A stretch of DNA of 63,427 nucleotides, the filler included. It is 10 parts of 10 records of this genome, joined end to end, with 100 filler letters (N's around TTAATTAATTAA, not from the genome) between each part and the next. Parts side by side here need not be neighbours in the genome. Positions count along the whole stretch, not along the records: positions 17,880 to 25,213 come from SRR31156797_56831; 9 more parts are not named here. One strand, written 5' to 3'. The notes beneath the pieces were generated by a model, which did no database searches, had not been told where the DNA came from, and saw nothing but the letters and a program-made list of their open reading frames with translations. Positions 1 through 63,427 of the stretch are shown here, in pieces. The translations under genes were made by a program, and so were the position numbers. Within the stretch, counting starts at the first letter, position 1, and the number at the start of each line of letters is the position of its first letter.

Positions 1-190
1 ACTCTCCATAAAAAAGGGGTTGACCCGGTCTTCACTTTCGGCAGCTTCATAATGTTCTCCTGATTTTGTCTATTCCCTTTTGCAAACGCCCACCCAAGGG
101 GTCGGAACAACCCAAGGCAGAAAAAAAGCATTGCCCTGCCAAGACCGGCTATGATCTTTCTTCGTTCTTTAGATTTTTCCATTTGACCTT

Positions 191-982
191 TCATTCGTCT
201 TCCGGTCCGTATTCAATCTCGTATTTGTCGCAGAATTGCTCCGTAATTTGCCAAAGCTCTTCTGTCAGGCACGCCTTTACCTTTTTCAGGATGTGGGGGG
301 CAACAGGGCCGTAGTAGGCTTCGGCAATGCCTCCTGTGATGCAGGCAAGGGTGTCGCTGTCACCTCCCAGGGAAATTGCGTTGCGTACAGCGTCCTCATA
401 GGAGTCTGAGTCCAAAAAGGCAATAATGGCCTCCGGCACGGTGCCCTGGCATGAAATATCAAATTTGTAGGAAGGTCTGATCTCTTCCACGGTGCGATGG
501 AGATCGTAGCCGAACCGACGGACCACTTCTTTTCTGATCAGGGCCTTGTCCTGTTCTGTCCTTGCGAGGTAGACGCTCAACGCCGTCGCCTGTGCTCCTT
601 TCACACCTTCTGGATGGTTATGGGAGATCTCCGCCGTACGTGCGGCCTCCCGGAGGACCGTGTCAACCGAGTCAAAGGCAAATCCCACCGGACTGACCCG
701 CATGGCGGATCCGTTGCCCCAGCTGTTGTAGGGTTCCGGGGCTGCTGAATGAAGCCAATGGATGAAGGTCCCACCGTATCCGGCGTTGGGATACTTTCTG
801 CCGATTTCCCGTACAGCCTTTAAATAATCCCCGTCCTCCAATATGGCCTTTGCAATGGCAATGGTAAGGACCGTATCATCCGTAAACCGGCACTCCGGAT
901 GGAAAAGGGGAAACGCTTTTGTCTTGATCGGAAATTGTTCGTAAACCGATCCGATGATGTCTCCGGCGATTGCGCCAATCAT
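191..982 (-). CDS. ADP-ribosylglycohydrolase family protein
   Basis: GAIAGDIIGS, FTDDT, SWGNGSAMR, SHNHPEG and GGDSDT motifs typical of the DraG/ARH family. Confidence 0.93.
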   Translation of the reverse strand: MIGAIAGDIIGSVYEQFPIKTKAFPLFHPECRFTDDTVLTIAIAKAILEDGDYLKAVREIGRKYPNAGYGGTFIHWLHSAAPEPYNSWGNGSAMRVSPVGFAFDSVDTVLREAARTAEISHNHPEGVKGAQATALSVYLARTEQDKALIRKEVVRRFGYDLHRTVEEIRPSYKFDISCQGTVPEAIIAFLDSDSYEDAVRNAISLGGDSDTLACITGGIAEAYYGPVAPHILKKVKACLTEELWQITEQFCDKYEIEYGPEDE

Positions 983-1109
983 TCCTTACCCCCCCTGTAG
1001 ATATGAAACGCACAGGCTTTAACCAGAGCGTTTCCCCTTGACAAAACTTATCATGGATGTTCTGTCCCCAGAATTTCCCAAAAAAATCAGAAATACTGAA
1101 CCCCAATTT

Positions 1110-1484
1110 TTAATCAAAGAAACCCACAAAATTAAGCAGACCTATAAAAGCTAATGGTACCCCTGAAGATAAAAACAGCACATAAAAAATGGTGGCCAAT
1201 ATCCTATCAAATTTATTGGTGTGTTTTTTAAATGTGTCTTTATCAGCGTGAAGTGCGGATAGCGGACTATTTTTGAGTTTTCGGGCTATAGAATTTGGTA
1301 ATGCTAACGCTTGCGCTGCATTAAGGATTTCCCACCCGCTAATAAACTCAATCCCCAGTTTATCTTTGGTTTTTGGATTCTTTCTAAGTTTGCGCACTGT
1401 GATTTGACCAAATAATATAAAGATAATTGAAGCAATAAAACCTATGGCCAAAGCTATTATTAGTATTGTGTCAAATATATTCAT
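1110..1484 (-). CDS. Two-TM putative immunity protein (second, orphan copy)
   Basis: From ATG 1484 it is 124 aa, the same length as its clear paralog 1661..2035 (FGQITVRKLRKNP, SGW.I.N.AQAL.LP, HT..FDRIL). Confidence 0.7.
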   Translation of the reverse strand: MNIFDTILIIALAIGFIASIIFILFGQITVRKLRKNPKTKDKLGIEFISGWEILNAAQALALPNSIARKLKNSPLSALHADKDTFKKHTNKFDRILATIFYVLFLSSGVPLAFIGLLNFVGFFD

Positions 1485-1660
1485 AATGAGCCTGCCTTTG
1501 ATGATTTTATCTTGTTTCATCATTTTACCGAAGGTCGATTGAGAAAGGCGTATGAGGGGTCTATATTGGAAATGTTCCCTATCGGTAACAAATCGTCAAA
1601 AGTCATTAAGTATCATGTTCCCAGAATTGTCGAAAAATTCGATTTCTCTCGAAATTGATG

Positions 1661-2035
1661 CTATTTAAATACCCCCAGAACATCAAGAAGGGCCAGAAAA
1701 CCAAATGATAGCCCTGAAGATAAAAAAAGCAAATAAAAAGCTGTCCCTAATATTCGATCGAATCTATTGGTGTGCTGTTTTAATATGTCTTTGTCTGCAT
1801 GAAGTACGGATAAGGGGCTATTTTTGAGTTTGCGAGTTATAAAGTTCGGCAATGTCAATGCTTGCGCCACATTAATAATATCCCAGCCGCTCATGAACTC
1901 AAGACCTAATTCATCTTTGGTCTCAGGGTTCTTCCTGAGTTTACGTACTGTGATCTGACCGAACAAAACACATGTAATTAAAGCAAAAAAACCAACAATG
2001 CTAACAATAGCTAATAGTGTGGAAAGTAAACTCAT
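1661..2035 (-). CDS. Two-TM putative immunity protein
   Basis: N- and C-terminal hydrophobic helices; ATGA overlap with the upstream toxin-like gene; AT-rich. Confidence 0.7.
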   Translation of the reverse strand: MSLLSTLLAIVSIVGFFALITCVLFGQITVRKLRKNPETKDELGLEFMSGWDIINVAQALTLPNFITRKLKNSPLSVLHADKDILKQHTNRFDRILGTAFYLLFLSSGLSFGFLALLDVLGVFK

Positions 2036-3009
2036 AATGTACCCACCGTTGACATAATTTTGTCATACCAAATTCCACTATTTTTTTGGAATTGAGTATT
2101 TACCCACGTTGAGGCACATGCGGCTGTTCCTGCAACGATGGCTCCACAGATGATTAAACCTATCCAAGTTACGGGTGTGGCAGCTACAAGGATGGTAAGT
2201 GCTGCACTTCCTACGTTTACAAAAGCCGTGCCCGTAAGGGCGCTGGCGGCAAAGCTGCTGGATTCGATGAATAATTCGCGTTCCCAGTTCTCGCCTGTTC
2301 GGTAGCTGTTGTGTATGTTGCCCACACGGCTTCCAAAATCGATGACCGCCATTCCGTTGCCAAGATGTTTCAGGTTTTTGCTCAGCATGACAAGGTTGTT
2401 GGCCTGGACCTGGCTGGAGATATTCAGTTTGGTTGCCCGCCGGCTGCTTTTTGCAATATTCAGTCCTCTTTTGACATTGGTCAAAGGAGTGCCTTTGCGG
2501 GATTTGGATTGTGCCGTTATTGAGGCCAGGGTGTACCGAAAACGGGTCTGCATGTTTTCAAAGGCTGCCCGTGCATTCCTTTCGGCTTGAGCGCTGGCCA
2601 CTGGATTGGTTTTTAGGATTTTCCGGTATTCCATGAGTGCTTGCTGGTATTTTTTTACGGATTCAATGAAAGCGTCGACCCGATTGGCGTAAACGCTGAT
2701 GGATGCCCCTAAGGGGCCTGGCCCGTGTTTCTGTAATATTGCGAACATCTCGGCAAGGGCGGTGACATTCTCCTCCCCCAGAGAGAGGGACAGGTCGGTG
2801 AGGTTGCGGGCGATTGTCCATGGTGCGAGCTGGTTGAGCAGGCTTTCACCGACATAGGGAGATTTGAGTCCGACTCGGTATGGGGTGTGGGGTTTGAGTG
2901 TGGTGGGCTTGGCCCCGGCAATGCCTGTGATTTCGTTGCCGTTGACGCCCAGGTCTTGTGCCAGTGATTCTGTTTGCATGGGTTCCTTGCATAAAACTAA
3001 TTCTAACAT
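2032..3009 (-). CDS. Putative pore-forming (colicin-like) toxin/effector
   Basis: Basic helical middle and C-terminal hydrophobic hairpin (AALTILVAATPVTWIGLIICGAIVAGTAA); followed by small membrane paralogs. Confidence 0.55.
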   Translation of the reverse strand: MLELVLCKEPMQTESLAQDLGVNGNEITGIAGAKPTTLKPHTPYRVGLKSPYVGESLLNQLAPWTIARNLTDLSLSLGEENVTALAEMFAILQKHGPGPLGASISVYANRVDAFIESVKKYQQALMEYRKILKTNPVASAQAERNARAAFENMQTRFRYTLASITAQSKSRKGTPLTNVKRGLNIAKSSRRATKLNISSQVQANNLVMLSKNLKHLGNGMAVIDFGSRVGNIHNSYRTGENWERELFIESSSFAASALTGTAFVNVGSAALTILVAATPVTWIGLIICGAIVAGTAACASTWVNTQFQKNSGIWYDKIMSTVGTL

Positions 3010-3244
3010 TTTGAGTCCCCTTGGGTTGATTGAGATTAATGGTTCTATTGTTTGGACAATAGGGTTTTCTCAACAAACAGGGATCGGCGTGACGTGCGGA
3101 TCGCCGGCGCTCTTTGGTTGTACGGGATTCGGGCATTGGCAACGCTGAAGCTTACGCTACACCGGAAATCTCCCAACCGCAAACGAACTCGGGATGTTCT
3201 GTTGACGCAAAAAAATACTTGAAAATCAGGATGTGAATTCATGA

Positions 3245-3273
3245 ATTATAATGAACTGCCGATACTCTGTCAA
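3245..3273 (-). promoter_or_regulatory. Consensus sigma70 promoter for the toxin-immunity unit
   Basis: Minus strand reads TTGACA-17 nt-TATAAT exactly. Confidence 0.75.
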
Positions 3274-3553
3274 CAACGCTTGACCTTGTATCTGTGAATG
3301 GATTCCGGACCCAATATTTGTTTGACATGGGGTGGCATGGCGTATTTTGGTGCATATGGGGGTTTGCCGTCAATGGAAAATCGTGGTAAAACAGATGGAC
3401 CTGTAAAAGATATGGGGTGCAAAGGAGCGTTGGATGGATAGGGATGGGGGTCATTGTGCTGGTACAATTTTGCTGGGGCTGATCATGCAAAACGGTGTAT
3501 TGAAAGGTTGGGTAACAGTGATCAGGGATTTTAAAAGAAAGGCTGTATCTTAA

Positions 3554-5044
3554 ATGGTTGAAAGAGAACTGGACAAGGTGCTCAGGGAACAAACCCTTGA
3601 ACATCTGGGGTTCAGCCCTGATGTGCCGGGGTTTAATGTCAGTATTGCCGCCTTTTCATGTATTTACCTGATACGGAAACGGGAAAAGGAAATTTCCTGT
3701 TCCCAGGGGGGTGCCCCTGAACGGTATACCAGCGAATCCCTTTATGACGAGCTTTCGGACATCGGGGTTGTTGGCGATGATATTGATGAGATCCTGGGCC
3801 AGATACAGGCTGAAGAGTATATCTCCGTTGATGATGAGGACAGGTACTATTCAGAGAAGCTGTCTCAGATCCTGGTTTCGGTATTCAGCCTTGTGTATCC
3901 GACCATGAAAGGGTTGTTGCTGGTTGCGTATTTTACCCAGACCGCTGAAGAGGTGAAGTCCTTTCGAAAGACCCTGGAGGAAGCGATCCGGCAGGTGGAG
4001 CACATCCTGGCAAGTCAGGGTGAGGACCTGAACCTGAATGAAATATCCGACGGTTACAGGCTTGCACTGAAAAAAATTGCTTTTCATCTCCGTGAAACCA
4101 TCCAGGACATCCAGCCCGGCAGCGCCTCATTCCGGGCTATCTTCAAAGAACGGGCAATAAAAAGAGATAAGACCATCGATCATATTGCAAAGAGTATGAG
4201 AGAGAAGGGAGAGCTGCCCGTGCTTCCCCTTAACGGCAAATACCTCAAGCAGCAGATGGGGCGGTCTTTATACGCCACGGCGGATATTTCTGAAATCATC
4301 ATCAGTGATGTGGCCATGACCGTGAATCTCTTGAAGATGGTCAACCGGAAGAAGAAGGGGCGGCCCGTTGGAACCGTATCACATGCCATCATGCTCATTG
4401 GCCATGAAGTGCTGAAAAAAAAGGTCGATGAGTTTGTCACCCTGGAGGATGTCGATGATGCCGGTCTGAGAAAGGAGCTGGAATATATTTTTGTCAGTTC
4501 CTACATGAGCAACAGCATTGCCAGGAATTATGCCATCAAGGCGGATGTGAAGGACACGGAAGAGGTGTGTATCAGTTCCATGATCCATAACATGGGGCAG
4601 ATGCTTGTCCTGTATTATTATCCGGAAGCGTACTATGAAATAAAAAACATGGTGGGTAAGGATTGCAGCAAGCGAAAAGCCGCCAGAAACGTCATTGGAA
4701 CCACCTACGATCATATTGGGATCCATTTTGCCAGGGAATGGAATTTCCCGTTCATCACCATCGAAAGTCTTCGGGTATGTTACTTCAACCGTATCGGAAC
4801 CACCAAGGATAACCTCGTTGTCAACCTTCCCTTCTGTTCGGCGGAGTTGTGCGCCTTTACCGGAGGTATCCTTGACCGCAAGCAGACCGTCCGGCTGAGG
4901 GGGCTCATTAACAGTTTGAACATGTTTTCCAGGGATCTATCCGTTTTGCTTGAGAAAGCCTGGACGGATGTTCAATCCTTTTCAAAGAAGCAGAAGATTC
5001 CCATCTCCAAGCGTGACCTGTCTGAAATTGCCGCGGCAGGGTGA
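3554..5044 (+). CDS. HDOD-domain signal-transduction protein
   Basis: C-terminal ELPVLP, D.AMTVNLLKMVN, TVSHAIMLIG, HNMGQ and EWNFP motifs; N-terminal region unrecognised. Confidence 0.8.
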   Translation: MVERELDKVLREQTLEHLGFSPDVPGFNVSIAAFSCIYLIRKREKEISCSQGGAPERYTSESLYDELSDIGVVGDDIDEILGQIQAEEYISVDDEDRYYSEKLSQILVSVFSLVYPTMKGLLLVAYFTQTAEEVKSFRKTLEEAIRQVEHILASQGEDLNLNEISDGYRLALKKIAFHLRETIQDIQPGSASFRAIFKERAIKRDKTIDHIAKSMREKGELPVLPLNGKYLKQQMGRSLYATADISEIIISDVAMTVNLLKMVNRKKKGRPVGTVSHAIMLIGHEVLKKKVDEFVTLEDVDDAGLRKELEYIFVSSYMSNSIARNYAIKADVKDTEEVCISSMIHNMGQMLVLYYYPEAYYEIKNMVGKDCSKRKAARNVIGTTYDHIGIHFAREWNFPFITIESLRVCYFNRIGTTKDNLVVNLPFCSAELCAFTGGILDRKQTVRLRGLINSLNMFSRDLSVLLEKAWTDVQSFSKKQKIPISKRDLSEIAAAG

Positions 5045-5169
5045 TCCCGCATTCTGCAGGCTTGCCGTATTCCGCCTGTAAATAAGTTTTAAATTCTGAA
5101 ATCTTCCTTTGGGGATGGTCCACCATGTTTTTGTATGTGACGGGTGGGGGAGGGGAGTGTTGAAACTAA

Positions 5170-5206
5170 AAAAGGGTTTATAATTGCAATAATTATAAAC
5201 CCTTTT
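5170..5206. terminator. 16-bp inverted repeat, probable terminator downstream of the tRNA
   Basis: aaaagggtttataatt-gcaat-aattataaaccctttt. Confidence 0.65.
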
Positions 5207-5212
5207 AAAATC

Positions 5213-5229
5213 TGGTGCCCAGGAACAGA
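5213..5229 (-). tRNA. 3' end of a tRNA (probably tRNA-Phe), truncated by contig end
   Basis: Minus strand TCTGTTCCTGGGCACCA matches T-stem 3' arm, acceptor stem and CCA; anticodon not visible. Confidence 0.6.
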
Positions 5230-5329
5230 NNNNNNNNNNNNNNNNNNNNNNNNNNNNNNNNNNNNNNNNNNNNTTAATTAATTAANNNNNNNNNNNNNNN
5301 NNNNNNNNNNNNNNNNNNNNNNNNNNNNN
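5230..5329. other. Artificial contig spacer (also 11108-11207, 17780-17879, 25214-25313, 32553-32652, 37773-37872, 43669-43768, 49799-49898, 56728-56827)
   Basis: Identical N-run/TTAATTAATTAA/N-run; composition and gene content change abruptly at each. Confidence 0.98.
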
Positions 5330-5496
5330 CTTTATAGGGAGTGGAAAGCAAAGGAGTAATACTATATATTCTTCTTTTAAAAACTTCGTATCAAAAAGTT
5401 ACATTTTATATGTAGCTTTTTTTCATTTATATTACATAAAGTAACTCTAACCATTGTTATGGTATCTTAAAAAACTAATTAAATATAGGAATAAAA

Positions 5497-6441
5497 ATGT
5501 TAAACCGACGTGTAGGAATTGTAGGAGCAGGTTCAGTTGGAGCTTCAGCAGCTTTTAGCTTAGCGATCACTGGATCATGTAACGAAATCATACTATTTGA
5601 TATAGCAACAGATATTGCTATAGGAAAAGCTATTGATCTAGAGCAGTCAACAAACTTTTCACCTAGTGGTACTATAGTAAAAGCGGCCACTGCTCCAGAT
5701 GAGCTTAAAGATTGTGATATTGTTGTGATCACAGCAGGAGTTCCAAGAACTGGAGATATGACACGAGAAGATCTATTATTGATTAATGCAAAGATCATGA
5801 AAGATGTTGTAGGAAATATACAAAAATATTCTCCTAAAGCTATTATTATCTGTGTTTCAAATCCACTTGATGTGATGACTTATGTTTGTCATAAAATGAC
5901 TGGATGGCAAAGAAACAGAATCATAGGGATGGCAGGAGCATTAGATAGTTCAAGAATGGCTTATCAAATCAGCCAAAAACTTGGTTTTGGAAGAGCTCAA
6001 ACAAGAGCTATGGTGATTGGAGATCATGGAGAAAATATGATCCCTGTACCATCACTTTCTTCGGTTGGAGGAGTACCTTTAACAGAACTTCTTACAAAAG
6101 AAGAGCTTGAAGAGATAGTTTATAATACGAAACATGGTGGTGCTCAAATCGTAAAACATCTAGGTACTAGTGCTTATTATGCACCAGGACGTGGAGTTGC
6201 TGTAATGGTTGAAGCAATTTTAAATGATAGTAAAATCATGATCCCATCATCTTGTCTTTTAGATGGAGAATATGGATATGATAATATTACAGTAGGAGTT
6301 CCAGCAGTAATTGGTAAAAACGGGGTTGAAAAAATTATTGAGATGGATTTAGATAGTGAACTTCAATCAAAATTCAAACAATCGATCGACACCATTCAAA
6401 ATGGGGTTTCAATCTTAGAAAAAAACAATTTTTTTAACTAA
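5497..6441 (+). CDS. mdh: Malate dehydrogenase (LDH-like)
   Basis: GAGSVG Rossmann motif, TAGVPR..MTREDLL, SNPLD, LDSSR, IGDHGE. Confidence 0.93.
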   Translation: MLNRRVGIVGAGSVGASAAFSLAITGSCNEIILFDIATDIAIGKAIDLEQSTNFSPSGTIVKAATAPDELKDCDIVVITAGVPRTGDMTREDLLLINAKIMKDVVGNIQKYSPKAIIICVSNPLDVMTYVCHKMTGWQRNRIIGMAGALDSSRMAYQISQKLGFGRAQTRAMVIGDHGENMIPVPSLSSVGGVPLTELLTKEELEEIVYNTKHGGAQIVKHLGTSAYYAPGRGVAVMVEAILNDSKIMIPSSCLLDGEYGYDNITVGVPAVIGKNGVEKIIEMDLDSELQSKFKQSIDTIQNGVSILEKNNFFN

Positions 6442-6457
6442 GAATACGGAGTAAAAA

Positions 6458-7309
6458 ATGAGAACAATACAATTTGAAGAGATAGTAAAAGCAGTAAGAG
6501 ATATTATCGTACATTGTGGAACTGATCTTCCACAAGATGCTTATGATGCTTTAAAAAATGCAATGGAAGAGGAAAAGTCACCTGTAAGTAAAGAGGTTTT
6601 ACGACAGATCTTAGAAAATGCAGATATTGCAAAAGATGAAAAAAGACCGCTTTGTCAAGATACTGGCCTTGCTGTATTTTTTGTAAAAGTTGGTGATGAA
6701 GTAAAAGTTGAAGGTGGTCTTTTAAAAGATGCTATCAATAAGGGAACTGAGCAAGGATATACTGATGCCTACCTTAGAGCTTCTACTTGTGAGCCTTTTT
6801 CTCGAGCGAATCTAAAAGATAAAATAGGATATAACCTTCCAGCAATTATTCACTTTGATATAGTAGCTGGAGATAAAATTGATATCGAATATGCTGCAAA
6901 AGGTGGAGGAAGTGAAAATGTAAGCCGTGCTACAGTTTTACCACCAGCAGCTGGAAAAGATGGAATCGTAGAATATGTAAAAGAGGTGATCTCAAATGCT
7001 GGACCAAATCCATGTCCTCCTATTACTGTTGGTGTTGGAATTGGTGGAACTTTTGAAAAAGCTGCAATCAGTTCTAAACATGCACTTTTTAGAACATTAG
7101 GTTCAAACAATGAAGATCCTGAAATGGGAGAACTAGAGAAAAGAATCTTAACAGAGATCAATAATCTTGGAATCGGTGCTATGGGTATGGGTGGAACAAA
7201 AACAGCACTTGCAGTTCATATTGAAGCTAACCCATGTCATATCGCTTCATTACCAGTTTCAGTAAACGTTCAGTGTCATAGTTCAAGACATACACATATT
7301 ACAATATAA
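6458..7309 (+). CDS. Fe-S fumarate hydratase, alpha subunit
   Basis: PLCQDTG, KGGGSEN, GPNPCPP, PCHIASLPV motifs; TCA context. Confidence 0.92.
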   Translation: MRTIQFEEIVKAVRDIIVHCGTDLPQDAYDALKNAMEEEKSPVSKEVLRQILENADIAKDEKRPLCQDTGLAVFFVKVGDEVKVEGGLLKDAINKGTEQGYTDAYLRASTCEPFSRANLKDKIGYNLPAIIHFDIVAGDKIDIEYAAKGGGSENVSRATVLPPAAGKDGIVEYVKEVISNAGPNPCPPITVGVGIGGTFEKAAISSKHALFRTLGSNNEDPEMGELEKRILTEINNLGIGAMGMGGTKTALAVHIEANPCHIASLPVSVNVQCHSSRHTHITI

Positions 7310-7319
7310 GGAAAAGATT

Positions 7320-7877
7320 ATGAGTCAAACATATAATTTTACTACTCCATTAACAGAAGAGCAAACAAGAGGATTAAAAGCTGGAGATATTGTATATTTA
7401 AGTGGTACTATCTATACTGCAAGGGATGCAGCACATAAAAGATTAGTTGATCTAATTGAAGCTGGTGAAGAGCTTCCTTTTGACCTTGAAGGAAGTGTGA
7501 TCTACTTTGTAGGGCCAACTCCTCCAAAACCAGGTGATCCTATTGGAAGTGCAGGCCCTACAACATCATATAGAATGGATAGCTATTCTCCAACTATGCT
7601 AAAGTATGGAAGTAAAGGGATGATAGGAAAAGGGAAAAGAAATCAAGATGTAAAAGATGCTTGTAAAGAGTATGGTGGAATTTACTTTGGAGCAACAGGA
7701 GGAGCTGGTGCACTTTTAGGAAAACAGATCAAATCTGCTGAAGTGATCGCTTATCCAGAGCTTGGTCCAGAAGCTGTTAGAAAACTTGAAGTTGATAATT
7801 TTCCAGTAACAGTGATCAATGACACCTATGGAAATGACCTTTATCAAATGGGTCGTGAACAATATGAAGTGAAGTAA
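7320..7877 (+). CDS. Fe-S fumarate hydratase, beta subunit
   Basis: TARDAAHKR, GPTTSYRMD, GMIGKG motifs. Confidence 0.92.
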   Translation: MSQTYNFTTPLTEEQTRGLKAGDIVYLSGTIYTARDAAHKRLVDLIEAGEELPFDLEGSVIYFVGPTPPKPGDPIGSAGPTTSYRMDSYSPTMLKYGSKGMIGKGKRNQDVKDACKEYGGIYFGATGGAGALLGKQIKSAEVIAYPELGPEAVRKLEVDNFPVTVINDTYGNDLYQMGREQYEVK

Positions 7878-8029
7878 GTTCTACTTACTCCACTTAAAAT
7901 CACTCCAAATACCAACTTCCTTTCAATCACATCTCAAAATAACAAAACCAATCTATATTAAAAACTTAATATAGCCTTTATTTACTTTCTATTAGAATTT
8001 CTTATAAATCTTTACAAAAAGGATCCCCT

Positions 8030-8302
8030 ATGAAACTTTTCGTTACATCTTTTTTCGCTCTCTTTTTTAGCTCAATAGTATATGCTTCAGATGGAAAAGA
8101 GCTTTATATAGAAGCCAACTGCCAGAAGTGTCACGGTGTTGACAATGAATATGATCCTAAGAAGTCTAAAGCAAAAAGCCTAAAGGACCTTAAAGGATGG
8201 GTTACTAATTGTGCAGTACATTTTAATATTGGATGGTTTCCAGAGGAACAACAAAATGTAGTAAAGTATCTAAACGAAACACATTACAAGTTCAGAAACT
8301 AA
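8030..8302 (+). CDS. Monoheme cytochrome c
   Basis: Signal peptide and CQKCH heme-binding motif. Confidence 0.85.
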   Translation: MKLFVTSFFALFFSSIVYASDGKELYIEANCQKCHGVDNEYDPKKSKAKSLKDLKGWVTNCAVHFNIGWFPEEQQNVVKYLNETHYKFRN

Positions 8303-8303
8303 A

Positions 8304-8328
8304 GAATAGTATCAAAATGATACTATTC
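8304..8328. repeat. Perfect 11-bp inverted repeat (terminator or operator)
   Basis: gaatagtatca-aaa-tgatactattc. Confidence 0.6.
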
Positions 8329-8433
8329 GTAACTATTCTTTTCAATTAAAATTCTAATTTACGCTTCTCTTACAAAAATCAAATCACTAACCCGCTATAA
8401 TTGTATAAATTCAAATCTTATATAGGAGAAATG

Positions 8434-9606
8434 ATGAATATTCATGAGTATCAAGCAAAAGAGATTTTTGCTAAATATGGTGTACCTACGCCAAAAGGTT
8501 TAGTAGCGAATACACCACAACAAGCTGTAGCAGCAGCTCACCAGCTTGGTGGAAATATTTGGGTTGTAAAAGCACAGATCCATGCGGGTGGTAGAGGACT
8601 TGGTGGAGGTGTAAAAGTTGCCAAATCAATTGAAGAAGTTGAAAAATATGCTGGTGATATTTTACATATGAATCTTGTGACTCATCAAACTGGACCTGAG
8701 GGGAAAACAGTTCAAAAAGTATATATTGAAGAGGGAGCTGATATTCAAGATGAATTTTACCTTGGTATCGTTTTAGATAGAGCTTTAGAAAAGCCTGTAA
8801 TCATGGCTTCAACTGAAGGTGGTATGGAGATTGAAAAAGTAGCAGAAGAATCTCCTGAAAAAATCATTAAAGTTCCAGTTGACCCTGCTATTGGATTTCA
8901 AGGATTTCATGGTAGAGATCTTGTATTTGGTCTACATATCACAGATAAAAAAGAGCAAGCAAAACTAATAGATTTTGCAAAAAAACTTTATACAGTATAT
9001 ATGGAAACTGATGCAGAGCTTATCGAAATCAACCCACTAGTAAAAACTGGAAGTGGTGATTTTATTGCACTTGATGGAAAAATGGGATTTGATGATTCAG
9101 CATTAGGAAGACATCCAGAAATCGAATATATGAGAGATATCACTGAAGAGGATCCAGATGAAAGAGAAGCATCTCAATATGGACTTTCGTATGTATCACT
9201 TGATGGTGAGATCGGTTGTATGGTAAATGGTGCTGGTCTTGCAATGGGTACTATGGATACTATTAACTATATGGGTGGAACACCTGCAAACTTCCTTGAT
9301 GTTGGTGGAAAAGCAAATGCTGAGACTGTTGCAAAAGGGTTTGAGATCATCTTAAAAAATAAAAATGTAAAAGCTATTTTTGTAAATATCTTTGGTGGAA
9401 TCGTAAGATGTGATAGAATTGCAAATGGTATCTTAGAAGCTACAAAAATGGTAGATGTAAATGTACCAGTAATAGTGCGACTTGATGGAACAAATGCACC
9501 AGAAGCAGCTGAGATCTTAAAAAATGCAAACATAGATAATGTAATCGCTGCAACTGATCTTGCAGATGGTGCTGCAAAAGCTGTTGAAGCTGCAAAAAAA
9601 GCGTAA
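8434..9606 (+). CDS. sucC: Succinyl-CoA synthetase beta subunit
   Basis: MNIHEYQAKE, KAQIHAGGRG, VNGAGLAM, NIFGGIVRCD. Confidence 0.96.
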   Translation: MNIHEYQAKEIFAKYGVPTPKGLVANTPQQAVAAAHQLGGNIWVVKAQIHAGGRGLGGGVKVAKSIEEVEKYAGDILHMNLVTHQTGPEGKTVQKVYIEEGADIQDEFYLGIVLDRALEKPVIMASTEGGMEIEKVAEESPEKIIKVPVDPAIGFQGFHGRDLVFGLHITDKKEQAKLIDFAKKLYTVYMETDAELIEINPLVKTGSGDFIALDGKMGFDDSALGRHPEIEYMRDITEEDPDEREASQYGLSYVSLDGEIGCMVNGAGLAMGTMDTINYMGGTPANFLDVGGKANAETVAKGFEIILKNKNVKAIFVNIFGGIVRCDRIANGILEATKMVDVNVPVIVRLDGTNAPEAAEILKNANIDNVIAATDLADGAAKAVEAAKKA

Positions 9607-9620
9607 GGAGAGTTTAGAAA

Positions 9621-10490
9621 ATGTCAATTTTAGTAAATAAAGATACAAAAGTAATCGTACAAGGATTTACAGGAAAAGAGGGAACTTTCCATTCAGAGCA
9701 ATGTATTGCATATGGTACAAACATTGTAGGTGGTGTTACACCAAATAAAGGTGGAACTGAGCACTTAGGAAAACCAGTATTCAATACTGTAAAATGTGCA
9801 GTTGAAACAACTGGTGCTACAGTATCTATGATCTTTGTTCCACCAATTTTTGTTGCAGATGCAGTTATGGAAGCAGCTCAAGCGGGGATCGAACTAGCAG
9901 TGATCATTACTGAAGGTGCACCGGTCAGAGATATGCAAATGGCAAAAGCGTATGCAACAAAGCATGGTATGAAAACAATTGGACCAAACTGTCCAGGTAT
10001 CATCACTGCTGAAGAGTGTAAAATAGGGATCATGCCAGGGATGATCTTCAAAAAAGGAAATGTAGGGCTTATTTCTAAATCTGGAACTTTAACATATGAG
10101 GGTGCAAACCAAGTATGTAAAGAGGGATTTGGTATCACTACAGCTGTTGGAATCGGTGGAGATCCTATTATTGGTCTTTCATACAAGCAGCTTTTACCAC
10201 TGTTTGAAGCTGATCCAGAAACAGAAGCAATCGTTATGATCGGTGAGATTGGTGGAGACCTTGAGATCCAAGCGGCGAAATATATCAAAGAAAATATCAC
10301 TAAGCCAGTAGTTGCATTTATCGCAGGACAAACTGCTCCTAAAGGGAAAAGAATGGGTCACGCAGGGGCTATTGTAAGTGGAAGTGCAGGAACAGCTGCT
10401 GAGAAAATGGAAGCTTTAAAAGCTGCAGGAGTAAAAGTAGTTGTTTCTCCAGCGGATATTGGAAAAGCTGTAAAAGAAGTATTATCATAA
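9621..10490 (+). CDS. sucD: Succinyl-CoA synthetase alpha subunit
   Basis: [31 protein letters not shown]. Confidence 0.96.
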
Positions 10491-10497
10491 TCCTTTA

Positions 10498-10528
10498 AAA
10501 CTTTGTATCATATTTTGATACAAAGTTT
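10498..10528. terminator. Inverted repeat between convergent genes
   Basis: aaactttgtatca-tattt-tgatacaaagttt. Confidence 0.65.
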
Positions 10529-10537
10529 CTTATCTAT

Positions 10538-10993
10538 CTACTTAATCTTTTTATTCACTTTTTCACAAATATTTTTATCTATAAAATAATTAAAAAGAAG
10601 CTTTTTCTTATTGTCATAATAAAAATATTGATAGATCGCATCTCTATTTAATAGATACAAAGAAAACTCTTGTTTACAAACCCTTTTTAACTCTAAGTTA
10701 TACATCAATTTAATAAAACTTTCTTTTCTTTTATTCCAAGCATCAAAAAAATTTTTATTGGTCATATCAAGCTCTTTTCGAGTCATTAATATTTTTCCTT
10801 GTGTTTCAATATTTGTAATCTTTAAAAAATCAGTCCCTGGAACCATAAGAGGAAGTTTGTCTGAAACCTTACTACTCACATCTTGTAATAAAGATTCTAA
10901 ACTCAATTTATCAAGTGATTTGAAATCGTTTTGTTGTGCAGCTAATAGTTCAAAAGATAGAATACTTATTAAGATAAAAAGTATTTTTTTCAT
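10538..10993 (-). CDS. Hypothetical exported protein
   Basis: Signal peptide, AAGGA RBS, two Cys. Confidence 0.65.
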   Translation of the reverse strand: MKKILFILISILSFELLAAQQNDFKSLDKLSLESLLQDVSSKVSDKLPLMVPGTDFLKITNIETQGKILMTRKELDMTNKNFFDAWNKRKESFIKLMYNLELKRVCKQEFSLYLLNRDAIYQYFYYDNKKKLLFNYFIDKNICEKVNKKIK

Positions 10994-11207
10994 AAGATCG
11001 TCCTTTTAGTAAAACTTGGTATCTCCTACCATAACAGTTTTTTCTAAAAGGACTCTTAAAAGTGTAGAAAAACACAAAGAGTTATAGCTCAATCCACTAA
11101 AAACTAANNNNNNNNNNNNNNNNNNNNNNNNNNNNNNNNNNNNNNNNNNNNTTAATTAATTAANNNNNNNNNNNNNNNNNNNNNNNNNNNNNNNNNNNNN
11201 NNNNNNN

Positions 11208-12452
11208 ATCATAAAAGGATTCCCCTGCAAAAAGGGTGACAGCCGTATTATGCCCGATTTCATTAATCAGTTTTTCAGGATCCGAATTTTCATAAAGGTA
11301 TTTGAATACATCCGTAATCCGGTAATGGAGGATAATATAGGGATAGAAAAAATTATTATCACCCGTTAAAAAAGCCTCCTCGGTGCCGTGCTTCAGGGTC
11401 CAGATGAATCCACGATTATCCGCCGCGCTGATATTGCCGATGTTTATCTCATGGATGGTGGATGATGGGACTTTTATCACCTTGTCAAAGGGCCAGGGAA
11501 GCTTCATGTGAAATCCGGGCGGGACGGGAGTGTCCTGACAGACCGGTCTGCCGAAACGCTCGACAACGGCTGTCTCATTGGCAGCGACCGTGTAGCAGGC
11601 CGTGGATCCGTAAAAAAGTGCAATTCCGATGAATGGCGCCGATAAAATGGTTTTATACAATAAGGTTGCTTTTTTGCCGTCCCCCAGACGGCTGACCAGA
11701 AATGCATGAAATTTTCCCGGTATCAGCTTTATATTTTTTATGCTGAAAATATATGAAATGGAGTTAAAAAAGCGATAGGTGTAAAGCAAATCGCCATTTT
11801 TATCCCGATACACCCGGTATACATTGGCAAATATCTCAAGGGCCAGTACAAAAATGAATGCTGCAATAATCCCGGCGATCCACTTATCGATGTTCAAACC
11901 CATTGAATAGATGATAAGGGAAAAGCCGGTCAGCAAAGAGGCAAACATATCCGCTTTTGCATGCATTCCGTCGGAAACCAGCCCCAGGGATGCCTCCCTT
12001 TTTCCAACCCGTGTTTCAAAGACACCCACAAAATATGACAAAATGGCAAAAACAAGAAAAAATATACCGGACGTCAAGGGATTTCGCACCGGTACCGGTT
12101 CAGAGCCGATCAGCTTCCTGAATAGAAAACAGGATACCGTAAAGAGCAAAACACCAATGCAAAAAGAGGCGATCATTTCCGGTTTGCTGATTGCAGGGGG
12201 CGTTTTTTTATCTCCATTTTCAGCGAGTTTTCCATTTTTCCTGTTTGTAAATTCTATTGCAAAAAGGACCATGCCGCTTGTGGCAATATCCGTAAAACTG
12301 TGCCAGGCTTCCGCAAGCACCGCCAGACTGTCCGAAAAGAAATAGATGATAAATTTGAAGCCGGTGAGGACAATATTCATGCCCACCACAATAGCGGCTG
12401 TTTTTAGTGCTATCGCCTTTTTTTTCATATGGTTAGATTGGGTTTCGGTCAT
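11208..12452 (-). CDS. Cation diffusion facilitator fused to an SPFH/Band-7 (HflK-like) domain, 3' truncated
   Basis: CDF motifs HSFTD and HAKAD, then a TM helix, VERFGRP..PGFHMKLPWPFDKV and FLTGDNN (SPFH). Confidence 0.8.
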
Positions 12453-12703
12453 TTGATATATTCTGAGTCCTATAAATCAGTTAAGATTCAAATATCCTTT
12501 TGGTTGTATTTAATCAAATCCTTTTGTCAAACCGAAAACAAAAGGTGCGGCGGGATTCGTCATACCCCGAATATGAGCGCGATGGCTCTTTTTACCTGAC
12601 ACCTGGTTTTTTCAAGTCTTGAACCCGACTTCAGTGCACCACAGGAGCCCCGGCGGGATGTGCGGTACCGGGCAAGAAAAAGCCCACGCCGAATATGGTT
12701 GCT

Positions 12704-13066
12704 TCACCACCAGGATATGTTTTTCTCCAGGGGATCGTGATACTTCCATTTGCCATTCACGAAAATCATTGGCGCTGACTTCATTTCATCGCGGCCGCAC
12801 CGCATGAGACGGTCGGCGGCGATCATGGCTCCCATAAATAAACCGTATTTTTCTAGCGCCTGCCGGCTATACTCCGAGCATGACGGGTACATGGGGCATA
12901 CCCCCTGCCTGACCGAGGAAAGGTGGTCCAATGGGCCCTGGTAAAACTGGACGATAGCCTGGAGAGGGTTGAATCTGGTTTCGGATCCTGATTTTATGTC
13001 GCCGGTCATTTGGCAGGACCACAGGAAACCCACAAGTAACGAGCAGATTATCGCTGTTCTTTTCAT
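12704..13066 (-). CDS. YidD-like (membrane insertion efficiency factor) protein with lipoprotein-like signal
   Basis: CPMYPSCSEY..AL.KYG..DRLMRC; N-terminal LWSC. Confidence 0.75.
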   Translation of the reverse strand: MKRTAIICSLLVGFLWSCQMTGDIKSGSETRFNPLQAIVQFYQGPLDHLSSVRQGVCPMYPSCSEYSRQALEKYGLFMGAMIAADRLMRCGRDEMKSAPMIFVNGKWKYHDPLEKNISWW

Positions 13067-13068
13067 GG

Positions 13069-13800
13069 CTATTGCAAAATTCCCGGATAGAGATAGGGAA
13101 GTTTCGGAGCCGTGATGGATGTAACCTTGTCGGCTTTGATGTACGGGAAGAGGAGCCCGTTTACAACCTTGAGATCGAGGATGCCTTCCACACGAACCCA
13201 TGAATCGACCTCAAGGGCAGTTGCCTGGTCATCTTTCACAAGGGCACCGGCCGGAAGCGCGTCCGCTGCGCAGCAGACGATGAGAAAACGAAAGACCAGA
13301 AAGTGCCCGGCCGGCACCACTTCATCCCTGTAAACCATCCCTTCCGTTACAATCCGCTTCCCGCGGTATTGGTCGAAGTTTTGCAGGATTTCCAGAAGCG
13401 TGACCTTCCCGTCCTGTGAATTCCTTGGGGCGATCCTGTTTTGTGTGAGGGCTTTTGCAAGTGTTGAGGGAATGGTCCGGTTTTCGAAAGCGTGAGATCC
13501 AAGCGGTTCGTCCTGGGCCACGAGCAGGTAAAAGAGAGGGAGTATCAGGACACCCATCCTTATCCACAATGCGGCATGGGAACCGGTAATATGGATCCGG
13601 GCACCAAAGATAAGCACTGTCAGAAAGGCGGATAATATGCATAGCGACAGGATGAGCAGGGGCCAGAACCCCGGTCTTAAGAAAAGCAAGTAGCGTCCGC
13701 TTATCAGAAGCCACAGGTATATGCCTCCCCATGCCGTGAACAGACAGGCAATTTCCAGTCGTGCGGAGTGGTCGCGAGTTTTGTTCATGGGTAGATCCAT
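13069..13800 (-). CDS. TIGR03943/DUF1980-like membrane protein
   Basis: N-terminal TMs, RFLIVCCAADA motif, terminal P..PYLY. Confidence 0.85.
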   Translation of the reverse strand: MDLPMNKTRDHSARLEIACLFTAWGGIYLWLLISGRYLLFLRPGFWPLLILSLCILSAFLTVLIFGARIHITGSHAALWIRMGVLILPLFYLLVAQDEPLGSHAFENRTIPSTLAKALTQNRIAPRNSQDGKVTLLEILQNFDQYRGKRIVTEGMVYRDEVVPAGHFLVFRFLIVCCAADALPAGALVKDDQATALEVDSWVRVEGILDLKVVNGLLFPYIKADKVTSITAPKLPYLYPGILQ

Positions 13801-14840
13801 CCCACAAATTCCTGCAGCACCGTCATGGTACAGAATACCGCAACGAGTGTCATTGCACTTAATGTTACAATGGCACGTTTACGAAAAAGCCCCACGTACA
13901 TACAGAGGAGTTTCAGGTCGAGCATTGGGCCTAGGACCATAAATGCCATCTGTCCGGAGAAAGGGCCCGTAAACTGAAAAGAGGCGGCCACAAAGGCATC
14001 CGCTTCGGAACAGAGACTCAATACACCGGCAAGGGCCATCATCATCAGGATGGACAAATACGGGTATCCCGCGAAAAAAAGAAAAGCGGAACGGTCAACC
14101 GACGTCTGTATGGAGGCGGCCACAAAGGCACCGATCACGAGGAAGTGCGCCACATGAAAAAAATCCCCGGCCCCATGGATCAGGGCGCCCGTGACCCGTG
14201 ACCATTTGCCCCCGGTGTGAGCGTGAACATGTCCGCAGCTTTCACAACCGGCGTGACCATGTTCCGGAACATCCCGCAAAAAGACTGAAGTTTTCCTAAA
14301 AAGTGCGCCCATGCCGAAACCGATGGCCACGGCGATGATGTATCCGACCACAAGCCTTATGGCGCAAACGCGCCAGTCCATTCTGTAGGCCACCGCCGTG
14401 GAAACCCATACGATCGGGTTTACAATGGGTCCTCCCAACAGAAACGCGACCGCTGCCGCCGGAGGGACTCCTTTGCGGACGAGTCTCCTGACCACCGGGA
14501 TGATGGCGCACTCGCACACGGGGAATACCACCCCCATGGCCGCAGCCAGGAACACCGCGCGAAACTTCCCTCGGGGCAGGATAGCGGCAATTCGCTCTTG
14601 GGAGACGAATACCTCGATGAATCCGCCTAAAAGCGCACCGACCAGCATAAATGGAAGGGCTTCGAGGACGACGCCCGTAAAGGTAATGGCGAGGGTCCGA
14701 ACATAGGGACCTTTTCCCAGGTGAATGAGGATCGCCATGGCATAGACGAGAAATAGGGATTCAATGATCAAACCCCAGGGAATGCCTTGCAAAGCGGCGG
14801 GCCGGTCTTCACTTGAATGGTTCGTGGACGAAAACATCAT
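13785..14840 (-). CDS. DUF318 family permease
   Basis: EALPF, PVCECAIIP, GPIVNP, LSLCSEADAF, GPMLDLK; His-rich loop. Confidence 0.88.
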   Translation of the reverse strand: MMFSSTNHSSEDRPAALQGIPWGLIIESLFLVYAMAILIHLGKGPYVRTLAITFTGVVLEALPFMLVGALLGGFIEVFVSQERIAAILPRGKFRAVFLAAAMGVVFPVCECAIIPVVRRLVRKGVPPAAAVAFLLGGPIVNPIVWVSTAVAYRMDWRVCAIRLVVGYIIAVAIGFGMGALFRKTSVFLRDVPEHGHAGCESCGHVHAHTGGKWSRVTGALIHGAGDFFHVAHFLVIGAFVAASIQTSVDRSAFLFFAGYPYLSILMMMALAGVLSLCSEADAFVAASFQFTGPFSGQMAFMVLGPMLDLKLLCMYVGLFRKRAIVTLSAMTLVAVFCTMTVLQEFVGWIYP

Positions 14841-15748
14841 TTCAGGGCTGCCGAAAAGGAGGCTGCGACCTTTTTCAGATTTTCAGCCCAGTTCACGGCC
14901 AGCGGGTTTGCCACCATGACCTTCCCTCCGATGGCTCGTGCAATGACGTCCGCGCTTTTGATTGAAAACTGGGGTTGAACAAAAATAGCCCGTATGCCCA
15001 GTTTTCCGGCCATGTGGATCAACGCCTTAAGTTCCCTGGATGTCGGGCTTTTCCCCTCCATCTCAATAGGGATTTGCTCAAGCCCGTAGGCCCTGGCAAA
15101 ATATCCCCACGCGGGATGATAGACCATGAAACGCGTGATCCGGGTTCCTCCCTTGAAGCGGTTGATGAGATCAAGATCCAGTAGAACCAATTCCTGGATG
15201 AAATCCTTGTAGTTGGTCTCATATTTTTCACGATTGTCCGGGTCGACCTTCAGAAGCCCTTCAAGGATATTCCGTGCTTGAAGCATCACCAGGGGAGGAG
15301 CCAGCCAGATATGGGGATCTTTGATCCCCCCATGAACTTCGTTCCCGTGGGCGTGTTCCGGTTCATGCATGTTATGGAGATGGGCTTTCATGGGGAACTT
15401 TGCGATGCCTGTCTGGGTATGGACGATGGCCATTTTAGGGTTCAGTTTTTTGAATCTTGGCAACCATACCGTTTCAAAGGGCACGCCAACGGCGAAATAA
15501 ACCTTTGATTTTGACAGCTTGACCATCTTTTGTGGTGAGGGTTCATAAGTGGCGGGGCTGGCTCCCGGAAGCACCATCACGGTAATATTGACCTGATCAC
15601 CGGCGATTTTCTGTACAAAGTACTTCTGAGGCGGAATGCTGACCATGGCGTTTATATCTTCTCCGGCCATAGAGAGTGATGGAGCAAATAGACCCGAAAG
15701 GGAGCCCACAACCATAACAACGAATAAGGTCTTAATCTTGTCTTTCAT
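14837..15748 (-). CDS. Zn/Mn ABC substrate-binding protein (ZnuA-like)
   Basis: PGASPATYEP, His-rich loop, DPHIWL, HPAWGYFA. Confidence 0.9.
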   Translation of the reverse strand: MKDKIKTLFVVMVVGSLSGLFAPSLSMAGEDINAMVSIPPQKYFVQKIAGDQVNITVMVLPGASPATYEPSPQKMVKLSKSKVYFAVGVPFETVWLPRFKKLNPKMAIVHTQTGIAKFPMKAHLHNMHEPEHAHGNEVHGGIKDPHIWLAPPLVMLQARNILEGLLKVDPDNREKYETNYKDFIQELVLLDLDLINRFKGGTRITRFMVYHPAWGYFARAYGLEQIPIEMEGKSPTSRELKALIHMAGKLGIRAIFVQPQFSIKSADVIARAIGGKVMVANPLAVNWAENLKKVAASFSAALK

Positions 15749-16222
15749 GCTTTTTGATCCTCCATTATTATCTCCCGATTTGTCATGAAAACCCGTTCAA
15801 GCCGATCCCGCTGGGCGTTTTTGTGGTAGGGATCACCGGATACTCTCTTGCCCATGAGCGTTTAGGGAATAACATCCTGACATGAAATTCCCCCCCTGCA
15901 ATTAGAATTTAAAACTCAGACTTGCATAATAAAGATGTCGGCTTCGGTGTTTCGTGTGGGCTTCAGGTCCGGGTTGCCGAAGAACGTGGGCGAACCCTGA
16001 TGGAAACAAGAAAAAGCCATGTGAGGCTTTTCCTCTTTTTGTTTGAAATCATTTGCTTGTATCCTCCAGGAGAATAATAGCTTTTGGAATCAACATGTTA
16101 TAACGTGCATTTCTGCTCAGACCCCAGTAGTCGGTCTAATCTCCACCGCAGGGAAAAGTCCAAAAATCGGCGGAGAAAAGTGGAAAGAAAGCAGCGCAAT
16201 CAGATGTTGATGGCCTTGTCCG

Positions 16223-16609
16223 TTAGGTTGGCCAATCAAAAAGCAACGGAGGAGGGCGGGGAAAAAGACAGGCATACTCGAAGGGCTTGATGATCAGGAG
16301 ATGTGGGCTAATGGGAATTGTATGGAACGGCTCTCTTCTGTCATGAGGTAGGTCTGAAGGTGTAGAGTGAATGTTGAAATGTTTTAAGAACTCACAAATG
16401 CAGCAGCATGAATGCCGCTCCGAAACCACGGTCTGTTTCTGTGAAATTGAAATTCCCCGGCCTTCGAGATCGTGACCGGCATGATGGCCGTGGGCTTTCG
16501 AATGGAGGTGAAGAAGCGGATGTATCAGGGGGAGTGCCGCGACGACGTATACAACCGCCAGAAGTGAAAACCATCCGGATTTGGTGTGCAAATGTCTTTG
16601 AAAATGCAT
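16223..16609 (-). CDS. His/Cys-rich DUF2946-like small protein ending in RPPP
   Basis: Hydrophobic N-terminus, HPLLHLH..HGHH, CCIC, C-terminal FPRPPP. Confidence 0.6.
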   Translation of the reverse strand: MHFQRHLHTKSGWFSLLAVVYVVAALPLIHPLLHLHSKAHGHHAGHDLEGRGISISQKQTVVSERHSCCCICEFLKHFNIHSTPSDLPHDRREPFHTIPISPHLLIIKPFEYACLFPRPPPLLFDWPT

Positions 16610-17114
16610 GGTTATCCGTCCCGGCGCCAGGCTGAATTCATCACAAGATCAGGTTTTCAAATACCCTCTAAGTCGGCCGTGCGGAGAAGCCCTTTTGTTG
16701 GATCCCGTTTCAGGAATCCTTGGGCAGATGAATTTCAAATCAAGAAAGGCTTCATATTGCAGCCCTCGAAAATTATTACGCTGTAATACCACTGGTAGTA
16801 TGCGCAATGTCGAAAGTCAAGCGCATTTTCCAGGGTGCGCCTCGCTTTTTATGCGGGTGGTTTTCCCAATTGCGCTTTTTCTGTTATCTTCATCTTAAAG
16901 CGTAGATGTTATTGATGTCTTTTTGCATAAACAGCCTCAAGAAACCACTCTGCCATCGGAACATCAGGTGATTTCGGGCGCAAATGAATATCTATTGACA
17001 AAACAGCAGACAGCACATTCTCTAAAACGATTAGAGCCGAAACCGGCTTACGGACAAATTCTCACCCGTTTCATATTTTTGTTGACAGGCTTATCGTCTT
17101 TGCATAATTTATTA

Positions 17115-17125
17115 ATAATGATTAT
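17115..17125. promoter_or_regulatory. Fur/PerR-box-like palindrome
   Basis: ATAAT-G-ATTAT just upstream of the Fur-family gene. Confidence 0.5.
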
Positions 17126-17147
17126 CCGTAAATAAAGGCTTTTACAA

Positions 17148-17585
17148 ATGGCAGATCCGCAGATTCGACTTGAAAAGATGGTTCAAAAACTTCGGGAGCA
17201 CAAATTCAGGATTACGCCCCAGCGTATTGCCGTCATTAAGATCCTGGCTTTGAGCCACGAACACCCGAGCATCGAAATGATCTTTGACCGGATCAAAAAG
17301 GATTTCCCAACCACGAGCCTGGCCACCGTTTACAAGACTGTAACGGTATTAAAAACCCTTGACGAAGTTCTAGAACTGGGATTTCCGGCGGGAGGGAACC
17401 GTTATGATGGCAACAAACCATATTCCCATCCACATGTCATTTGTACCCAATGCAAAAAGATCATGGACCCTGAACTATCCAATTTGGATCATATGACCAG
17501 GGAGCTTGAATCGAAAACGGGATTTGAGATTCTCAATCATCGGATGGACTTCTTTGGAATTTGCCCTGACTGCAAAGACAAATAG
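17148..17585 (+). CDS. Fur-family regulator, PerR-like
   Basis: RITPQR, HPS, SLATVY, H.H..CxxC and CxxC; upstream of katG. Confidence 0.88.
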   Translation: MADPQIRLEKMVQKLREHKFRITPQRIAVIKILALSHEHPSIEMIFDRIKKDFPTTSLATVYKTVTVLKTLDEVLELGFPAGGNRYDGNKPYSHPHVICTQCKKIMDPELSNLDHMTRELESKTGFEILNHRMDFFGICPDCKDK

Positions 17586-17686
17586 TCTGGTCGCTTTAAA
17601 AGTCAACCAAGAGGAAAGGAGGATACTGTAGGCTTGGGGCATTGTTGCACCGCGAACAAGTTCAAACCGGAAAAGGAGGAACCATT

Positions 17687-17779
17687 ATGACTGAAGATGG
17701 CAAATGCCCGGTAACGGGCAAAACTTATAAGCCCATTGCCGGCGGCGGCACGTCGAACCGGGACTGGTGGCCGAACCAG
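17687..17779 (+). CDS. katG: Catalase-peroxidase N-terminus (truncated)
   Basis: [29 protein letters not shown]. Confidence 0.88.
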
Positions 17780-17880
17780 NNNNNNNNNNNNNNNNNNNNN
17801 NNNNNNNNNNNNNNNNNNNNNNNTTAATTAATTAANNNNNNNNNNNNNNNNNNNNNNNNNNNNNNNNNNNNNNNNNNNNG

Positions 17881-18531
17881 TCATGGGGTTCAGTAGACTA
17901 TAAAAGAATAGTTGTACAAAGAAAAGGTGATAAACAAGGTATTGCCAAAACTGAAAAAGCTTATCATGGAAACATGGTAAACAGGAATCAGAAAGGTCTA
18001 AATGTAGGTTCATATATGGCTAAAAACATCGGTGATTATATGATTAAAAACCTTACAGATGATGGTGAATCAGGTAAAGAGTTTCTTGAGAAGATTGAGA
18101 ATAAAAAACTTTATCTTGCATCAACTAACCTAAATAGACCTATTGAAATACTTAATAAAGATGAAGTTGAAAACTATATTAAAGCTAACTTGTCAGATGA
18201 TAAGTTTATATCTGATTTTGAATTCGAAAACACTTTTATATCTGGAAAAATAAGTAGATATAACTTAAATGGTGTATATGATGCTCAAAAGAAAAGATAT
18301 CAAATGGCTAAACAACGAAGAGAAGTCGAAAAGAAAAAAGAAGTAAGTAAAACACATTCTGTATATGATCCTAAACACTTTTTTGTTGATGTGATTAAAG
18401 GTGATCTACTGTATCGAGACGGAAAAGAAATAATAAAAATAAAAGAATCTGAGTTCGATTACATACTTAAATTAGATATTAAGCAGCAAATAAGAAGCTA
18501 TATAATAGATATGCAAATGTGTTCAAAATAA
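17881..18531 (+). CDS. Rolling-circle replication initiator, C-terminal part (5' truncated)
   Basis: Frame open from contig start: WGSVDYKRI..VGSYMAKNIGDYMIK (motif III YxxK) and KKLYLASTNLNRP, as in HUH phage/plasmid Reps; HUH motif itself not in the contig. Confidence 0.65.
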   Translation, partial: SWGSVDYKRIVVQRKGDKQGIAKTEKAYHGNMVNRNQKGLNVGSYMAKNIGDYMIKNLTDDGESGKEFLEKIENKKLYLASTNLNRPIEILNKDEVENYIKANLSDDKFISDFEFENTFISGKISRYNLNGVYDAQKKRYQMAKQRREVEKKKEVSKTHSVYDPKHFFVDVIKGDLLYRDGKEIIKIKESEFDYILKLDIKQQIRSYIIDMQMCSK

Positions 18532-18549
18532 AGAGGAGTGATTAATAAA

Positions 18550-18828
18550 ATGGCTGAATTTAAAAATCAAGTAAAAGTAGAAGGTATTAAAGTTAAGGAA
18601 TTAAAGAAAACTGATTATGAAGGGACTGAATATTATTCAGTAATCCAAGATGGGGGACTTGCAGAACCTAAATGGAAAACTCATGACTTTATTATTATGG
18701 AAATGAAAAAAGCTGAGATAAGACCAGGGGATATAGTTAATTTAATTTGTGAACTTAATTATCAACCTAAAATCAATGGATTTGCAATAGGTAAAGTAGT
18801 AGGGTTCGAAATCCCTAAAACAAAGTAA
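18550..18828 (+). CDS. Putative ssDNA-binding (OB-fold-like) protein
   Basis: 92 aa, beta-rich, directly after Rep as for inovirus gene V; positional inference. Confidence 0.45.
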   Translation: MAEFKNQVKVEGIKVKELKKTDYEGTEYYSVIQDGGLAEPKWKTHDFIIMEMKKAEIRPGDIVNLICELNYQPKINGFAIGKVVGFEIPKTK

Positions 18829-18881
18829 TGCTAATACTGGTAATGTTGAAGATATTAAATAAATAGATAAGAGGTGTAAGC

Positions 18882-19112
18882 ATGACTGCTGAAAAAGTAA
18901 AAGAGGTTAAACAACAAATATTTAACTTATTGGCTACTGGAATTAATATTCTTGAGAGTAAAGATTTAGAGGGTAAAACTAATGAAGAATTAGAAGATAT
19001 TTTTAATGAAATACTTAAAGCTATTATTCTTAGTGGTGCTGAAAAAGCAGTTGAACTTACACCCAATAAGATTGATGATACAATGTTAAAGTTGTTAAAA
19101 GCTTGTTTTTAG
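18882..19112 (+). CDS. Small helical phage-type protein
   Basis: GAGGTG RBS; TPNKIDD motif recalled from small phage proteins. Confidence 0.55.
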   Translation: MTAEKVKEVKQQIFNLLATGINILESKDLEGKTNEELEDIFNEILKAIILSGAEKAVELTPNKIDDTMLKLLKACF

Positions 19113-19123
19113 GGGCTGATTAA

Positions 19124-20107
19124 ATGAAATATACAGAGAAATTTGATTTTTCAAATGAAGATAATATTCAAAATGTTATTAATGGCTTGACTGTTCATTA
19201 TAAGATACTTGAATTTATTAAAAAAAATTATACAAAAGAAAATATAAGTGATTATAAAGATATTCTAAGATCAATAAGTGAAGGAACTCAAAACATTTAT
19301 AATCTTGGATATAATGATTCAAAAGTTGAAGCAATAATGAAGTTAATCTTTAGTATTTCTATTAATGAATTTGATATTAAGACATTAGCTACTAAAATGC
19401 TTAATTTCCTAAATAGTTATGCTTTTGATATCAATGATACTACAATTGAATTTCCTACTGATCTTGATTCAGCTAATGCACAAATATTGACATTAACTAA
19501 TCAAAATACTCAATTAGAAAGTCAAATGAATGTATCAACTAATGAGGTAGAAAGACTTCAAAATTTAATAGACCAATATGTACAAGGATTAGAAGTATTA
19601 AATAATACTATCAACTTGCCTGATCTGGTTAATGATGCGAATAAAATCCCATTAGTAAAACAAGTTGATTTATTGATTAGCACTCAATTGGCTATGCTAG
19701 TTGGAACTGCACCTGAAAATCTTGATACACTTGGTGAGTTAGCTAATGGATTTGAAAATAATAGTGATGTACTAGCTAATTTAGAAGTTATTGCATCAAA
19801 TAAGCTTGATTCTAGTTTATTTACAAAAGAAGTTATTCAAAATTTGTTTGGTGGAACGTTGTATGGTTTAGGTGGTAATTGTATAGATATTTCTAATCAA
19901 GATGTTAATCAGGATTTAATGTCTGGTTCATATATGGGTTATGGTTTAAGTAATGCACCTTATGAAGATTGGTTTTATTTAGATGTTTTGCGACATAATG
20001 ACAGATATTGTATTCAAAAATTATATAGCTTTCATCAAGATAAATTTTATATTAGACGTCAGGTGAATGGAACTTGGTTTGAATGGCGAAAAATAGGTTT
20101 AATATAA
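19124..20107 (+). CDS. Tail-fibre/receptor-binding-like protein with C-terminal pyocin-knob-like domain
   Basis: Coiled coil, LVGTAPENLDTLGELA fibre motif, C-terminal SG.Y..NAP..WFYLDV..Q..YIR..NGTW.EW. Confidence 0.7.
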   Translation: MKYTEKFDFSNEDNIQNVINGLTVHYKILEFIKKNYTKENISDYKDILRSISEGTQNIYNLGYNDSKVEAIMKLIFSISINEFDIKTLATKMLNFLNSYAFDINDTTIEFPTDLDSANAQILTLTNQNTQLESQMNVSTNEVERLQNLIDQYVQGLEVLNNTINLPDLVNDANKIPLVKQVDLLISTQLAMLVGTAPENLDTLGELANGFENNSDVLANLEVIASNKLDSSLFTKEVIQNLFGGTLYGLGGNCIDISNQDVNQDLMSGSYMGYGLSNAPYEDWFYLDVLRHNDRYCIQKLYSFHQDKFYIRRQVNGTWFEWRKIGLI

Positions 20108-20116
20108 GGTGATTAT

Positions 20117-22015
20117 ATGTCTAGTTTATTAATGGGGATTCAAAGTTTTGATGGTAATTCAGCAGATGCTTTTAAATCTTTTGTAAGTGGTACTATTTCA
20201 AATGTACAATCTGAATTAAGAAAAATTAGTGAAGGTGGATACTTTGCAAATGGATCTGTTATTTTAGGATTTAAATTTTATCAAAATAACGCTTTTCAAT
20301 TTATATTTGAAACAGGTGGTTTGGTAGGTAATGTAAAAGTTATTAATGCAGGTTATATATATAATGTTCATCCTAATTTTTTGGGGTGGCAATCTGATAC
20401 ATATGATCTTGATGATGGTTCAGTGTATAAATTCAACAAATATTCTACTAGTGCACAATATTGTTATTTCAATAGTCCAGTAGAAATAAGTTTTAATGAT
20501 TCATATACTACACCTGATCTTATTATAGAACAAACTCAAGAGGAAATAGATTATGCAAATAATGTAGTTGCTCAGATGCAACAAGCTGAATATCTTAATT
20601 GGCTAAATAATTCGCCATATGTAGCTAATTTAAGAGCACAGGAGAATATTGATCCAACTTTCTATTGGAATGAAGATCATGGAATATCAGATAATACATT
20701 CTGGTATACGTTCGAAACTGGACAATATACTGAGAATGGTTATACTAATATTCAAGAAACACAACCATTTGTACCAAGTTCAGGGGGTGAAACATCAGTG
20801 AGTGGAGATATAACAGTTAAAATGGATTGGGGTACTCCTCCACAAATTCAATTAGCAGGTGGTTCTGCAATATCGCTTGATGTTGGAACAAATAAACTTC
20901 CTCTTGAAATAGGTGATAGTAAATTAGGTATTGATACAACTAATGCTCTAATTGGAATCAGTTCGGATGGGTTAGAGGGTATATCTGTACCTATTAATAT
21001 TCCTGTAGGTACTACATTGGATGTTTCTCCAACAGGTGAAATTAATTTAAATACTGAGGGTGCATATGTAGTTGTTAACACGGATGGTCTAGCAATACCA
21101 ATTGAAAAACCTGCTGGGTTAACACTTCCAGTTGAAGTCGGTACCCAGAAGATAGTATTAGATCATGACTTACCTGCAAATATTTCTGTCACTGATTCAA
21201 TGCCAAATCAGATTACTGTTGTTGATTCTATCCCTAATGAGATAACTGCAAACTTAGATACTTCTAATGCTAGTGTTGACTTGAATACTACTGATAAGTT
21301 TGTTGATCTTGTAACAGATCAGAAGAGTGTTGACCTAAATACTGAGGGTAAACTATTAGAAGTTGACACAAATAATAAGACAGTAGGTATCGACACTACT
21401 AATGCTAGTGTGACACTTGATGGTGAATTAAACCTGACAACTGAAAATTTAAACATAGAAATGTCAGGTGTTGAGAGTAAATTAGCTCAAGTAGTAGAGC
21501 AAATGACAGTAGCTAATGAAAAGAGAAGTTTTGCTAATACAATAAGAGATTTAAGACATCAAAGAGAATATAAAGATGATGGAACAGGTATAAGAGATAT
21601 TGAGAGAAAAAATGCTGAGTTCCAAGATAAAGTAAATAATAGTAAGACAAGTGAAGGTTTAGATAGAGAAGGTAGAGAAAAAGAAGCTTTCGAACAGCAG
21701 TTTAATAAAACTCCGGATGAAACTGGAATGGGAAAAGGACATTTTCTGAGGTTAAAAAATTCAGGTTATTATGTTGGAAATACAGTTAATATGTACAATG
21801 AGTTATATGATTATGAAATTAAAGGTTCAGATGTTAAAAGTGTTACATATATATTTGATCCTCTTAAAATATTAAATGAGCAATTTGGGTTTAAAACAGA
21901 TTATGATAATGATTTAAATGGTGAGTTTGATCAAATAGCAGATATACATAAAAAAACTGTTTCAAGTAATGAAATGGATTCAAAACCAGAAACAGTTGAA
22001 ACTACTCAACAATAG
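20117..22015 (+). CDS. Large structural-like protein with beta-repeat shaft
   Basis: 632 aa; 10-aa and 9-aa tandem repeats followed by a charged helical C-terminus. Confidence 0.55.
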   Translation: MSSLLMGIQSFDGNSADAFKSFVSGTISNVQSELRKISEGGYFANGSVILGFKFYQNNAFQFIFETGGLVGNVKVINAGYIYNVHPNFLGWQSDTYDLDDGSVYKFNKYSTSAQYCYFNSPVEISFNDSYTTPDLIIEQTQEEIDYANNVVAQMQQAEYLNWLNNSPYVANLRAQENIDPTFYWNEDHGISDNTFWYTFETGQYTENGYTNIQETQPFVPSSGGETSVSGDITVKMDWGTPPQIQLAGGSAISLDVGTNKLPLEIGDSKLGIDTTNALIGISSDGLEGISVPINIPVGTTLDVSPTGEINLNTEGAYVVVNTDGLAIPIEKPAGLTLPVEVGTQKIVLDHDLPANISVTDSMPNQITVVDSIPNEITANLDTSNASVDLNTTDKFVDLVTDQKSVDLNTEGKLLEVDTNNKTVGIDTTNASVTLDGELNLTTENLNIEMSGVESKLAQVVEQMTVANEKRSFANTIRDLRHQREYKDDGTGIRDIERKNAEFQDKVNNSKTSEGLDREGREKEAFEQQFNKTPDETGMGKGHFLRLKNSGYYVGNTVNMYNELYDYEIKGSDVKSVTYIFDPLKILNEQFGFKTDYDNDLNGEFDQIADIHKKTVSSNEMDSKPETVETTQQ

Positions 22016-22169
22016 AATGACAATATTTACATTTGGTTGCTTTTTTAGGAATAGTGCTTCTACAGTGAGGACATTTTTTATAAAACAATCTTGATATAAA
22101 ATATATAACTGATACCCATATAATTATCATAGGTAACATTATTATTATTCCTGATAACTCATTATTCAT
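22002..22169 (-). CDS. 55-aa membrane-anchored zinc-ribbon protein (absent from the ORF track)
   Basis: GGAGG RBS; MNNELSGIIIMLPMIIIWVSVIYFISRLFYKKCPHCRSTIPKKATKCKYCHSIVE. Confidence 0.75.
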   Translation of the reverse strand: MNNELSGIIIMLPMIIIWVSVIYFISRLFYKKCPHCRSTIPKKATKCKYCHSIVE

Positions 22170-22233
22170 TTAGTGACCTCCAAGTTTTTATTTTTATTAT
22201 AATTTTTTTTTATCAAAAAGGCAAGGTGAGTTT

Positions 22234-22935
22234 ATGGATCCAATTATTACTCCTACAGTTGGTTATGCTATTTCTGGAATTATTGTAGGTGCTACAAATA
22301 TGATAATTGAATCTGCGATGGATGCAGCACTCGATGTAACTGTTGATTATGTCTCAGAACAATTAGAAAAAGTTTTTCCTGAAATTTCAAATCCAGAGAG
22401 TTTTTGGGGTAAATTTGCAACGAATGTAAAGATGAACGCTAGCGCTCAAATGCAAGCGAGAATAATGAGTCAAGCTATGCAAGTTCAAAATACTGCAACT
22501 GATTACATTGAAGGTTTGAGGAAACAACGAATTGATCAACATAATACTGATTGTAATGAATTAGATCAAAGTAATCCAACTTTTAATGAGTCTGCTTCAT
22601 CTTTAAATATGTTTGAGTATGTGACTTTAAAACCTTTTAGAGATGGATCAATGTTTAATAAAAAATATAGAAATGGTAAAAAAGCTAAGCTAAAAGATGA
22701 TTTAAGTAGAGATTTAGAGAGATATGATAAAGAGTTAAATACATTTAGAGAAACTCGAAATACTGGTTATGGTGAATCTAAAGCATTCAGTAATAGTTTC
22801 GCTGACTATAACCAATCAGCAAATAGTCATATGACTAGTAATGTTAGGAATGCAACTACTATTGATAAGTTGCTTGTTGGAATGGGTTATTATAAAGATA
22901 AAGAAGGTGTATATAAGTTAGGAAGTGCATCGTAA
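22234..22935 (+). CDS. Hypothetical virion protein, DNA-pilot-like
   Basis: Hydrophobic G/A-rich N-terminus then Q/N/A-rich helical region. Confidence 0.4.
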   Translation: MDPIITPTVGYAISGIIVGATNMIIESAMDAALDVTVDYVSEQLEKVFPEISNPESFWGKFATNVKMNASAQMQARIMSQAMQVQNTATDYIEGLRKQRIDQHNTDCNELDQSNPTFNESASSLNMFEYVTLKPFRDGSMFNKKYRNGKKAKLKDDLSRDLERYDKELNTFRETRNTGYGESKAFSNSFADYNQSANSHMTSNVRNATTIDKLLVGMGYYKDKEGVYKLGSAS

Positions 22936-23334
22936 ATGGCTGAATGTAAAGTTACTTATTTAAATGGTGGTGGAGATACTACCATAAGAGATGCTAATTT
23001 TGAGGATGATAATGATGCAATAAATTTTGCTGAATACTATAATGCTGTAAATGATAAAGCTAAGGTTATAAAGATAACTAAGGTTGTTTGTGATTTATCG
23101 AATAAAGATAAAGATTTATTCTTAGGTTCTCAAAATTATACTACAACTGATACTTTAGAGGAAAAATTCCAATATGATGCTCGTATTGATGGTGTCATAG
23201 GCTCATTGTCAGTTAGTATACCGTATTTACCTATAAATATGTCGGATACTAAGAAAAAAGCTCTTGTAGGCTATATGAGAGAGTTTGTTAATTTAGACAC
23301 TGGTACTATTCAGAAGAGTAAAAGATTTAATTAG
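22936..23334 (+). CDS. Hypothetical protein, candidate minor coat protein
   Basis: 132 aa, starts directly after the previous stop; weak resemblance to the next ORF. Confidence 0.4.
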   Translation: MAECKVTYLNGGGDTTIRDANFEDDNDAINFAEYYNAVNDKAKVIKITKVVCDLSNKDKDLFLGSQNYTTTDTLEEKFQYDARIDGVIGSLSVSIPYLPINMSDTKKKALVGYMREFVNLDTGTIQKSKRFN

Positions 23335-23396
23335 TAAGGCTATAGCAAACTTAATATAAATAATAAAAAAAGAGAGAGAAAAAGGAGAGATGCAAA

Positions 23397-23846
23397 ATGG
23401 CATTAGAGAATAACAAACCGCAACCGAAAATTGGAATGAGAAGAGGTAAAACAAATTATGAACAGTTTAAGATGTATGATTCACCTCAGTATTCTAAATC
23501 TAACGGGATTTATATGGATGTAACTAAAGCGCAAATGACTGGTGTTATGGTTAATTTTGATGCTTTATTATACGATCTTAGATTACCGGATGGAACTTCA
23601 CAAACTGATACTTCATTTGTTCCTCAGGCGGATGCTGACATTACAGATTCAGTTAAAAAAGTAATGACAGTAAATTTCACTAATAGTAAATCAGCTAGTA
23701 TTTTTGCACCTTGGATTAAAACAGCTAAAATCGAGGATGTTGTTGATTTCTTAGGACAAGGAACTTGGAAGGATGCAGATGGAACTGCACTTGTAGTTGA
23801 TACTGTTGATTACAAGACTTCAAAATCATTTGCACCTGCTGTATAA
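23397..23846 (+). CDS. Hypothetical protein, candidate major coat protein
   Basis: 149 aa, strong AAAGGAG RBS, double TAA stop, downstream terminator-like hairpin. Confidence 0.4.
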   Translation: MALENNKPQPKIGMRRGKTNYEQFKMYDSPQYSKSNGIYMDVTKAQMTGVMVNFDALLYDLRLPDGTSQTDTSFVPQADADITDSVKKVMTVNFTNSKSASIFAPWIKTAKIEDVVDFLGQGTWKDADGTALVVDTVDYKTSKSFAPAV

Positions 23847-23870
23847 TAGAGTTTTGGTAAATTAAATATT

Positions 23871-23922
23871 AGGCTTGATTAGTCGAACGGCTGTAAAGCT
23901 GTGAGAAAAATCAGGCCTTTTT
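23871..23922 (+). terminator. Stem-loop with inner GNRA hairpin followed by U-tract
   Basis: aggcttgatt pairs with aatcaggcct, then tttt; inner acggct-GTAA-agctgt. Confidence 0.55.
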
Positions 23923-24087
23923 AATTTGTAACCTTTCTTATTTTTACCGGGACAGGACTATCATCCCTTATAAATTATCTTCGAGTAAAAATGAGAATGG
24001 TTAGAGCCGGGCTAGAACCTATTTGATAGATTACCTTTCTTCCCGGGTCCAGGCTTCACACTTACATTAATAAAAAAAGGGGGTCAT

Positions 24088-24456
24088 ATGAAATATTTTT
24101 TTGGTAAAACATCAAACGAACAACTAAAAACATTAGATATTAAACTAGTTATATTATTAAGTTATGCCATAGGTACATCACCTGTAGATTTTACAGTAAA
24201 AGAAGGTTATAGAGCTAAGGACTTGCAAAATAAATATTTTAGAGAAGGAAAATCAAAACTAAAATTTCCTGAATCAACACATAATTTATTACCAAGTTTA
24301 GGGGTAGACTTATACCCAGTGTCAGGAAAAGTGGAAGATTTTTTTATACTATCAACTCATATTAAACAATGTTCTAAGGTTCTTAGAATACCTATTGAAT
24401 GGGGTGGAGATTGGAAAAGTTTTAAAGATCTTCCTCATTATCAGTTGGTGAGATAA
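24088..24456 (+). CDS. Peptidase M15 (L-Ala-D-Glu type) endolysin
   Basis: EGYR..Q..STH..VD..WGGDW..F.D.PH.QL. Confidence 0.88.
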   Translation: MKYFFGKTSNEQLKTLDIKLVILLSYAIGTSPVDFTVKEGYRAKDLQNKYFREGKSKLKFPESTHNLLPSLGVDLYPVSGKVEDFFILSTHIKQCSKVLRIPIEWGGDWKSFKDLPHYQLVR

Positions 24457-24720
24457 ATGGCTAATTGTGATTATAATTGTCCAGAAATGAAAAATCTGGC
24501 AAGTAGGGTAGATAAGTTAGAAGCGAATCAAGTGGAGATTAAAGATACACAAAATAAGTGGATTACTAAAACAGCAGTTCAAGATAATGCTATTCAAACA
24601 TTTAATGAGAATTTCAGAGAGTTAAAAGATGATCTTAAGAAGATCGGATATAAGACAATTGGGTCTGTACTTTTCTTAGTACTAGTACAGATCATGGGAT
24701 TAATATTTATTAAATCTTAA
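24457..24720 (+). CDS. Holin-like (XhlA-type) protein
   Basis: Coiled coil plus a single C-terminal TM helix, directly after the endolysin. Confidence 0.6.
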   Translation: MANCDYNCPEMKNLASRVDKLEANQVEIKDTQNKWITKTAVQDNAIQTFNENFRELKDDLKKIGYKTIGSVLFLVLVQIMGLIFIKS

Positions 24721-24912
24721 ATTATATCATGAAAAAAGAATATTGTATTTAATTAAGCCAAGAATTAAGCTATTTTTTATTATTTAGTTTAAATTTTGGC
24801 TATTTTTATTTAATTTAAGTTTATTTTAACTATTTCACTTGTATATTAAATTCAAGACTTTTTATATGTGATAGCATTTACTTATAAAGTATACAAGGAA
24901 GGGGAAATAGGA

Positions 24913-25213
24913 ATGTTTGAATTAAATAATAGCTTAGAAAAGATGATAATTGAGAGATTTAAACCTGAGATTGAAGAGTTACTTAATACTATCATGTATG
25001 AAGAGAGAGAAATGTTTTTAGAGTGCTATAACACTGTTGGTGATGGCTATAACTCAAGAAAATTGCAGACTACTTTACAATTTAACTTAGAGTTAAAAGT
25101 TCCTAAAGTAAGAGAGTATAGCAAGGATTTGAATTACTCTGTATTCAAGAAATATCAAAGAAAAACAGAAGAATTTGAAAACCTATTTAAGAAAATGTAC
25201 ACATCAAGATTAT
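24913..25213 (+). mobile_element. IS256-family transposase N-terminus (truncated)
   Basis: ERE.FL..GY..R.L.T..LEL.VP.VR..S.F.KYQR pattern. Confidence 0.7.
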
Positions 25214-25567
25214 NNNNNNNNNNNNNNNNNNNNNNNNNNNNNNNNNNNNNNNNNNNNTTAATTAATTAANNNNNNNNNNNNNNNNNNNNNNNNNNNNNNN
25301 NNNNNNNNNNNNNTATAAGAAACTAATTAAAATTTATATAGCTGTATTCTCCTGAAATAATCTATCATTTTCATTAGTCATTATCTTTAGATTTTACTCT
25401 AATGATTTACAGTTCTATTAACGTACTCTCATCCCCTTTTTTTATCATCTCTATAATTATACCTGCTCTTTTTAAGTATTCAAAGAGTAGTCGTTATTTT
25501 TTATATAATTTTAATAATTTTTCTTTATAAAAATACCCCTTTTCTCAATTGAAAAGGGGTAATAACA

Positions 25568-27022
25568 CTAAATTATTTTTAAAAATGCTTTAACTACTTT
25601 CAGGTCAAATTGTGAGCCTGCATTATTTTTCAACTCATTAATAGCATACTCTTTTGCCTGAGCAGATCTATACGGCCTGTCACTAGTCATTGCATCATAT
25701 GCATCCACTACAGCTAGTATTCTTGCTTCAATAGGAGTTTCCTCTCCAATCAATTTATTGGGATATCCACGTCCATCCCATCTCTCATGATGGTGAAGCA
25801 CTATCTTAGCTATATCTACTAATTCCGATGATTTTCTCAGACTTTTATAACCTATAACCGGATGTTCCTTGATACAATTAAACTCATCTTCACTTAACCG
25901 CTCTTTTTTCCTTAGGATATCACCAGGGATTATTGTCTTTCCTATATCATGAACTAAACCTGCATAATAAGTTTTTACTATACTCTCTCTGGATAAATTA
26001 AGCTTCTCAGCTAATTTTTCACTTAGTTCAGCTACATTTTCACTATGATCTTTGGTATACACGTCGTGCTGTTCCAATAGTCCGGATAGTGATATTATTA
26101 TATGATTTGTCAAACTCAACTGTTCTTTTTGATATTTTTTTAACTTCTCAACAGCATGCTCCCTCTCTGTTACATCAGAAAACACTACTGCAAAACTATC
26201 TTTTCTTGGTGAAAATGCCTGACATTCAAAATGTTTATCCATTTCAACTGAATAATTTTTGAAAAACATTGGTTTTCCCGTTTTTGCAACTTCACCGTAA
26301 CTGTCTATCCAATACTGCTCTGTATTGGGCAGTAATTCCTTTACTGTTTTTCCTATTGTTGTTTCTCTCTTTAATCCTGTAACCTTCTCAAAATTAGGAT
26401 TAATATCAACAAATCGATAATCAAGCGCTTTTCCGTCTTCATCATAAATCATATCATGCAGAGCAAAAGCTTCTATCATATTCTCAAATAACTCTTTATA
26501 TTTTCTACTTTTTTTATTCACTTTTAACAATAGATAAATCGTTGTAAATATTGCAAGGAGTAAAACCAGCATAACAATGTTTTTTAATGTATTTAAAGTT
26601 TTGGCAGTTTTTATCTCTTCTGTTACATCTCTAATTGTTGATAATAAAACCTTTTTATTATTATTCTCCATAGGATATGATGTCACATAAACATCTCTTA
26701 CATCTCCATTATGAAGTAGATGCTTAAAATGAAAATAGTTTCTCTTCTCATATTTTGCACTAGACATCTCATTTCTTATTTCACCAACACTTAGGGTATT
26801 TATATCATCTATTGTCATTCCTATTAACTGTGAATATTGATAAAACTTATGCGCTCCGCTACTGGCATTTAATATCTCACCACTAGTTGGCTCAATCATA
26901 AGAAGTATATTCTTTGACGTCACAAAATCATTATCTGAATAGTTCAAGTCAGCAGATAGATTTGAATATATAAAATTGAAAATTAAAAGTAACAAAAAAA
27001 TAGTTCTTTTCATCAGGTTCAA
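25568..27022 (-). CDS. Membrane PAS/HD-GYP c-di-GMP phosphodiesterase
   Basis: HDIGK, HHERWDGRGYP, DAYDAMTS.RPYR; two PAS-like regions and a TM helix. Confidence 0.9.
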   Translation of the reverse strand: MNLMKRTIFLLLLIFNFIYSNLSADLNYSDNDFVTSKNILLMIEPTSGEILNASSGAHKFYQYSQLIGMTIDDINTLSVGEIRNEMSSAKYEKRNYFHFKHLLHNGDVRDVYVTSYPMENNNKKVLLSTIRDVTEEIKTAKTLNTLKNIVMLVLLLAIFTTIYLLLKVNKKSRKYKELFENMIEAFALHDMIYDEDGKALDYRFVDINPNFEKVTGLKRETTIGKTVKELLPNTEQYWIDSYGEVAKTGKPMFFKNYSVEMDKHFECQAFSPRKDSFAVVFSDVTEREHAVEKLKKYQKEQLSLTNHIIISLSGLLEQHDVYTKDHSENVAELSEKLAEKLNLSRESIVKTYYAGLVHDIGKTIIPGDILRKKERLSEDEFNCIKEHPVIGYKSLRKSSELVDIAKIVLHHHERWDGRGYPNKLIGEETPIEARILAVVDAYDAMTSDRPYRSAQAKEYAINELKNNAGSQFDLKVVKAFLKII

Positions 27023-27301
27023 CTCCAGAGTTTTACTTAATTATTCTTGTGTCAATTTGTTTGCAAGTAAGTCAATTATATCCTATTCTCCGTGACAAAT
27101 CAATCATGTATACACTATTTAACATTGATTTTTTTTATGTTTCGCAGTGAATTCCTTTTGTATTCAAACTAATTCTCAATTATGTTAACGAAAGGGATTG
27201 ATTATTAACGCCCTATAGAATTTGATAACGAAATAATTAATATACAAGAGTTTTTCTTAATTTTAACAAAAATAATTAAAACATATAAAATTCTTTAACT
27301 T

Positions 27302-28162
27302 CTATTTATCATAAAAATCTATTACCTCTTTAGCTCGTTTTGTTATAAACTGATTAGGACGATCAACCTGACCTACTGAAACCAGCAAATTACCCAGCTT
27401 CTTTTCCAAATTCCACTCTTTATTAGCAATCTGCTTTGATTTCAGAAGCTCTATTGCAGGAAGCAGTTTATCAGATTTTACCTTTTCTCTCTTTAATATC
27501 CACAATATTTCCAATATATCACTTCTATACATATTGGGAAAAGTTAACTTATCTATCCCTCTAATCATTATTTTATTCTCTTTTCTGGAGCTATAGCAGA
27601 CTTTATGTAATAATATAAAATCTATGCATTTTTCTAATAATTCATTTGCTGCACTATTTCTCAAATGTTTTGGGATAAACGAGATCCCTTTCGCTAATTT
27701 CACGATTCCCCAATAACAGCTATGTTTACCATAACAGCTCTTATTATTACAATATTGATTTTTTTCGTCTATGTATTCACCATCATCAAAACGTTGATTT
27801 TTATTAAAAAATTCAATCACACTATAGGTTCTATCATCAATTTTATTATTAAAATAACTATCAAGATAAATAAGATTCCCATTCAGGCACGGTATAGGGA
27901 AATGATCCTCTTTTAGAGAGTATATCCCCTCTTCAGGGTCAAAAAATTGATCTTTTATTATCTTAAGAGTTTTCTCTACCCTGGGATCATTGTTTGCTAT
28001 CTCCATATCCGTCAGTTGAATGAGTACCCATAATGATGCACGAAAATTTGGCACATAGTGCAGATACTTTGGATAATATTTATGTTTTTCATCAATTTCC
28101 TTCCAACATCCGTTTGAATTTTGATGTTCAAAAATCTTAGCAATTATTTTGTCTCTTTCCAA
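27302..28162 (-). CDS. Hypothetical protein with prenyltransferase/squalene-cyclase-like QxxxGxW repeats
   Basis: HQNSNGCW, NQRFDDG, SCYWG, LTFP..Y.SDILE. Confidence 0.55.
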   Translation of the reverse strand: MERDKIIAKIFEHQNSNGCWKEIDEKHKYYPKYLHYVPNFRASLWVLIQLTDMEIANNDPRVEKTLKIIKDQFFDPEEGIYSLKEDHFPIPCLNGNLIYLDSYFNNKIDDRTYSVIEFFNKNQRFDDGEYIDEKNQYCNNKSCYGKHSCYWGIVKLAKGISFIPKHLRNSAANELLEKCIDFILLHKVCYSSRKENKIMIRGIDKLTFPNMYRSDILEILWILKREKVKSDKLLPAIELLKSKQIANKEWNLEKKLGNLLVSVGQVDRPNQFITKRAKEVIDFYDK

Positions 28163-28432
28163 TTATTATACCTCCCATAAATTCCATACTTATTAAGTAA
28201 AAAATAGTTCAACTTTTTGTGCAATTTACACTTTAATATATTATAATTGTATTGTATGTATATTTTATTCACCATATTTTTCATGAGTCCACGGGACTCT
28301 TCTATGTTTTATTTATTCTATTCCTATCTTTTAATTCCTTTATTTATTAAGGATAACAAAACAATATTTTAACACGGGGATCTTACACAATACAATTTAC
28401 ATAAATAACAAAAAACAGGAGGGGTACAATTT

Positions 28433-31400
28433 ATGCAAAACTTTACAGCACTACTAAGAAAACAGGGTTACAGAAAAGATGTTTCAGCGGGAGATTCATT
28501 ATTTGAGGAGCTACAGTATATTTCAAAGAGGTTTGCAGAAGATAAGGAATTAAAAAAAGAATTAGAAGGTGAAACTGAGTCTGGTTTTATTGAAGGAGAA
28601 ATAGCTATTAAAACCAGTGATGACAAATTAAATATGTTCATTGATATCAAAGGTGGCGAGATAAAAGTATCTAAAACTGACGGAACTAAGAAAAGTAAAG
28701 GGGCAACTGTCATTTTTGGAACTGAAGATGATATCAGAGAGTATATGGAATCAGATTTTGAAACAGAAAACCTAAAATTTTTAGGAACTCAAATTGTTGT
28801 TGAGGATAATCCTGCCCATTTCTCATTTTTTAACTATTTAATCAGTTGTTTACCTGAATATTTTGAGCTAAAAAAAGATTTAATCAAAGAGAGTAAATCA
28901 GAAAATGAAGAGTTTAAATTTGAAATCTCAACTGTAGCAGGAAAACCACAAAGAGGTATGAGAGAGGAAAGATTAAGAAAAAGATCAAAAGAGATGTTGA
29001 ATACTAAAAATACTGATCCGGGAGTTAAATGGTTAGATAAACCATATATTCCTCAATATAACTTGGAAGATTTCCCAAGAGTGGAAAAGTTCAAAAAATC
29101 TTATCTTACTGAAAAGCCATCTTTAAGTGAGGAGCAGGGAGAGCACTTAACTGATTTTTATCTAGAAAATGGTTATTATAACAAAACTAGTGATGATACT
29201 CCTTGGAATCCATTCTTGAGATCAGCAAATGCATTTAGATATCTAATGGATAAAAAGAAACCGCTAATTAGAGAGAATGATCTATTAGCAGGTACTATTA
29301 CAACTGATCCTATGTGCGGATGTATCGCTCAGCCGTATACTGTAGGTTGGAAGTTATGGGGAGATCTAAGAACACTTGAGATAAGAGAGGATGAACCATT
29401 CAAAGTCAGCAAAAGAGCTCTAAATGTACTACATAAAAAAGTATATCCGTTCTGGATGGATAAACATGTAGAAGCTGTATGGAAAACTAAAGTTGGTGAA
29501 GACTCTAAATATCCGGGAATCATTGATAGAAAATCATTTACTATTCCTTGGGGATTATTATCACTTAATCCAGGTTGTCCGGGATTCGGTAAAGTTGTAA
29601 AAAAAGGTCTAAAGGCAATCAGACAGGAGATTAAAGATAAAGTTGCAGAGTTCGAAAATGATACTGCAATGCAAGCTGATGATAAACAGAAAAAAATAGA
29701 TAATCTAAATGCAATGGAGATCACTCTACAGGGTATCTCTATCTATACTCAGCATTTAGCTGAAATGATAGATGCAGAGAGCAAAGAAGCAGAAGGAACT
29801 AGAAAAACCGAACTGGAGAGAATGCATAAAATATTGCTTAGAGTTCCTGATCATCCTGCTGAAACTGTATATGAAGCGATACAGGTTTTATGGATAATGT
29901 TCATTGGTGTAGGACTTGACAGTATGAATGAAACTATGTCAATTGGTAGATTGGATCAGATTCTACAGCCTTATTTTGAAAAAGATATAGAAGCTATCGC
30001 TACAGAGGAGAAAAGAGAGGAGTATATCAAGGAGGTTATTGAATTAACGGCTTGTTTCTTCATGAGAATAACAAGTAACAGATATGCAACTGATACTCAG
30101 TTTACATGGCAACACTCTGGTTCTCCGGCAGATACATCGATAATCATCGGTGGTGTAACTCCTGATGGAGATGACGCTGTAAATGATATGACATATGTTA
30201 TATTAAAAGTTGTAGAGATGTTGAGCACAGATGATCCGGATATGGATGCTAGATATATGCCTGGTGTTAATAGTAAAACTTTCCTAAAGAGAGTTTGTGA
30301 CGTTAATTACCTAACTTGTGGTACTCCTGCTATTCATAATGATAGTGCAATAATCGGTGGATGGATGAAAAATAATCCTGATTGGGATATTAGAGATATG
30401 AGAGACTGGGTACCTTGCGGTTGTGTAGAACCGGTTATCTCAGGTAAACATTTCGCTGCACCTGCTGATCTGGACAGTAATTTCACTGTGTCTCTGGAGC
30501 TTGCACTAAATAATGGTAGACATCCTAAATGGGATAATACTGTTCACGATAATAAAATAGGCCCTGATACAGGAGAAGTTGAAAGTTTCAAAACATTTGA
30601 TGAGTTCTTTGATGCATTTGAAGCACAGTTCCAAAATTACTTCACCGGAGCAATCAAAGATGTATCTTTCCAAATAGCTGAAGCTCAAAAAGAAGCTATG
30701 CCGGCACCACTGTATTCAGCTCTATTGGAGGGTTGTATAGAGAATGCAGGCGGTATGCTTGACGGAGCCGTTAAATATAATACTGCATCTTCTTCACTTA
30801 TCGGTTTCTCTGACGTTGTTGACTCACTGCTTGTTATCAAGCAATTAGTATTCGATGAGGAGAAATTTAGTTTCAGAGAGTTAAAAGATGCTGTTGATAA
30901 TAACTTTGAAGCAAAAACAGATAGAAAACTATATGCTTCTATCAGACACTCTGTTAATAAATTCGGCTCTGGTCATACAGAGGGTAGAAAGATGGCAAAC
31001 AGAGTAACAAAAATGGTAGGTGATTTCTTCCATTCAAAAACTAACCCTAGAGGCGGACACTATACATCAGGATACAAAACTACCAGTAGTCATACTGCAT
31101 TTGGAATGGTTGCAGGTGCTCTGCCATCAGGAAGAAGAGCCAGAATGCCGTTTACACCTGGATTAACACCGAGCCCGCAGGCTACTAAAAATATACTAGA
31201 TAATCTAATTGATGTAGCGAGTTTAGACTCATCTACATGTGAGAATAGTTTTGCATTTAACGTAAGATTATCATTCTCTAAACATAATAGTTATGAAGAA
31301 AATATCGATCTGGTAACACATTATGTAGAAACATACTGTAGAAAAGGTGGTATGCAGATACAGCTTAATATGGTTGACTCAGATACACTAATTGACGCTA

Positions 31401-31522
31401 TGGCAAATCCTCAGTATTACCCTGATCTAATGGTTAGAATCTCAGGATATACAGGTTTTTATACTAGGATGCAGAGAGAGCTGCAATTAGAAGTATTAGG
31501 GAGGACAGAGTTTGCACTTTAA
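28433..31522 (+). CDS. Glycyl-radical enzyme (non-PFL type) with N-terminal SCP2-like extension
   Basis: Cys loop CGCVEP, Gly loop LMVRISGY, SIGRLDQ, GALPSGR; extra N-terminal region of roughly 200 aa. Confidence 0.88.
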   Translation: MQNFTALLRKQGYRKDVSAGDSLFEELQYISKRFAEDKELKKELEGETESGFIEGEIAIKTSDDKLNMFIDIKGGEIKVSKTDGTKKSKGATVIFGTEDDIREYMESDFETENLKFLGTQIVVEDNPAHFSFFNYLISCLPEYFELKKDLIKESKSENEEFKFEISTVAGKPQRGMREERLRKRSKEMLNTKNTDPGVKWLDKPYIPQYNLEDFPRVEKFKKSYLTEKPSLSEEQGEHLTDFYLENGYYNKTSDDTPWNPFLRSANAFRYLMDKKKPLIRENDLLAGTITTDPMCGCIAQPYTVGWKLWGDLRTLEIREDEPFKVSKRALNVLHKKVYPFWMDKHVEAVWKTKVGEDSKYPGIIDRKSFTIPWGLLSLNPGCPGFGKVVKKGLKAIRQEIKDKVAEFENDTAMQADDKQKKIDNLNAMEITLQGISIYTQHLAEMIDAESKEAEGTRKTELERMHKILLRVPDHPAETVYEAIQVLWIMFIGVGLDSMNETMSIGRLDQILQPYFEKDIEAIATEEKREEYIKEVIELTACFFMRITSNRYATDTQFTWQHSGSPADTSIIIGGVTPDGDDAVNDMTYVILKVVEMLSTDDPDMDARYMPGVNSKTFLKRVCDVNYLTCGTPAIHNDSAIIGGWMKNNPDWDIRDMRDWVPCGCVEPVISGKHFAAPADLDSNFTVSLELALNNGRHPKWDNTVHDNKIGPDTGEVESFKTFDEFFDAFEAQFQNYFTGAIKDVSFQIAEAQKEAMPAPLYSALLEGCIENAGGMLDGAVKYNTASSSLIGFSDVVDSLLVIKQLVFDEEKFSFRELKDAVDNNFEAKTDRKLYASIRHSVNKFGSGHTEGRKMANRVTKMVGDFFHSKTNPRGGHYTSGYKTTSSHTAFGMVAGALPSGRRARMPFTPGLTPSPQATKNILDNLIDVASLDSSTCENSFAFNVRLSFSKHNSYEENIDLVTHYVETYCRKGGMQIQLNMVDSDTLIDAMANPQYYPDLMVRISGYTGFYTRMQRELQLEVLGRTEFAL

Positions 31523-32468
31523 GAATTCACAAGTTTATAATTTCCCAATACATAAAGAGTCTTTAATTTTTAATATAAAAGGTAACTCTCTTGAAGACGG
31601 GCCCGGTATTCGTACCGTGCTCTTCTTCAAGGGTTGTCCCCTTGATTGCACATGGTGTCACAATCCTGAAGGCAAAAGTTTCTTAGCTGATTTAATGCTT
31701 GAACTAGATAACTGTGTAACATGTGAAGAGTGCCTGGATATCTGCCCGGAATCAGCTATAAAATTAAATGAAAATATTGAAATAAACAGAGAGAAATGTA
31801 TTAAATGCTTCAAATGCGCAGATGTTTGTCCTTCAAATGCTCTGCAAAAATGTGGTAAAAGTATAGATGAGAAAAAAATAATAGAGATGATTCTCAAATA
31901 TAAAGAGTTTTATGGTACTGAAGGAGGAGTAACTTTTTCAGGTGGAGAGGTTTTGCAACATATAGATGCTATCGCCCCGTTAGTTAAAAAATTAAAAGAA
32001 GAGAATATTCATATACTTATTGAAACTTCCGGTTTTTTTAATTATGAAAAATTCGAATCACAAATATTACCATATACAGATATGATATACTATGATATTA
32101 AACTTATCGATAGTGATGAACATCAGAAATATTGCGGTGTAGATAATAAATTAATATTAGATAATTTTATTAAACTTAATAATGCAAAGATTAATAATAA
32201 TAGTTTTGAAATATTGCCCAGAACACCTTTAATTCCTGATATTACTGACACGGAGAAAAATATAGATAATATTATCTCTTTTTATAAAAAGCTGAATATT
32301 AACAAAACATCACTTCTGCCAAATAACCCTGTTTGGTTTGATAAGAATAATAGCTTGGGATTAAAAAACAGTTTTGAAAATAATATTGATATGAATAAAT
32401 TATACAACGAGGATAAATTGGATAAAATAGTTAAAAAATTTCACGAAAATAGAATTAAAATTATATAA
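31512..32468 (+). CDS. GRE-activating radical SAM enzyme with ferredoxin insert
   Basis: EDGPGIRT, GCPLDCTWCHNPE, two CxxCxxCxxxCP, GGVTFSGGE. Confidence 0.93.
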   Translation: MHFKNSQVYNFPIHKESLIFNIKGNSLEDGPGIRTVLFFKGCPLDCTWCHNPEGKSFLADLMLELDNCVTCEECLDICPESAIKLNENIEINREKCIKCFKCADVCPSNALQKCGKSIDEKKIIEMILKYKEFYGTEGGVTFSGGEVLQHIDAIAPLVKKLKEENIHILIETSGFFNYEKFESQILPYTDMIYYDIKLIDSDEHQKYCGVDNKLILDNFIKLNNAKINNNSFEILPRTPLIPDITDTEKNIDNIISFYKKLNINKTSLLPNNPVWFDKNNSLGLKNSFENNIDMNKLYNEDKLDKIVKKFHENRIKII

Positions 32469-32507
32469 TTGTAATAATCTGCAAAAATAAACCACTAAAT
32501 ACAAAAT

Positions 32508-32542
32508 ATAGGACGTATATCTATACGTCCCTACAGTAGGGG
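32508..32542. repeat. REP-like palindrome
   Basis: taggacgtata-tc-tatacgtccctac followed by gtagggg. Confidence 0.4.
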
Positions 32543-32652
32543 TTTATTGATANNNNNNNNNNNNNNNNNNNNNNNNNNNNNNNNNNNNNNNNNNNNTTAA
32601 TTAATTAANNNNNNNNNNNNNNNNNNNNNNNNNNNNNNNNNNNNNNNNNNNN

Positions 32653-32803
32653 CCCTGTATTCTGTTTTGTCATAGCGTTCCTGGTTTTGATTGATATTCA
32701 GATAACAGTCCCTTATATAAAGAACATCATCCTGTACTTCCGAAAAGACAGAGAACAAAACACGATACAACAGAAACGTAATCGTTAAATATTTTTTATT
32801 CAT
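32653..32803 (-). CDS. Hypothetical exported protein (truncated)
   Basis: AAGGAG RBS and signal-like N-terminus. Confidence 0.45.
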
Positions 32804-32872
32804 TAGAAATCTCCTTCATCATCAGGATTTAATAACAACCAGACGGCAAGGAGTCGAATCCGGTTTCTATTA

Positions 32873-33592
32873 TTAGCCGGGATACCAATTCTGAACTTTT
32901 TCGGCTGAACCCGAGCTGTTCGGTTTTACCCAAAAATCAACCATCAAATAATCTTCAGCTATCCATTCCATCACTTCCATAACAATCCAATCATCACGGA
33001 TCTTATAGAATTCAACGTTCTGTGTCCTATAGAATGGGGAATCCTCATACCCGAATGGGGAATCTTCCGATATACTTGCTTTTTTTCCATTGATAGTAAT
33101 ACGGTTCCCAGACAGGGACCAGGTTCCTCCTTCGATGCCTTCGTAATATTCACCTCGGTAATTACGGTCTCCGGAAAAAATACGGGTACAATACGAAAGA
33201 GGGCTGTAAAATTCAATGGGAGGGATTTCGGTACATTTCTTCTCTTCTCTGTCAAATGGTGGGATCTTATACCACTGTCCAACCAGCCGGCTTTCCCTGG
33301 AATCCAATCTTTTGATGGCGGAAAGGGGTTCCGGTTCATCAGAAGATAGGAAACCGGTGTGCACCCAACCTGAAAAGCCGTTCCAGCTTACGGGACTCCA
33401 ATGCCCGACCGCCCCCGGTGAATCGGTTCGGATTTCCACTTTTCCACAGTATGGTATAACGGTCACCTTGGATGATTCAAAATTGGGTTCGTTCCGCATT
33501 TTCAACCCTCCCACAGAGATCACCCAGCGGGAATCTGCTGAAAGACCTGACAGAATAATCAAAAAATATATAAAGATACATATATTTTTCAT
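32873..33592 (-). CDS. Exported SH3b-domain protein
   Basis: Signal peptide, GGLKMRNEP..W..V..SGWV..FLS. Confidence 0.75.
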   Translation of the reverse strand: MKNICIFIYFLIILSGLSADSRWVISVGGLKMRNEPNFESSKVTVIPYCGKVEIRTDSPGAVGHWSPVSWNGFSGWVHTGFLSSDEPEPLSAIKRLDSRESRLVGQWYKIPPFDREEKKCTEIPPIEFYSPLSYCTRIFSGDRNYRGEYYEGIEGGTWSLSGNRITINGKKASISEDSPFGYEDSPFYRTQNVEFYKIRDDWIVMEVMEWIAEDYLMVDFWVKPNSSGSAEKVQNWYPG

Positions 33593-33632
33593 ATCGTCCT
33601 CATTTGTGTTTTATTTTCAGCTTTCGGAGCAT

Positions 33633-34763
33633 TTATTCATTTTGAATATCTATAAAATAACCGTATGCCCAGCCAACTTTATAATCCTCCGTATAGATTC
33701 TATACCAAACAGAATCCATATTTCCGATTTTCATTGTTTCTTCAGTCTGGTCGAATATATTGACGATTTGACCTTGGGATAAATGCCCGATGGTTTCGGA
33801 TTCCAGATTAGGTTCTTTACGGATTCGGACCAGCGAATCGTTCAGTTTTCCAATCCTGTAAGAATTGGCTCTCTTGTATTGGAATCGACCGCTTTCATCC
33901 AAATCAATGCTGAAGCCTTCACCTTTGTTTTGATCAACATTATGCAGTTCTTCTGTATCGAAGTTATAATGATATAGAGTATAAATTCTTCCTTCTCTAT
34001 TCCACATAATGGCCGTATCAATATCAAAGGCATAGTGATAGTCCGAGTAATAGATATCCTGTGTATCATAATTGATTTTATATTCAAATGACCCGAAATG
34101 GGGCGGCACATCCTTGATCGAAACATGGTGATCAATCAGATCTATAACGATAAAAGCAATTATATCTGGAACACTCACGCAATGAAGCCAGAGGGAATTC
34201 CTGTTTTCTGACCACCCTTCAAAACCGACATATTCATATGACAAATCGTAGCGTGATTCCTTAACCTCCCATTCCTCAAGTGTATAGAGTATGTTTCCTG
34301 ATCTTTCTACGATAAACCATTTTCCATTATGCCCGGTATCACCCACATGAAATGCGGATCTTTCATTATCTTCCGTGAGGTTTATATTATATGCATTAAG
34401 CATGTATCGGGGAGACTTTATATCAACATCAATATTTATGTCTTCACGGGAAACCCAGCCGGACCATAAGCCTTTGTCGTTTTCTGTTTTAACCAGATAA
34501 TAAACCGTTTTATCATAAGTTTGGGTTCGATCTATATCAGCGATAATCTCAATATTACGCCCTTTCTCAATGGTTCCGATTTTGACGGCCCGGTTTTCAG
34601 AATCCATTCGGTACAGAGCAATTTCCGATTCTGTTGTATAAGACAGACTTACAAGACTTTCATATTCATCCGTATCTTTATAAAAGTCCAACAAGTTTTC
34701 TGAAAAAGCAGAAAACGAGCATCCCCATAACAGAAAGGCAAAAACCAGAAAACGTTTCTTCAT
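33633..34763 (-). CDS. Exported protein with SH3b domain(s)
   Basis: Signal peptide; C-terminal VRIRKEPNLES..WYRI..GWAYGYFI. Confidence 0.78.
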   Translation of the reverse strand: MKKRFLVFAFLLWGCSFSAFSENLLDFYKDTDEYESLVSLSYTTESEIALYRMDSENRAVKIGTIEKGRNIEIIADIDRTQTYDKTVYYLVKTENDKGLWSGWVSREDINIDVDIKSPRYMLNAYNINLTEDNERSAFHVGDTGHNGKWFIVERSGNILYTLEEWEVKESRYDLSYEYVGFEGWSENRNSLWLHCVSVPDIIAFIVIDLIDHHVSIKDVPPHFGSFEYKINYDTQDIYYSDYHYAFDIDTAIMWNREGRIYTLYHYNFDTEELHNVDQNKGEGFSIDLDESGRFQYKRANSYRIGKLNDSLVRIRKEPNLESETIGHLSQGQIVNIFDQTEETMKIGNMDSVWYRIYTEDYKVGWAYGYFIDIQNE

Positions 34764-34910
34764 GTATAATCTCCTCTAGAGGTATAAAGCTTCATTAAAA
34801 GGGATGCCGAATATTTCTCTTACTTGAAGCCGACTCCCAGATGACAACACGACAGATATAATCTCAAACGATCTTCCCTACCCCAATGGGGATCTACTTT
34901 ACCCATTTTT

Positions 34911-35186
34911 TTAATCCGTAAAAAAAAAGGCTATCCAGTTTTCAAAAGGACTCTTGAAGGCTCCGTAAACAATGACCTCCATCAAAGGTTCATTTTCGTC
35001 AGACCGGCCGCTGCAAACTACTTTACGACCTGCGGATGCTTTCTCAATCTGAATTTCATATTCAGAGAGAAAAGAAAAATCCTGATTGGACCTCTCTTGA
35101 GCCGCGAATATGGCATGGTAGGTTTCTCTATTTTCCAGGAAATGATCCTTTATACCGTCAAAGCCATATTGTTCCCGTACATCCAT
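34911..35186 (-). CDS. Hypothetical protein, possibly a truncated remnant
   Basis: Short ORF; in-frame TAA lies 11 codons upstream of the ATG. Confidence 0.3.
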   Translation of the reverse strand: MDVREQYGFDGIKDHFLENRETYHAIFAAQERSNQDFSFLSEYEIQIEKASAGRKVVCSGRSDENEPLMEVIVYGAFKSPFENWIAFFFTD

Positions 35187-35475
35187 GGCATCTCCCCTGG
35201 AGATAGAGCTCTCGTAGACTTAATGATCGGGAATCATATCCTGAATACAAAAGCTGACTGGAGCCGACAGAAACAAGGGTGTTGATAACAAGAGGGAGTC
35301 CCGTGTTTATTTTCATATCAGTTAAACCCTTTTTTATTCATTACATCAGAAACCTTTTCATTTCTCAAGTTCTGTCGAATCTTTACAGTGGGTATTTCTA
35401 TACCCTTTTCGGGGTGATTAAGGCTTTCTTAATCCTCCGTCCCATTTTGAAGAGAACGGCCACTTTTTTGTTTGA

Positions 35476-37770
35476 TCATTTCTGGTTCATTTCCCTGATT
35501 CGTTCATAGGCGTCGGTATTTTTCAACATTTCATTTTCCTGAATATAGTCCCAGGCGGTGTTTCCCCTATCATCCCTGATAGAACAATCGGCTCCGGCAT
35601 CCAGTAAATAATTGACAATTTCCTGATTCTCCTGATACTTGGCGGCTCTCATAAGAGCTGTCATGGACTCAAAATAATCAATCCTATCAATTTCGGCTCC
35701 AGCCTTTATCAGGATCTGAAAAGACTCAGGATCTCTCCTGTATTGAGCCGCGACCATCAAGGCTGTTCTTGAAAAAGGGTCAGAGGCGTTTACATCGGCT
35801 CCCCCTTCCAGCAGAATACGAAGGATTTCTGTGTTATCCTGATATTGCAGGGCATTCATTAGAGGTGTCCAGCCTCCTTTCCCGGTATCATTGACATCTC
35901 CCCCCGATGCGATATAGGCCTTTACAATGTTATGTCCGGTTTCCCTTTCAAGGGCATCAAAAAAGTCTTCTCTGCTGACCACGCCAGAAACCGGCTCCTG
36001 ATTCTGATTGAGTAAATACCGGTATACTTCACTGCCTTTCAGGGCTGTATTTTCTTTAATATGGTCCCACAGCGTCATACCGTTATAATCAGTGATATCA
36101 ATATCGGAGCCGGTATCGAGAAGGAGCTGGGCCACTTCCGGATTAGGATTTACCGAAACCGCATACAGAAGCGCCGTTTTTCCCTTCCAATCTTTTTCCA
36201 TATAATCGGCTCCCTGTTCAAGAAGCCATTGTACCGTTTCCGGATTCTGCTGACTTCTTACAGCAAGCATCAGAAGCGTTGTTCCGTATTCATCATCCCG
36301 GACGTTGACATCTCCGCCGGCATCCAGATAGGTTTGAAGGGCCCCGAAATCACCATGAATCATAATCGCGTCCAAAGAGCTTTCTATCATTCCGAATTGT
36401 TTATCGAGAGAGGTAAACAATTCAGAATCCGTCAGAGCCTCATTTTCCCGCATATAGTCCCAGGCCGACAGGCCATCCTCGTTTTGCTGCTTCAAATCGG
36501 CTCCGGCATCTATAAACACCTGAATCACCGCCGGATCTTTCTGATTCCGGGCGGCAATCATCAGAGGTGTGTTTCCGAAAGCGTCTTTTCTGTCCGCTTC
36601 GGCCCCCAGATCGATAAGAGTTTTAAAGATTTCAGGATTACTCTGGACTCCGGCAGCCATATGCAGAAGGGTACTGTCCTCGTTATATATGACATTGGGG
36701 TCGGCTCCCGAATGAACCAGGAGTTTCAGCACCTCGGGATCATTCTGGCTGATTACAGCATTCATGATAGCTGTCCCGCAATAGTCTCCCCGGGCGTTTA
36801 CATCGGCACCGGCTTCAATCAGCAGTTTCGTAATTTCCAGGCTGTTCTGATTTACTACGGACAGGACTAAGGGGAAACGTCCCGATTCATCCCGGATATT
36901 GACACTGGCTCCCTCGTCGAGTATCGACTTGATCACATCGTAAGGTTCGACATTCTTTAACGCGGAAAAAAGCCTGTCTTTACCGTCACCGGGTATATAG
37001 GATTGTTCCAGTTGATCATAAATCTCGGTTCCCACAAGGGCTTGATTCTCCTGAATCAGGTCCCAGGCCGTCAGCCCCTGTATGTTGGAGGCCATTATAT
37101 CGGCTCCCCGGTCAAGCAGCACTTTGAGTATTTCAGGATTCTCCTGATCCGAAGCCCCCATCATAAGGGCGGTCCGCCCTTCATTATCGCTGCTGTTGAT
37201 ATAAAGGCCCGCGTCAAGAAGAGTTTCCAGTATCCCGGGATTGTCCTGATGAGATGCAGCCAGTAGCAGGGCATTTCTGCCCGACAAGGGGTCAACGGCC
37301 CGGACTTCGGCGCCTGAATCGATCAGGATCTCCAGAAACCGGGGATTTTCCTGATACAAGACGGCGGCTGTCAGCGCTGTGTTTCGAGAACGGTCCATAG
37401 CGGTAATCTCCGCACCGGCCTCCAGAAGAAGGCTCAGGTATTCAGGATTCTTTCCCTTCTCAGCGGTATAAATCAGGGCGGTCTTGTTATCGAATCCTCT
37501 TATATCGACTTCAGCGCCCCGGTTTAGCAACAGCTTCAGGATATCAGCAGGAACCTGCGATTCAATAGCGGCCATAAGAGGCGTGAATCCTCTTGAATCG
37601 GTGTCGTTAAGTTCGATGCCTTGATCCAAAAGCTGTATGATTTCATCAGACTCTCCCTTACCAATAGCTTCAAATAGTGCCCTATTCGAAATTGATGCTG
37701 CCGGAGAAGCATCTCTGATGCGGTAATACGCTTCAGTATTTTTCAAGTTTTCATCTTCCAGGATATAGTC
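35476..37770 (-). CDS. Multi-module ankyrin-repeat protein (5' truncated)
   Basis: Repeated G.T(P/A)LM.A..LL..GA.VN; frame open to contig end. Confidence 0.92.
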   Translation of the reverse strand, partial: DYILEDENLKNTEAYYRIRDASPAASISNRALFEAIGKGESDEIIQLLDQGIELNDTDSRGFTPLMAAIESQVPADILKLLLNRGAEVDIRGFDNKTALIYTAEKGKNPEYLSLLLEAGAEITAMDRSRNTALTAAVLYQENPRFLEILIDSGAEVRAVDPLSGRNALLLAASHQDNPGILETLLDAGLYINSSDNEGRTALMMGASDQENPEILKVLLDRGADIMASNIQGLTAWDLIQENQALVGTEIYDQLEQSYIPGDGKDRLFSALKNVEPYDVIKSILDEGASVNIRDESGRFPLVLSVVNQNSLEITKLLIEAGADVNARGDYCGTAIMNAVISQNDPEVLKLLVHSGADPNVIYNEDSTLLHMAAGVQSNPEIFKTLIDLGAEADRKDAFGNTPLMIAARNQKDPAVIQVFIDAGADLKQQNEDGLSAWDYMRENEALTDSELFTSLDKQFGMIESSLDAIMIHGDFGALQTYLDAGGDVNVRDDEYGTTLLMLAVRSQQNPETVQWLLEQGADYMEKDWKGKTALLYAVSVNPNPEVAQLLLDTGSDIDITDYNGMTLWDHIKENTALKGSEVYRYLLNQNQEPVSGVVSREDFFDALERETGHNIVKAYIASGGDVNDTGKGGWTPLMNALQYQDNTEILRILLEGGADVNASDPFSRTALMVAAQYRRDPESFQILIKAGAEIDRIDYFESMTALMRAAKYQENQEIVNYLLDAGADCSIRDDRGNTAWDYIQENEMLKNTDAYERIREMNQK

Positions 37771-37911
37771 CCNNNNNNNNNNNNNNNNNNNNNNNNNNNN
37801 NNNNNNNNNNNNNNNNTTAATTAATTAANNNNNNNNNNNNNNNNNNNNNNNNNNNNNNNNNNNNNNNNNNNNCTACGCAATTATCTGAACATTAACTTAT
37901 CCTGACTGGTA

Positions 37912-39261
37912 TTAAGCCGATATTGCTTCTACGCGATGACTTTTCCGCAGCCACAGAGCATAGAAATACCCCAGTAATCCACCAATCACATTACCTGCAG
38001 CAATGCCGATGAACAGTCCTTCAATACCATAGAGTTGAGAGCCTACCCACGCTACAGGTAGAGTGAAAACGAACAGACGCATAAAACTCCATTGGAACGC
38101 CTTCATTGGCTGGTGCAGCGCATTGAGGCCTGAAATGAGCATCATGACAACGCCTTGAAAGCCGTAACTAAATGGAACCACTAATAAGTAATGCCACAAT
38201 AAGTCTTGGACGACGGCTTCCTGAGAAAACAGTTTTGATAGCGGAATACTGAGCGGCACCATCATGACAAATATGATTAACTGAAATAGCAACGAAAACC
38301 GCATGCTAAGGAATAGGCCTGCAAAGCTGCGTGTTGGGTTCTTGGCACCCAGATTTTGAGCCATGAAAGGCGTCAGTGATGATGTCAGGGACATGATAAC
38401 CAGAATAAGAATCGACTCAATTCGTTGTGCCGCACCGTAAGCGGCTACAGCCGCAGTCCCATGGCTGGAGAGCAGCATCATGAGTAGCGCACCCGATATC
38501 GGGTTCATAGCGGTAGAAAGGGCCGCTGGTGTACCTATCTTTAAAATCTGGTTCCAATCGTGGCGTAGACTGGCCAGATGTGGCATGGCGAGCAATTTAT
38601 CGCGCTTAATCAGCACATAGAATGATCCAGCTAAAGCGCCTAACCATGACAATCCGCTGGCAATGGCCGCGCCCTGAATACCGAGTTCGGGAAATGGGCC
38701 ATACCCAAAAATAAGTAGTGGGTCTAAAACGCCGTTAATCGCTCCGGCCAGCATCATAATTTTAGCTGGGGTTTTGGTATCCCCTGTGGCTCGAATCGCA
38801 CTGTTGCCTGTCATAGGGATAACAAGCAGTGGTATGGCAAAATACCAGACCTGCATATATTGTTCGATTAAGGGAATGAGCTCGTGCTTTGCTCCCAGCA
38901 GTAGAAATAGTGGCTCGATCGTGAAGAAACCAACTAACGAAGCGAGAATAACTAATGCTAACGCCAGCAATATACCGTGACTGGCAAAGCGTGCTGCGTT
39001 GTGAGCTGCACCTTGGCCTAATAGTCGGCCAATATTGGTGGATAAACCAATGCCAATTCCCATCGTAATACAGTTAATGACGAAGGTAACAGGGAAGGTA
39101 TAACTAATTGCGGCTAGAGCTTCAGTGCCCAGTAAGGAGATAAAGAAAGTATCAACAAGGTTGAACATCAAAATCGCCACCATTCCGAAAATCATCGGCA
39201 CGGTCATTTGGCGCAGTACTGTGGGAATCGGCGCAGAAAGCAGACCGTGTTTATCGTGCAT
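37912..39261 (-). CDS. MATE family efflux transporter
   Basis: NLVDTFFISLLGTEALAA, RATGDTKTP, LDPLLIFG..LGIQGAAIA. Confidence 0.92.
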   Translation of the reverse strand: MHDKHGLLSAPIPTVLRQMTVPMIFGMVAILMFNLVDTFFISLLGTEALAAISYTFPVTFVINCITMGIGIGLSTNIGRLLGQGAAHNAARFASHGILLALALVILASLVGFFTIEPLFLLLGAKHELIPLIEQYMQVWYFAIPLLVIPMTGNSAIRATGDTKTPAKIMMLAGAINGVLDPLLIFGYGPFPELGIQGAAIASGLSWLGALAGSFYVLIKRDKLLAMPHLASLRHDWNQILKIGTPAALSTAMNPISGALLMMLLSSHGTAAVAAYGAAQRIESILILVIMSLTSSLTPFMAQNLGAKNPTRSFAGLFLSMRFSLLFQLIIFVMMVPLSIPLSKLFSQEAVVQDLLWHYLLVVPFSYGFQGVVMMLISGLNALHQPMKAFQWSFMRLFVFTLPVAWVGSQLYGIEGLFIGIAAGNVIGGLLGYFYALWLRKSHRVEAISA

Positions 39262-39352
39262 AAAGAAAACGAGTTAGCGATAAAGAGCGTTTAGATTACT
39301 CGATTTTTGTTCATGGCACTACCCAAGTAGAAATCTCGGATTCACAAAATAG

Positions 39353-39376
39353 AAAAGGCCTGCAATGCAGGCCTTT
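39353..39376 (-). terminator. Rho-independent terminator of tpiA
   Basis: aaaggcctgca-a-tgcaggccttt. Confidence 0.75.
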
Positions 39377-39397
39377 AAGATAGGAATAAGCTTTTAA

Positions 39398-40168
39398 TTA
39401 AGCTTTTGCTGCTGCCGCTGCTTTAGCAATTGCTGCGAAGCTTTTCGCATCTAGAGAAGCACCACCAACTAGAGCACCGTCGATGTCTGGTTGTGAGAAG
39501 TAAGCTTCTGCGTTTTCTGGCTTAACAGAACCACCGTATTGGATGATTACCTGTTCTGCTACTGCTGCGTCTTTCGCTGCGATAAGAGCACGGATAGAAG
39601 CGTGGATGCGTTGTGCATCTTCAGCTGTTGCTGCTTTACCAGTACCGATAGCCCAGATTGGTTCGTAAGCGATGATTGCACCGTTTAGCGCTTCAACGCC
39701 GTAAGCGTCGATAACTGCGTTGATTTGACGCGCACATACTGCTTCAGTTTCGCCAGCTTCGTTTTGAGCTTCAGATTCACCGATACAGAAAACAGGTTTT
39801 AGGCCATTTTCTTTTAGGAATGCGAATTTCTTAGCAACAAACTCGTCAGATTCGTTGTGGTAATCACGACGCTCTGAGTGACCGATGATGATGTGAGTAG
39901 CACCGAAATCTTTCAGCATTTCTGGAGACATATCGCCAGTGAAAGCACCGCTGTTGTTTAGGTCAGTGTTTTGTGCACCTAGGATGATTTTGTTACCACC
40001 TTCAGCGATTAGACGCTCAGCTAGGTCTAGGTAAAGTGCTGGTGGAGCAATAGCAACGTCAACGCCTGTTACACCTTCAAGTTCAGCATTAAGGCCATTA
40101 AGCAGCTCAGTTACCATTGTTTTGCTGCCATTTAGTTTCCAGTTACCCATTACGACAGGACGACGCAT
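39398..40168 (-). CDS. tpiA: Triosephosphate isomerase
   Basis: [34 protein letters not shown]. Confidence 0.98.
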
Positions 40169-40416
40169 AAGAAGATCTCCAATATCAATAAACGTTTAAA
40201 TAAAAAGTCATAAACAAAATGTGATAGCGACAGAATATAGCAGATAAAATTCAGTAGATCATGATTAGGGTCATGACTTTCTGGGATCTTAGACCAGATG
40301 AAGCTTGGCTTAGCCGTGATCTCACTGACAGATTCAGTGGTTTAGACTCGGCTTTTATGCTGTAGCTTGCTATTACTGTCATCAAGTATAGTGAAATATA
40401 GAAAAAGGAAGTCAAA

Positions 40417-40776
40417 ATGCCCAATTTAGTACTGGAGTATTCCAACTCAGTGGAAGAGCGAGTCAATATTCAGGGGCTACTCGAAGATTTGCATCAGGCG
40501 GTACTAAAAAGTGGGCTGTTTGAAACCAGTTCGGTAAAATCTCGCACCCTGCGAGGTCATCACTGGCTCATCGGAGATGTCGGTGACAGCGAAGATTTTA
40601 TTCACCTCAGTTTTGAATTGATGTCAGGGATAACGGCGGAGAAAAAACGAGAAATGTCTAATCAATTGATGGATGTACTGGTCTCTCAAGCAAGCCACGT
40701 ATACAGTTTAACTATCGATGTCCGTGATATGGATGAAACCGGGTTTAACAACATCATTAGGTCAACAGATCTCTAG
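40417..40776 (+). CDS. 5-carboxymethyl-2-hydroxymuconate isomerase family protein
   Basis: MPNLVLEYSN, SGLF..VKSR, FIHL tautomerase pattern. Confidence 0.85.
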   Translation: MPNLVLEYSNSVEERVNIQGLLEDLHQAVLKSGLFETSSVKSRTLRGHHWLIGDVGDSEDFIHLSFELMSGITAEKKREMSNQLMDVLVSQASHVYSLTIDVRDMDETGFNNIIRSTDL

Positions 40777-40785
40777 GTTATAGCT

Positions 40786-41214
40786 ATGCCGATTACTACA
40801 TTACTTTTTTCTTTTCAGGGTCGAATTGGACGTAAAACATTTTGGATCTGGAATTGTATTTATTACCTCATGATTGCTGGGTTTGTTGTTGGGGCAAACC
40901 AACTGTTCCCGGGGATTGCAACCTACATATTGCCGTTGTTCTTAGTGATTATTTTAATCCCTGATTTAGCGATCACGGCTAAGCGCTGGCACGACAGAGA
41001 TAAAACCAGCTGGTGGTTATTGTTGAATATCCCTTTGGTTATTGGACGAATGAGTGTTCCTGTCGGTGCTGAAGCGATGAATGCTGCCGAACCTGAGCTG
41101 ATTGAGACCATAATCTCTGCTGCAGCACTTTTGTGTGGCTGTTGGATTTTAATCGAGTGTGGATTTATGAAAGGCTCGGAAGGGGATAATCGATTTGGCA
41201 AACAGCCGGATTGA
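40786..41214 (+). CDS. DUF805 membrane protein
   Basis: FSFQGRIGRKTFW, KRWHDRD, G.NRFG. Confidence 0.88.
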   Translation: MPITTLLFSFQGRIGRKTFWIWNCIYYLMIAGFVVGANQLFPGIATYILPLFLVIILIPDLAITAKRWHDRDKTSWWLLLNIPLVIGRMSVPVGAEAMNAAEPELIETIISAAALLCGCWILIECGFMKGSEGDNRFGKQPD

Positions 41215-41233
41215 TCTAACGACTAACAACGAT

Positions 41234-41257
41234 AAAAGGGAGCGAAAGCTCCCTTTT
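41234..41257. terminator. Bidirectional terminator
   Basis: aaaagggagc-gaaa-gctccctttt between convergent genes. Confidence 0.75.
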
Positions 41258-41260
41258 ACT

Positions 41261-41611
41261 TTAGCGCCATTTCTCTTCGGTGTTGCGCTGAAACGGAATA
41301 ATCTCGGCTTGTTGTTGAGGTTTGAAGTCACCTTCAAGTGCGAAGCGGAATTTTTCCATCTGTACCGTCATCTCTCGCATTAAAGTCACATTGATGTGGT
41401 TTGGGTTTTTGCATTGACTGACAACGAGATCGATATGGCTCTGTTGAGCTCTAAGGCGTTCCTGCATATTGGAAGATGCGGAAAGGATCATTTCTTCACA
41501 CATATCGCGTTTGAATTGAGTAAACGCTTCTGGATTTTTTTGAGCAAGAGCAACCAACTCATCAAAGGGAGGCAGTTCTTGATTAATTAAGGCTGACTGA
41601 GGTTGGGGCAT
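41261..41611 (-). CDS. DUF3135-like protein
   Basis: LPPFDELVALA..PEAF..RL.A.Q..ID. Confidence 0.75.
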   Translation of the reverse strand: MPQPQSALINQELPPFDELVALAQKNPEAFTQFKRDMCEEMILSASSNMQERLRAQQSHIDLVVSQCKNPNHINVTLMREMTVQMEKFRFALEGDFKPQQQAEIIPFQRNTEEKWR

Positions 41612-41731
41612 AAAAAAGGCTCCTCTACCAGATATGGTGTTGTACTGGCTTAAGCATAGTTACAAACACCAAATAGGGGAGGCTTAGAGTGGAATGAAAA
41701 TCTCGATTCTTGAATTTGAGACAGAACTAGT

Positions 41732-42349
41732 TCAAACGTATGAAATGAGATAAGTACAGCGGCGTTCACCTTGGATAATGTGTTCTTGACGTTGTACTTG
41801 GTAGCTCTGCCCTAAAAGCTGTTGGAAAACATTGAGTTCTGAAGCACATAAGTTTGGACAGCGAGTTGCCGCCTTACAGATGGGGCAGTGGTTTTCAACT
41901 AACAGGTAACCTTGTTCAGTTTTTTCTAACTCAGCCATATAGCCCTCCTGCTCACGCAGTTTGACCAGAGCGTTCAGTTTATCTTCTAGGCTGGATAGCT
42001 CATCCAGCGTTTTTCGGTAGAGCGATAAGGTCTGCGCTTCGCGCTCGGCGGCCACCTTGGCAACGCCTTCTTTGCCAAAAAGGTGCTCGACCGCATCAAT
42101 GACTTGAATCGTAAGCTCGCCATGACGATCGGCGAATTGGTCATGGCCTTTACGAGTTAAAGCCCAATGGCGAGTCGGGCGACCCACTTTGACTTTGACA
42201 TCATAAAAAGTGAGGATCCCGTCTTCTTCTAAGCTTTGCAAATGCTGACGAGCACCCATAGTGGTGATAGACATATCCTCAGCCAGCTGTTTAGCCGTGA
42301 CTGCACCTTCTCGCTTGATGGTGTGCAAAATTCTATCAATGGTTTTCAT
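41732..42349 (-). CDS. SufR-like HTH transcriptional regulator
   Basis: N-terminal HTH, VGRP, GYMA, ENHCPI..C..C. Confidence 0.82.
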   Translation of the reverse strand: MKTIDRILHTIKREGAVTAKQLAEDMSITTMGARQHLQSLEEDGILTFYDVKVKVGRPTRHWALTRKGHDQFADRHGELTIQVIDAVEHLFGKEGVAKVAAEREAQTLSLYRKTLDELSSLEDKLNALVKLREQEGYMAELEKTEQGYLLVENHCPICKAATRCPNLCASELNVFQQLLGQSYQVQRQEHIIQGERRCTYLISYV

Positions 42350-42598
42350 CGTCCCTCACTCATGGAATTCCTGCCCAAGCTTATTTCGGCAGAAATCTCG
42401 CTCCTGTTGCTTTTGTCTCTTGATAAGCCACTAGCAGTTATTATGAGTATTGAGCTTAATAAAGCAAATTATTTACTTAGCTAGCGCGATGAAGTGCGTG
42501 CCAATGCTCTTTTTGCCCACCCAAAAGTCAGTTTGAAATCACTTTGCGGAATACTTCTCAATTGAATCGTTAATTTCATCACACTTTTTTGCTTTTTA

Positions 42599-42632
42599 CC
42601 CCTTGGGTTATGCTCGACTACCCCCCACATAT
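42599..42632 (+). promoter_or_regulatory. Sigma32-type heat-shock promoter
   Basis: CCCTTG..CCCCCACAT upstream of groES. Confidence 0.55.
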
Positions 42633-42710
42633 CATTCACAAGCTAATGGGTTAACTGACCCTACACAGCATTTATTAACCAAATGGAAATTAAATCAGGA
42701 GAGACGACCG

Positions 42711-43001
42711 ATGAACATTCGTCCATTACATGATCGAGTTATCGTTGAACGCCAAGAAGTTGAATCTAAGTCTGCTGGTGGCATTGTTCTTACTGGTTCT
42801 GCTGCGGAGAAATCAACTCGCGGTAAAGTAGTTGCAGTAGGTAAAGGCCGCATTTTAGAAAACGGTACAGTTCTACCATTGGACGTAAAAGTTGGCGATT
42901 CTGTAATTTTCGCAGAAAGCTACGGCACAAAATCAGAAAAGATTGATGGTAAAGAAGTTCTAATTTTGTCGGAAAGCGACATCCTAGCAATCGTTGAGTA
43001 A
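42711..43001 (+). CDS. groES: Co-chaperonin GroES
   Basis: [19 protein letters not shown]. Confidence 0.98.
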
Positions 43002-43053
43002 ATTGCTCTGATCTTTAATAAACAGATCGTTCTAACCAACAGATCAATAATGA

Positions 43054-43668
<615 letters not shown>

Positions 43669-43769
43669 NNNNNNNNNNNNNNNNNNNNNNNNNNNNNNNN
43701 NNNNNNNNNNNNTTAATTAATTAANNNNNNNNNNNNNNNNNNNNNNNNNNNNNNNNNNNNNNNNNNNNG

Positions 43770-44345
43770 GCGGCGCGGGCCGAAGCCCGCACCGCGGTGG
43801 CCAGCGAGCGCTACACCCGGTTCATTCTGGAAACCGGCGCCTGGATGGCCGGGCGCGGCTGGCGCGACCAGCCGGTCAGCGAGGCTTCGGCCTTTCTGTT
43901 CAAGCCGATCACCGAATTGTCCGACGCCTTGATCAACAAGCGCTTCAAGAAGGTGCGCAAGGAAGGCCGCCGCTTCGGCGAGATGACGGTCGAGGAAAAA
44001 CATCAGCTTCGCATCGACGTCAAACGGCTGCGTTACGCCATCGATTTTTTCAGTTCCCTGTATGAACCGAAAAAGGTCCGCGGCTTCATCGTCCGCCTGC
44101 AGAAACTCCAGGACGGCCTCGGTTACATGAACGACCTGGCCGTCGCCGGAGACCTGGTCGAACAGATCGGCGGCTCGGCCCAGGGGGCAACGGGTGCCAG
44201 CCTGCGTCAGGCCGGCGCTCTGGTCATGGGATGGCACGGGCATGCCTGTGTCGAAGCGACGAAAACCCTGGCCGAGGACGTCGCCGGGCTGGTTGCCGCC
44301 AAACCCTTCTGGTCGAAACCGCAGAAAACGGACGACGCATGCTGA
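43770..44345 (+). CDS. CHAD-domain polyphosphate-binding protein (5' truncated)
   Basis: HQLRIDVKRLRY..LQDGLG.MND. Confidence 0.88.
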   Translation, partial: AARAEARTAVASERYTRFILETGAWMAGRGWRDQPVSEASAFLFKPITELSDALINKRFKKVRKEGRRFGEMTVEEKHQLRIDVKRLRYAIDFFSSLYEPKKVRGFIVRLQKLQDGLGYMNDLAVAGDLVEQIGGSAQGATGASLRQAGALVMGWHGHACVEATKTLAEDVAGLVAAKPFWSKPQKTDDAC

Positions 44346-44980
44346 CTGTTCTGATCACCAATCCCAAGGGCGGGTGCGGCAAAACGACGCTGGCCACCAA
44401 TCTGGCCGGCGCCTTCGCGCATACCGGATTCAAAACCGTGCTGGCCGACTGCGACCGGCAGAAGTCGAGCCTGTCCTGGTTGAAACGGCGGCCTGACGAA
44501 GCACCGGCCGTGACCGGACTGGATTGGACAAAGGACGTCGGCAAGGTGCCCGGCAAAACCCAGCGACTGGTCGTCGACGCTCCGGCCGCCATTCGCAAGC
44601 AAGGCGTGCGCGAATTGGTGCAGACCGCGGACGTCATTGTCATACCGGTTTTGCCGTCCATGTTCGACGAAGCCACAACCCGCAGTTTTCTGCGCGTTCT
44701 CGACAAACTGAAGCCAATCCGCAAGAATAAGAGAGCCGTCGCGATGGTTGGCAACCGTATTCGCCTTCGGACCAACACGGCCCGGCAGCTCGACGACTTC
44801 CTGACCGGGTCGGAATACGACGCAGGCGTACGGTTTCGCGACTCGCAATTGTATCCGACGGCGGCGGCCACGGGGCTGAGCATTTTCGACCTGGCGCCGA
44901 GCCGTACGGAGCGTCTGGTCGAGGATTGGCAAACGCTGCTTCGATTGATCGGCGGCGTTGCCATCGAACGGGAGCGATAA
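44339..44980 (+). CDS. Short ParA/MinD-family ATPase
   Basis: Deviant Walker A KGGCGKTT, D.D.Q.S, VVDAP, IPV.PS.FD; start overlaps the CHAD stop. Confidence 0.9.
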   Translation: MLTVLITNPKGGCGKTTLATNLAGAFAHTGFKTVLADCDRQKSSLSWLKRRPDEAPAVTGLDWTKDVGKVPGKTQRLVVDAPAAIRKQGVRELVQTADVIVIPVLPSMFDEATTRSFLRVLDKLKPIRKNKRAVAMVGNRIRLRTNTARQLDDFLTGSEYDAGVRFRDSQLYPTAAATGLSIFDLAPSRTERLVEDWQTLLRLIGGVAIERER

Positions 44981-45033
44981 AACGAAAACCCGCACGTGGG
45001 TTTCGAAAATGACGTCTATCCGGGAGAAACGAC

Positions 45034-46836
45034 ATGTTTGAAGCGGCCGAACTTGGCAATCAAGTCGACAAAACCGTTTTTAATCAACAGGTTCCGTTAC
45101 TCCGCACAAAACTTCTGGAGGTCCAGCAGAAGATCAGGCGGGCCAATTTTCCGGTCATAATCGTGTTTGCCGGCGTCGACGGCGCCGGTAAAAGCGAGAC
45201 CGCCAATCTGCTGAACGAATGGATGGATCCGCGCTGGTTGGTGACCCGCGCCTACACCCAGCCGTCGGACGAGGAATTGGAACGACCCGAATTCTGGCGC
45301 TATTGGCGCGACCTTCCGCGAAAAGGTGTCATCGGCTGTTTCCTCAGTTCGTGGTATTCGCGCCCCGTTCTCGACCACGTCTACGGCCAGAAGACCGATT
45401 CCGGACTGGACGAGGAACTGGACCGAATCGTCGCCTTTGAACGCGGCCTGGCCAGTGACGGCGCGCTTATTTTGAAATTCTGGATGCATCTGGGCAAAAA
45501 AGCGCAGAAGGAGCGATTCGAGGCTCTGGAAAGCAGCCCCCTGACCAGTTGGCGCGTCACCAAGACCGACTGGGATCATTGGCGCATCTACGACAAATTC
45601 ATCGCCAGCGCCGAACGCACCATCATGCGCACCAGCGTTGGTCGCGCCCCGTGGCACATCGTCGAAGGCGCCGACCCCCGTTACCGCAGCCTGACGGTGG
45701 CGACAACGGTGCTGGAGAACATCGAACGGCGGCTGAAGCAGTTCGAAATGCGGCAGCGCGTCAGGGAAACCCTGAAAACGACCGAGGAAGAGAAGAAAGG
45801 CAAGGGCAAAGGCAAAAAAAAGAAAGACGCCAAGAAAGGAAACGGCAACGGCAACGGTAACGGCGGGCCGATCCCGGCTTCGGAAATCGGCATGTCGGCG
45901 CCGGGGATTTCGATCCTGAGCAAACTGGATATGGATGCGGATTTGCCGCGCGACGAATATTTCAAGAAGCTTGAGATGTATCAGGGGCGCCTCAACCGCC
46001 TGTCGCGCGAAGCCCGGGACCGCGGCCAGTCGTCCATCCTCGTATTCGAAGGCTGGGACGCCGGCGGCAAGGGCGGATCCATTCGCCGGATGACGGCGGC
46101 GCTCGATGCCCGCAGCTATCAGGTCATTCCGATCGCCGCGCCAACCGACGAAGAAAAAGCGCATCACCACCTATGGCGGTTCTGGCGCCATCTATCCAGG
46201 GCCGGCCGCGTCACCATCTTCGATCGCAGTTGGTACGGGCGCGTTCTTGTTGAAAGAATCGAAGGCTTCGCCACCGAGGCCGAATGGATGCGCGGATACT
46301 CGGAACTCAACGATTTCGAGGAGCAATTGGTCGATCACGGCATCGTTCTTCTCAAATACTGGGTGCATATCACCAAGGAAGAACAGCTTAGCCGCTTCAA
46401 AGCGCGCAAAAAGATCTCATATAAACGCTGGAAGTTAACGGACGAGGATTGGCGCAACCGCGAAAAGTGGGATCAATACGAGCTTGCCGTCAACGACATG
46501 ATCGCGCGCACCAGCACGTCGATCGCGCCGTGGACACTGGTCGAAGGCAACAGCAAGCGGTTCGCCCGCATTCGGGTTATCAGCACGTTCTGCAAGGAGT
46601 TGGAAAAAGCGCTCGACAAGGGGCGCAAACCGATGAAAAAGGCGGCACCGTCCCAGGCCAAAAAGGCAGCCAAGCCGACCGCCACGAAAGCGGCACGCCC
46701 GGCGGCCCGCAAACCGGCGGCCCGCAAGGCGGCGGCAAAACCGACAGCCAAAGCCGCGGCGGCGACGGCACGCAAACCGGCCCGAACGACGGCCAAAAAG
46801 ACGACGCGTACGCCGGCCCGCCGGCGCAAAACCTAA
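45034..46836 (+). CDS. pap: Polyphosphate:AMP phosphotransferase (two-domain PPK2) with Lys/Ala-rich tail
   Basis: AGVDGAGK and EGWDAGGKGG, FDRSWYGR; C-terminal KPAARK repeats. Confidence 0.92.
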   Translation: MFEAAELGNQVDKTVFNQQVPLLRTKLLEVQQKIRRANFPVIIVFAGVDGAGKSETANLLNEWMDPRWLVTRAYTQPSDEELERPEFWRYWRDLPRKGVIGCFLSSWYSRPVLDHVYGQKTDSGLDEELDRIVAFERGLASDGALILKFWMHLGKKAQKERFEALESSPLTSWRVTKTDWDHWRIYDKFIASAERTIMRTSVGRAPWHIVEGADPRYRSLTVATTVLENIERRLKQFEMRQRVRETLKTTEEEKKGKGKGKKKKDAKKGNGNGNGNGGPIPASEIGMSAPGISILSKLDMDADLPRDEYFKKLEMYQGRLNRLSREARDRGQSSILVFEGWDAGGKGGSIRRMTAALDARSYQVIPIAAPTDEEKAHHHLWRFWRHLSRAGRVTIFDRSWYGRVLVERIEGFATEAEWMRGYSELNDFEEQLVDHGIVLLKYWVHITKEEQLSRFKARKKISYKRWKLTDEDWRNREKWDQYELAVNDMIARTSTSIAPWTLVEGNSKRFARIRVISTFCKELEKALDKGRKPMKKAAPSQAKKAAKPTATKAARPAARKPAARKAAAKPTAKAAAATARKPARTTAKKTTRTPARRRKT

Positions 46837-46865
46837 AAGTAAGCCTAAAAGAAAGAAGGACCCCC

Positions 46866-49181
46866 ATGGGCATCACGGCGACACCGAAAGACGAGGCGGC
46901 AGAAAACATAGAGATGGATACAACCGACGCGGCGGCGCCGACGGCGGCGAAAAAAGCACCGGCAAGACGTGCCGCCCCCCGACGCCCGGCACAAAAACCC
47001 GCACCCCAGGTTCAAGTCCCTGGCAGCGGGCCGAAAGCAGGCGCGCGCGGATTTACCGTGCCGAAAAACCTGCGCACGCCGAAGCTCTATCTCAACCGTG
47101 AACTGACCTGGCTTTCGTTCAACCGGCGGGTCCTCAACGAAGCGCGCGATCCGCGCACACCGCTTTTGGAACGGGTCAAGTTCCTGGCGATCGCCGATAT
47201 GACCCTCGATGAATTCATCATGAAGCGGATCGGCGGCCTGAAACAACAGATCGGCGCCGGCGTTCATCGTCCGACCGTCGACGGCCGCACGCCGCATCAG
47301 CAGGTCGACGAATGCCTGGCCGAGGTTGCCGAGATCGAGGTCGTCAAACGCGACACCTATTTGATGTTGATGCGGGAGCTGTCGCGGCACGGCATCAAGA
47401 TCGTCGCCCACAACAAGCTGACCCGGGCGGAAAAGGACGGCCTTCGGGAATACTATCTGACCAACATTTTCCCGCTGGTGACACCCTTGGCCATGGACCC
47501 GGCGCACCCGTTCCCGCACCTGTCGAACCTGTCGCTCAATCTTTTGGCTTCCCTGCATCAGGGCGACGAGAACGAATCGGTGATGGCGCGCGTCAAGGTG
47601 CCGGTCGGGTCCGGTGTCCCGCGTTTCCTGAAGATCGGCGACGACAACCGCTTCGTACCGCTGGAAGAGGTCATGGCCAACAACCTCGACCTGCTGTTCC
47701 CGGATCGCCGCATCCAATCCTGCGAACTGTTCCGTGTGACCCGCAACGCCAACACCGAGAAGGACGAGGAACACGCCGACGATCTTCTCGAAATGATCGA
47801 AACGGAACTCAGGGACCGCCGGTTCGCGCCGATCGTGCGCCTGCAGACCGCGTCCGGCATCGTGCCGCTGCATCGCGGCATGCTGGCGGCTGAATTGGGC
47901 CTTGACGAGGAAAAGGACGTCAGCGAATCCGATGTCATGATCGGCATGAAGGACCTGATGGAAATCGCCTCGCTGGACATTCCCGAGTTGCACGATGCGG
48001 CGCATCGCCCGATCGACAACGTGACCCTGCAGGATCCGCGGAACATTTTCCATATCATCCGCGAAAACCACTCGATCCTGCTCCAGCACCCCTATGAATC
48101 CTTCTCGACCTCGGTCGAGCGGTTCGTCCGCGAAGCCAGCCGCGACCCCAAGGTCATGGCGATCAAGATGACCCTGTATCGAACCTCGGCGGGAACCGCG
48201 ATCCTCGACTATCTGATGGATGCGGCCCGCAACGGCAAACAGGTTGCCGTGGTGGTCGAACTGAAGGCCCGTTTCGACGAGGCCGCCAACATCCAATGGG
48301 CCAACCTCTTGGAAGAGGTCGGCGTCCATGTCACATACGGCGTCGTCGGCCTGAAGACCCACGCCAAGGCTATTTTGGTGGTCCGCCGCGATTTCAACGG
48401 CCTGCGCCGCTATGCCCATATCGGCACCGGCAACTATCACGCCGGCACCGCCCGCATGTATTGCGACCTGGGCCTGTTGACCAGCGACGAGGACGTCGGC
48501 CACGACCTGACCGAACTGTTCAACTACCTGACCACCGGCTGCAAGCCGTCTCGCAACTACCGCAAGATCCTGACCGCGCCGAAGGCGATGAAAAAGGCGC
48601 TTCTCGACAAGATCGACCGCGAGATCGCGCTGCACAGCGCCGGGACGCCCGGCCACATCCGCCTGAAAACCAATGCGCTCGAGGACGCCGACCTTGTCGA
48701 ATCGCTCTATCGCGCCTCGCAGGCCGGGGTCAAGGTCGACCTGATCGTGCGGGACACCTGCCGGTTGATTCCGGGCATCAAGGGGCTTTCCGAGAACATC
48801 CGCGTCGTCGGCATCGTCGGCCGTTTCCTCGAGCACACGCGCATCTACAATTTCATGAACGGCGGCCAGCCCGAATATTACATCGGTTCGGCCGACCTGA
48901 TGCGCCGCAACCTGAAAAGCCGCGTCGAGATCATCGCCCCGGTCGAAGACCCGGCCCACCAGCGCGAACTGGATTTCATGCTGGAAGCCCAACTCGGCGA
49001 CCAGCGAAGTGTCTGGGACATGCAGTCCGACGGCAGCTATATCCAGCGGCAGCCGGAATCGCGCCAGCAATCGACGGGGTGCCAACTGGCCCTGGTCGCC
49101 ACCGCCGAAAAACGCCATTCCGACGCCAACCGGTTGCGCAAGCGGCGGCTGCGGGGCATCGCCCGCCGCCAGTCGCAATAG
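46866..49181 (+). CDS. ppk1: Polyphosphate kinase 1
   Basis: NRELTWL.FN.RVL, PAHPFP, HPYESF, ELKARFDE, KTHAK, GRFLEH. Confidence 0.96.
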   Translation: MGITATPKDEAAENIEMDTTDAAAPTAAKKAPARRAAPRRPAQKPAPQVQVPGSGPKAGARGFTVPKNLRTPKLYLNRELTWLSFNRRVLNEARDPRTPLLERVKFLAIADMTLDEFIMKRIGGLKQQIGAGVHRPTVDGRTPHQQVDECLAEVAEIEVVKRDTYLMLMRELSRHGIKIVAHNKLTRAEKDGLREYYLTNIFPLVTPLAMDPAHPFPHLSNLSLNLLASLHQGDENESVMARVKVPVGSGVPRFLKIGDDNRFVPLEEVMANNLDLLFPDRRIQSCELFRVTRNANTEKDEEHADDLLEMIETELRDRRFAPIVRLQTASGIVPLHRGMLAAELGLDEEKDVSESDVMIGMKDLMEIASLDIPELHDAAHRPIDNVTLQDPRNIFHIIRENHSILLQHPYESFSTSVERFVREASRDPKVMAIKMTLYRTSAGTAILDYLMDAARNGKQVAVVVELKARFDEAANIQWANLLEEVGVHVTYGVVGLKTHAKAILVVRRDFNGLRRYAHIGTGNYHAGTARMYCDLGLLTSDEDVGHDLTELFNYLTTGCKPSRNYRKILTAPKAMKKALLDKIDREIALHSAGTPGHIRLKTNALEDADLVESLYRASQAGVKVDLIVRDTCRLIPGIKGLSENIRVVGIVGRFLEHTRIYNFMNGGQPEYYIGSADLMRRNLKSRVEIIAPVEDPAHQRELDFMLEAQLGDQRSVWDMQSDGSYIQRQPESRQQSTGCQLALVATAEKRHSDANRLRKRRLRGIARRQSQ

Positions 49182-49218
49182 CGGGCAGGCCGATAACGGT
49201 CCCGGTGAAAGGACCGCC

Positions 49219-49737
49219 ATGAAGACCGTCTTTCTTCTGCGGCACGCCAAGTCGAGCTGGAAGAACCCCGGTTTGTCCGATTTCGATCGGCCGCTGAACA
49301 AACGCGGCAAAACGTCGGCCAAGGCGCTGGCCGCCCACGTGGCTGCCGAAGGCATCCGTCCCGACGTCGTACTCTGCTCGGCCGCCAAGCGCACGCGAGC
49401 AACCCTGAAACAGGTTCGCAAAGGATTCGGCGCCGACGTCGAGACGATCTTCGACGATGCCCTCTATCACGCCGGTCCCGGCGATTGGATGCAGCACCTT
49501 CAGGAACTGGAAGCGGGATTGGGCTCGGCCATGGTCGTCGGCCATAACCCGGCGATCGAGGAACTGGCCCATCACCTGATCGGCGGCGGCGACGAGGATG
49601 CCTACGGCCGCCTGTCCTTCAAGTATCCGACCGGCGCCCTGGCCGTCCTGACCGCCGAGATCGATGCCTGGCACGATCTCACGCGCAGCGGCGCCCGGCT
49701 GGTTTCCTTCGTCTGCCCACGCGACCTGGAAAGTTGA
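49219..49737 (+). CDS. sixA: SixA-like histidine phosphatase
   Basis: LLRHAKSSW, DFDRPL..RG, VGHNP. Confidence 0.88.
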   Translation: MKTVFLLRHAKSSWKNPGLSDFDRPLNKRGKTSAKALAAHVAAEGIRPDVVLCSAAKRTRATLKQVRKGFGADVETIFDDALYHAGPGDWMQHLQELEAGLGSAMVVGHNPAIEELAHHLIGGGDEDAYGRLSFKYPTGALAVLTAEIDAWHDLTRSGARLVSFVCPRDLES

Positions 49738-49898
49738 ACCGGCTCGACGCCGGTATGGAAATCGGCCGCCGCGCTCCCACATAGCCTTTGGGACCAAGNN
49801 NNNNNNNNNNNNNNNNNNNNNNNNNNNNNNNNNNNNNNNNNNTTAATTAATTAANNNNNNNNNNNNNNNNNNNNNNNNNNNNNNNNNNNNNNNNNNNN

Positions 49899-50147
49899 GG
49901 CGTTGATGGACTTCATGTAGATCATGTTTTCCACACCATTGATCTGCTGCTCCAATGGCGTAGCCACGGATTGTTCTACGCTGACGGAATCGGCACCCGT
50001 ATAGGTGGCCCGAACTTCGACGATGGGCGGTGTAATATCCGGGTATTGCTCCGATGGCAGACCGCCTAGAAATACGATGCCGACAATGACCATAAATATA
50101 GCGATGACCATGGCCACGATGGGCCGTCTTACGAAAAAATCACCCAT
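49899..50147 (-). CDS. RND efflux permease N-terminus (truncated)
   Basis: FFVRRPIVA, QYPDI.PP, TPLEQQINGVENM. Confidence 0.9.
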
Positions 50148-50153
50148 AGTTGC

Positions 50154-51305
50154 CTACTTTTTCTCCTGATCGGTTGACTGGACATCCACCGTAGTGGGGT
50201 TGACGGCAGCGCCGTCTCTTACCTTCTGAAGCCCTTCGTAAACCACTTTTTCTCCAGGCTTCAACCCTTCGGTGATTAACCAGGTAGATCCGACTTTGGG
50301 GCCGACCTTGATTTCCCTGGTTTCGGCCATGTTGTCGGCATCGATAACAAAAACATTGTGCAACCCTTGCATTTCTATAACGCATCGTTGGGGGATGAGG
50401 ATCCCATCTTCGACAACATGGCTCCTGGCGCGTACCCGGGTAAACTGGCCCGGACGCAGCAGTTTCTCCGGATTGGGAAAGGAGGCCTGGACCAGCAGGG
50501 CACCCGTGGTGCTGTCTACCTCTCGATCCACGAAATCGGGTTTGCCCTTCTGATCATACACAGTTCCGTCAACCAGAATCAGTTCCAGGTTCCTTTGCGC
50601 CTTCCGCTCTTCCTCTATGGCTTCGGCCAGAAACCGGGCAATGGTGAGGTATTGGGTTTCGGTGATATAAAAGGTTACCAGGATGGTGTCCACCTGGGAA
50701 ACCGTATTTAAAATGACCGGGTTGGGTTCCCGGCCCACGAAATCCCCTACCTTGGCTTTGGTTCTTCCAATGATGCCGTCGATGGGGGAATAGATTGTGG
50801 TGTAGCCCAACTGGATCTTCGCCGCCCGCAATTGGGCCTCGGCAGCCTCTTTGGATGCCACGGCAGCCTCTTGCGTAGCGATGGCCGCATCCAGATCGCT
50901 TTTGCTCACGGCGTTGATTTCGGCCAGCGGCCGGATCCGATCCAGGTCTCTGTTGGCATAGGCCAGCATGGTTTCCGCTTCGGCTACGGCGCTCTGCTGG
51001 GCAGCCACTTTTTCTTCAAAAGGTTGGCTCTCCAATGTATAGAGCAGGTCCCCGTTTTTGATGTTTGCCCCCTCCTGGAAATGGATCCCCTCCAGAAATC
51101 CTTCCACACGGGCGCGGATGGCGATATCTTTCAATCCGCCGGTCTGCCCAACGAATTCCATGAAAATCGGCACATCCTGGGCACGGGTTTCAACGACGGA
51201 AATCTCGGGTGGCGGAGGGGCAGGGGCCTTGTCCGGCCGTTTTTCCGAACAGGCCACGCAAAGAACAAGCAAACTGGCGATCATGCCGATGGTAAAGGAT
51301 CTCAT
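50154..51305 (-). CDS. RND periplasmic adaptor (MFP) lipoprotein
   Basis: Lipobox VAC, IRARVEG, YTTIYSPIDG, LRPGQF. Confidence 0.92.
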   Translation of the reverse strand: MRSFTIGMIASLLVLCVACSEKRPDKAPAPPPPEISVVETRAQDVPIFMEFVGQTGGLKDIAIRARVEGFLEGIHFQEGANIKNGDLLYTLESQPFEEKVAAQQSAVAEAETMLAYANRDLDRIRPLAEINAVSKSDLDAAIATQEAAVASKEAAEAQLRAAKIQLGYTTIYSPIDGIIGRTKAKVGDFVGREPNPVILNTVSQVDTILVTFYITETQYLTIARFLAEAIEEERKAQRNLELILVDGTVYDQKGKPDFVDREVDSTTGALLVQASFPNPEKLLRPGQFTRVRARSHVVEDGILIPQRCVIEMQGLHNVFVIDADNMAETREIKVGPKVGSTWLITEGLKPGEKVVYEGLQKVRDGAAVNPTTVDVQSTDQEKK

Positions 51306-51606
51306 GGCGCCTTCTTTTTTGGGTTGAGGGTTATGAAAAGGAAATACTCATACGATGAGTTGTACAAAGCTGACGAAGAAGGACTCTTAAATCTATAAAG
51401 CGGCACCATATCATAAATCCAAAGAATTGAACAATGGTTTGAAATTCATTCTTATTTTTTGCATTTGCCTGAAATACAGGATTGAAATCCAGGATATAGG
51501 GGAAAAAACATCGTTTTTTGCTGGAATTTCGGTTTGCCGCTGCTATGAGGGGCGACTGTCGACTGGAGTTAAACTTGCGTCAAACCCGAACCTTCTTGGA
51601 TGCATC

Positions 51607-52000
51607 GTGGACGCTTATTTTCATAATTACCGCATTGATCCGGATACCCGATATTTCCTCTACATTGGCGAGTTAAAAAACTGCTGGAACACCAGGATCA
51701 GCTCTATATCTACATGTATGAAAGTCTTCAGGAGATGTCTCTGGACGATATGGACGGTGTGGAAATCCTGGGGCCTAAAAGCTTCGTTGCCCACCGGCTG
51801 AACAACAAAATATACCCGTACAGGCATTTCACGGTATATCGCGACAGCCGGTGGAAAGGTCCCTTTGCATCGCAGCAACGTGGTTGCAAATAAAGAAGGC
51901 GACGTTACCCTGCGCAAACCTTGGAACAATGAAGAGGTGAACTATCCGGATGCGGAGCCAACGATCTACAACGATAGTGAGTTTTCTTTTGCAAAGCTGT
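51607..52000 (+). pseudogene. Probable frameshifted gene remnant
   Basis: Protein-like segments in three successive frames (YFLYIGELK / YIYMYESLQEMSLDDMDGVEILGP / KVPLHR). Confidence 0.3.
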
Positions 52001-52222
52001 GATGGATTTCCGGTAGAGAATTCAGCCCGACCGCGGTCGCCCTGATCCTTGTTGACACCCCAACTGCTTTCTCCTACAGTGTACCCTAGTAACCGGTATG
52101 GTTTCTCTTTTTTTAACGCGTCGCCTCCTGGCAAGGCGGTGTTGTCCGGTATCTGCAACAATCGCTTTCTCATCCTCACCAAGGGCGACCTCGCCCTTTT
52201 CCCTATGAAGGAGGATTCCGTT

Positions 52223-53149
52223 ATGCAGATGGCCATTCGATCCGTCATTTGTACAATCGATTTTTCTCCAACCAGTCCCTTGGTGATTCATTATGGCTCC
52301 TTTGCGGCACAGCGACTTGGAGTACCCCTTTACCTCTTTCATGCCGTCAACCATCCCCAGGATGGTGTCCATCAGACGGCCCTGTTCGAAAGGGGCGGTG
52401 ACCTCTCTCAGCTACAAAAAGATGCCAGACAGTGGATGCAGGAGCTCATGACCCATACCCAACTGGATTGGGAGGCGGTGGTTCGCTTCGGTGATCCGGT
52501 TGAGCAGATGGTCGATTATACGAACCGTCACCCATTGAGTTTGGTGATTGCAGCCAGTTACGGCGTTTCCAGGTTCAGGCGGCTGTTTATCGGAACGGTC
52601 GTGGAACGCCTTTCGCGTGCACTTTCCTGTCCTTTGTTGGTGGTTAAACCCGGCAGCAGAGTAAACGATAAAAAGTTTGACGGATTCAACGATATCCTGA
52701 TCGGCTGTGATGAACATGGCTGCTGGCATCGACTATCCGCGCTTCTTTCACGGTTGCGGTCGAAAAATCCCTTTCGTATCCACCTGGCGCGCTCCGTTGA
52801 AAGCCCTGTGGATATCATCGAACTCGATGAAGAGACGGCACCTTACAGTCAGGCACAGCAAAAACTGCAGGCCCGTCTGGAAGGGGTGCTTTGGCATGAG
52901 GGCAAAAGGGTTTTCCCAACCGCAGACGAACTTTCAGCCAACGTGACCCCTGGCGTGCCCCAGGAGATGATGATGCATGCGGTCGAAGAGATGAAGTCGG
53001 ACTTGATTGTTGTCGGGGCCCGGCATTCCGGGAAGGTCGGGCGCATGATATCGGGATCCACCACCGAAACACTCCTGCGCCGGTCTCCGTGTGATGTGTT
53101 GGTGTTTCCTGAATCGTCGGAACGTGATTTTCAAGGACGCGATCCATGA
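52223..53149 (+). CDS. Tandem universal stress protein
   Basis: IDFS..S, GDP, FIGTVVE, SDLIVVG, GSTTETLLRRSPCDVLV; AGGAGG RBS. Confidence 0.88.
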   Translation: MQMAIRSVICTIDFSPTSPLVIHYGSFAAQRLGVPLYLFHAVNHPQDGVHQTALFERGGDLSQLQKDARQWMQELMTHTQLDWEAVVRFGDPVEQMVDYTNRHPLSLVIAASYGVSRFRRLFIGTVVERLSRALSCPLLVVKPGSRVNDKKFDGFNDILIGCDEHGCWHRLSALLSRLRSKNPFRIHLARSVESPVDIIELDEETAPYSQAQQKLQARLEGVLWHEGKRVFPTADELSANVTPGVPQEMMMHAVEEMKSDLIVVGARHSGKVGRMISGSTTETLLRRSPCDVLVFPESSERDFQGRDP

Positions 53150-54186
53150 CAACGACGGGGGTGATCTGGAACAACGTCTTTCTGGAGCATGTGACCGATG
53201 ACGGTCATCCGGAACATCCGGATCGACTCCGGGCACTGTATCGAAAATTTCAGGAAAGCGGGGTGAATAAAGGCTTTGTCAGTGTCGATCCTGCTGTTGC
53301 AACGGACCGTGAAATCCTTTCGGTGCACAGTCCGGCCTATCTCGACAAGGTGAAAGGGACCGCTTCGAAAGAGATGTCGGCCCTGAGCACGGATACCCTG
53401 ACATGCAGCAGGTCTTTTCACGTTGCCTCCCTGTCTGCGGGCGGGACACTCAAAGCGTGCCGTCAGGTACTTACCGGAAAGCTGACCCACGCATTCGTTG
53501 TTGCTCGTCCTCCCGGTCACCATGCGGAGCGGCATCGCGCTATGGGATTTTGCATTTTCAACAATGTGGCAATTGCAGCAAAAGTGGCCAGGAAAAGTTT
53601 AGGGCTTTCACGCGTAATGATTGTGGATTGGGATGTACACCACGGGAACGGAACGCAGCACATATTCGAACGCGACCCATCGGTCTTTTTCTTCTCTTCT
53701 CACCAATTCCCTCATTATCCGGGAACCGGTGGCTTTACCGAGATTGGATTGGGGCCGGGTGAAGGGACGACAATGAACGTTCCGATGATCAAAGGGTGTG
53801 GTGACGGTGAATTCATCGCCTTGTATCGCCGTTTGTTACCATCCGTATTCAAAGCGTTTAAACCCGAACTTGTCCTTGTCTCCGCAGGTGTTGATATTCA
53901 TGTGGAAGACCCGATCGGGGGGATGAGGGTCACGCCTGCGGGATTTGCCGGCATCACGACGCTCCTTCTCGATCTTGCAGGTGAGTACTGTGGCGGGCGG
54001 GTCGTCTTTTGTCTGGAAGGGGGGTATAACGAGAACGCTATAGCCGATTCCGTCATGGCCATGATCGATGCGTTGAACGGTAGGGCCGGGTTCGATATCG
54101 ATGCGCTGGAAAACCTGGCGGACACCGGTAAAGTGAACCCCACGATCGAAAGGTGTCAGTACACACACCCATCGATTTTTAAATAG
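53146..54186 (+). CDS. Histone deacetylase family (AcuC/APAH-like) protein
   Basis: HPEHPDRL, RPPGHHA, GFCIFNN, DWDVHHGNGTQ, LEGGY. Confidence 0.94.
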   Translation: MTTTGVIWNNVFLEHVTDDGHPEHPDRLRALYRKFQESGVNKGFVSVDPAVATDREILSVHSPAYLDKVKGTASKEMSALSTDTLTCSRSFHVASLSAGGTLKACRQVLTGKLTHAFVVARPPGHHAERHRAMGFCIFNNVAIAAKVARKSLGLSRVMIVDWDVHHGNGTQHIFERDPSVFFFSSHQFPHYPGTGGFTEIGLGPGEGTTMNVPMIKGCGDGEFIALYRRLLPSVFKAFKPELVLVSAGVDIHVEDPIGGMRVTPAGFAGITTLLLDLAGEYCGGRVVFCLEGGYNENAIADSVMAMIDALNGRAGFDIDALENLADTGKVNPTIERCQYTHPSIFK

Positions 54187-54546
54187 GACTCATCCAGAAA
54201 CGGTGTTCGTGTCCGTTATCTGCGTTACGTTCAAAAAGTTTATCCTCGGGATCGTATACTCCCCCAAGGGCATATCCTTGGGGATGCCTACGGGAAAATT
54301 TTTTGCGAGCAATGATCTCGAACACGGATCGGGAATAAATAAAATTCACGATCCCAACGTTCTTCATTTCTGGATGGAAACGAAGGAACAACTGTTTTTC
54401 CGGAAACAAATTGTTTTTCCCCATGTCGCTGATATGCGAAACGATCTGTTTTTTTTCATCCGCTGATTGGACTGCTTTTTGTTCGCGAAGGTTGATGCCG
54501 CCAAAAAATGCCCGTTTCCGAAAGACATCATAACGGAGGAGGGTGT

Positions 54547-54885
54547 ATGAATAAAATCAGCATCATGGAAGCCTCCGTCCGGAAATGGGACCGAATCATT
54601 GCTGGCAAGGGAACGGATGGCGGCGTGCTGGACTGTCCGCCTTGTCGAATTTTCTATGTTTTGATTTGCGTGGGGTGCCCCATTGCCCAATACACGGGGA
54701 AAAAATTTTGTAAAGGCTCTCCCTACATCGATTGGTATTGGCATCAAAATGATGTCCACGGGAAGATGTTTCGTAAAGTCTACTGTCCTGAGTGTGAGCG
54801 GCTGGCCAGGAATATGAGGGATTTCATGGTCGAAATCGTCGAGCATTTGAAATCTGAAAAAGCTGTTACAAAGGGTGAGACATGA
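54547..54885 (+). CDS. Cys-rich hypothetical protein
   Basis: GGAGG RBS; CPPC, CVGC, FCKG, CPEC. Confidence 0.7.
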   Translation: MNKISIMEASVRKWDRIIAGKGTDGGVLDCPPCRIFYVLICVGCPIAQYTGKKFCKGSPYIDWYWHQNDVHGKMFRKVYCPECERLARNMRDFMVEIVEHLKSEKAVTKGET

Positions 54886-54965
54886 GGCGGTTTCATGCTT
54901 GAGTGGTTGATGCTTTTTGTCAGCCCTGGTGTTGCTATACAGGGAGACGCTGCAAGGGAATATAT

Positions 54966-56483
54966 ATGATCTGGATTGCCACGGGCCTCACTGCAGAAAC
55001 CATGGCATTCACGCTTGCAGGATTCGCATGGTTTTTCGCCAGGGGATATTCGTTTGCCGAAGCCTTTGCTGCGGGTATCGTCTCGATGTTTATGCTTTTC
55101 TCCATGATCCACCAACTCTCCTTTTTGTTCGGATCACCGCGGGTAGGCCCAATTTTGGAAACACTCGCTTTGTCAGCGCTCTTTTTTTTCGGTAGAAACA
55201 GGATTCCACAGGTAATAAAAACCCTTTTGTCGGTGAAGGGCTTTTTTCATGAAGAAAGGATGGCCGGGGGGATTTTAGCCGCAACCCTGGTCATCATGGC
55301 CGTTTCGATCGTACACAGCTGGTTGTCGCTACCCCTGTGGATCCAACCCTTTTCGCACCCGGAGGAGATGTATGGCGGGCAAACCGGTTCTCTTTTCGAA
55401 CTGGCTGCAATCGGACCGGTTTCGCCCCTCAACGCGGTGGCTTTGTTCAACCATACGGCCCGTTTCGGGCTTTTTCCCAATTCATGCGGTTTTGGCCTTT
55501 TGGGTGTCATGGCCGTGGCCTTTTCCACCTATGCCCTGGCCCGACGGTATGCCTGGCCGCCGTTGGCACTCACAGTTTCTCTGCTAATTTTGTGCATGCC
55601 CCGGCTGATATTTTTGGGAGGAGCACCCACAGGCGAACTGATTCATGCGGCAACTGTTTGTTTGGCAATGGTGCTGATCTACCGACTGGTGGAACGCCAT
55701 CGATCGATGGACGCAATTTTTTTTATCCTCTGTCTCTGTTTTTCCATCATGGAGCGCTCTTTCACGATTGCTCTTGCCCCCATTTTGATGCTCCTACTGG
55801 TTGTGGTTATGATTCGCAGGCACGGGGTGCTGGTCGGCCGGGAATTGGCGGCCGACAGCGCACCGGGTGTCTGGGCTTTTTTGCTTCCCGGTCTGGTGTT
55901 AGGGCAGATTCCAGTCTTCGCTTTGAATTGGATAAATGACGATCCGTTGTTCGGCTTTTCCGCTTTTTCCCAGACGGGGGGGATTTTCGGTGCGTCGACC
56001 AACTTGATTCGGTATTTTTTATCCAGTGTCGATCCGACCGAACCGCTGCAACGGACCTTCCATTGGCTGGCAGGCGTTGATCTGAACCGGATTTTCATGA
56101 AAGGTTATTCTCTCTTAACCTCCATGATACCGGGGGATTCGGCTGAGGGCACTCCTTTTGAATTGATCATCTCCGGCAGCAAAGGTGCCGGTTTTGGACC
56201 GTTTGTACTTTTGCTCGTTCTTCCTTCCATGGTTTACGCTCTGGTTCGAGGTACAAGGCGACTGAAAGCAACCGTTGTTGCTTGGTCAGGTTATCTCTAC
56301 GTCACCTCCTTGGTGGATGCCTGGCTTCCGGGCAGTTTGGAGGTCCTGACACCTTTTATCACGGCAAACAGCTTCATCGTGGCATTTTCAATGCCTCCCT
56401 GGCGCCTTCGGAGAAGGGGTCTGCGGTTGCTTCAATTGGCGGCAGGATTGATTCTTTTCTGGTCTATTTGGTGTTTTTTATGA
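54966..56483 (+). CDS. Polytopic membrane protein, possibly GT-C-like
   Basis: Many hydrophobic segments; no diagnostic motif recognised. Confidence 0.55.
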   Translation: MIWIATGLTAETMAFTLAGFAWFFARGYSFAEAFAAGIVSMFMLFSMIHQLSFLFGSPRVGPILETLALSALFFFGRNRIPQVIKTLLSVKGFFHEERMAGGILAATLVIMAVSIVHSWLSLPLWIQPFSHPEEMYGGQTGSLFELAAIGPVSPLNAVALFNHTARFGLFPNSCGFGLLGVMAVAFSTYALARRYAWPPLALTVSLLILCMPRLIFLGGAPTGELIHAATVCLAMVLIYRLVERHRSMDAIFFILCLCFSIMERSFTIALAPILMLLLVVVMIRRHGVLVGRELAADSAPGVWAFLLPGLVLGQIPVFALNWINDDPLFGFSAFSQTGGIFGASTNLIRYFLSSVDPTEPLQRTFHWLAGVDLNRIFMKGYSLLTSMIPGDSAEGTPFELIISGSKGAGFGPFVLLLVLPSMVYALVRGTRRLKATVVAWSGYLYVTSLVDAWLPGSLEVLTPFITANSFIVAFSMPPWRLRRRGLRLLQLAAGLILFWSIWCFL

Positions 56484-56827
56484 CCATGGATCGAGATGTC
56501 ACCTGTAACAGGGGCACTCTCCACTGATGGCTGCACATTGGTTGCAGGGCGTCCCTCTGTCTGCTATGAGTACTTAAGCAGCAAGAGTTCCAATTCCTTG
56601 GAATCTGACAGCAATCGTCGCTAAGGGTTCGCGCAAAAATAAATTTGCAGATTGACAGTGGACAGGCGCCCGCTCAGCAAGGCGCGAAAACGAAGGTATA
56701 TCCGGCATATGCCGTGTTTTCGGAACGNNNNNNNNNNNNNNNNNNNNNNNNNNNNNNNNNNNNNNNNNNNNTTAATTAATTAANNNNNNNNNNNNNNNNN
56801 NNNNNNNNNNNNNNNNNNNNNNNNNNN

Positions 56828-57062
56828 GGATCAGCGGTTTCATCCCGTCCCAATCCTTTTCGTCGGCCTTCGTCACGGTCACGAAATCATTGCCGAAAAA
56901 AACGCCGGTGACGCCGTCGAGCGCGAAAATCCGCTGCGCCAGCGGCGACTTCTCGGCCGTCTCGGGGCCGGTGAAATTGGCGGTACCCTGTTCCATGACC
57001 GTGCATCCCGGAAGAAACTTCAGGGTCGACGGGTTCGGAGTGGCTTCGGTCTGAATAAACAT
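56828..57062 (-). CDS. NifU/Nfu-family scaffold N-terminus (truncated)
   Basis: MFIQTEATPNP.TLKFLPG, SPLA..F..GV.GVF.G.DFVTVTK. Confidence 0.9.
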
Positions 57063-57163
57063 GTCCTCTCTCTCTGCCTGGTGTCTGGCGGCCTTGAAAA
57101 GGAAATGGGCTCGCTGCCGCGCCGGGTCAAGCGCGCCCGGCACTTTCTTGCGTTACCCTATTG

Positions 57164-58162
57164 CTACGGCCGGACGAATCCGACGATATCATGAATCTGC
57201 GCCAGGATGGGTTCGGCCTGGGCCTGGGCCCGTTCCGCGCCGTCCTTGAGCACCGCATCGATCTGGGCCTGATCGGCCAGCAGTTCGCGCATGCGGGCCT
57301 GGATCGGATCCAGAACGGCGACCGCCAGATCAGCCAGTTCGCCCTTGAAGCCGGAGAACTGACCGCCGCCGAACTTGGCGCAGACCTCGTCGATGGCCAT
57401 GTCGGAAAGCCCGGCATAGATGCCCATCAGGTTTTCGGCCTCGGCCCGGCCCTCGAATCCCTTGATCGAGTCGGGCAGCGGTTCCGGGTCGGTGCGGGCC
57501 TTGCGGATCTTCTTGGCTATGGTGTCGGCGTCATCGGTCATGTTGATGCGCGTCATGTCCGACGGTTCCGACTTGCTCATCTTGCGGGTGCCGTCGCGCA
57601 AGCTCATGACGCGCGCGGCGGTGTCGAAAATCAGCGGCTCGACGATGGGGAAAAATTCGACCCCGAAATCGTGGTTGAACTTCTGCGCGATATCGCGGGT
57701 CAGTTCCAGATGCTGCTTCTGGTCCTCGCCGACCGGTACATGGGTGGCCAGGTACAACAGGATATCGGCCGCCATCAGATTCGGATAGGCATAGAGCCCG
57801 ACCGACGCGTTCTCCCGGTTCTTGCCGGCCTTTTCCTTGAACTGGGTCATCCGGTTGAGCCAACCCAGCCGGGCAACGCAATTGAAGATCCAGGCCAACT
57901 CGGCATGCCCGGAAACCTGGCTCTGGTTGAAAATGATATTTTTCGCCGGATCGAGCCCGGCGGCGATCAGGCCGGCCGTCACTTCGCGGATATTCGACGA
58001 CAACTGCTTCGGATCCTGCCACAGCGTAATCGCATGCATATCGACGACGCAGAACAGGCATTCATAGTCCTGCTGCAGGCGCACCCAATTGCGGATGGCG
58101 CCCAGATAATTGCCGAGGTGAAGATTGCCGGTGGGCTGAACGCCCGAGAATATTCGGTCCAT
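57164..58162 (-). CDS. trpS: Tryptophanyl-tRNA synthetase
   Basis: [25 protein letters not shown]. Confidence 0.97.
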
Positions 58163-58295
58163 TGTTCTTCTTTTCAGTACTCGCTGTTTCCGCCCCAAAG
58201 CGAAAAGACTGGGAATCGACAAGCCGGACAAAGCCGGACCCGGTGCCTTTTCGTTCGGAAATGCGGCGGAGTTATGGCGCGTTCGGCGCCGATAA

Positions 58296-59846
58296 TCAAG
58301 CCGAACCCTTGCCCATCATCGACTTCAGATCGGAAAGCCGGGCCGCCCGTGTCACCTGGACCGACAGGCCGAAGGCAAGCAGACCGGCAGCGATGAGGGC
58401 AACAAGGGCGGCGATGCGGACCGGGTTCGGGCCGGCCCAGAATCCGGCCAGCAGATGGTTGCCGGCGGCCAGCACGACGGCCATCAGCGCCACCGAAGCG
58501 ACCGTACGCGGCAGCCGCGTTTTTAACCGATCGTCCATTTTCAGGAATCCGCGCTTTTTCAGGAACCACCACAAAAGACCCGCATTCATCCACGCCGCCA
58601 ACGATGACGCCAGCGCGATGCCGACATGGGCCAGGAACTGCATGAGGATGACGTTCAAGACGATGTTCGCCGCCATCGCGGCCGCCGCGATCCGCACCGG
58701 CGTCACCGTGTCTTCGCGGGCGAAAAAGCCGGGCGCCAGGATGCGGATCAGCACATAGGCCGGCAGGCCGGTGGCGTAAGCCGCCAGGGCGGCCGCCGTC
58801 GCGGTCGAATCGGCGGCGCTGAAACGGCCGTGCTGGAACAGCACCGTAATGATCGGCTCGGCGATGACGAACAGCGCAGCCGCAGCCGGCAGGGTCAGCA
58901 GCAGGGCGAATTCGAGGCCGCGGTTCTGGTTGTGCAGCGCCGTTTCCGTCTCGCCCGCCTGGATCTGGCGCGACAGCATCGGCAGCAGCGCCGTCCCCAC
59001 CGCGACGCCGACGACACCCAGGGGCAGCTGCGTCACCCGATCGGCGTAATACAGATACGAAACCGCCCCCTCGCTCAACAACGAGGCCAGGATGGTGCCG
59101 ATCAAGAGGTTGATCTGATAAAGGCTGGCGCCGAAGACGACGGGCAGGATGCGACGGCCCAGCAATTTCACCTTCGGGCTCAGGCGCGGCCGCACGAAGC
59201 GGACCGGCAGCCCGGTCCGTTTACAGTGATAGGCCAGCCACAGGAACTGGAGAACACCGGCCGCGGCGACGCCCCAGGACAGCGCATGGCCCGGCGTTTC
59301 CATGATCGCCGGCAACGACAGAAGCGCCGCGATCAGGGTCAGGTTGAGCAGCACCGGAGTGGCCGCGGCGGCCGAGAAACGCCCAAGCGAATTCAAAACG
59401 CCCGACTGCAGCGACACCAGCGAGATGAACAAAAGATAGGGGAATGTGATGCGCGATAGCTCGGTCGCCAGTTCCATCTTGCCGGCCACCGCATCGAAGC
59501 CCGGCGCCAGCACGTACATCGCCCAGGGCATGGCGATCTCGAAGGCGGCCGTAAACACGACCAGGAAAAAGGCCAGCGCCGACAAGGCCTGATCGGCGAA
59601 TTCCTTGGCCTTCTCCCGTCCTTCACTTTCCAAGTCGCCGGAGAACAGCGGCACGAAGGCCGCCGCGAAGGCGCCCTCGGCAAACAGGCGCCTGAACAGG
59701 TTGGGCAGCCGGAAGGCGACGAAAAAACAATCCGCGGTCGTGCCGGCGCCAAGCACGGCGGCGATCAGGATGTCGCGGACGAAGCCGAAGACGCGGCTCA
59801 GCATGGTCATGCTGCCGACGGCGGTGATGGCACGCAGCAAATTCAT
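58296..59846 (-). CDS. murJ: Lipid II flippase
   Basis: [34 protein letters not shown]. Confidence 0.96.
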
Positions 59847-60041
59847 CGGCGTCTTCTAGACCTTCCCCCGAAGAGATTGAACCATTTTGCCCGGCCAAAG
59901 GTTTAGGCAACCTTTACGGCGGCGCAAAGGCGATTTTAAGACGAATTGCGGCGGCGTCTTGTTTTTGCCTCTCCGCCCTTGCAGGGGGGAGAGAGAGAAA
60001 ATAGTGGGCGCGTTTGGTTTTGGCGGTGGCTCCGGCGGGCT

Positions 60042-62822
60042 CTACTCGGCAGCTTCGGTCTTGCCGGTCTCTTCGGTATCCGTCGGCGGCGGCTCCAGGG
60101 CCTCGCGCAGGCGTTTCTCGATCGCTTTCAATTTGTTCTCGCCTTCGATCTTCAGCCCGAACACGTCCTTGACGTAAAAAACGTCGACGACGCGTTCGCC
60201 ATAGGTCGTGATGTGGGCACTGGCGATCTGCAGGCCCAATGCGGTCAGCGCCGAGGTGACGTCGAACAGGAAACCGGTGCGGTCGCGGCCGTTGACCTCG
60301 ATCACCGTGTGATGGTTACTGGCCAGGTTGTCGATGATGACGTGCGGCGGCACGGTGAAGACCCGGGTCCGGCTCGGCAGGGCGGCGGCGCGTTGTTTCT
60401 CCAGTTCGCGGGCCAGATGCAGGCGCCCGGCGATGGCGGCCTCGATGCGGTCCCAAAGGCGGCGCAGCGACTCGTCCTCGGCCACCGGCCCGCCGCGCGC
60501 CTCCTGAACGGCGAAGGTATCGAGCGCCATGCCGTTGGCCAGCGTCACGATCTTGGCATCCATGATCGAGACGCCGGAAAGCGCCATGGCGCCGGCGATC
60601 TGCGAGAACAGCCCGGCATGATCGGGTGCGTAGATGATGATCTCGGTAATCGCGCGGTTCGCATCGACACGGGTTTCGATGTGAAGGTCGAGCTTTTCGC
60701 GCTCGGCCTTGCGGACCAGCTTGGCGTGGTGCAGGTGGGTGGCCGTATCGAAGGTCAGCCAGTATCCGGCATAGCCGCGCGCCATGTGGGCATCGATCTC
60801 GGCTTCCGACCAGTCCGACAATTGTTGCCGCAGCGCCTGCTGGGCTTCCTCGACGCGGGCCTGCTTGCGGGCCTCGGGCAGCCCGCCGGCCATGTTTTCG
60901 GTGGCGCGGTAATAAAGCTCGCGCAGCAGCGTCGCCTTCCAGCCGTTCCAGACATGCGGCCCGACGGCGCGCACGTCGACGACGGTCAGGATCAGAAGCA
61001 GGCGAAGTCTTTCCGGCGACTGCACGATCTCGATGAAATCGGCCACCGTCTTCGGGTCCTCGATGTCGCGCTTGAACGCGGTGTGGCTCATGCGCAGGTG
61101 GTGCAGGACCAGCCAGGAAACGGTTTCGGTTTCCCAGTCGTCCAATCCCAGGCGCGGCCCCAGCTTGTTGGCGATCTTGGCGCCCAGTTCCGAATGGTCG
61201 CCGCCCCGGCCCTTGGCGATGTCGTGCAGCAGGATGGCCAGATACAGCGCCCGACGCGACTGCACCTCGCCGATCACCTTGCAGGCGACCGGCAGTTCGT
61301 CGCAGAGCGACCCGTTCTCGATGTTCTGCAGAATGCCGATCGCCCGGATCGTGTGCTCGTCGACCGTATAGACATGGTACATGTCGTACTGCATCTGGGC
61401 GACGACGCGGCCGAAATCGGTAATGAAACGGCCCAGCACGCCGGCTTCGTTGAGGCGCCGCAAGCCGGTTTCGGCGCCGCGCTCGGCACACAGGATTTCC
61501 ATGAACAGGCGGTTGGCGTCGGTATCGGTGCGCAGTTTCTGGTCGATCAGGGTCAGGTTCTGGCGGGCCAGACGGACGGCATGCGGATGAATATCGAGGT
61601 CGTGGCGCTGGGCCTCGCGGAACAGCCCGATCAGCTTGACCGGATCGCGCTTGAACGCATCGTCGGTCTCGACATTGAGCCGGCCGCCGTCGACCTTGAA
61701 ACCGCTGATCGTCACGGTGCGGCCGAACCGCAGGCTCGGCAACGAAAAACGCCGCCGGCGCTGTTTTTTGTGCTCCTCCTCCCAGACCGCGCACAGGATA
61801 CGGGTCAAGTCGCCGACGTCCTTGGCGACCAGGAAATAGTGCTTCATGAAGCGCTCGACGCCCTGGGCGCCGGCGCGGTCGGTATAACCCATGCGCTTGC
61901 CGATGACGCTCTGCACGTTGAAGGCGACGCGTTCCTCGGGCCGGCCCGACAGGTAATGCAGGTGACAGCGCACGGTCCACAGGAAGTTGCGCGCCTTCTT
62001 GAAGCGCCGGGCGTCGGCCGGCGTCAGCGCCCCGCGGGTCACTAGGTCGCCGACATGATCGACCCCGTACAGGAACTTGGCGATCCAGAACAGGGTCTGC
62101 AGGTCGCGAAGCCCGCCCTTGCCCTCCTTGACGTTCGGTTCCAGCACATAGCGGCTGTCACCCATTCTGGCATGCCGCTTGTCCCGCTCGACCAGCTTTT
62201 CCTCGACGAAGGCGGCGCCGTTGGGATCGACCACCTCGGCCCGGAAGCGTTCCTCGAACTGCCGAAACAGTTTCTCGTCGCCCAACAGCAGGCGGGTATC
62301 GAGCAGGCTGGTGCGGATGGTCAAATCGTCGCCGGCCAGGCGTAGGCAGTCGTCGATATTGCGGGTCGCGTGGCCGACCTTCAGATTTAGGTCCCACAGC
62401 GTATACAGCATGTATTCGGCGATCTGCTCGCCGTGCGGAGTCTGCTTGTAGGGCAGCAGGAACATCAGGTCGAGGTCGGAAAACGGCGCCAGTTCGCCAC
62501 GCCCGTAACCGCCGGTGGCGCACAGCGCGATCTGCTCGCCCAGGGTCGGGTTGGCGACCGGATAGACGTGCTGGGTGGCGAATTCGTAAAGAACCCCGAC
62601 GACGCCGTCGACCAGCGCCGTCTGCGCCGCCACCGTCTCGTAGGCCGGTATCGCCTCTTCCTCGAAACGCTGGCGGACGGCGGCGAAACCCTCGGTCAGC
62701 GCTTCCTTGAAGATGGCCAGAATCTGCGGCCGCGTCTTCGAACTGACGCCGGACCATTCGACGAGCTCGTCGAGCCGGGCCTTCAGGGCCTGGGTGTCGA
62801 TGATGTCGCGGCGCTTGGGCAT
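60042..62822 (-). CDS. glnD: PII uridylyltransferase
   Basis: GGYGRGELAP.SDLD, EPNVKEGKGGLRD, HVYTVDEH, HDIAKG, two ACT domains. Confidence 0.97.
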   Translation of the reverse strand: MPKRRDIIDTQALKARLDELVEWSGVSSKTRPQILAIFKEALTEGFAAVRQRFEEEAIPAYETVAAQTALVDGVVGVLYEFATQHVYPVANPTLGEQIALCATGGYGRGELAPFSDLDLMFLLPYKQTPHGEQIAEYMLYTLWDLNLKVGHATRNIDDCLRLAGDDLTIRTSLLDTRLLLGDEKLFRQFEERFRAEVVDPNGAAFVEEKLVERDKRHARMGDSRYVLEPNVKEGKGGLRDLQTLFWIAKFLYGVDHVGDLVTRGALTPADARRFKKARNFLWTVRCHLHYLSGRPEERVAFNVQSVIGKRMGYTDRAGAQGVERFMKHYFLVAKDVGDLTRILCAVWEEEHKKQRRRRFSLPSLRFGRTVTISGFKVDGGRLNVETDDAFKRDPVKLIGLFREAQRHDLDIHPHAVRLARQNLTLIDQKLRTDTDANRLFMEILCAERGAETGLRRLNEAGVLGRFITDFGRVVAQMQYDMYHVYTVDEHTIRAIGILQNIENGSLCDELPVACKVIGEVQSRRALYLAILLHDIAKGRGGDHSELGAKIANKLGPRLGLDDWETETVSWLVLHHLRMSHTAFKRDIEDPKTVADFIEIVQSPERLRLLLILTVVDVRAVGPHVWNGWKATLLRELYYRATENMAGGLPEARKQARVEEAQQALRQQLSDWSEAEIDAHMARGYAGYWLTFDTATHLHHAKLVRKAEREKLDLHIETRVDANRAITEIIIYAPDHAGLFSQIAGAMALSGVSIMDAKIVTLANGMALDTFAVQEARGGPVAEDESLRRLWDRIEAAIAGRLHLARELEKQRAAALPSRTRVFTVPPHVIIDNLASNHHTVIEVNGRDRTGFLFDVTSALTALGLQIASAHITTYGERVVDVFYVKDVFGLKIEGENKLKAIEKRLREALEPPPTDTEETGKTEAAE

Positions 62823-62916
62823 GGGCGTTTCCGTCTTCGCAACTGAGGCGCTGATCGGCTTTTATATAAAGCGCCTGGGCGGCGGCGCACAGGGGTTTCG
62901 GGCCGAACCGGCCGGT

Positions 62917-63426
62917 TCAGCCGTCTTTCTCGAGCAGGTGTCGCAACCGGTAAAGCGCTTCCAGGGCCTCGCGCGGGCTCATTTCATCCGGGCGCAGGGC
63001 GGCCAGCGCCGCTTCCGCTTCCGACGGCCCGGTCGGCTGCGGCGTTTCCGCCGGCGCCGCCGCGAACAGGGGCAGGTCGTCGGCCAAACGGGTCAGGGCC
63101 GAGCTTTGCTCGCCGGCTTCCAGGGTTTCCAGTATCTGTTTCGATCTCGTAACGACTTCGGGCGGCAGGCCGGCCAACTGCCCGACATGGATGCCGTAGG
63201 ACCGATCCGCCGCGCCCGGCGCCACTTCGTGCAGGAAGACCACGTCGTCCTGCCATTCCTTTACCCGCATGGTATGGCAGGCCAGGTTTTCGAGCCGGGC
63301 GGCCAATACCGTCAGTTCGTGATAGTGGGTGGCGAACAGGGTCCGGCATCGGTTCCGCGCGTGCAAATGCTCGATCACCGCCCAGGCGATCGACAGGCCG
63401 TCGAAGGTCGCCGTGCCGCGGCCGAT
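62917..63426 (-). CDS. mutS: DNA mismatch repair protein, C-terminus
   Basis: [31 protein letters not shown]. Confidence 0.96.
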
Positions 63427-63427
63427 C

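Follow-up and report, generated by a model that had tools for sequence, protein, structure and literature searches.

Rolling-circle phage-like elements that carry their own transposase may form a previously undescribed family in Fusobacteriaceae-type bacteria

On balance, the phage-like element described here (W) is best placed in a previously undescribed family from Fusobacteriaceae-type bacteria, whose phage-like members would be temperate, replicate as rolling circles, and integrate through a transposase. Direct support comes from Rep homology, a circular relative, transposon-like insertion of relatives, a conserved core, lysis enzymes, and the lack of known hallmark genes in complete relatives. 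The most distinctive part of the element is its own DDE transposase, which the original prediction overlooked.

The window that we analyzed is a 63,427-nt stretch composed of ten contigs with N spacers between them, and positions are counted along its whole length. W corresponds to a single 7,334-bp assembly contig (17880-25213) truncated on the left and on the right, its ends being assembly-graph branch points. An identical 7,334-bp contig is present in the source run SRR31156797 at a depth of 99, and W adjoins a 43-nt piece (depth 288) and a 103-nt piece (depth 198). The 6.8 kb described originally is not a whole element. W is a 7.3-kb fragment with both ends missing, best read as a piece of a mobile element with a full size of about 9-12 kb; the completeness and activity of this particular copy we infer. 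All ten plus-strand ORFs listed originally were confirmed and are tightly spaced (185/216, 96, 76, 327, 632, 233, 132, 149, 122, and 87 aa), but two genes had been missed, a minus-strand zinc-ribbon gene and the IS256-family transposase at the right edge. The features of W are as follows.

17881..18531, plus strand: HUH rolling-circle Rep, C-terminal 216 aa, left-truncated by the contig end
18538..18828, plus strand: ORF2, 92-96 aa, with homologues right behind Rep in relatives
18882..19112, plus strand: ORF3, 76 aa, acidic, matching phrog_402 (unknown function, E 4.8e-6)
19124..20107, plus strand: ORF4, 327 aa, fibre-like, combining a coiled coil and a knob at the C-terminal end (weak PHROG tail/fibre matches)
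20117..22015, plus strand: ORF5, 632-aa acidic repeat protein, the large core protein (internal repeats, homologues)
22002..22169, minus strand: protein of 55 aa combining a zinc ribbon with a TM helix at its N-terminus, its position kept in relatives
22234..22935, plus strand: ORF6, core protein of 233 aa whose N-terminus is weakly hydrophobic, with an extended polar helical section
22936..23334, plus strand: ORF7, 132 aa, core protein (homologues)
23397..23846, plus strand: ORF8, core protein of 149 aa that has an alpha/beta fold and a basic arm at its N-terminus
23847..24087, no strand: structured, G+C-richer non-coding spacer (DNA folding compared with shuffles)
24088..24456, plus strand: ORF9, 122 aa, M15-family peptidoglycan peptidase (endolysin; PHROG, Pfam)
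24457..24720, plus strand: XhlA-like lysis membrane protein of 87 aa, a coiled coil with a single TM segment at its C-terminus (phrog_1193)
24868..25213, plus strand: IS256/Mutator-family DDE transposase, N-terminal ~100-115 aa, right-truncated by the contig end

As for the first ORF, its assignment as a rolling-circle Rep names the right family, but only the C-terminal part of the gene is present, the ORF being open at its 5' end while a full-length Rep is ~500 aa. The fragment alone, which contains a YxxK-type motif (YMAKNIGDYMIK), matched no Pfam or PHROG family, and its protein-language-model neighbours are Rep families. We identify it as a Rep because a full-length homologue, P0003 (504 aa), to which it is 55% identical over residues 304-498, carries Rep features. 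P0003 exhibits the motifs FFTGTF, HYHVL, and YMAKSIGDYMIK, and matches phrog_3419 (“rolling circle DNA replication initiation,” E 1.6e-5) and Pfam REP_ORF2-G2P (E 3e-6, 27.7 bits against a cutoff of 27.8), a family to which the Rep of relative A aligns with 32.1 bits. Alignment of full-length homologues reveals FxTxTF, HxH, and YxxK motifs. When HUH Rep homology of the first ORF was examined as a possible refutation, homologues with these motifs and matches to REP_ORF2-G2P and PHROG 3419 were found, and the prediction stands. The Reps of relatives B and C belong to another, unclassified family, a point against the main reading. Homologues of the next gene, ORF2, stand directly after Rep in the relatives (L001, A, C, B, and D), and the gene may encode an ssDNA-binding or replication accessory protein. 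Its earlier naming as an SSB fits in size and position, but no Pfam or PDB match stands behind the name.

The truncated gene at the right edge of W matches Pfam Transposase_mut (E 6.7e-6, 25.7 bits for a cutoff of 21) and NCBIfam IS256 (E 1.5e-6), and its product is 37% identical to the full-length transposase that relative A encodes in the same position. Four of the six elements (W, A, C, and E) end with a same-strand transposase gene. Pairwise identity between these four transposases is 27-37% over full-length alignments, and they have therefore diverged along with the elements. Relative B has a tyrosine recombinase where the others carry the transposase, and D has neither. How the transposase-bearing elements are inserted can be seen in A, a 9,729-bp chromosomal insertion, and in C, which measures 12,099 bp, both running from Rep through to the transposase and both with an empty site in a sister species. 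Insertion is accompanied by direct target duplications of 7-8 bp for A and 6 bp for C. The imperfect terminal inverted repeats agree at 17 of 26 positions in A and 14 of 23 in C, with a common inner GTGTC block; those of A score 43 vs 32 ± 4.6 in shuffled controls (maximum 46) and are thus not above controls, their weight coming from the empty-site junctions that support the ends. Both mapped insertions sit in the loop of an intergenic hairpin. For the relatives, these insertions with empty sites bear out the suggestion that the element is temperate.

Between Rep and transposase lies a module that, together with Rep, defines the family core: small ORF2, a ~630-aa repeat protein, the zinc-ribbon membrane protein, and ORF6-8. 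A profile of ORF6 matched 5 of 190 Fusobacteriota genomes, four of which hold five clear elements, the fifth match being weak. BLASTP identity between W and A is 35% for ORF2, 25% for ORF5, 24% for ORF6, 39% for ORF7, and 29% for ORF8. The shared core is under purifying selection, dN/dS between A and B being 0.13-0.42 in all seven genes tested, and its orphan proteins have no known homologues outside the family. ORF5, whose predicted internal repeats we confirm, has homologues of 473-718 aa in A, B, C, and D (~24-29% identity) and no Pfam, PHROG, PDB, or Atlas match; with a centre that is a variable repeat region, it is a candidate spike or adsorption protein. The 55-aa zinc-ribbon gene, which has a good ribosome-binding site, a TM segment, and a match to phrog_8032 (E 1e-6), has counterparts in A, B, and C. 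Homologues of ORF6 occur in A, B, C, D, and E, and no known family was found for it in Pfam or PHROG. ORF7 is 30-39% identical to its counterparts in A, B, and C, and aligns more weakly with E (40 residues, E 1.5e-5). The structural model of ORF8 (pLDDT 78.5) matched no solved fold, neither jelly roll nor HK97, and its best BFVD matches are weak (E 0.03-0.4, TM 0.36-0.46) and to unnamed proteins of 170-214 aa. That ORF8 might be a structural (capsid) protein is a guess, since its model matches nothing solved.

The remaining genes are more variable. ORF3 has no counterpart in A and B. ORF4, described earlier as a tail-fibre/knob protein, is weakly supported as such by matches to PHROG tail and tail-fibre families (E 1e-5 to 1e-2) and to the upper fibre gp68 of phage 80alpha (E 0.015). 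It has no homologue in A and B, the two elements compared directly; being seen in W only, it is accessory. The lysis enzyme ORF9 is indeed an M15 endolysin (phrog_465, E 1e-29; Pfam Peptidase_M15_4, 25.4 bits for a cutoff of 25), 33% identical to the endolysin of C, which sits at another position. The putative holin behind it is a lysis membrane protein, but of XhlA-like type (phrog_1193, E 7e-4), its single TM segment spanning residues 65-87. M15 endolysins are found in W and C, and DUF1353 in A, B, and D. DUF1353 is a phospholipase A2 family (PMC11525133). A lysis enzyme and a small membrane protein are present in all five elements for which the left half is available, the enzymes being of two unrelated types at varying positions, as expected if lysis genes were borrowed.

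Complete relatives also bear on what the family lacks. D, a contig of 8,973 bp whose two ends repeat the same 141 bp exactly, is therefore a circle of 8,832 bp; against the main reading, no ORF7 or ORF8 homologue was detected in it, and it has no integration gene. When all ORFs of at least 60 aa in A, C, and D were compared to Pfam and PHROGs, only Rep, DUF1353, M15, and transposase were recognized, with no terminase, portal, HK97, Zot/pI, microvirus, or double-jelly-roll gene. The discovery of such hallmark genes in relatives had been named as grounds for refuting the prediction, and neither the circular D nor the insertions A and C carry any. Similarly, the reported absence of a Walker A motif from every real ORF of W was confirmed, and six-frame translation of all six elements showed none in any plausible gene. 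Relatives were to be sought in IMG/VR; scans found none there, from which we conclude that virus-calling pipelines have missed the family, and it is in Fusobacteriaceae genomes that they were found.

Together, these findings suggest the following life cycle. The element would reside in the chromosome after its own distant IS256-family DDE transposase had inserted the Rep-to-transposase unit between imperfect terminal inverted repeats; one relative, with a tyrosine recombinase in the equivalent place, may use that enzyme. It would then exit as a circle and undergo rolling-circle replication started by the HUH Rep, probably aided by ORF2. The spike-like repeat protein ORF5 with ORF6, ORF7, and ORF8 would build a small virion, presumably around an ssDNA genome. 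Because a packaging ATPase is absent, DNA might be loaded as in microviruses, Rep-driven replication being coupled to packaging. Escape would be by lysis via an exchangeable set, an M15 endolysin and an XhlA-like membrane protein in W, and a DUF1353 phospholipase and a small membrane protein in other elements.

A clearly less probable, yet serious, alternative is that these are non-viral mobile elements, either integrative rolling-circle plasmids or large IS256-type transposons, which never form virions. ORF5-8 would then be cellular or surface cargo (for adhesion or competition), and the lytic enzymes would serve autolysis, or DNA or bacteriocin-like release. The Rep core is indeed nearest to Reps of small cryptic plasmids, that of P0003 resembling Reps of 1.5-8.5-kb plasmids (8 records, two from Fusobacterium, E 4e-9 to 1e-3). 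In the HUH core, identity to the Reps of small rolling-circle plasmids from Fusobacterium, Clostridium, and Bacillus is 23-35%, but the Rep here is extended at both termini to about double their length, and none of 72,556 plasmid records matched ORF6. Likewise, transposon hallmarks are complete (inverted repeats, target duplication, and DDE transposase). IS256 elements, which move through circular intermediates, share with this family a related DDE transposase (E 1e-18 to 7e-22), short target duplications, and terminal inverted repeats of ~23-26 bp that match imperfectly. However, the transposases here score 67-78 bits against an NCBIfam cutoff of 150, which makes them distant relatives, the unit is 9.7-12 kb and contains, besides a Rep and lysis genes, a module of conserved orphan genes, and two elements do without such a transposase. 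The absence of a capsid fold in the ORF8 model and of relatives in IMG/VR also favours a non-viral element. Against it, two unrelated lysis types accompanied by small membrane proteins, at varying positions in five of five elements, are typical of phages, W encodes a phage-type fibre protein, and co-directional tight packing with Rep directly upstream is as in small ssDNA phages. Moreover, ORF5-8 lack export signals in the form of signal peptides or clear TM anchors; the exceptions are two ORF5 homologues whose N-termini are hydrophobic.

It is unlikely that the elements are phage satellites with their own Rep, receptor-binding, and lysis genes that depend on a helper phage for the capsid into which they are packaged. 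While such an origin would account for small size without capsid or packaging genes, chromosomal integration, and an accessory fibre-like ORF4, no terS, capsid-size redirector, or helper-sensing repressor was recognized with Pfam and PHROG, and four or five conserved orphan genes under purifying selection exceed what a satellite needs. Own lysis genes are also unusual in known satellites.

Still less probable is a very divergent member of a known small-phage family (Microviridae, Tubulavirales, Finnlakeviridae, or Corticoviridae), with hallmark proteins that sequence profiles can no longer reach. Microviridae (Gokushovirinae and Alpavirinae) have small genomes with co-directional packed genes, an HUH Rep, no packaging ATPase, and temperate members, and their order of capsid, pilot, and scaffold is echoed here by a large protein, then ORF6 with its hydrophobic N-terminus, then small proteins. 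The weak BFVD matches of the ORF8 model to unnamed proteins could also be read in this way. However, no Phage_F, Zot, or double-jelly-roll match was found in any element, the variable repeat centre of ORF5 is unlike a capsid protein, and genomes of 8.8-12 kb are larger than those of microviruses, for which dedicated endolysins are unusual. To our knowledge, microvirus prophages have not been reported to use DDE transposases, our literature search having found none. Finnlakeviridae (FLiP) and Corticoviridae (PM2) are 9-10 kb, with a rolling-circle Rep, a lytic enzyme, and vertex spike proteins, but their double-jelly-roll capsid and several membrane proteins were not found here, nor was the corticoviral ATPase, and no jelly roll was matched by the ORF8 model. 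The Rep does match a Pfam family named after plectrovirus ORF2 and inovirus gII. Among Plectroviridae, Vespertiliovirus (SpV1 group) is circular, up to 8.3 kb, has a low-G+C host and a transposase in place of Rep, and exists as many chromosomal copies whose circular transposition intermediate is packaged (PMC8295915). The family described here resembles it as a small, circular, transposase-bearing element, but has both Rep and transposase. In contrast to Plectroviridae, which infect wall-less bacteria and carry a maturation protein, it has endolysin/phospholipase genes, no Walker A ATPase, and no similarity outside Rep, its only small hydrophobic coat-protein candidates being the lysis-associated ones. 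Plectroviruses and inoviruses are extruded without lysis (PMC8295915).

The least probable explanation, chance juxtaposition of the fibre and lysis end of a tailed prophage with an unrelated Rep gene and an IS copy, would suit a contig truncated at both ends and carrying fibre, endolysin, and XhlA-like genes typical of tailed-prophage right ends in low-G+C hosts, but is contradicted by the recurrence of the Rep, ORF5-8, transposase order in elements 23-39% identical at the protein level, including 9.7- and 12.1-kb units delimited by empty sites, and by the closed 8.8-kb circle, none of which has tailed-phage genes.

The spacer between ORF8 and the lysis genes opens with a terminator-like hairpin behind ORF8. 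Its plus-strand DNA fold has a z of -3.64 (0 of 200 shuffles were as good), vs -1.72 for the minus strand. The spacer has no Rfam match, and its sequence is not conserved with the spacers of A, B, C, and E; it may combine a terminator with a promoter for the lysis genes, or may act as a single-strand origin. Finally, in one Fusobacteriaceae genome, a contig of 3.2 kb encodes a Rep of 239 aa that belongs to this Rep family.

The element lies on the fourth of the ten contigs (5.1-7.3 kb) making up the 63,427-base window, at 17880-25213 (7,334 bp, 29.7% G+C). Since G+C content ranges from 30% to 64% across these contigs, the window represents a mixed metagenome, and any apparent feature that runs across a spacer (N44, a 12-nt linker and N44) is an artefact. 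One public run, the sole one with this sequence and possibly its source, contains a matching 7,334-bp contig at a depth of 99, otherwise identical but for a single T>C difference at window position 21852. The left end of this contig overlaps a 43-nt piece with a depth of 288, and the right end overlaps a 103-nt piece with a depth of 198. These overlaps with deeper short pieces indicate that both ends are branch points of the assembly graph, in sequence common to other copies. Consequently, they are ends of the assembly and not of the element.

As for gene content, the ten plus-strand ORFs listed in the original prediction, which proposed a rolling-circle virus-like element of ~6.8 kb at 17880-24720, are real, being tightly packed and equipped with good ribosome-binding sites. 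The first has no upstream stop; it is the end of a longer protein, of which 216 C-terminal aa are present. Two genes had been omitted:

22002-22169, minus strand: gene for a 55-aa protein with a TM helix and a zinc ribbon (GGAGG ribosome-binding site; phrog_8032, E 1e-6)
24868-25213, plus strand: 5' part of an IS256/Mutator-family transposase gene, cut at its 3' side by the contig end (Pfam 25.7 bits, cutoff 21; NCBIfam IS256, E 1.5e-6)

The transposase gene fragment sits after the lysis genes. When Pfam, PHROGs and NCBIfam were searched, ORF2, 3, 5, 6, 7 and 8 matched no functionally annotated family, the sole family match of ORF3 being to phrog_402, which has no assigned function. ORF4, which had been called a tail-fibre/knob protein, is weakly fibre-like. 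Both ORF3 and ORF4 are found only in the window element among the elements compared. Scanning the contig for Rfam families, tRNAs, promoters and terminators gave nothing informative. The spacer between ORF8 and the endolysin gene (23847-24087) is G+C-richer and structured, with a DNA fold z of -3.64 on the plus strand and -1.72 on the minus strand. Relatives have equally long spacers at the same place, with no sequence conservation, that can be miscalled as 67-68-aa ORFs. Possible roles for this spacer are that of a single-strand origin or of a terminator combined with a promoter.

Taken by itself, the ORF1 fragment has no match in Pfam or PHROGs, and its protein-language-model neighbours, the Rep families Rep_1, Phage_GPA and REP_ORF2-G2P, are a lead only. 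A full HMMER search with ORF1 against 1.84 billion representative proteins returned two matches. One is P0003, a 504-aa protein (E 9e-47) that is 55% identical to ORF1, its own residues 304-498 being aligned; the other, P0004, is a 2,087-aa protein aligned in 20 short stretches. P0003 harbors the three HUH motifs (FFTGTF, HYHVL and YMAKSIGDYMIK), which supports the claim that the first ORF encodes an HUH Rep. The window fragment itself carries only motif III with the catalytic Tyr (YxxK; YMAKNIGDYMIK), motifs I (FxTxTF-like) and II (HUH) lying beyond the contig end. Against Pfam REP_ORF2-G2P, P0003 scores 27.7 bits, 0.1 under the cutoff of 27.8, while the Reps of relatives A and D (see below) score 32.1 and 26.6 bits, respectively; P0003 also matches phrog_3419, "rolling circle DNA replication initiation". 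A second full-length homologue, from a Fusobacteriaceae MAG, likewise has all three motifs; its gene lies on a contig of 1,868 bp, with an ORF2 homologue directly behind it. The HUH core resembles Reps of small plasmids from Fusobacterium, Clostridium, Geobacillus and Bacillus (eight records). The same HUH family includes a 239-aa Rep (FITLTF, HYHVIM, YVSKYLVK) encoded beside a second initiator-like ORF on a 3.2-kb contig (L003, G125:C186); this contig probably represents a small plasmid with rolling-circle replication from a species of Fusobacteriaceae.

Among 131 genomes of the MAG's family, ORF5 was matched in one and ORF6, used as a single sequence, in five. An ORF6 profile matched 5 of 190 Fusobacteriota genomes, four of which carry five clear elements: A and B, two copies within one genome, C in a second genome, D, and E, which is truncated by a contig start. 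D makes up a whole contig of 8,973 bp that begins and ends with the same 141 bases, and it is therefore a circle of 8,832 bp. The remaining hits comprise a weak ORF6-profile match in G130, a single-ORF6 match in G009 that is a 74-aa frame with five stops, and another in G092, at a locus where BLASTP found no element protein. The genome with the closest Rep (G001) had no match for ORF4, ORF5, ORF6 or ORF8, which carries little weight because that genome is incomplete.

The family shares the gene order of the window element, namely Rep, ORF2, a variable block, an ORF5 homologue of 473-718 aa, the minus-strand zinc-ribbon gene, ORF6, ORF7 and ORF8. In A, C and E, the ORF8 region is followed on the same strand by a full-length IS256-family transposase gene. 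Identity between the window element and A is 23% for Rep, 35% for ORF2, 25% for ORF5, 24% for ORF6, 39% for ORF7, 29% for ORF8 and 37% for the transposase. A and B are much closer (84% nucleotide identity), this similarity being confined to 6.4 kb of core, and their dN/dS values of 0.13-0.42 in all seven genes tested show that these are working genes. The Reps of A and B differ, and B has a XerC/D-like tyrosine recombinase at the position of A's transposase. The proteins at the Rep position in B (L017 12906-14384, 492 aa) and C (L018 1516-2982, 488 aa) are 37% identical to each other, belong to no Pfam, PHROG or NCBIfam family and have no visible HUH motifs; B and C may have swapped their replication module for one with an unclassified initiator. 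Between Rep and ORF2, C also carries a group of three short ORFs on the minus strand (83, 90 and 124 aa; L018 3162-4177) that are absent from the other elements and may be moron or regulatory genes. The 124-aa product has a signal-peptide-like N-terminus. Judging from its relatives and its composition, the window element would have a Fusobacteriaceae-type host.

A DDE transposase of the IS256/Mutator family is thus present as a fragment in the window and as a full-length protein in A and C. The latter two match NCBIfam IS256 with E values of 1e-18 and 7e-22 and score under the equivalog cutoff, which makes them distant members of the family. A is inserted between cdsA and dxr, which are adjacent in sister species. 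Alignment of the occupied and empty sites defines a unit of ~9,729 bp with a 7-8-bp direct duplication (CGTCACG) and imperfect 26-bp terminal inverted repeats (17/26 positions matching). A lies at a palindrome tip within an ~80-bp intergenic repeat (L016 7989-8068), of which genomes of this genus (G121-G131) each have many copies. For C, the empty site in a sister genome defines a unit of 12,099 bp with a 6-bp duplication (CTTGAG) and 23-bp inverted repeats (14/23 positions matching), whose inner GTGTC block is common with A. C sits in the loop of a terminator-like hairpin, and together the two sites suggest that the transposase targets hairpin loops. Element ends were fixed through these empty-site junctions, the inverted repeats alone being unconvincing: ungapped scans around the elements and transposase genes found none, and candidates from gapped local alignment were not clearly better than shuffles. 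In both A and C, the mobile unit extends from upstream of Rep to just beyond the transposase. The "IS fragment" at the right edge of the window contig is therefore most likely the element's own integration gene, and it probably caused the assembly break there.

The window element carries an M15 endolysin gene, whose annotation holds (phrog_465, E 1e-29), behind ORF8, together with a gene for an XhlA-like protein. The latter had been called a holin; it is a lysis-type membrane protein, with the single C-terminal TM segment of an XhlA-like protein. In C, a small TM protein and an M15 endolysin are encoded behind ORF2, and in A, B and D the same position is taken by DUF1353 and a 61-75-aa TM protein. 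DUF1353 has been shown to be a phospholipase A2 family and is common in prophages (PMC11525133). A lytic enzyme is paired with a small membrane protein in all five elements whose left half is available. The occurrence of two unrelated lytic kinds at differing positions makes these pairs look like exchangeable phage lysis cassettes.

Next, we examined whether the family falls into a known class of phages. A Pfam and PHROGs scan of every ORF of at least 60 aa in A, C and D recognized only Rep, DUF1353, M15 peptidase and transposase, with no match to terminase, portal, HK97 or microvirus capsid, Zot or double-jelly-roll proteins. For Caudoviricetes, no terminase large subunit, portal or HK97-fold capsid protein was found in the window contig or in the three relatives delimited by circularity or empty sites (8.8, 9.7 and 12.1 kb). 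For the small Varidnaviria phages (Corticoviridae, Finnlakeviridae and Tectiviridae), the Pfam and PHROGs scan of A, C and D gave no match to a double-jelly-roll capsid protein. For Microviridae, no Phage_F capsid was found at E <= 0.01, at the sequence level, among window ORFs or in the complete relatives A, C and D. For Tubulavirales, neither the window contig nor relatives A, C and D gave a Zot match that would indicate a pI/Zot-type ATPase, and a Walker A pattern search of six frames in six elements gave only two hits: D has one within its ORF5-like repeat, and the other falls in a frame of 32 aa. Non-lytic extrusion, as in Inoviridae and Plectroviridae, does not fit the lysis genes of the window and its relatives, release in Tubulavirales occurring by extrusion without lysis (PMC8295915). 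The original prediction had staked itself on relatives being free of such hallmark genes, and this is the case in those scanned.

In a search of 50,697 phage records with the whole contig, the only matches were of 48-65 nt within the endolysin gene, and tblastn found no phage match for ORF1, ORF5 or ORF8. There were no matches in IMG/VR with ORF5, ORF1, ORF8, ORF6, P0003 or the Rep alignment, in JGI metagenomes with the Rep alignment, in word-indexed searches with ORF5 or ORF8 as single sequences, in the Atlas with ORF5, in PDB sequences with ORF5, ORF8, the ORF2 profile or the Rep profile, or among plasmids and phages with ORF6 of A. No description of such elements was found in open-access literature.

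An ORF8 profile built from six family members found 11 proteins in a search of 5.8 billion clusters, including the two copies from E. ORF8, which has a basic N-terminal arm, was modeled by AlphaFold2 with a 15-sequence alignment as eight strands and two helices (pLDDT 78.5, pTM 0.75; pLDDT from the single sequence was 43.5). Foldseek found no match for this model in the PDB (best E 0.25) and only weak matches to unnamed proteins in BFVD. In these searches, the predicted fold thus has no match among capsid folds represented in the PDB. ORF5 is acidic and has a variable repeat center, which would fit a spike or adsorption protein. The idea that ORF7 and ORF8, and likewise three small proteins of D, are paralogues was unsupported by hhalign (probability 1.1% and 0.14%), and D's three proteins showed no link to ORF7 or ORF8.

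Together, these findings are best read as a new family of temperate phage-like elements, for which particle formation is predicted. The family combines a plasmid-type rolling-circle Rep, an IS256-type transposase as integrase and exchangeable lysis genes, and its conserved orphan module would build the particle. A serious rival is a non-viral hybrid of transposon and plasmid, which is favored by the fact that no capsid protein is recognized in the elements; the lysis pairs, as noted, look like phage cassettes. The element could also be a phage satellite. The delimited relatives, which have fixed limits and no tailed-phage genes, effectively rule out a fragment of a tailed prophage. Within the phage-like reading, we tentatively propose, at well below even odds, that these are small Fusobacteriaceae phages, both lytic and temperate, which form a new family or perhaps a higher taxon and would jointly show four unusual traits: a rolling-circle, probably single-stranded DNA genome of 9-12 kb; a genome that is also a transposon, put into hairpin loops by its own IS256-like transposase; a virion of the small alpha/beta proteins ORF7 and ORF8, an ORF5 spike and ORF6, with no known capsid fold; and ATPase-free packaging.

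The closest known parallel is Vespertiliovirus, the Spiroplasma plectroviruses, in which a transposase is present and the packaged genome is described as a circular transposition intermediate (PMC8295915). Vespertiliovirus differs from the family described here in having no Rep, in being non-lytic and in infecting wall-less bacteria. If the four-trait proposal is true, this would be a second, independent case of a small phage with a genome that also serves as a transposition intermediate, and its virion would represent a capsid architecture new to bacterial viruses. If particles form, ORF5-8 define a new virion type and the elements a new route from plasmid and transposon to virus, with a Rep of plasmid type, an integrase resembling that of IS256 and lysis genes that can be exchanged. 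A 10-kb unit joining rolling-circle replication to DDE transposition into hairpin loops is unusual even without particles. The family also bears on the origin of ssDNA viruses from plasmids, the theme of PMC6668415.

Small non-tailed phages are badly undersampled because they are detected through a handful of hallmark genes. None of these genes is present in this family, which was missing from the IMG/VR scans, though present in genomes of Fusobacteriaceae. The Fusobacteriaceae are a group of medical interest for which few phages are known, those known being tailed. ORF6 and ORF8 profiles are usable markers for further members.

Finally, we considered the neighboring contigs. The one at 25314-32552 is similar in composition to the element contig (tetranucleotide correlation r = 0.95). 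It encodes a PAS-HD-GYP protein as well as a glycyl-radical enzyme of the pyruvate-formate-lyase-like type and the activase of this enzyme, and we rejected it as a part of the element, taking it for ordinary anaerobe chromosome. On the contig to the left of the element, the ORF at 17148-17585, which by eye we take to encode a Fur/PerR-like regulator, is followed by the start of an ORF running to the contig end at 17779, the N-terminus of which is presumably that of a KatG catalase-peroxidase-like protein, again by eye; both are unrelated to the element.
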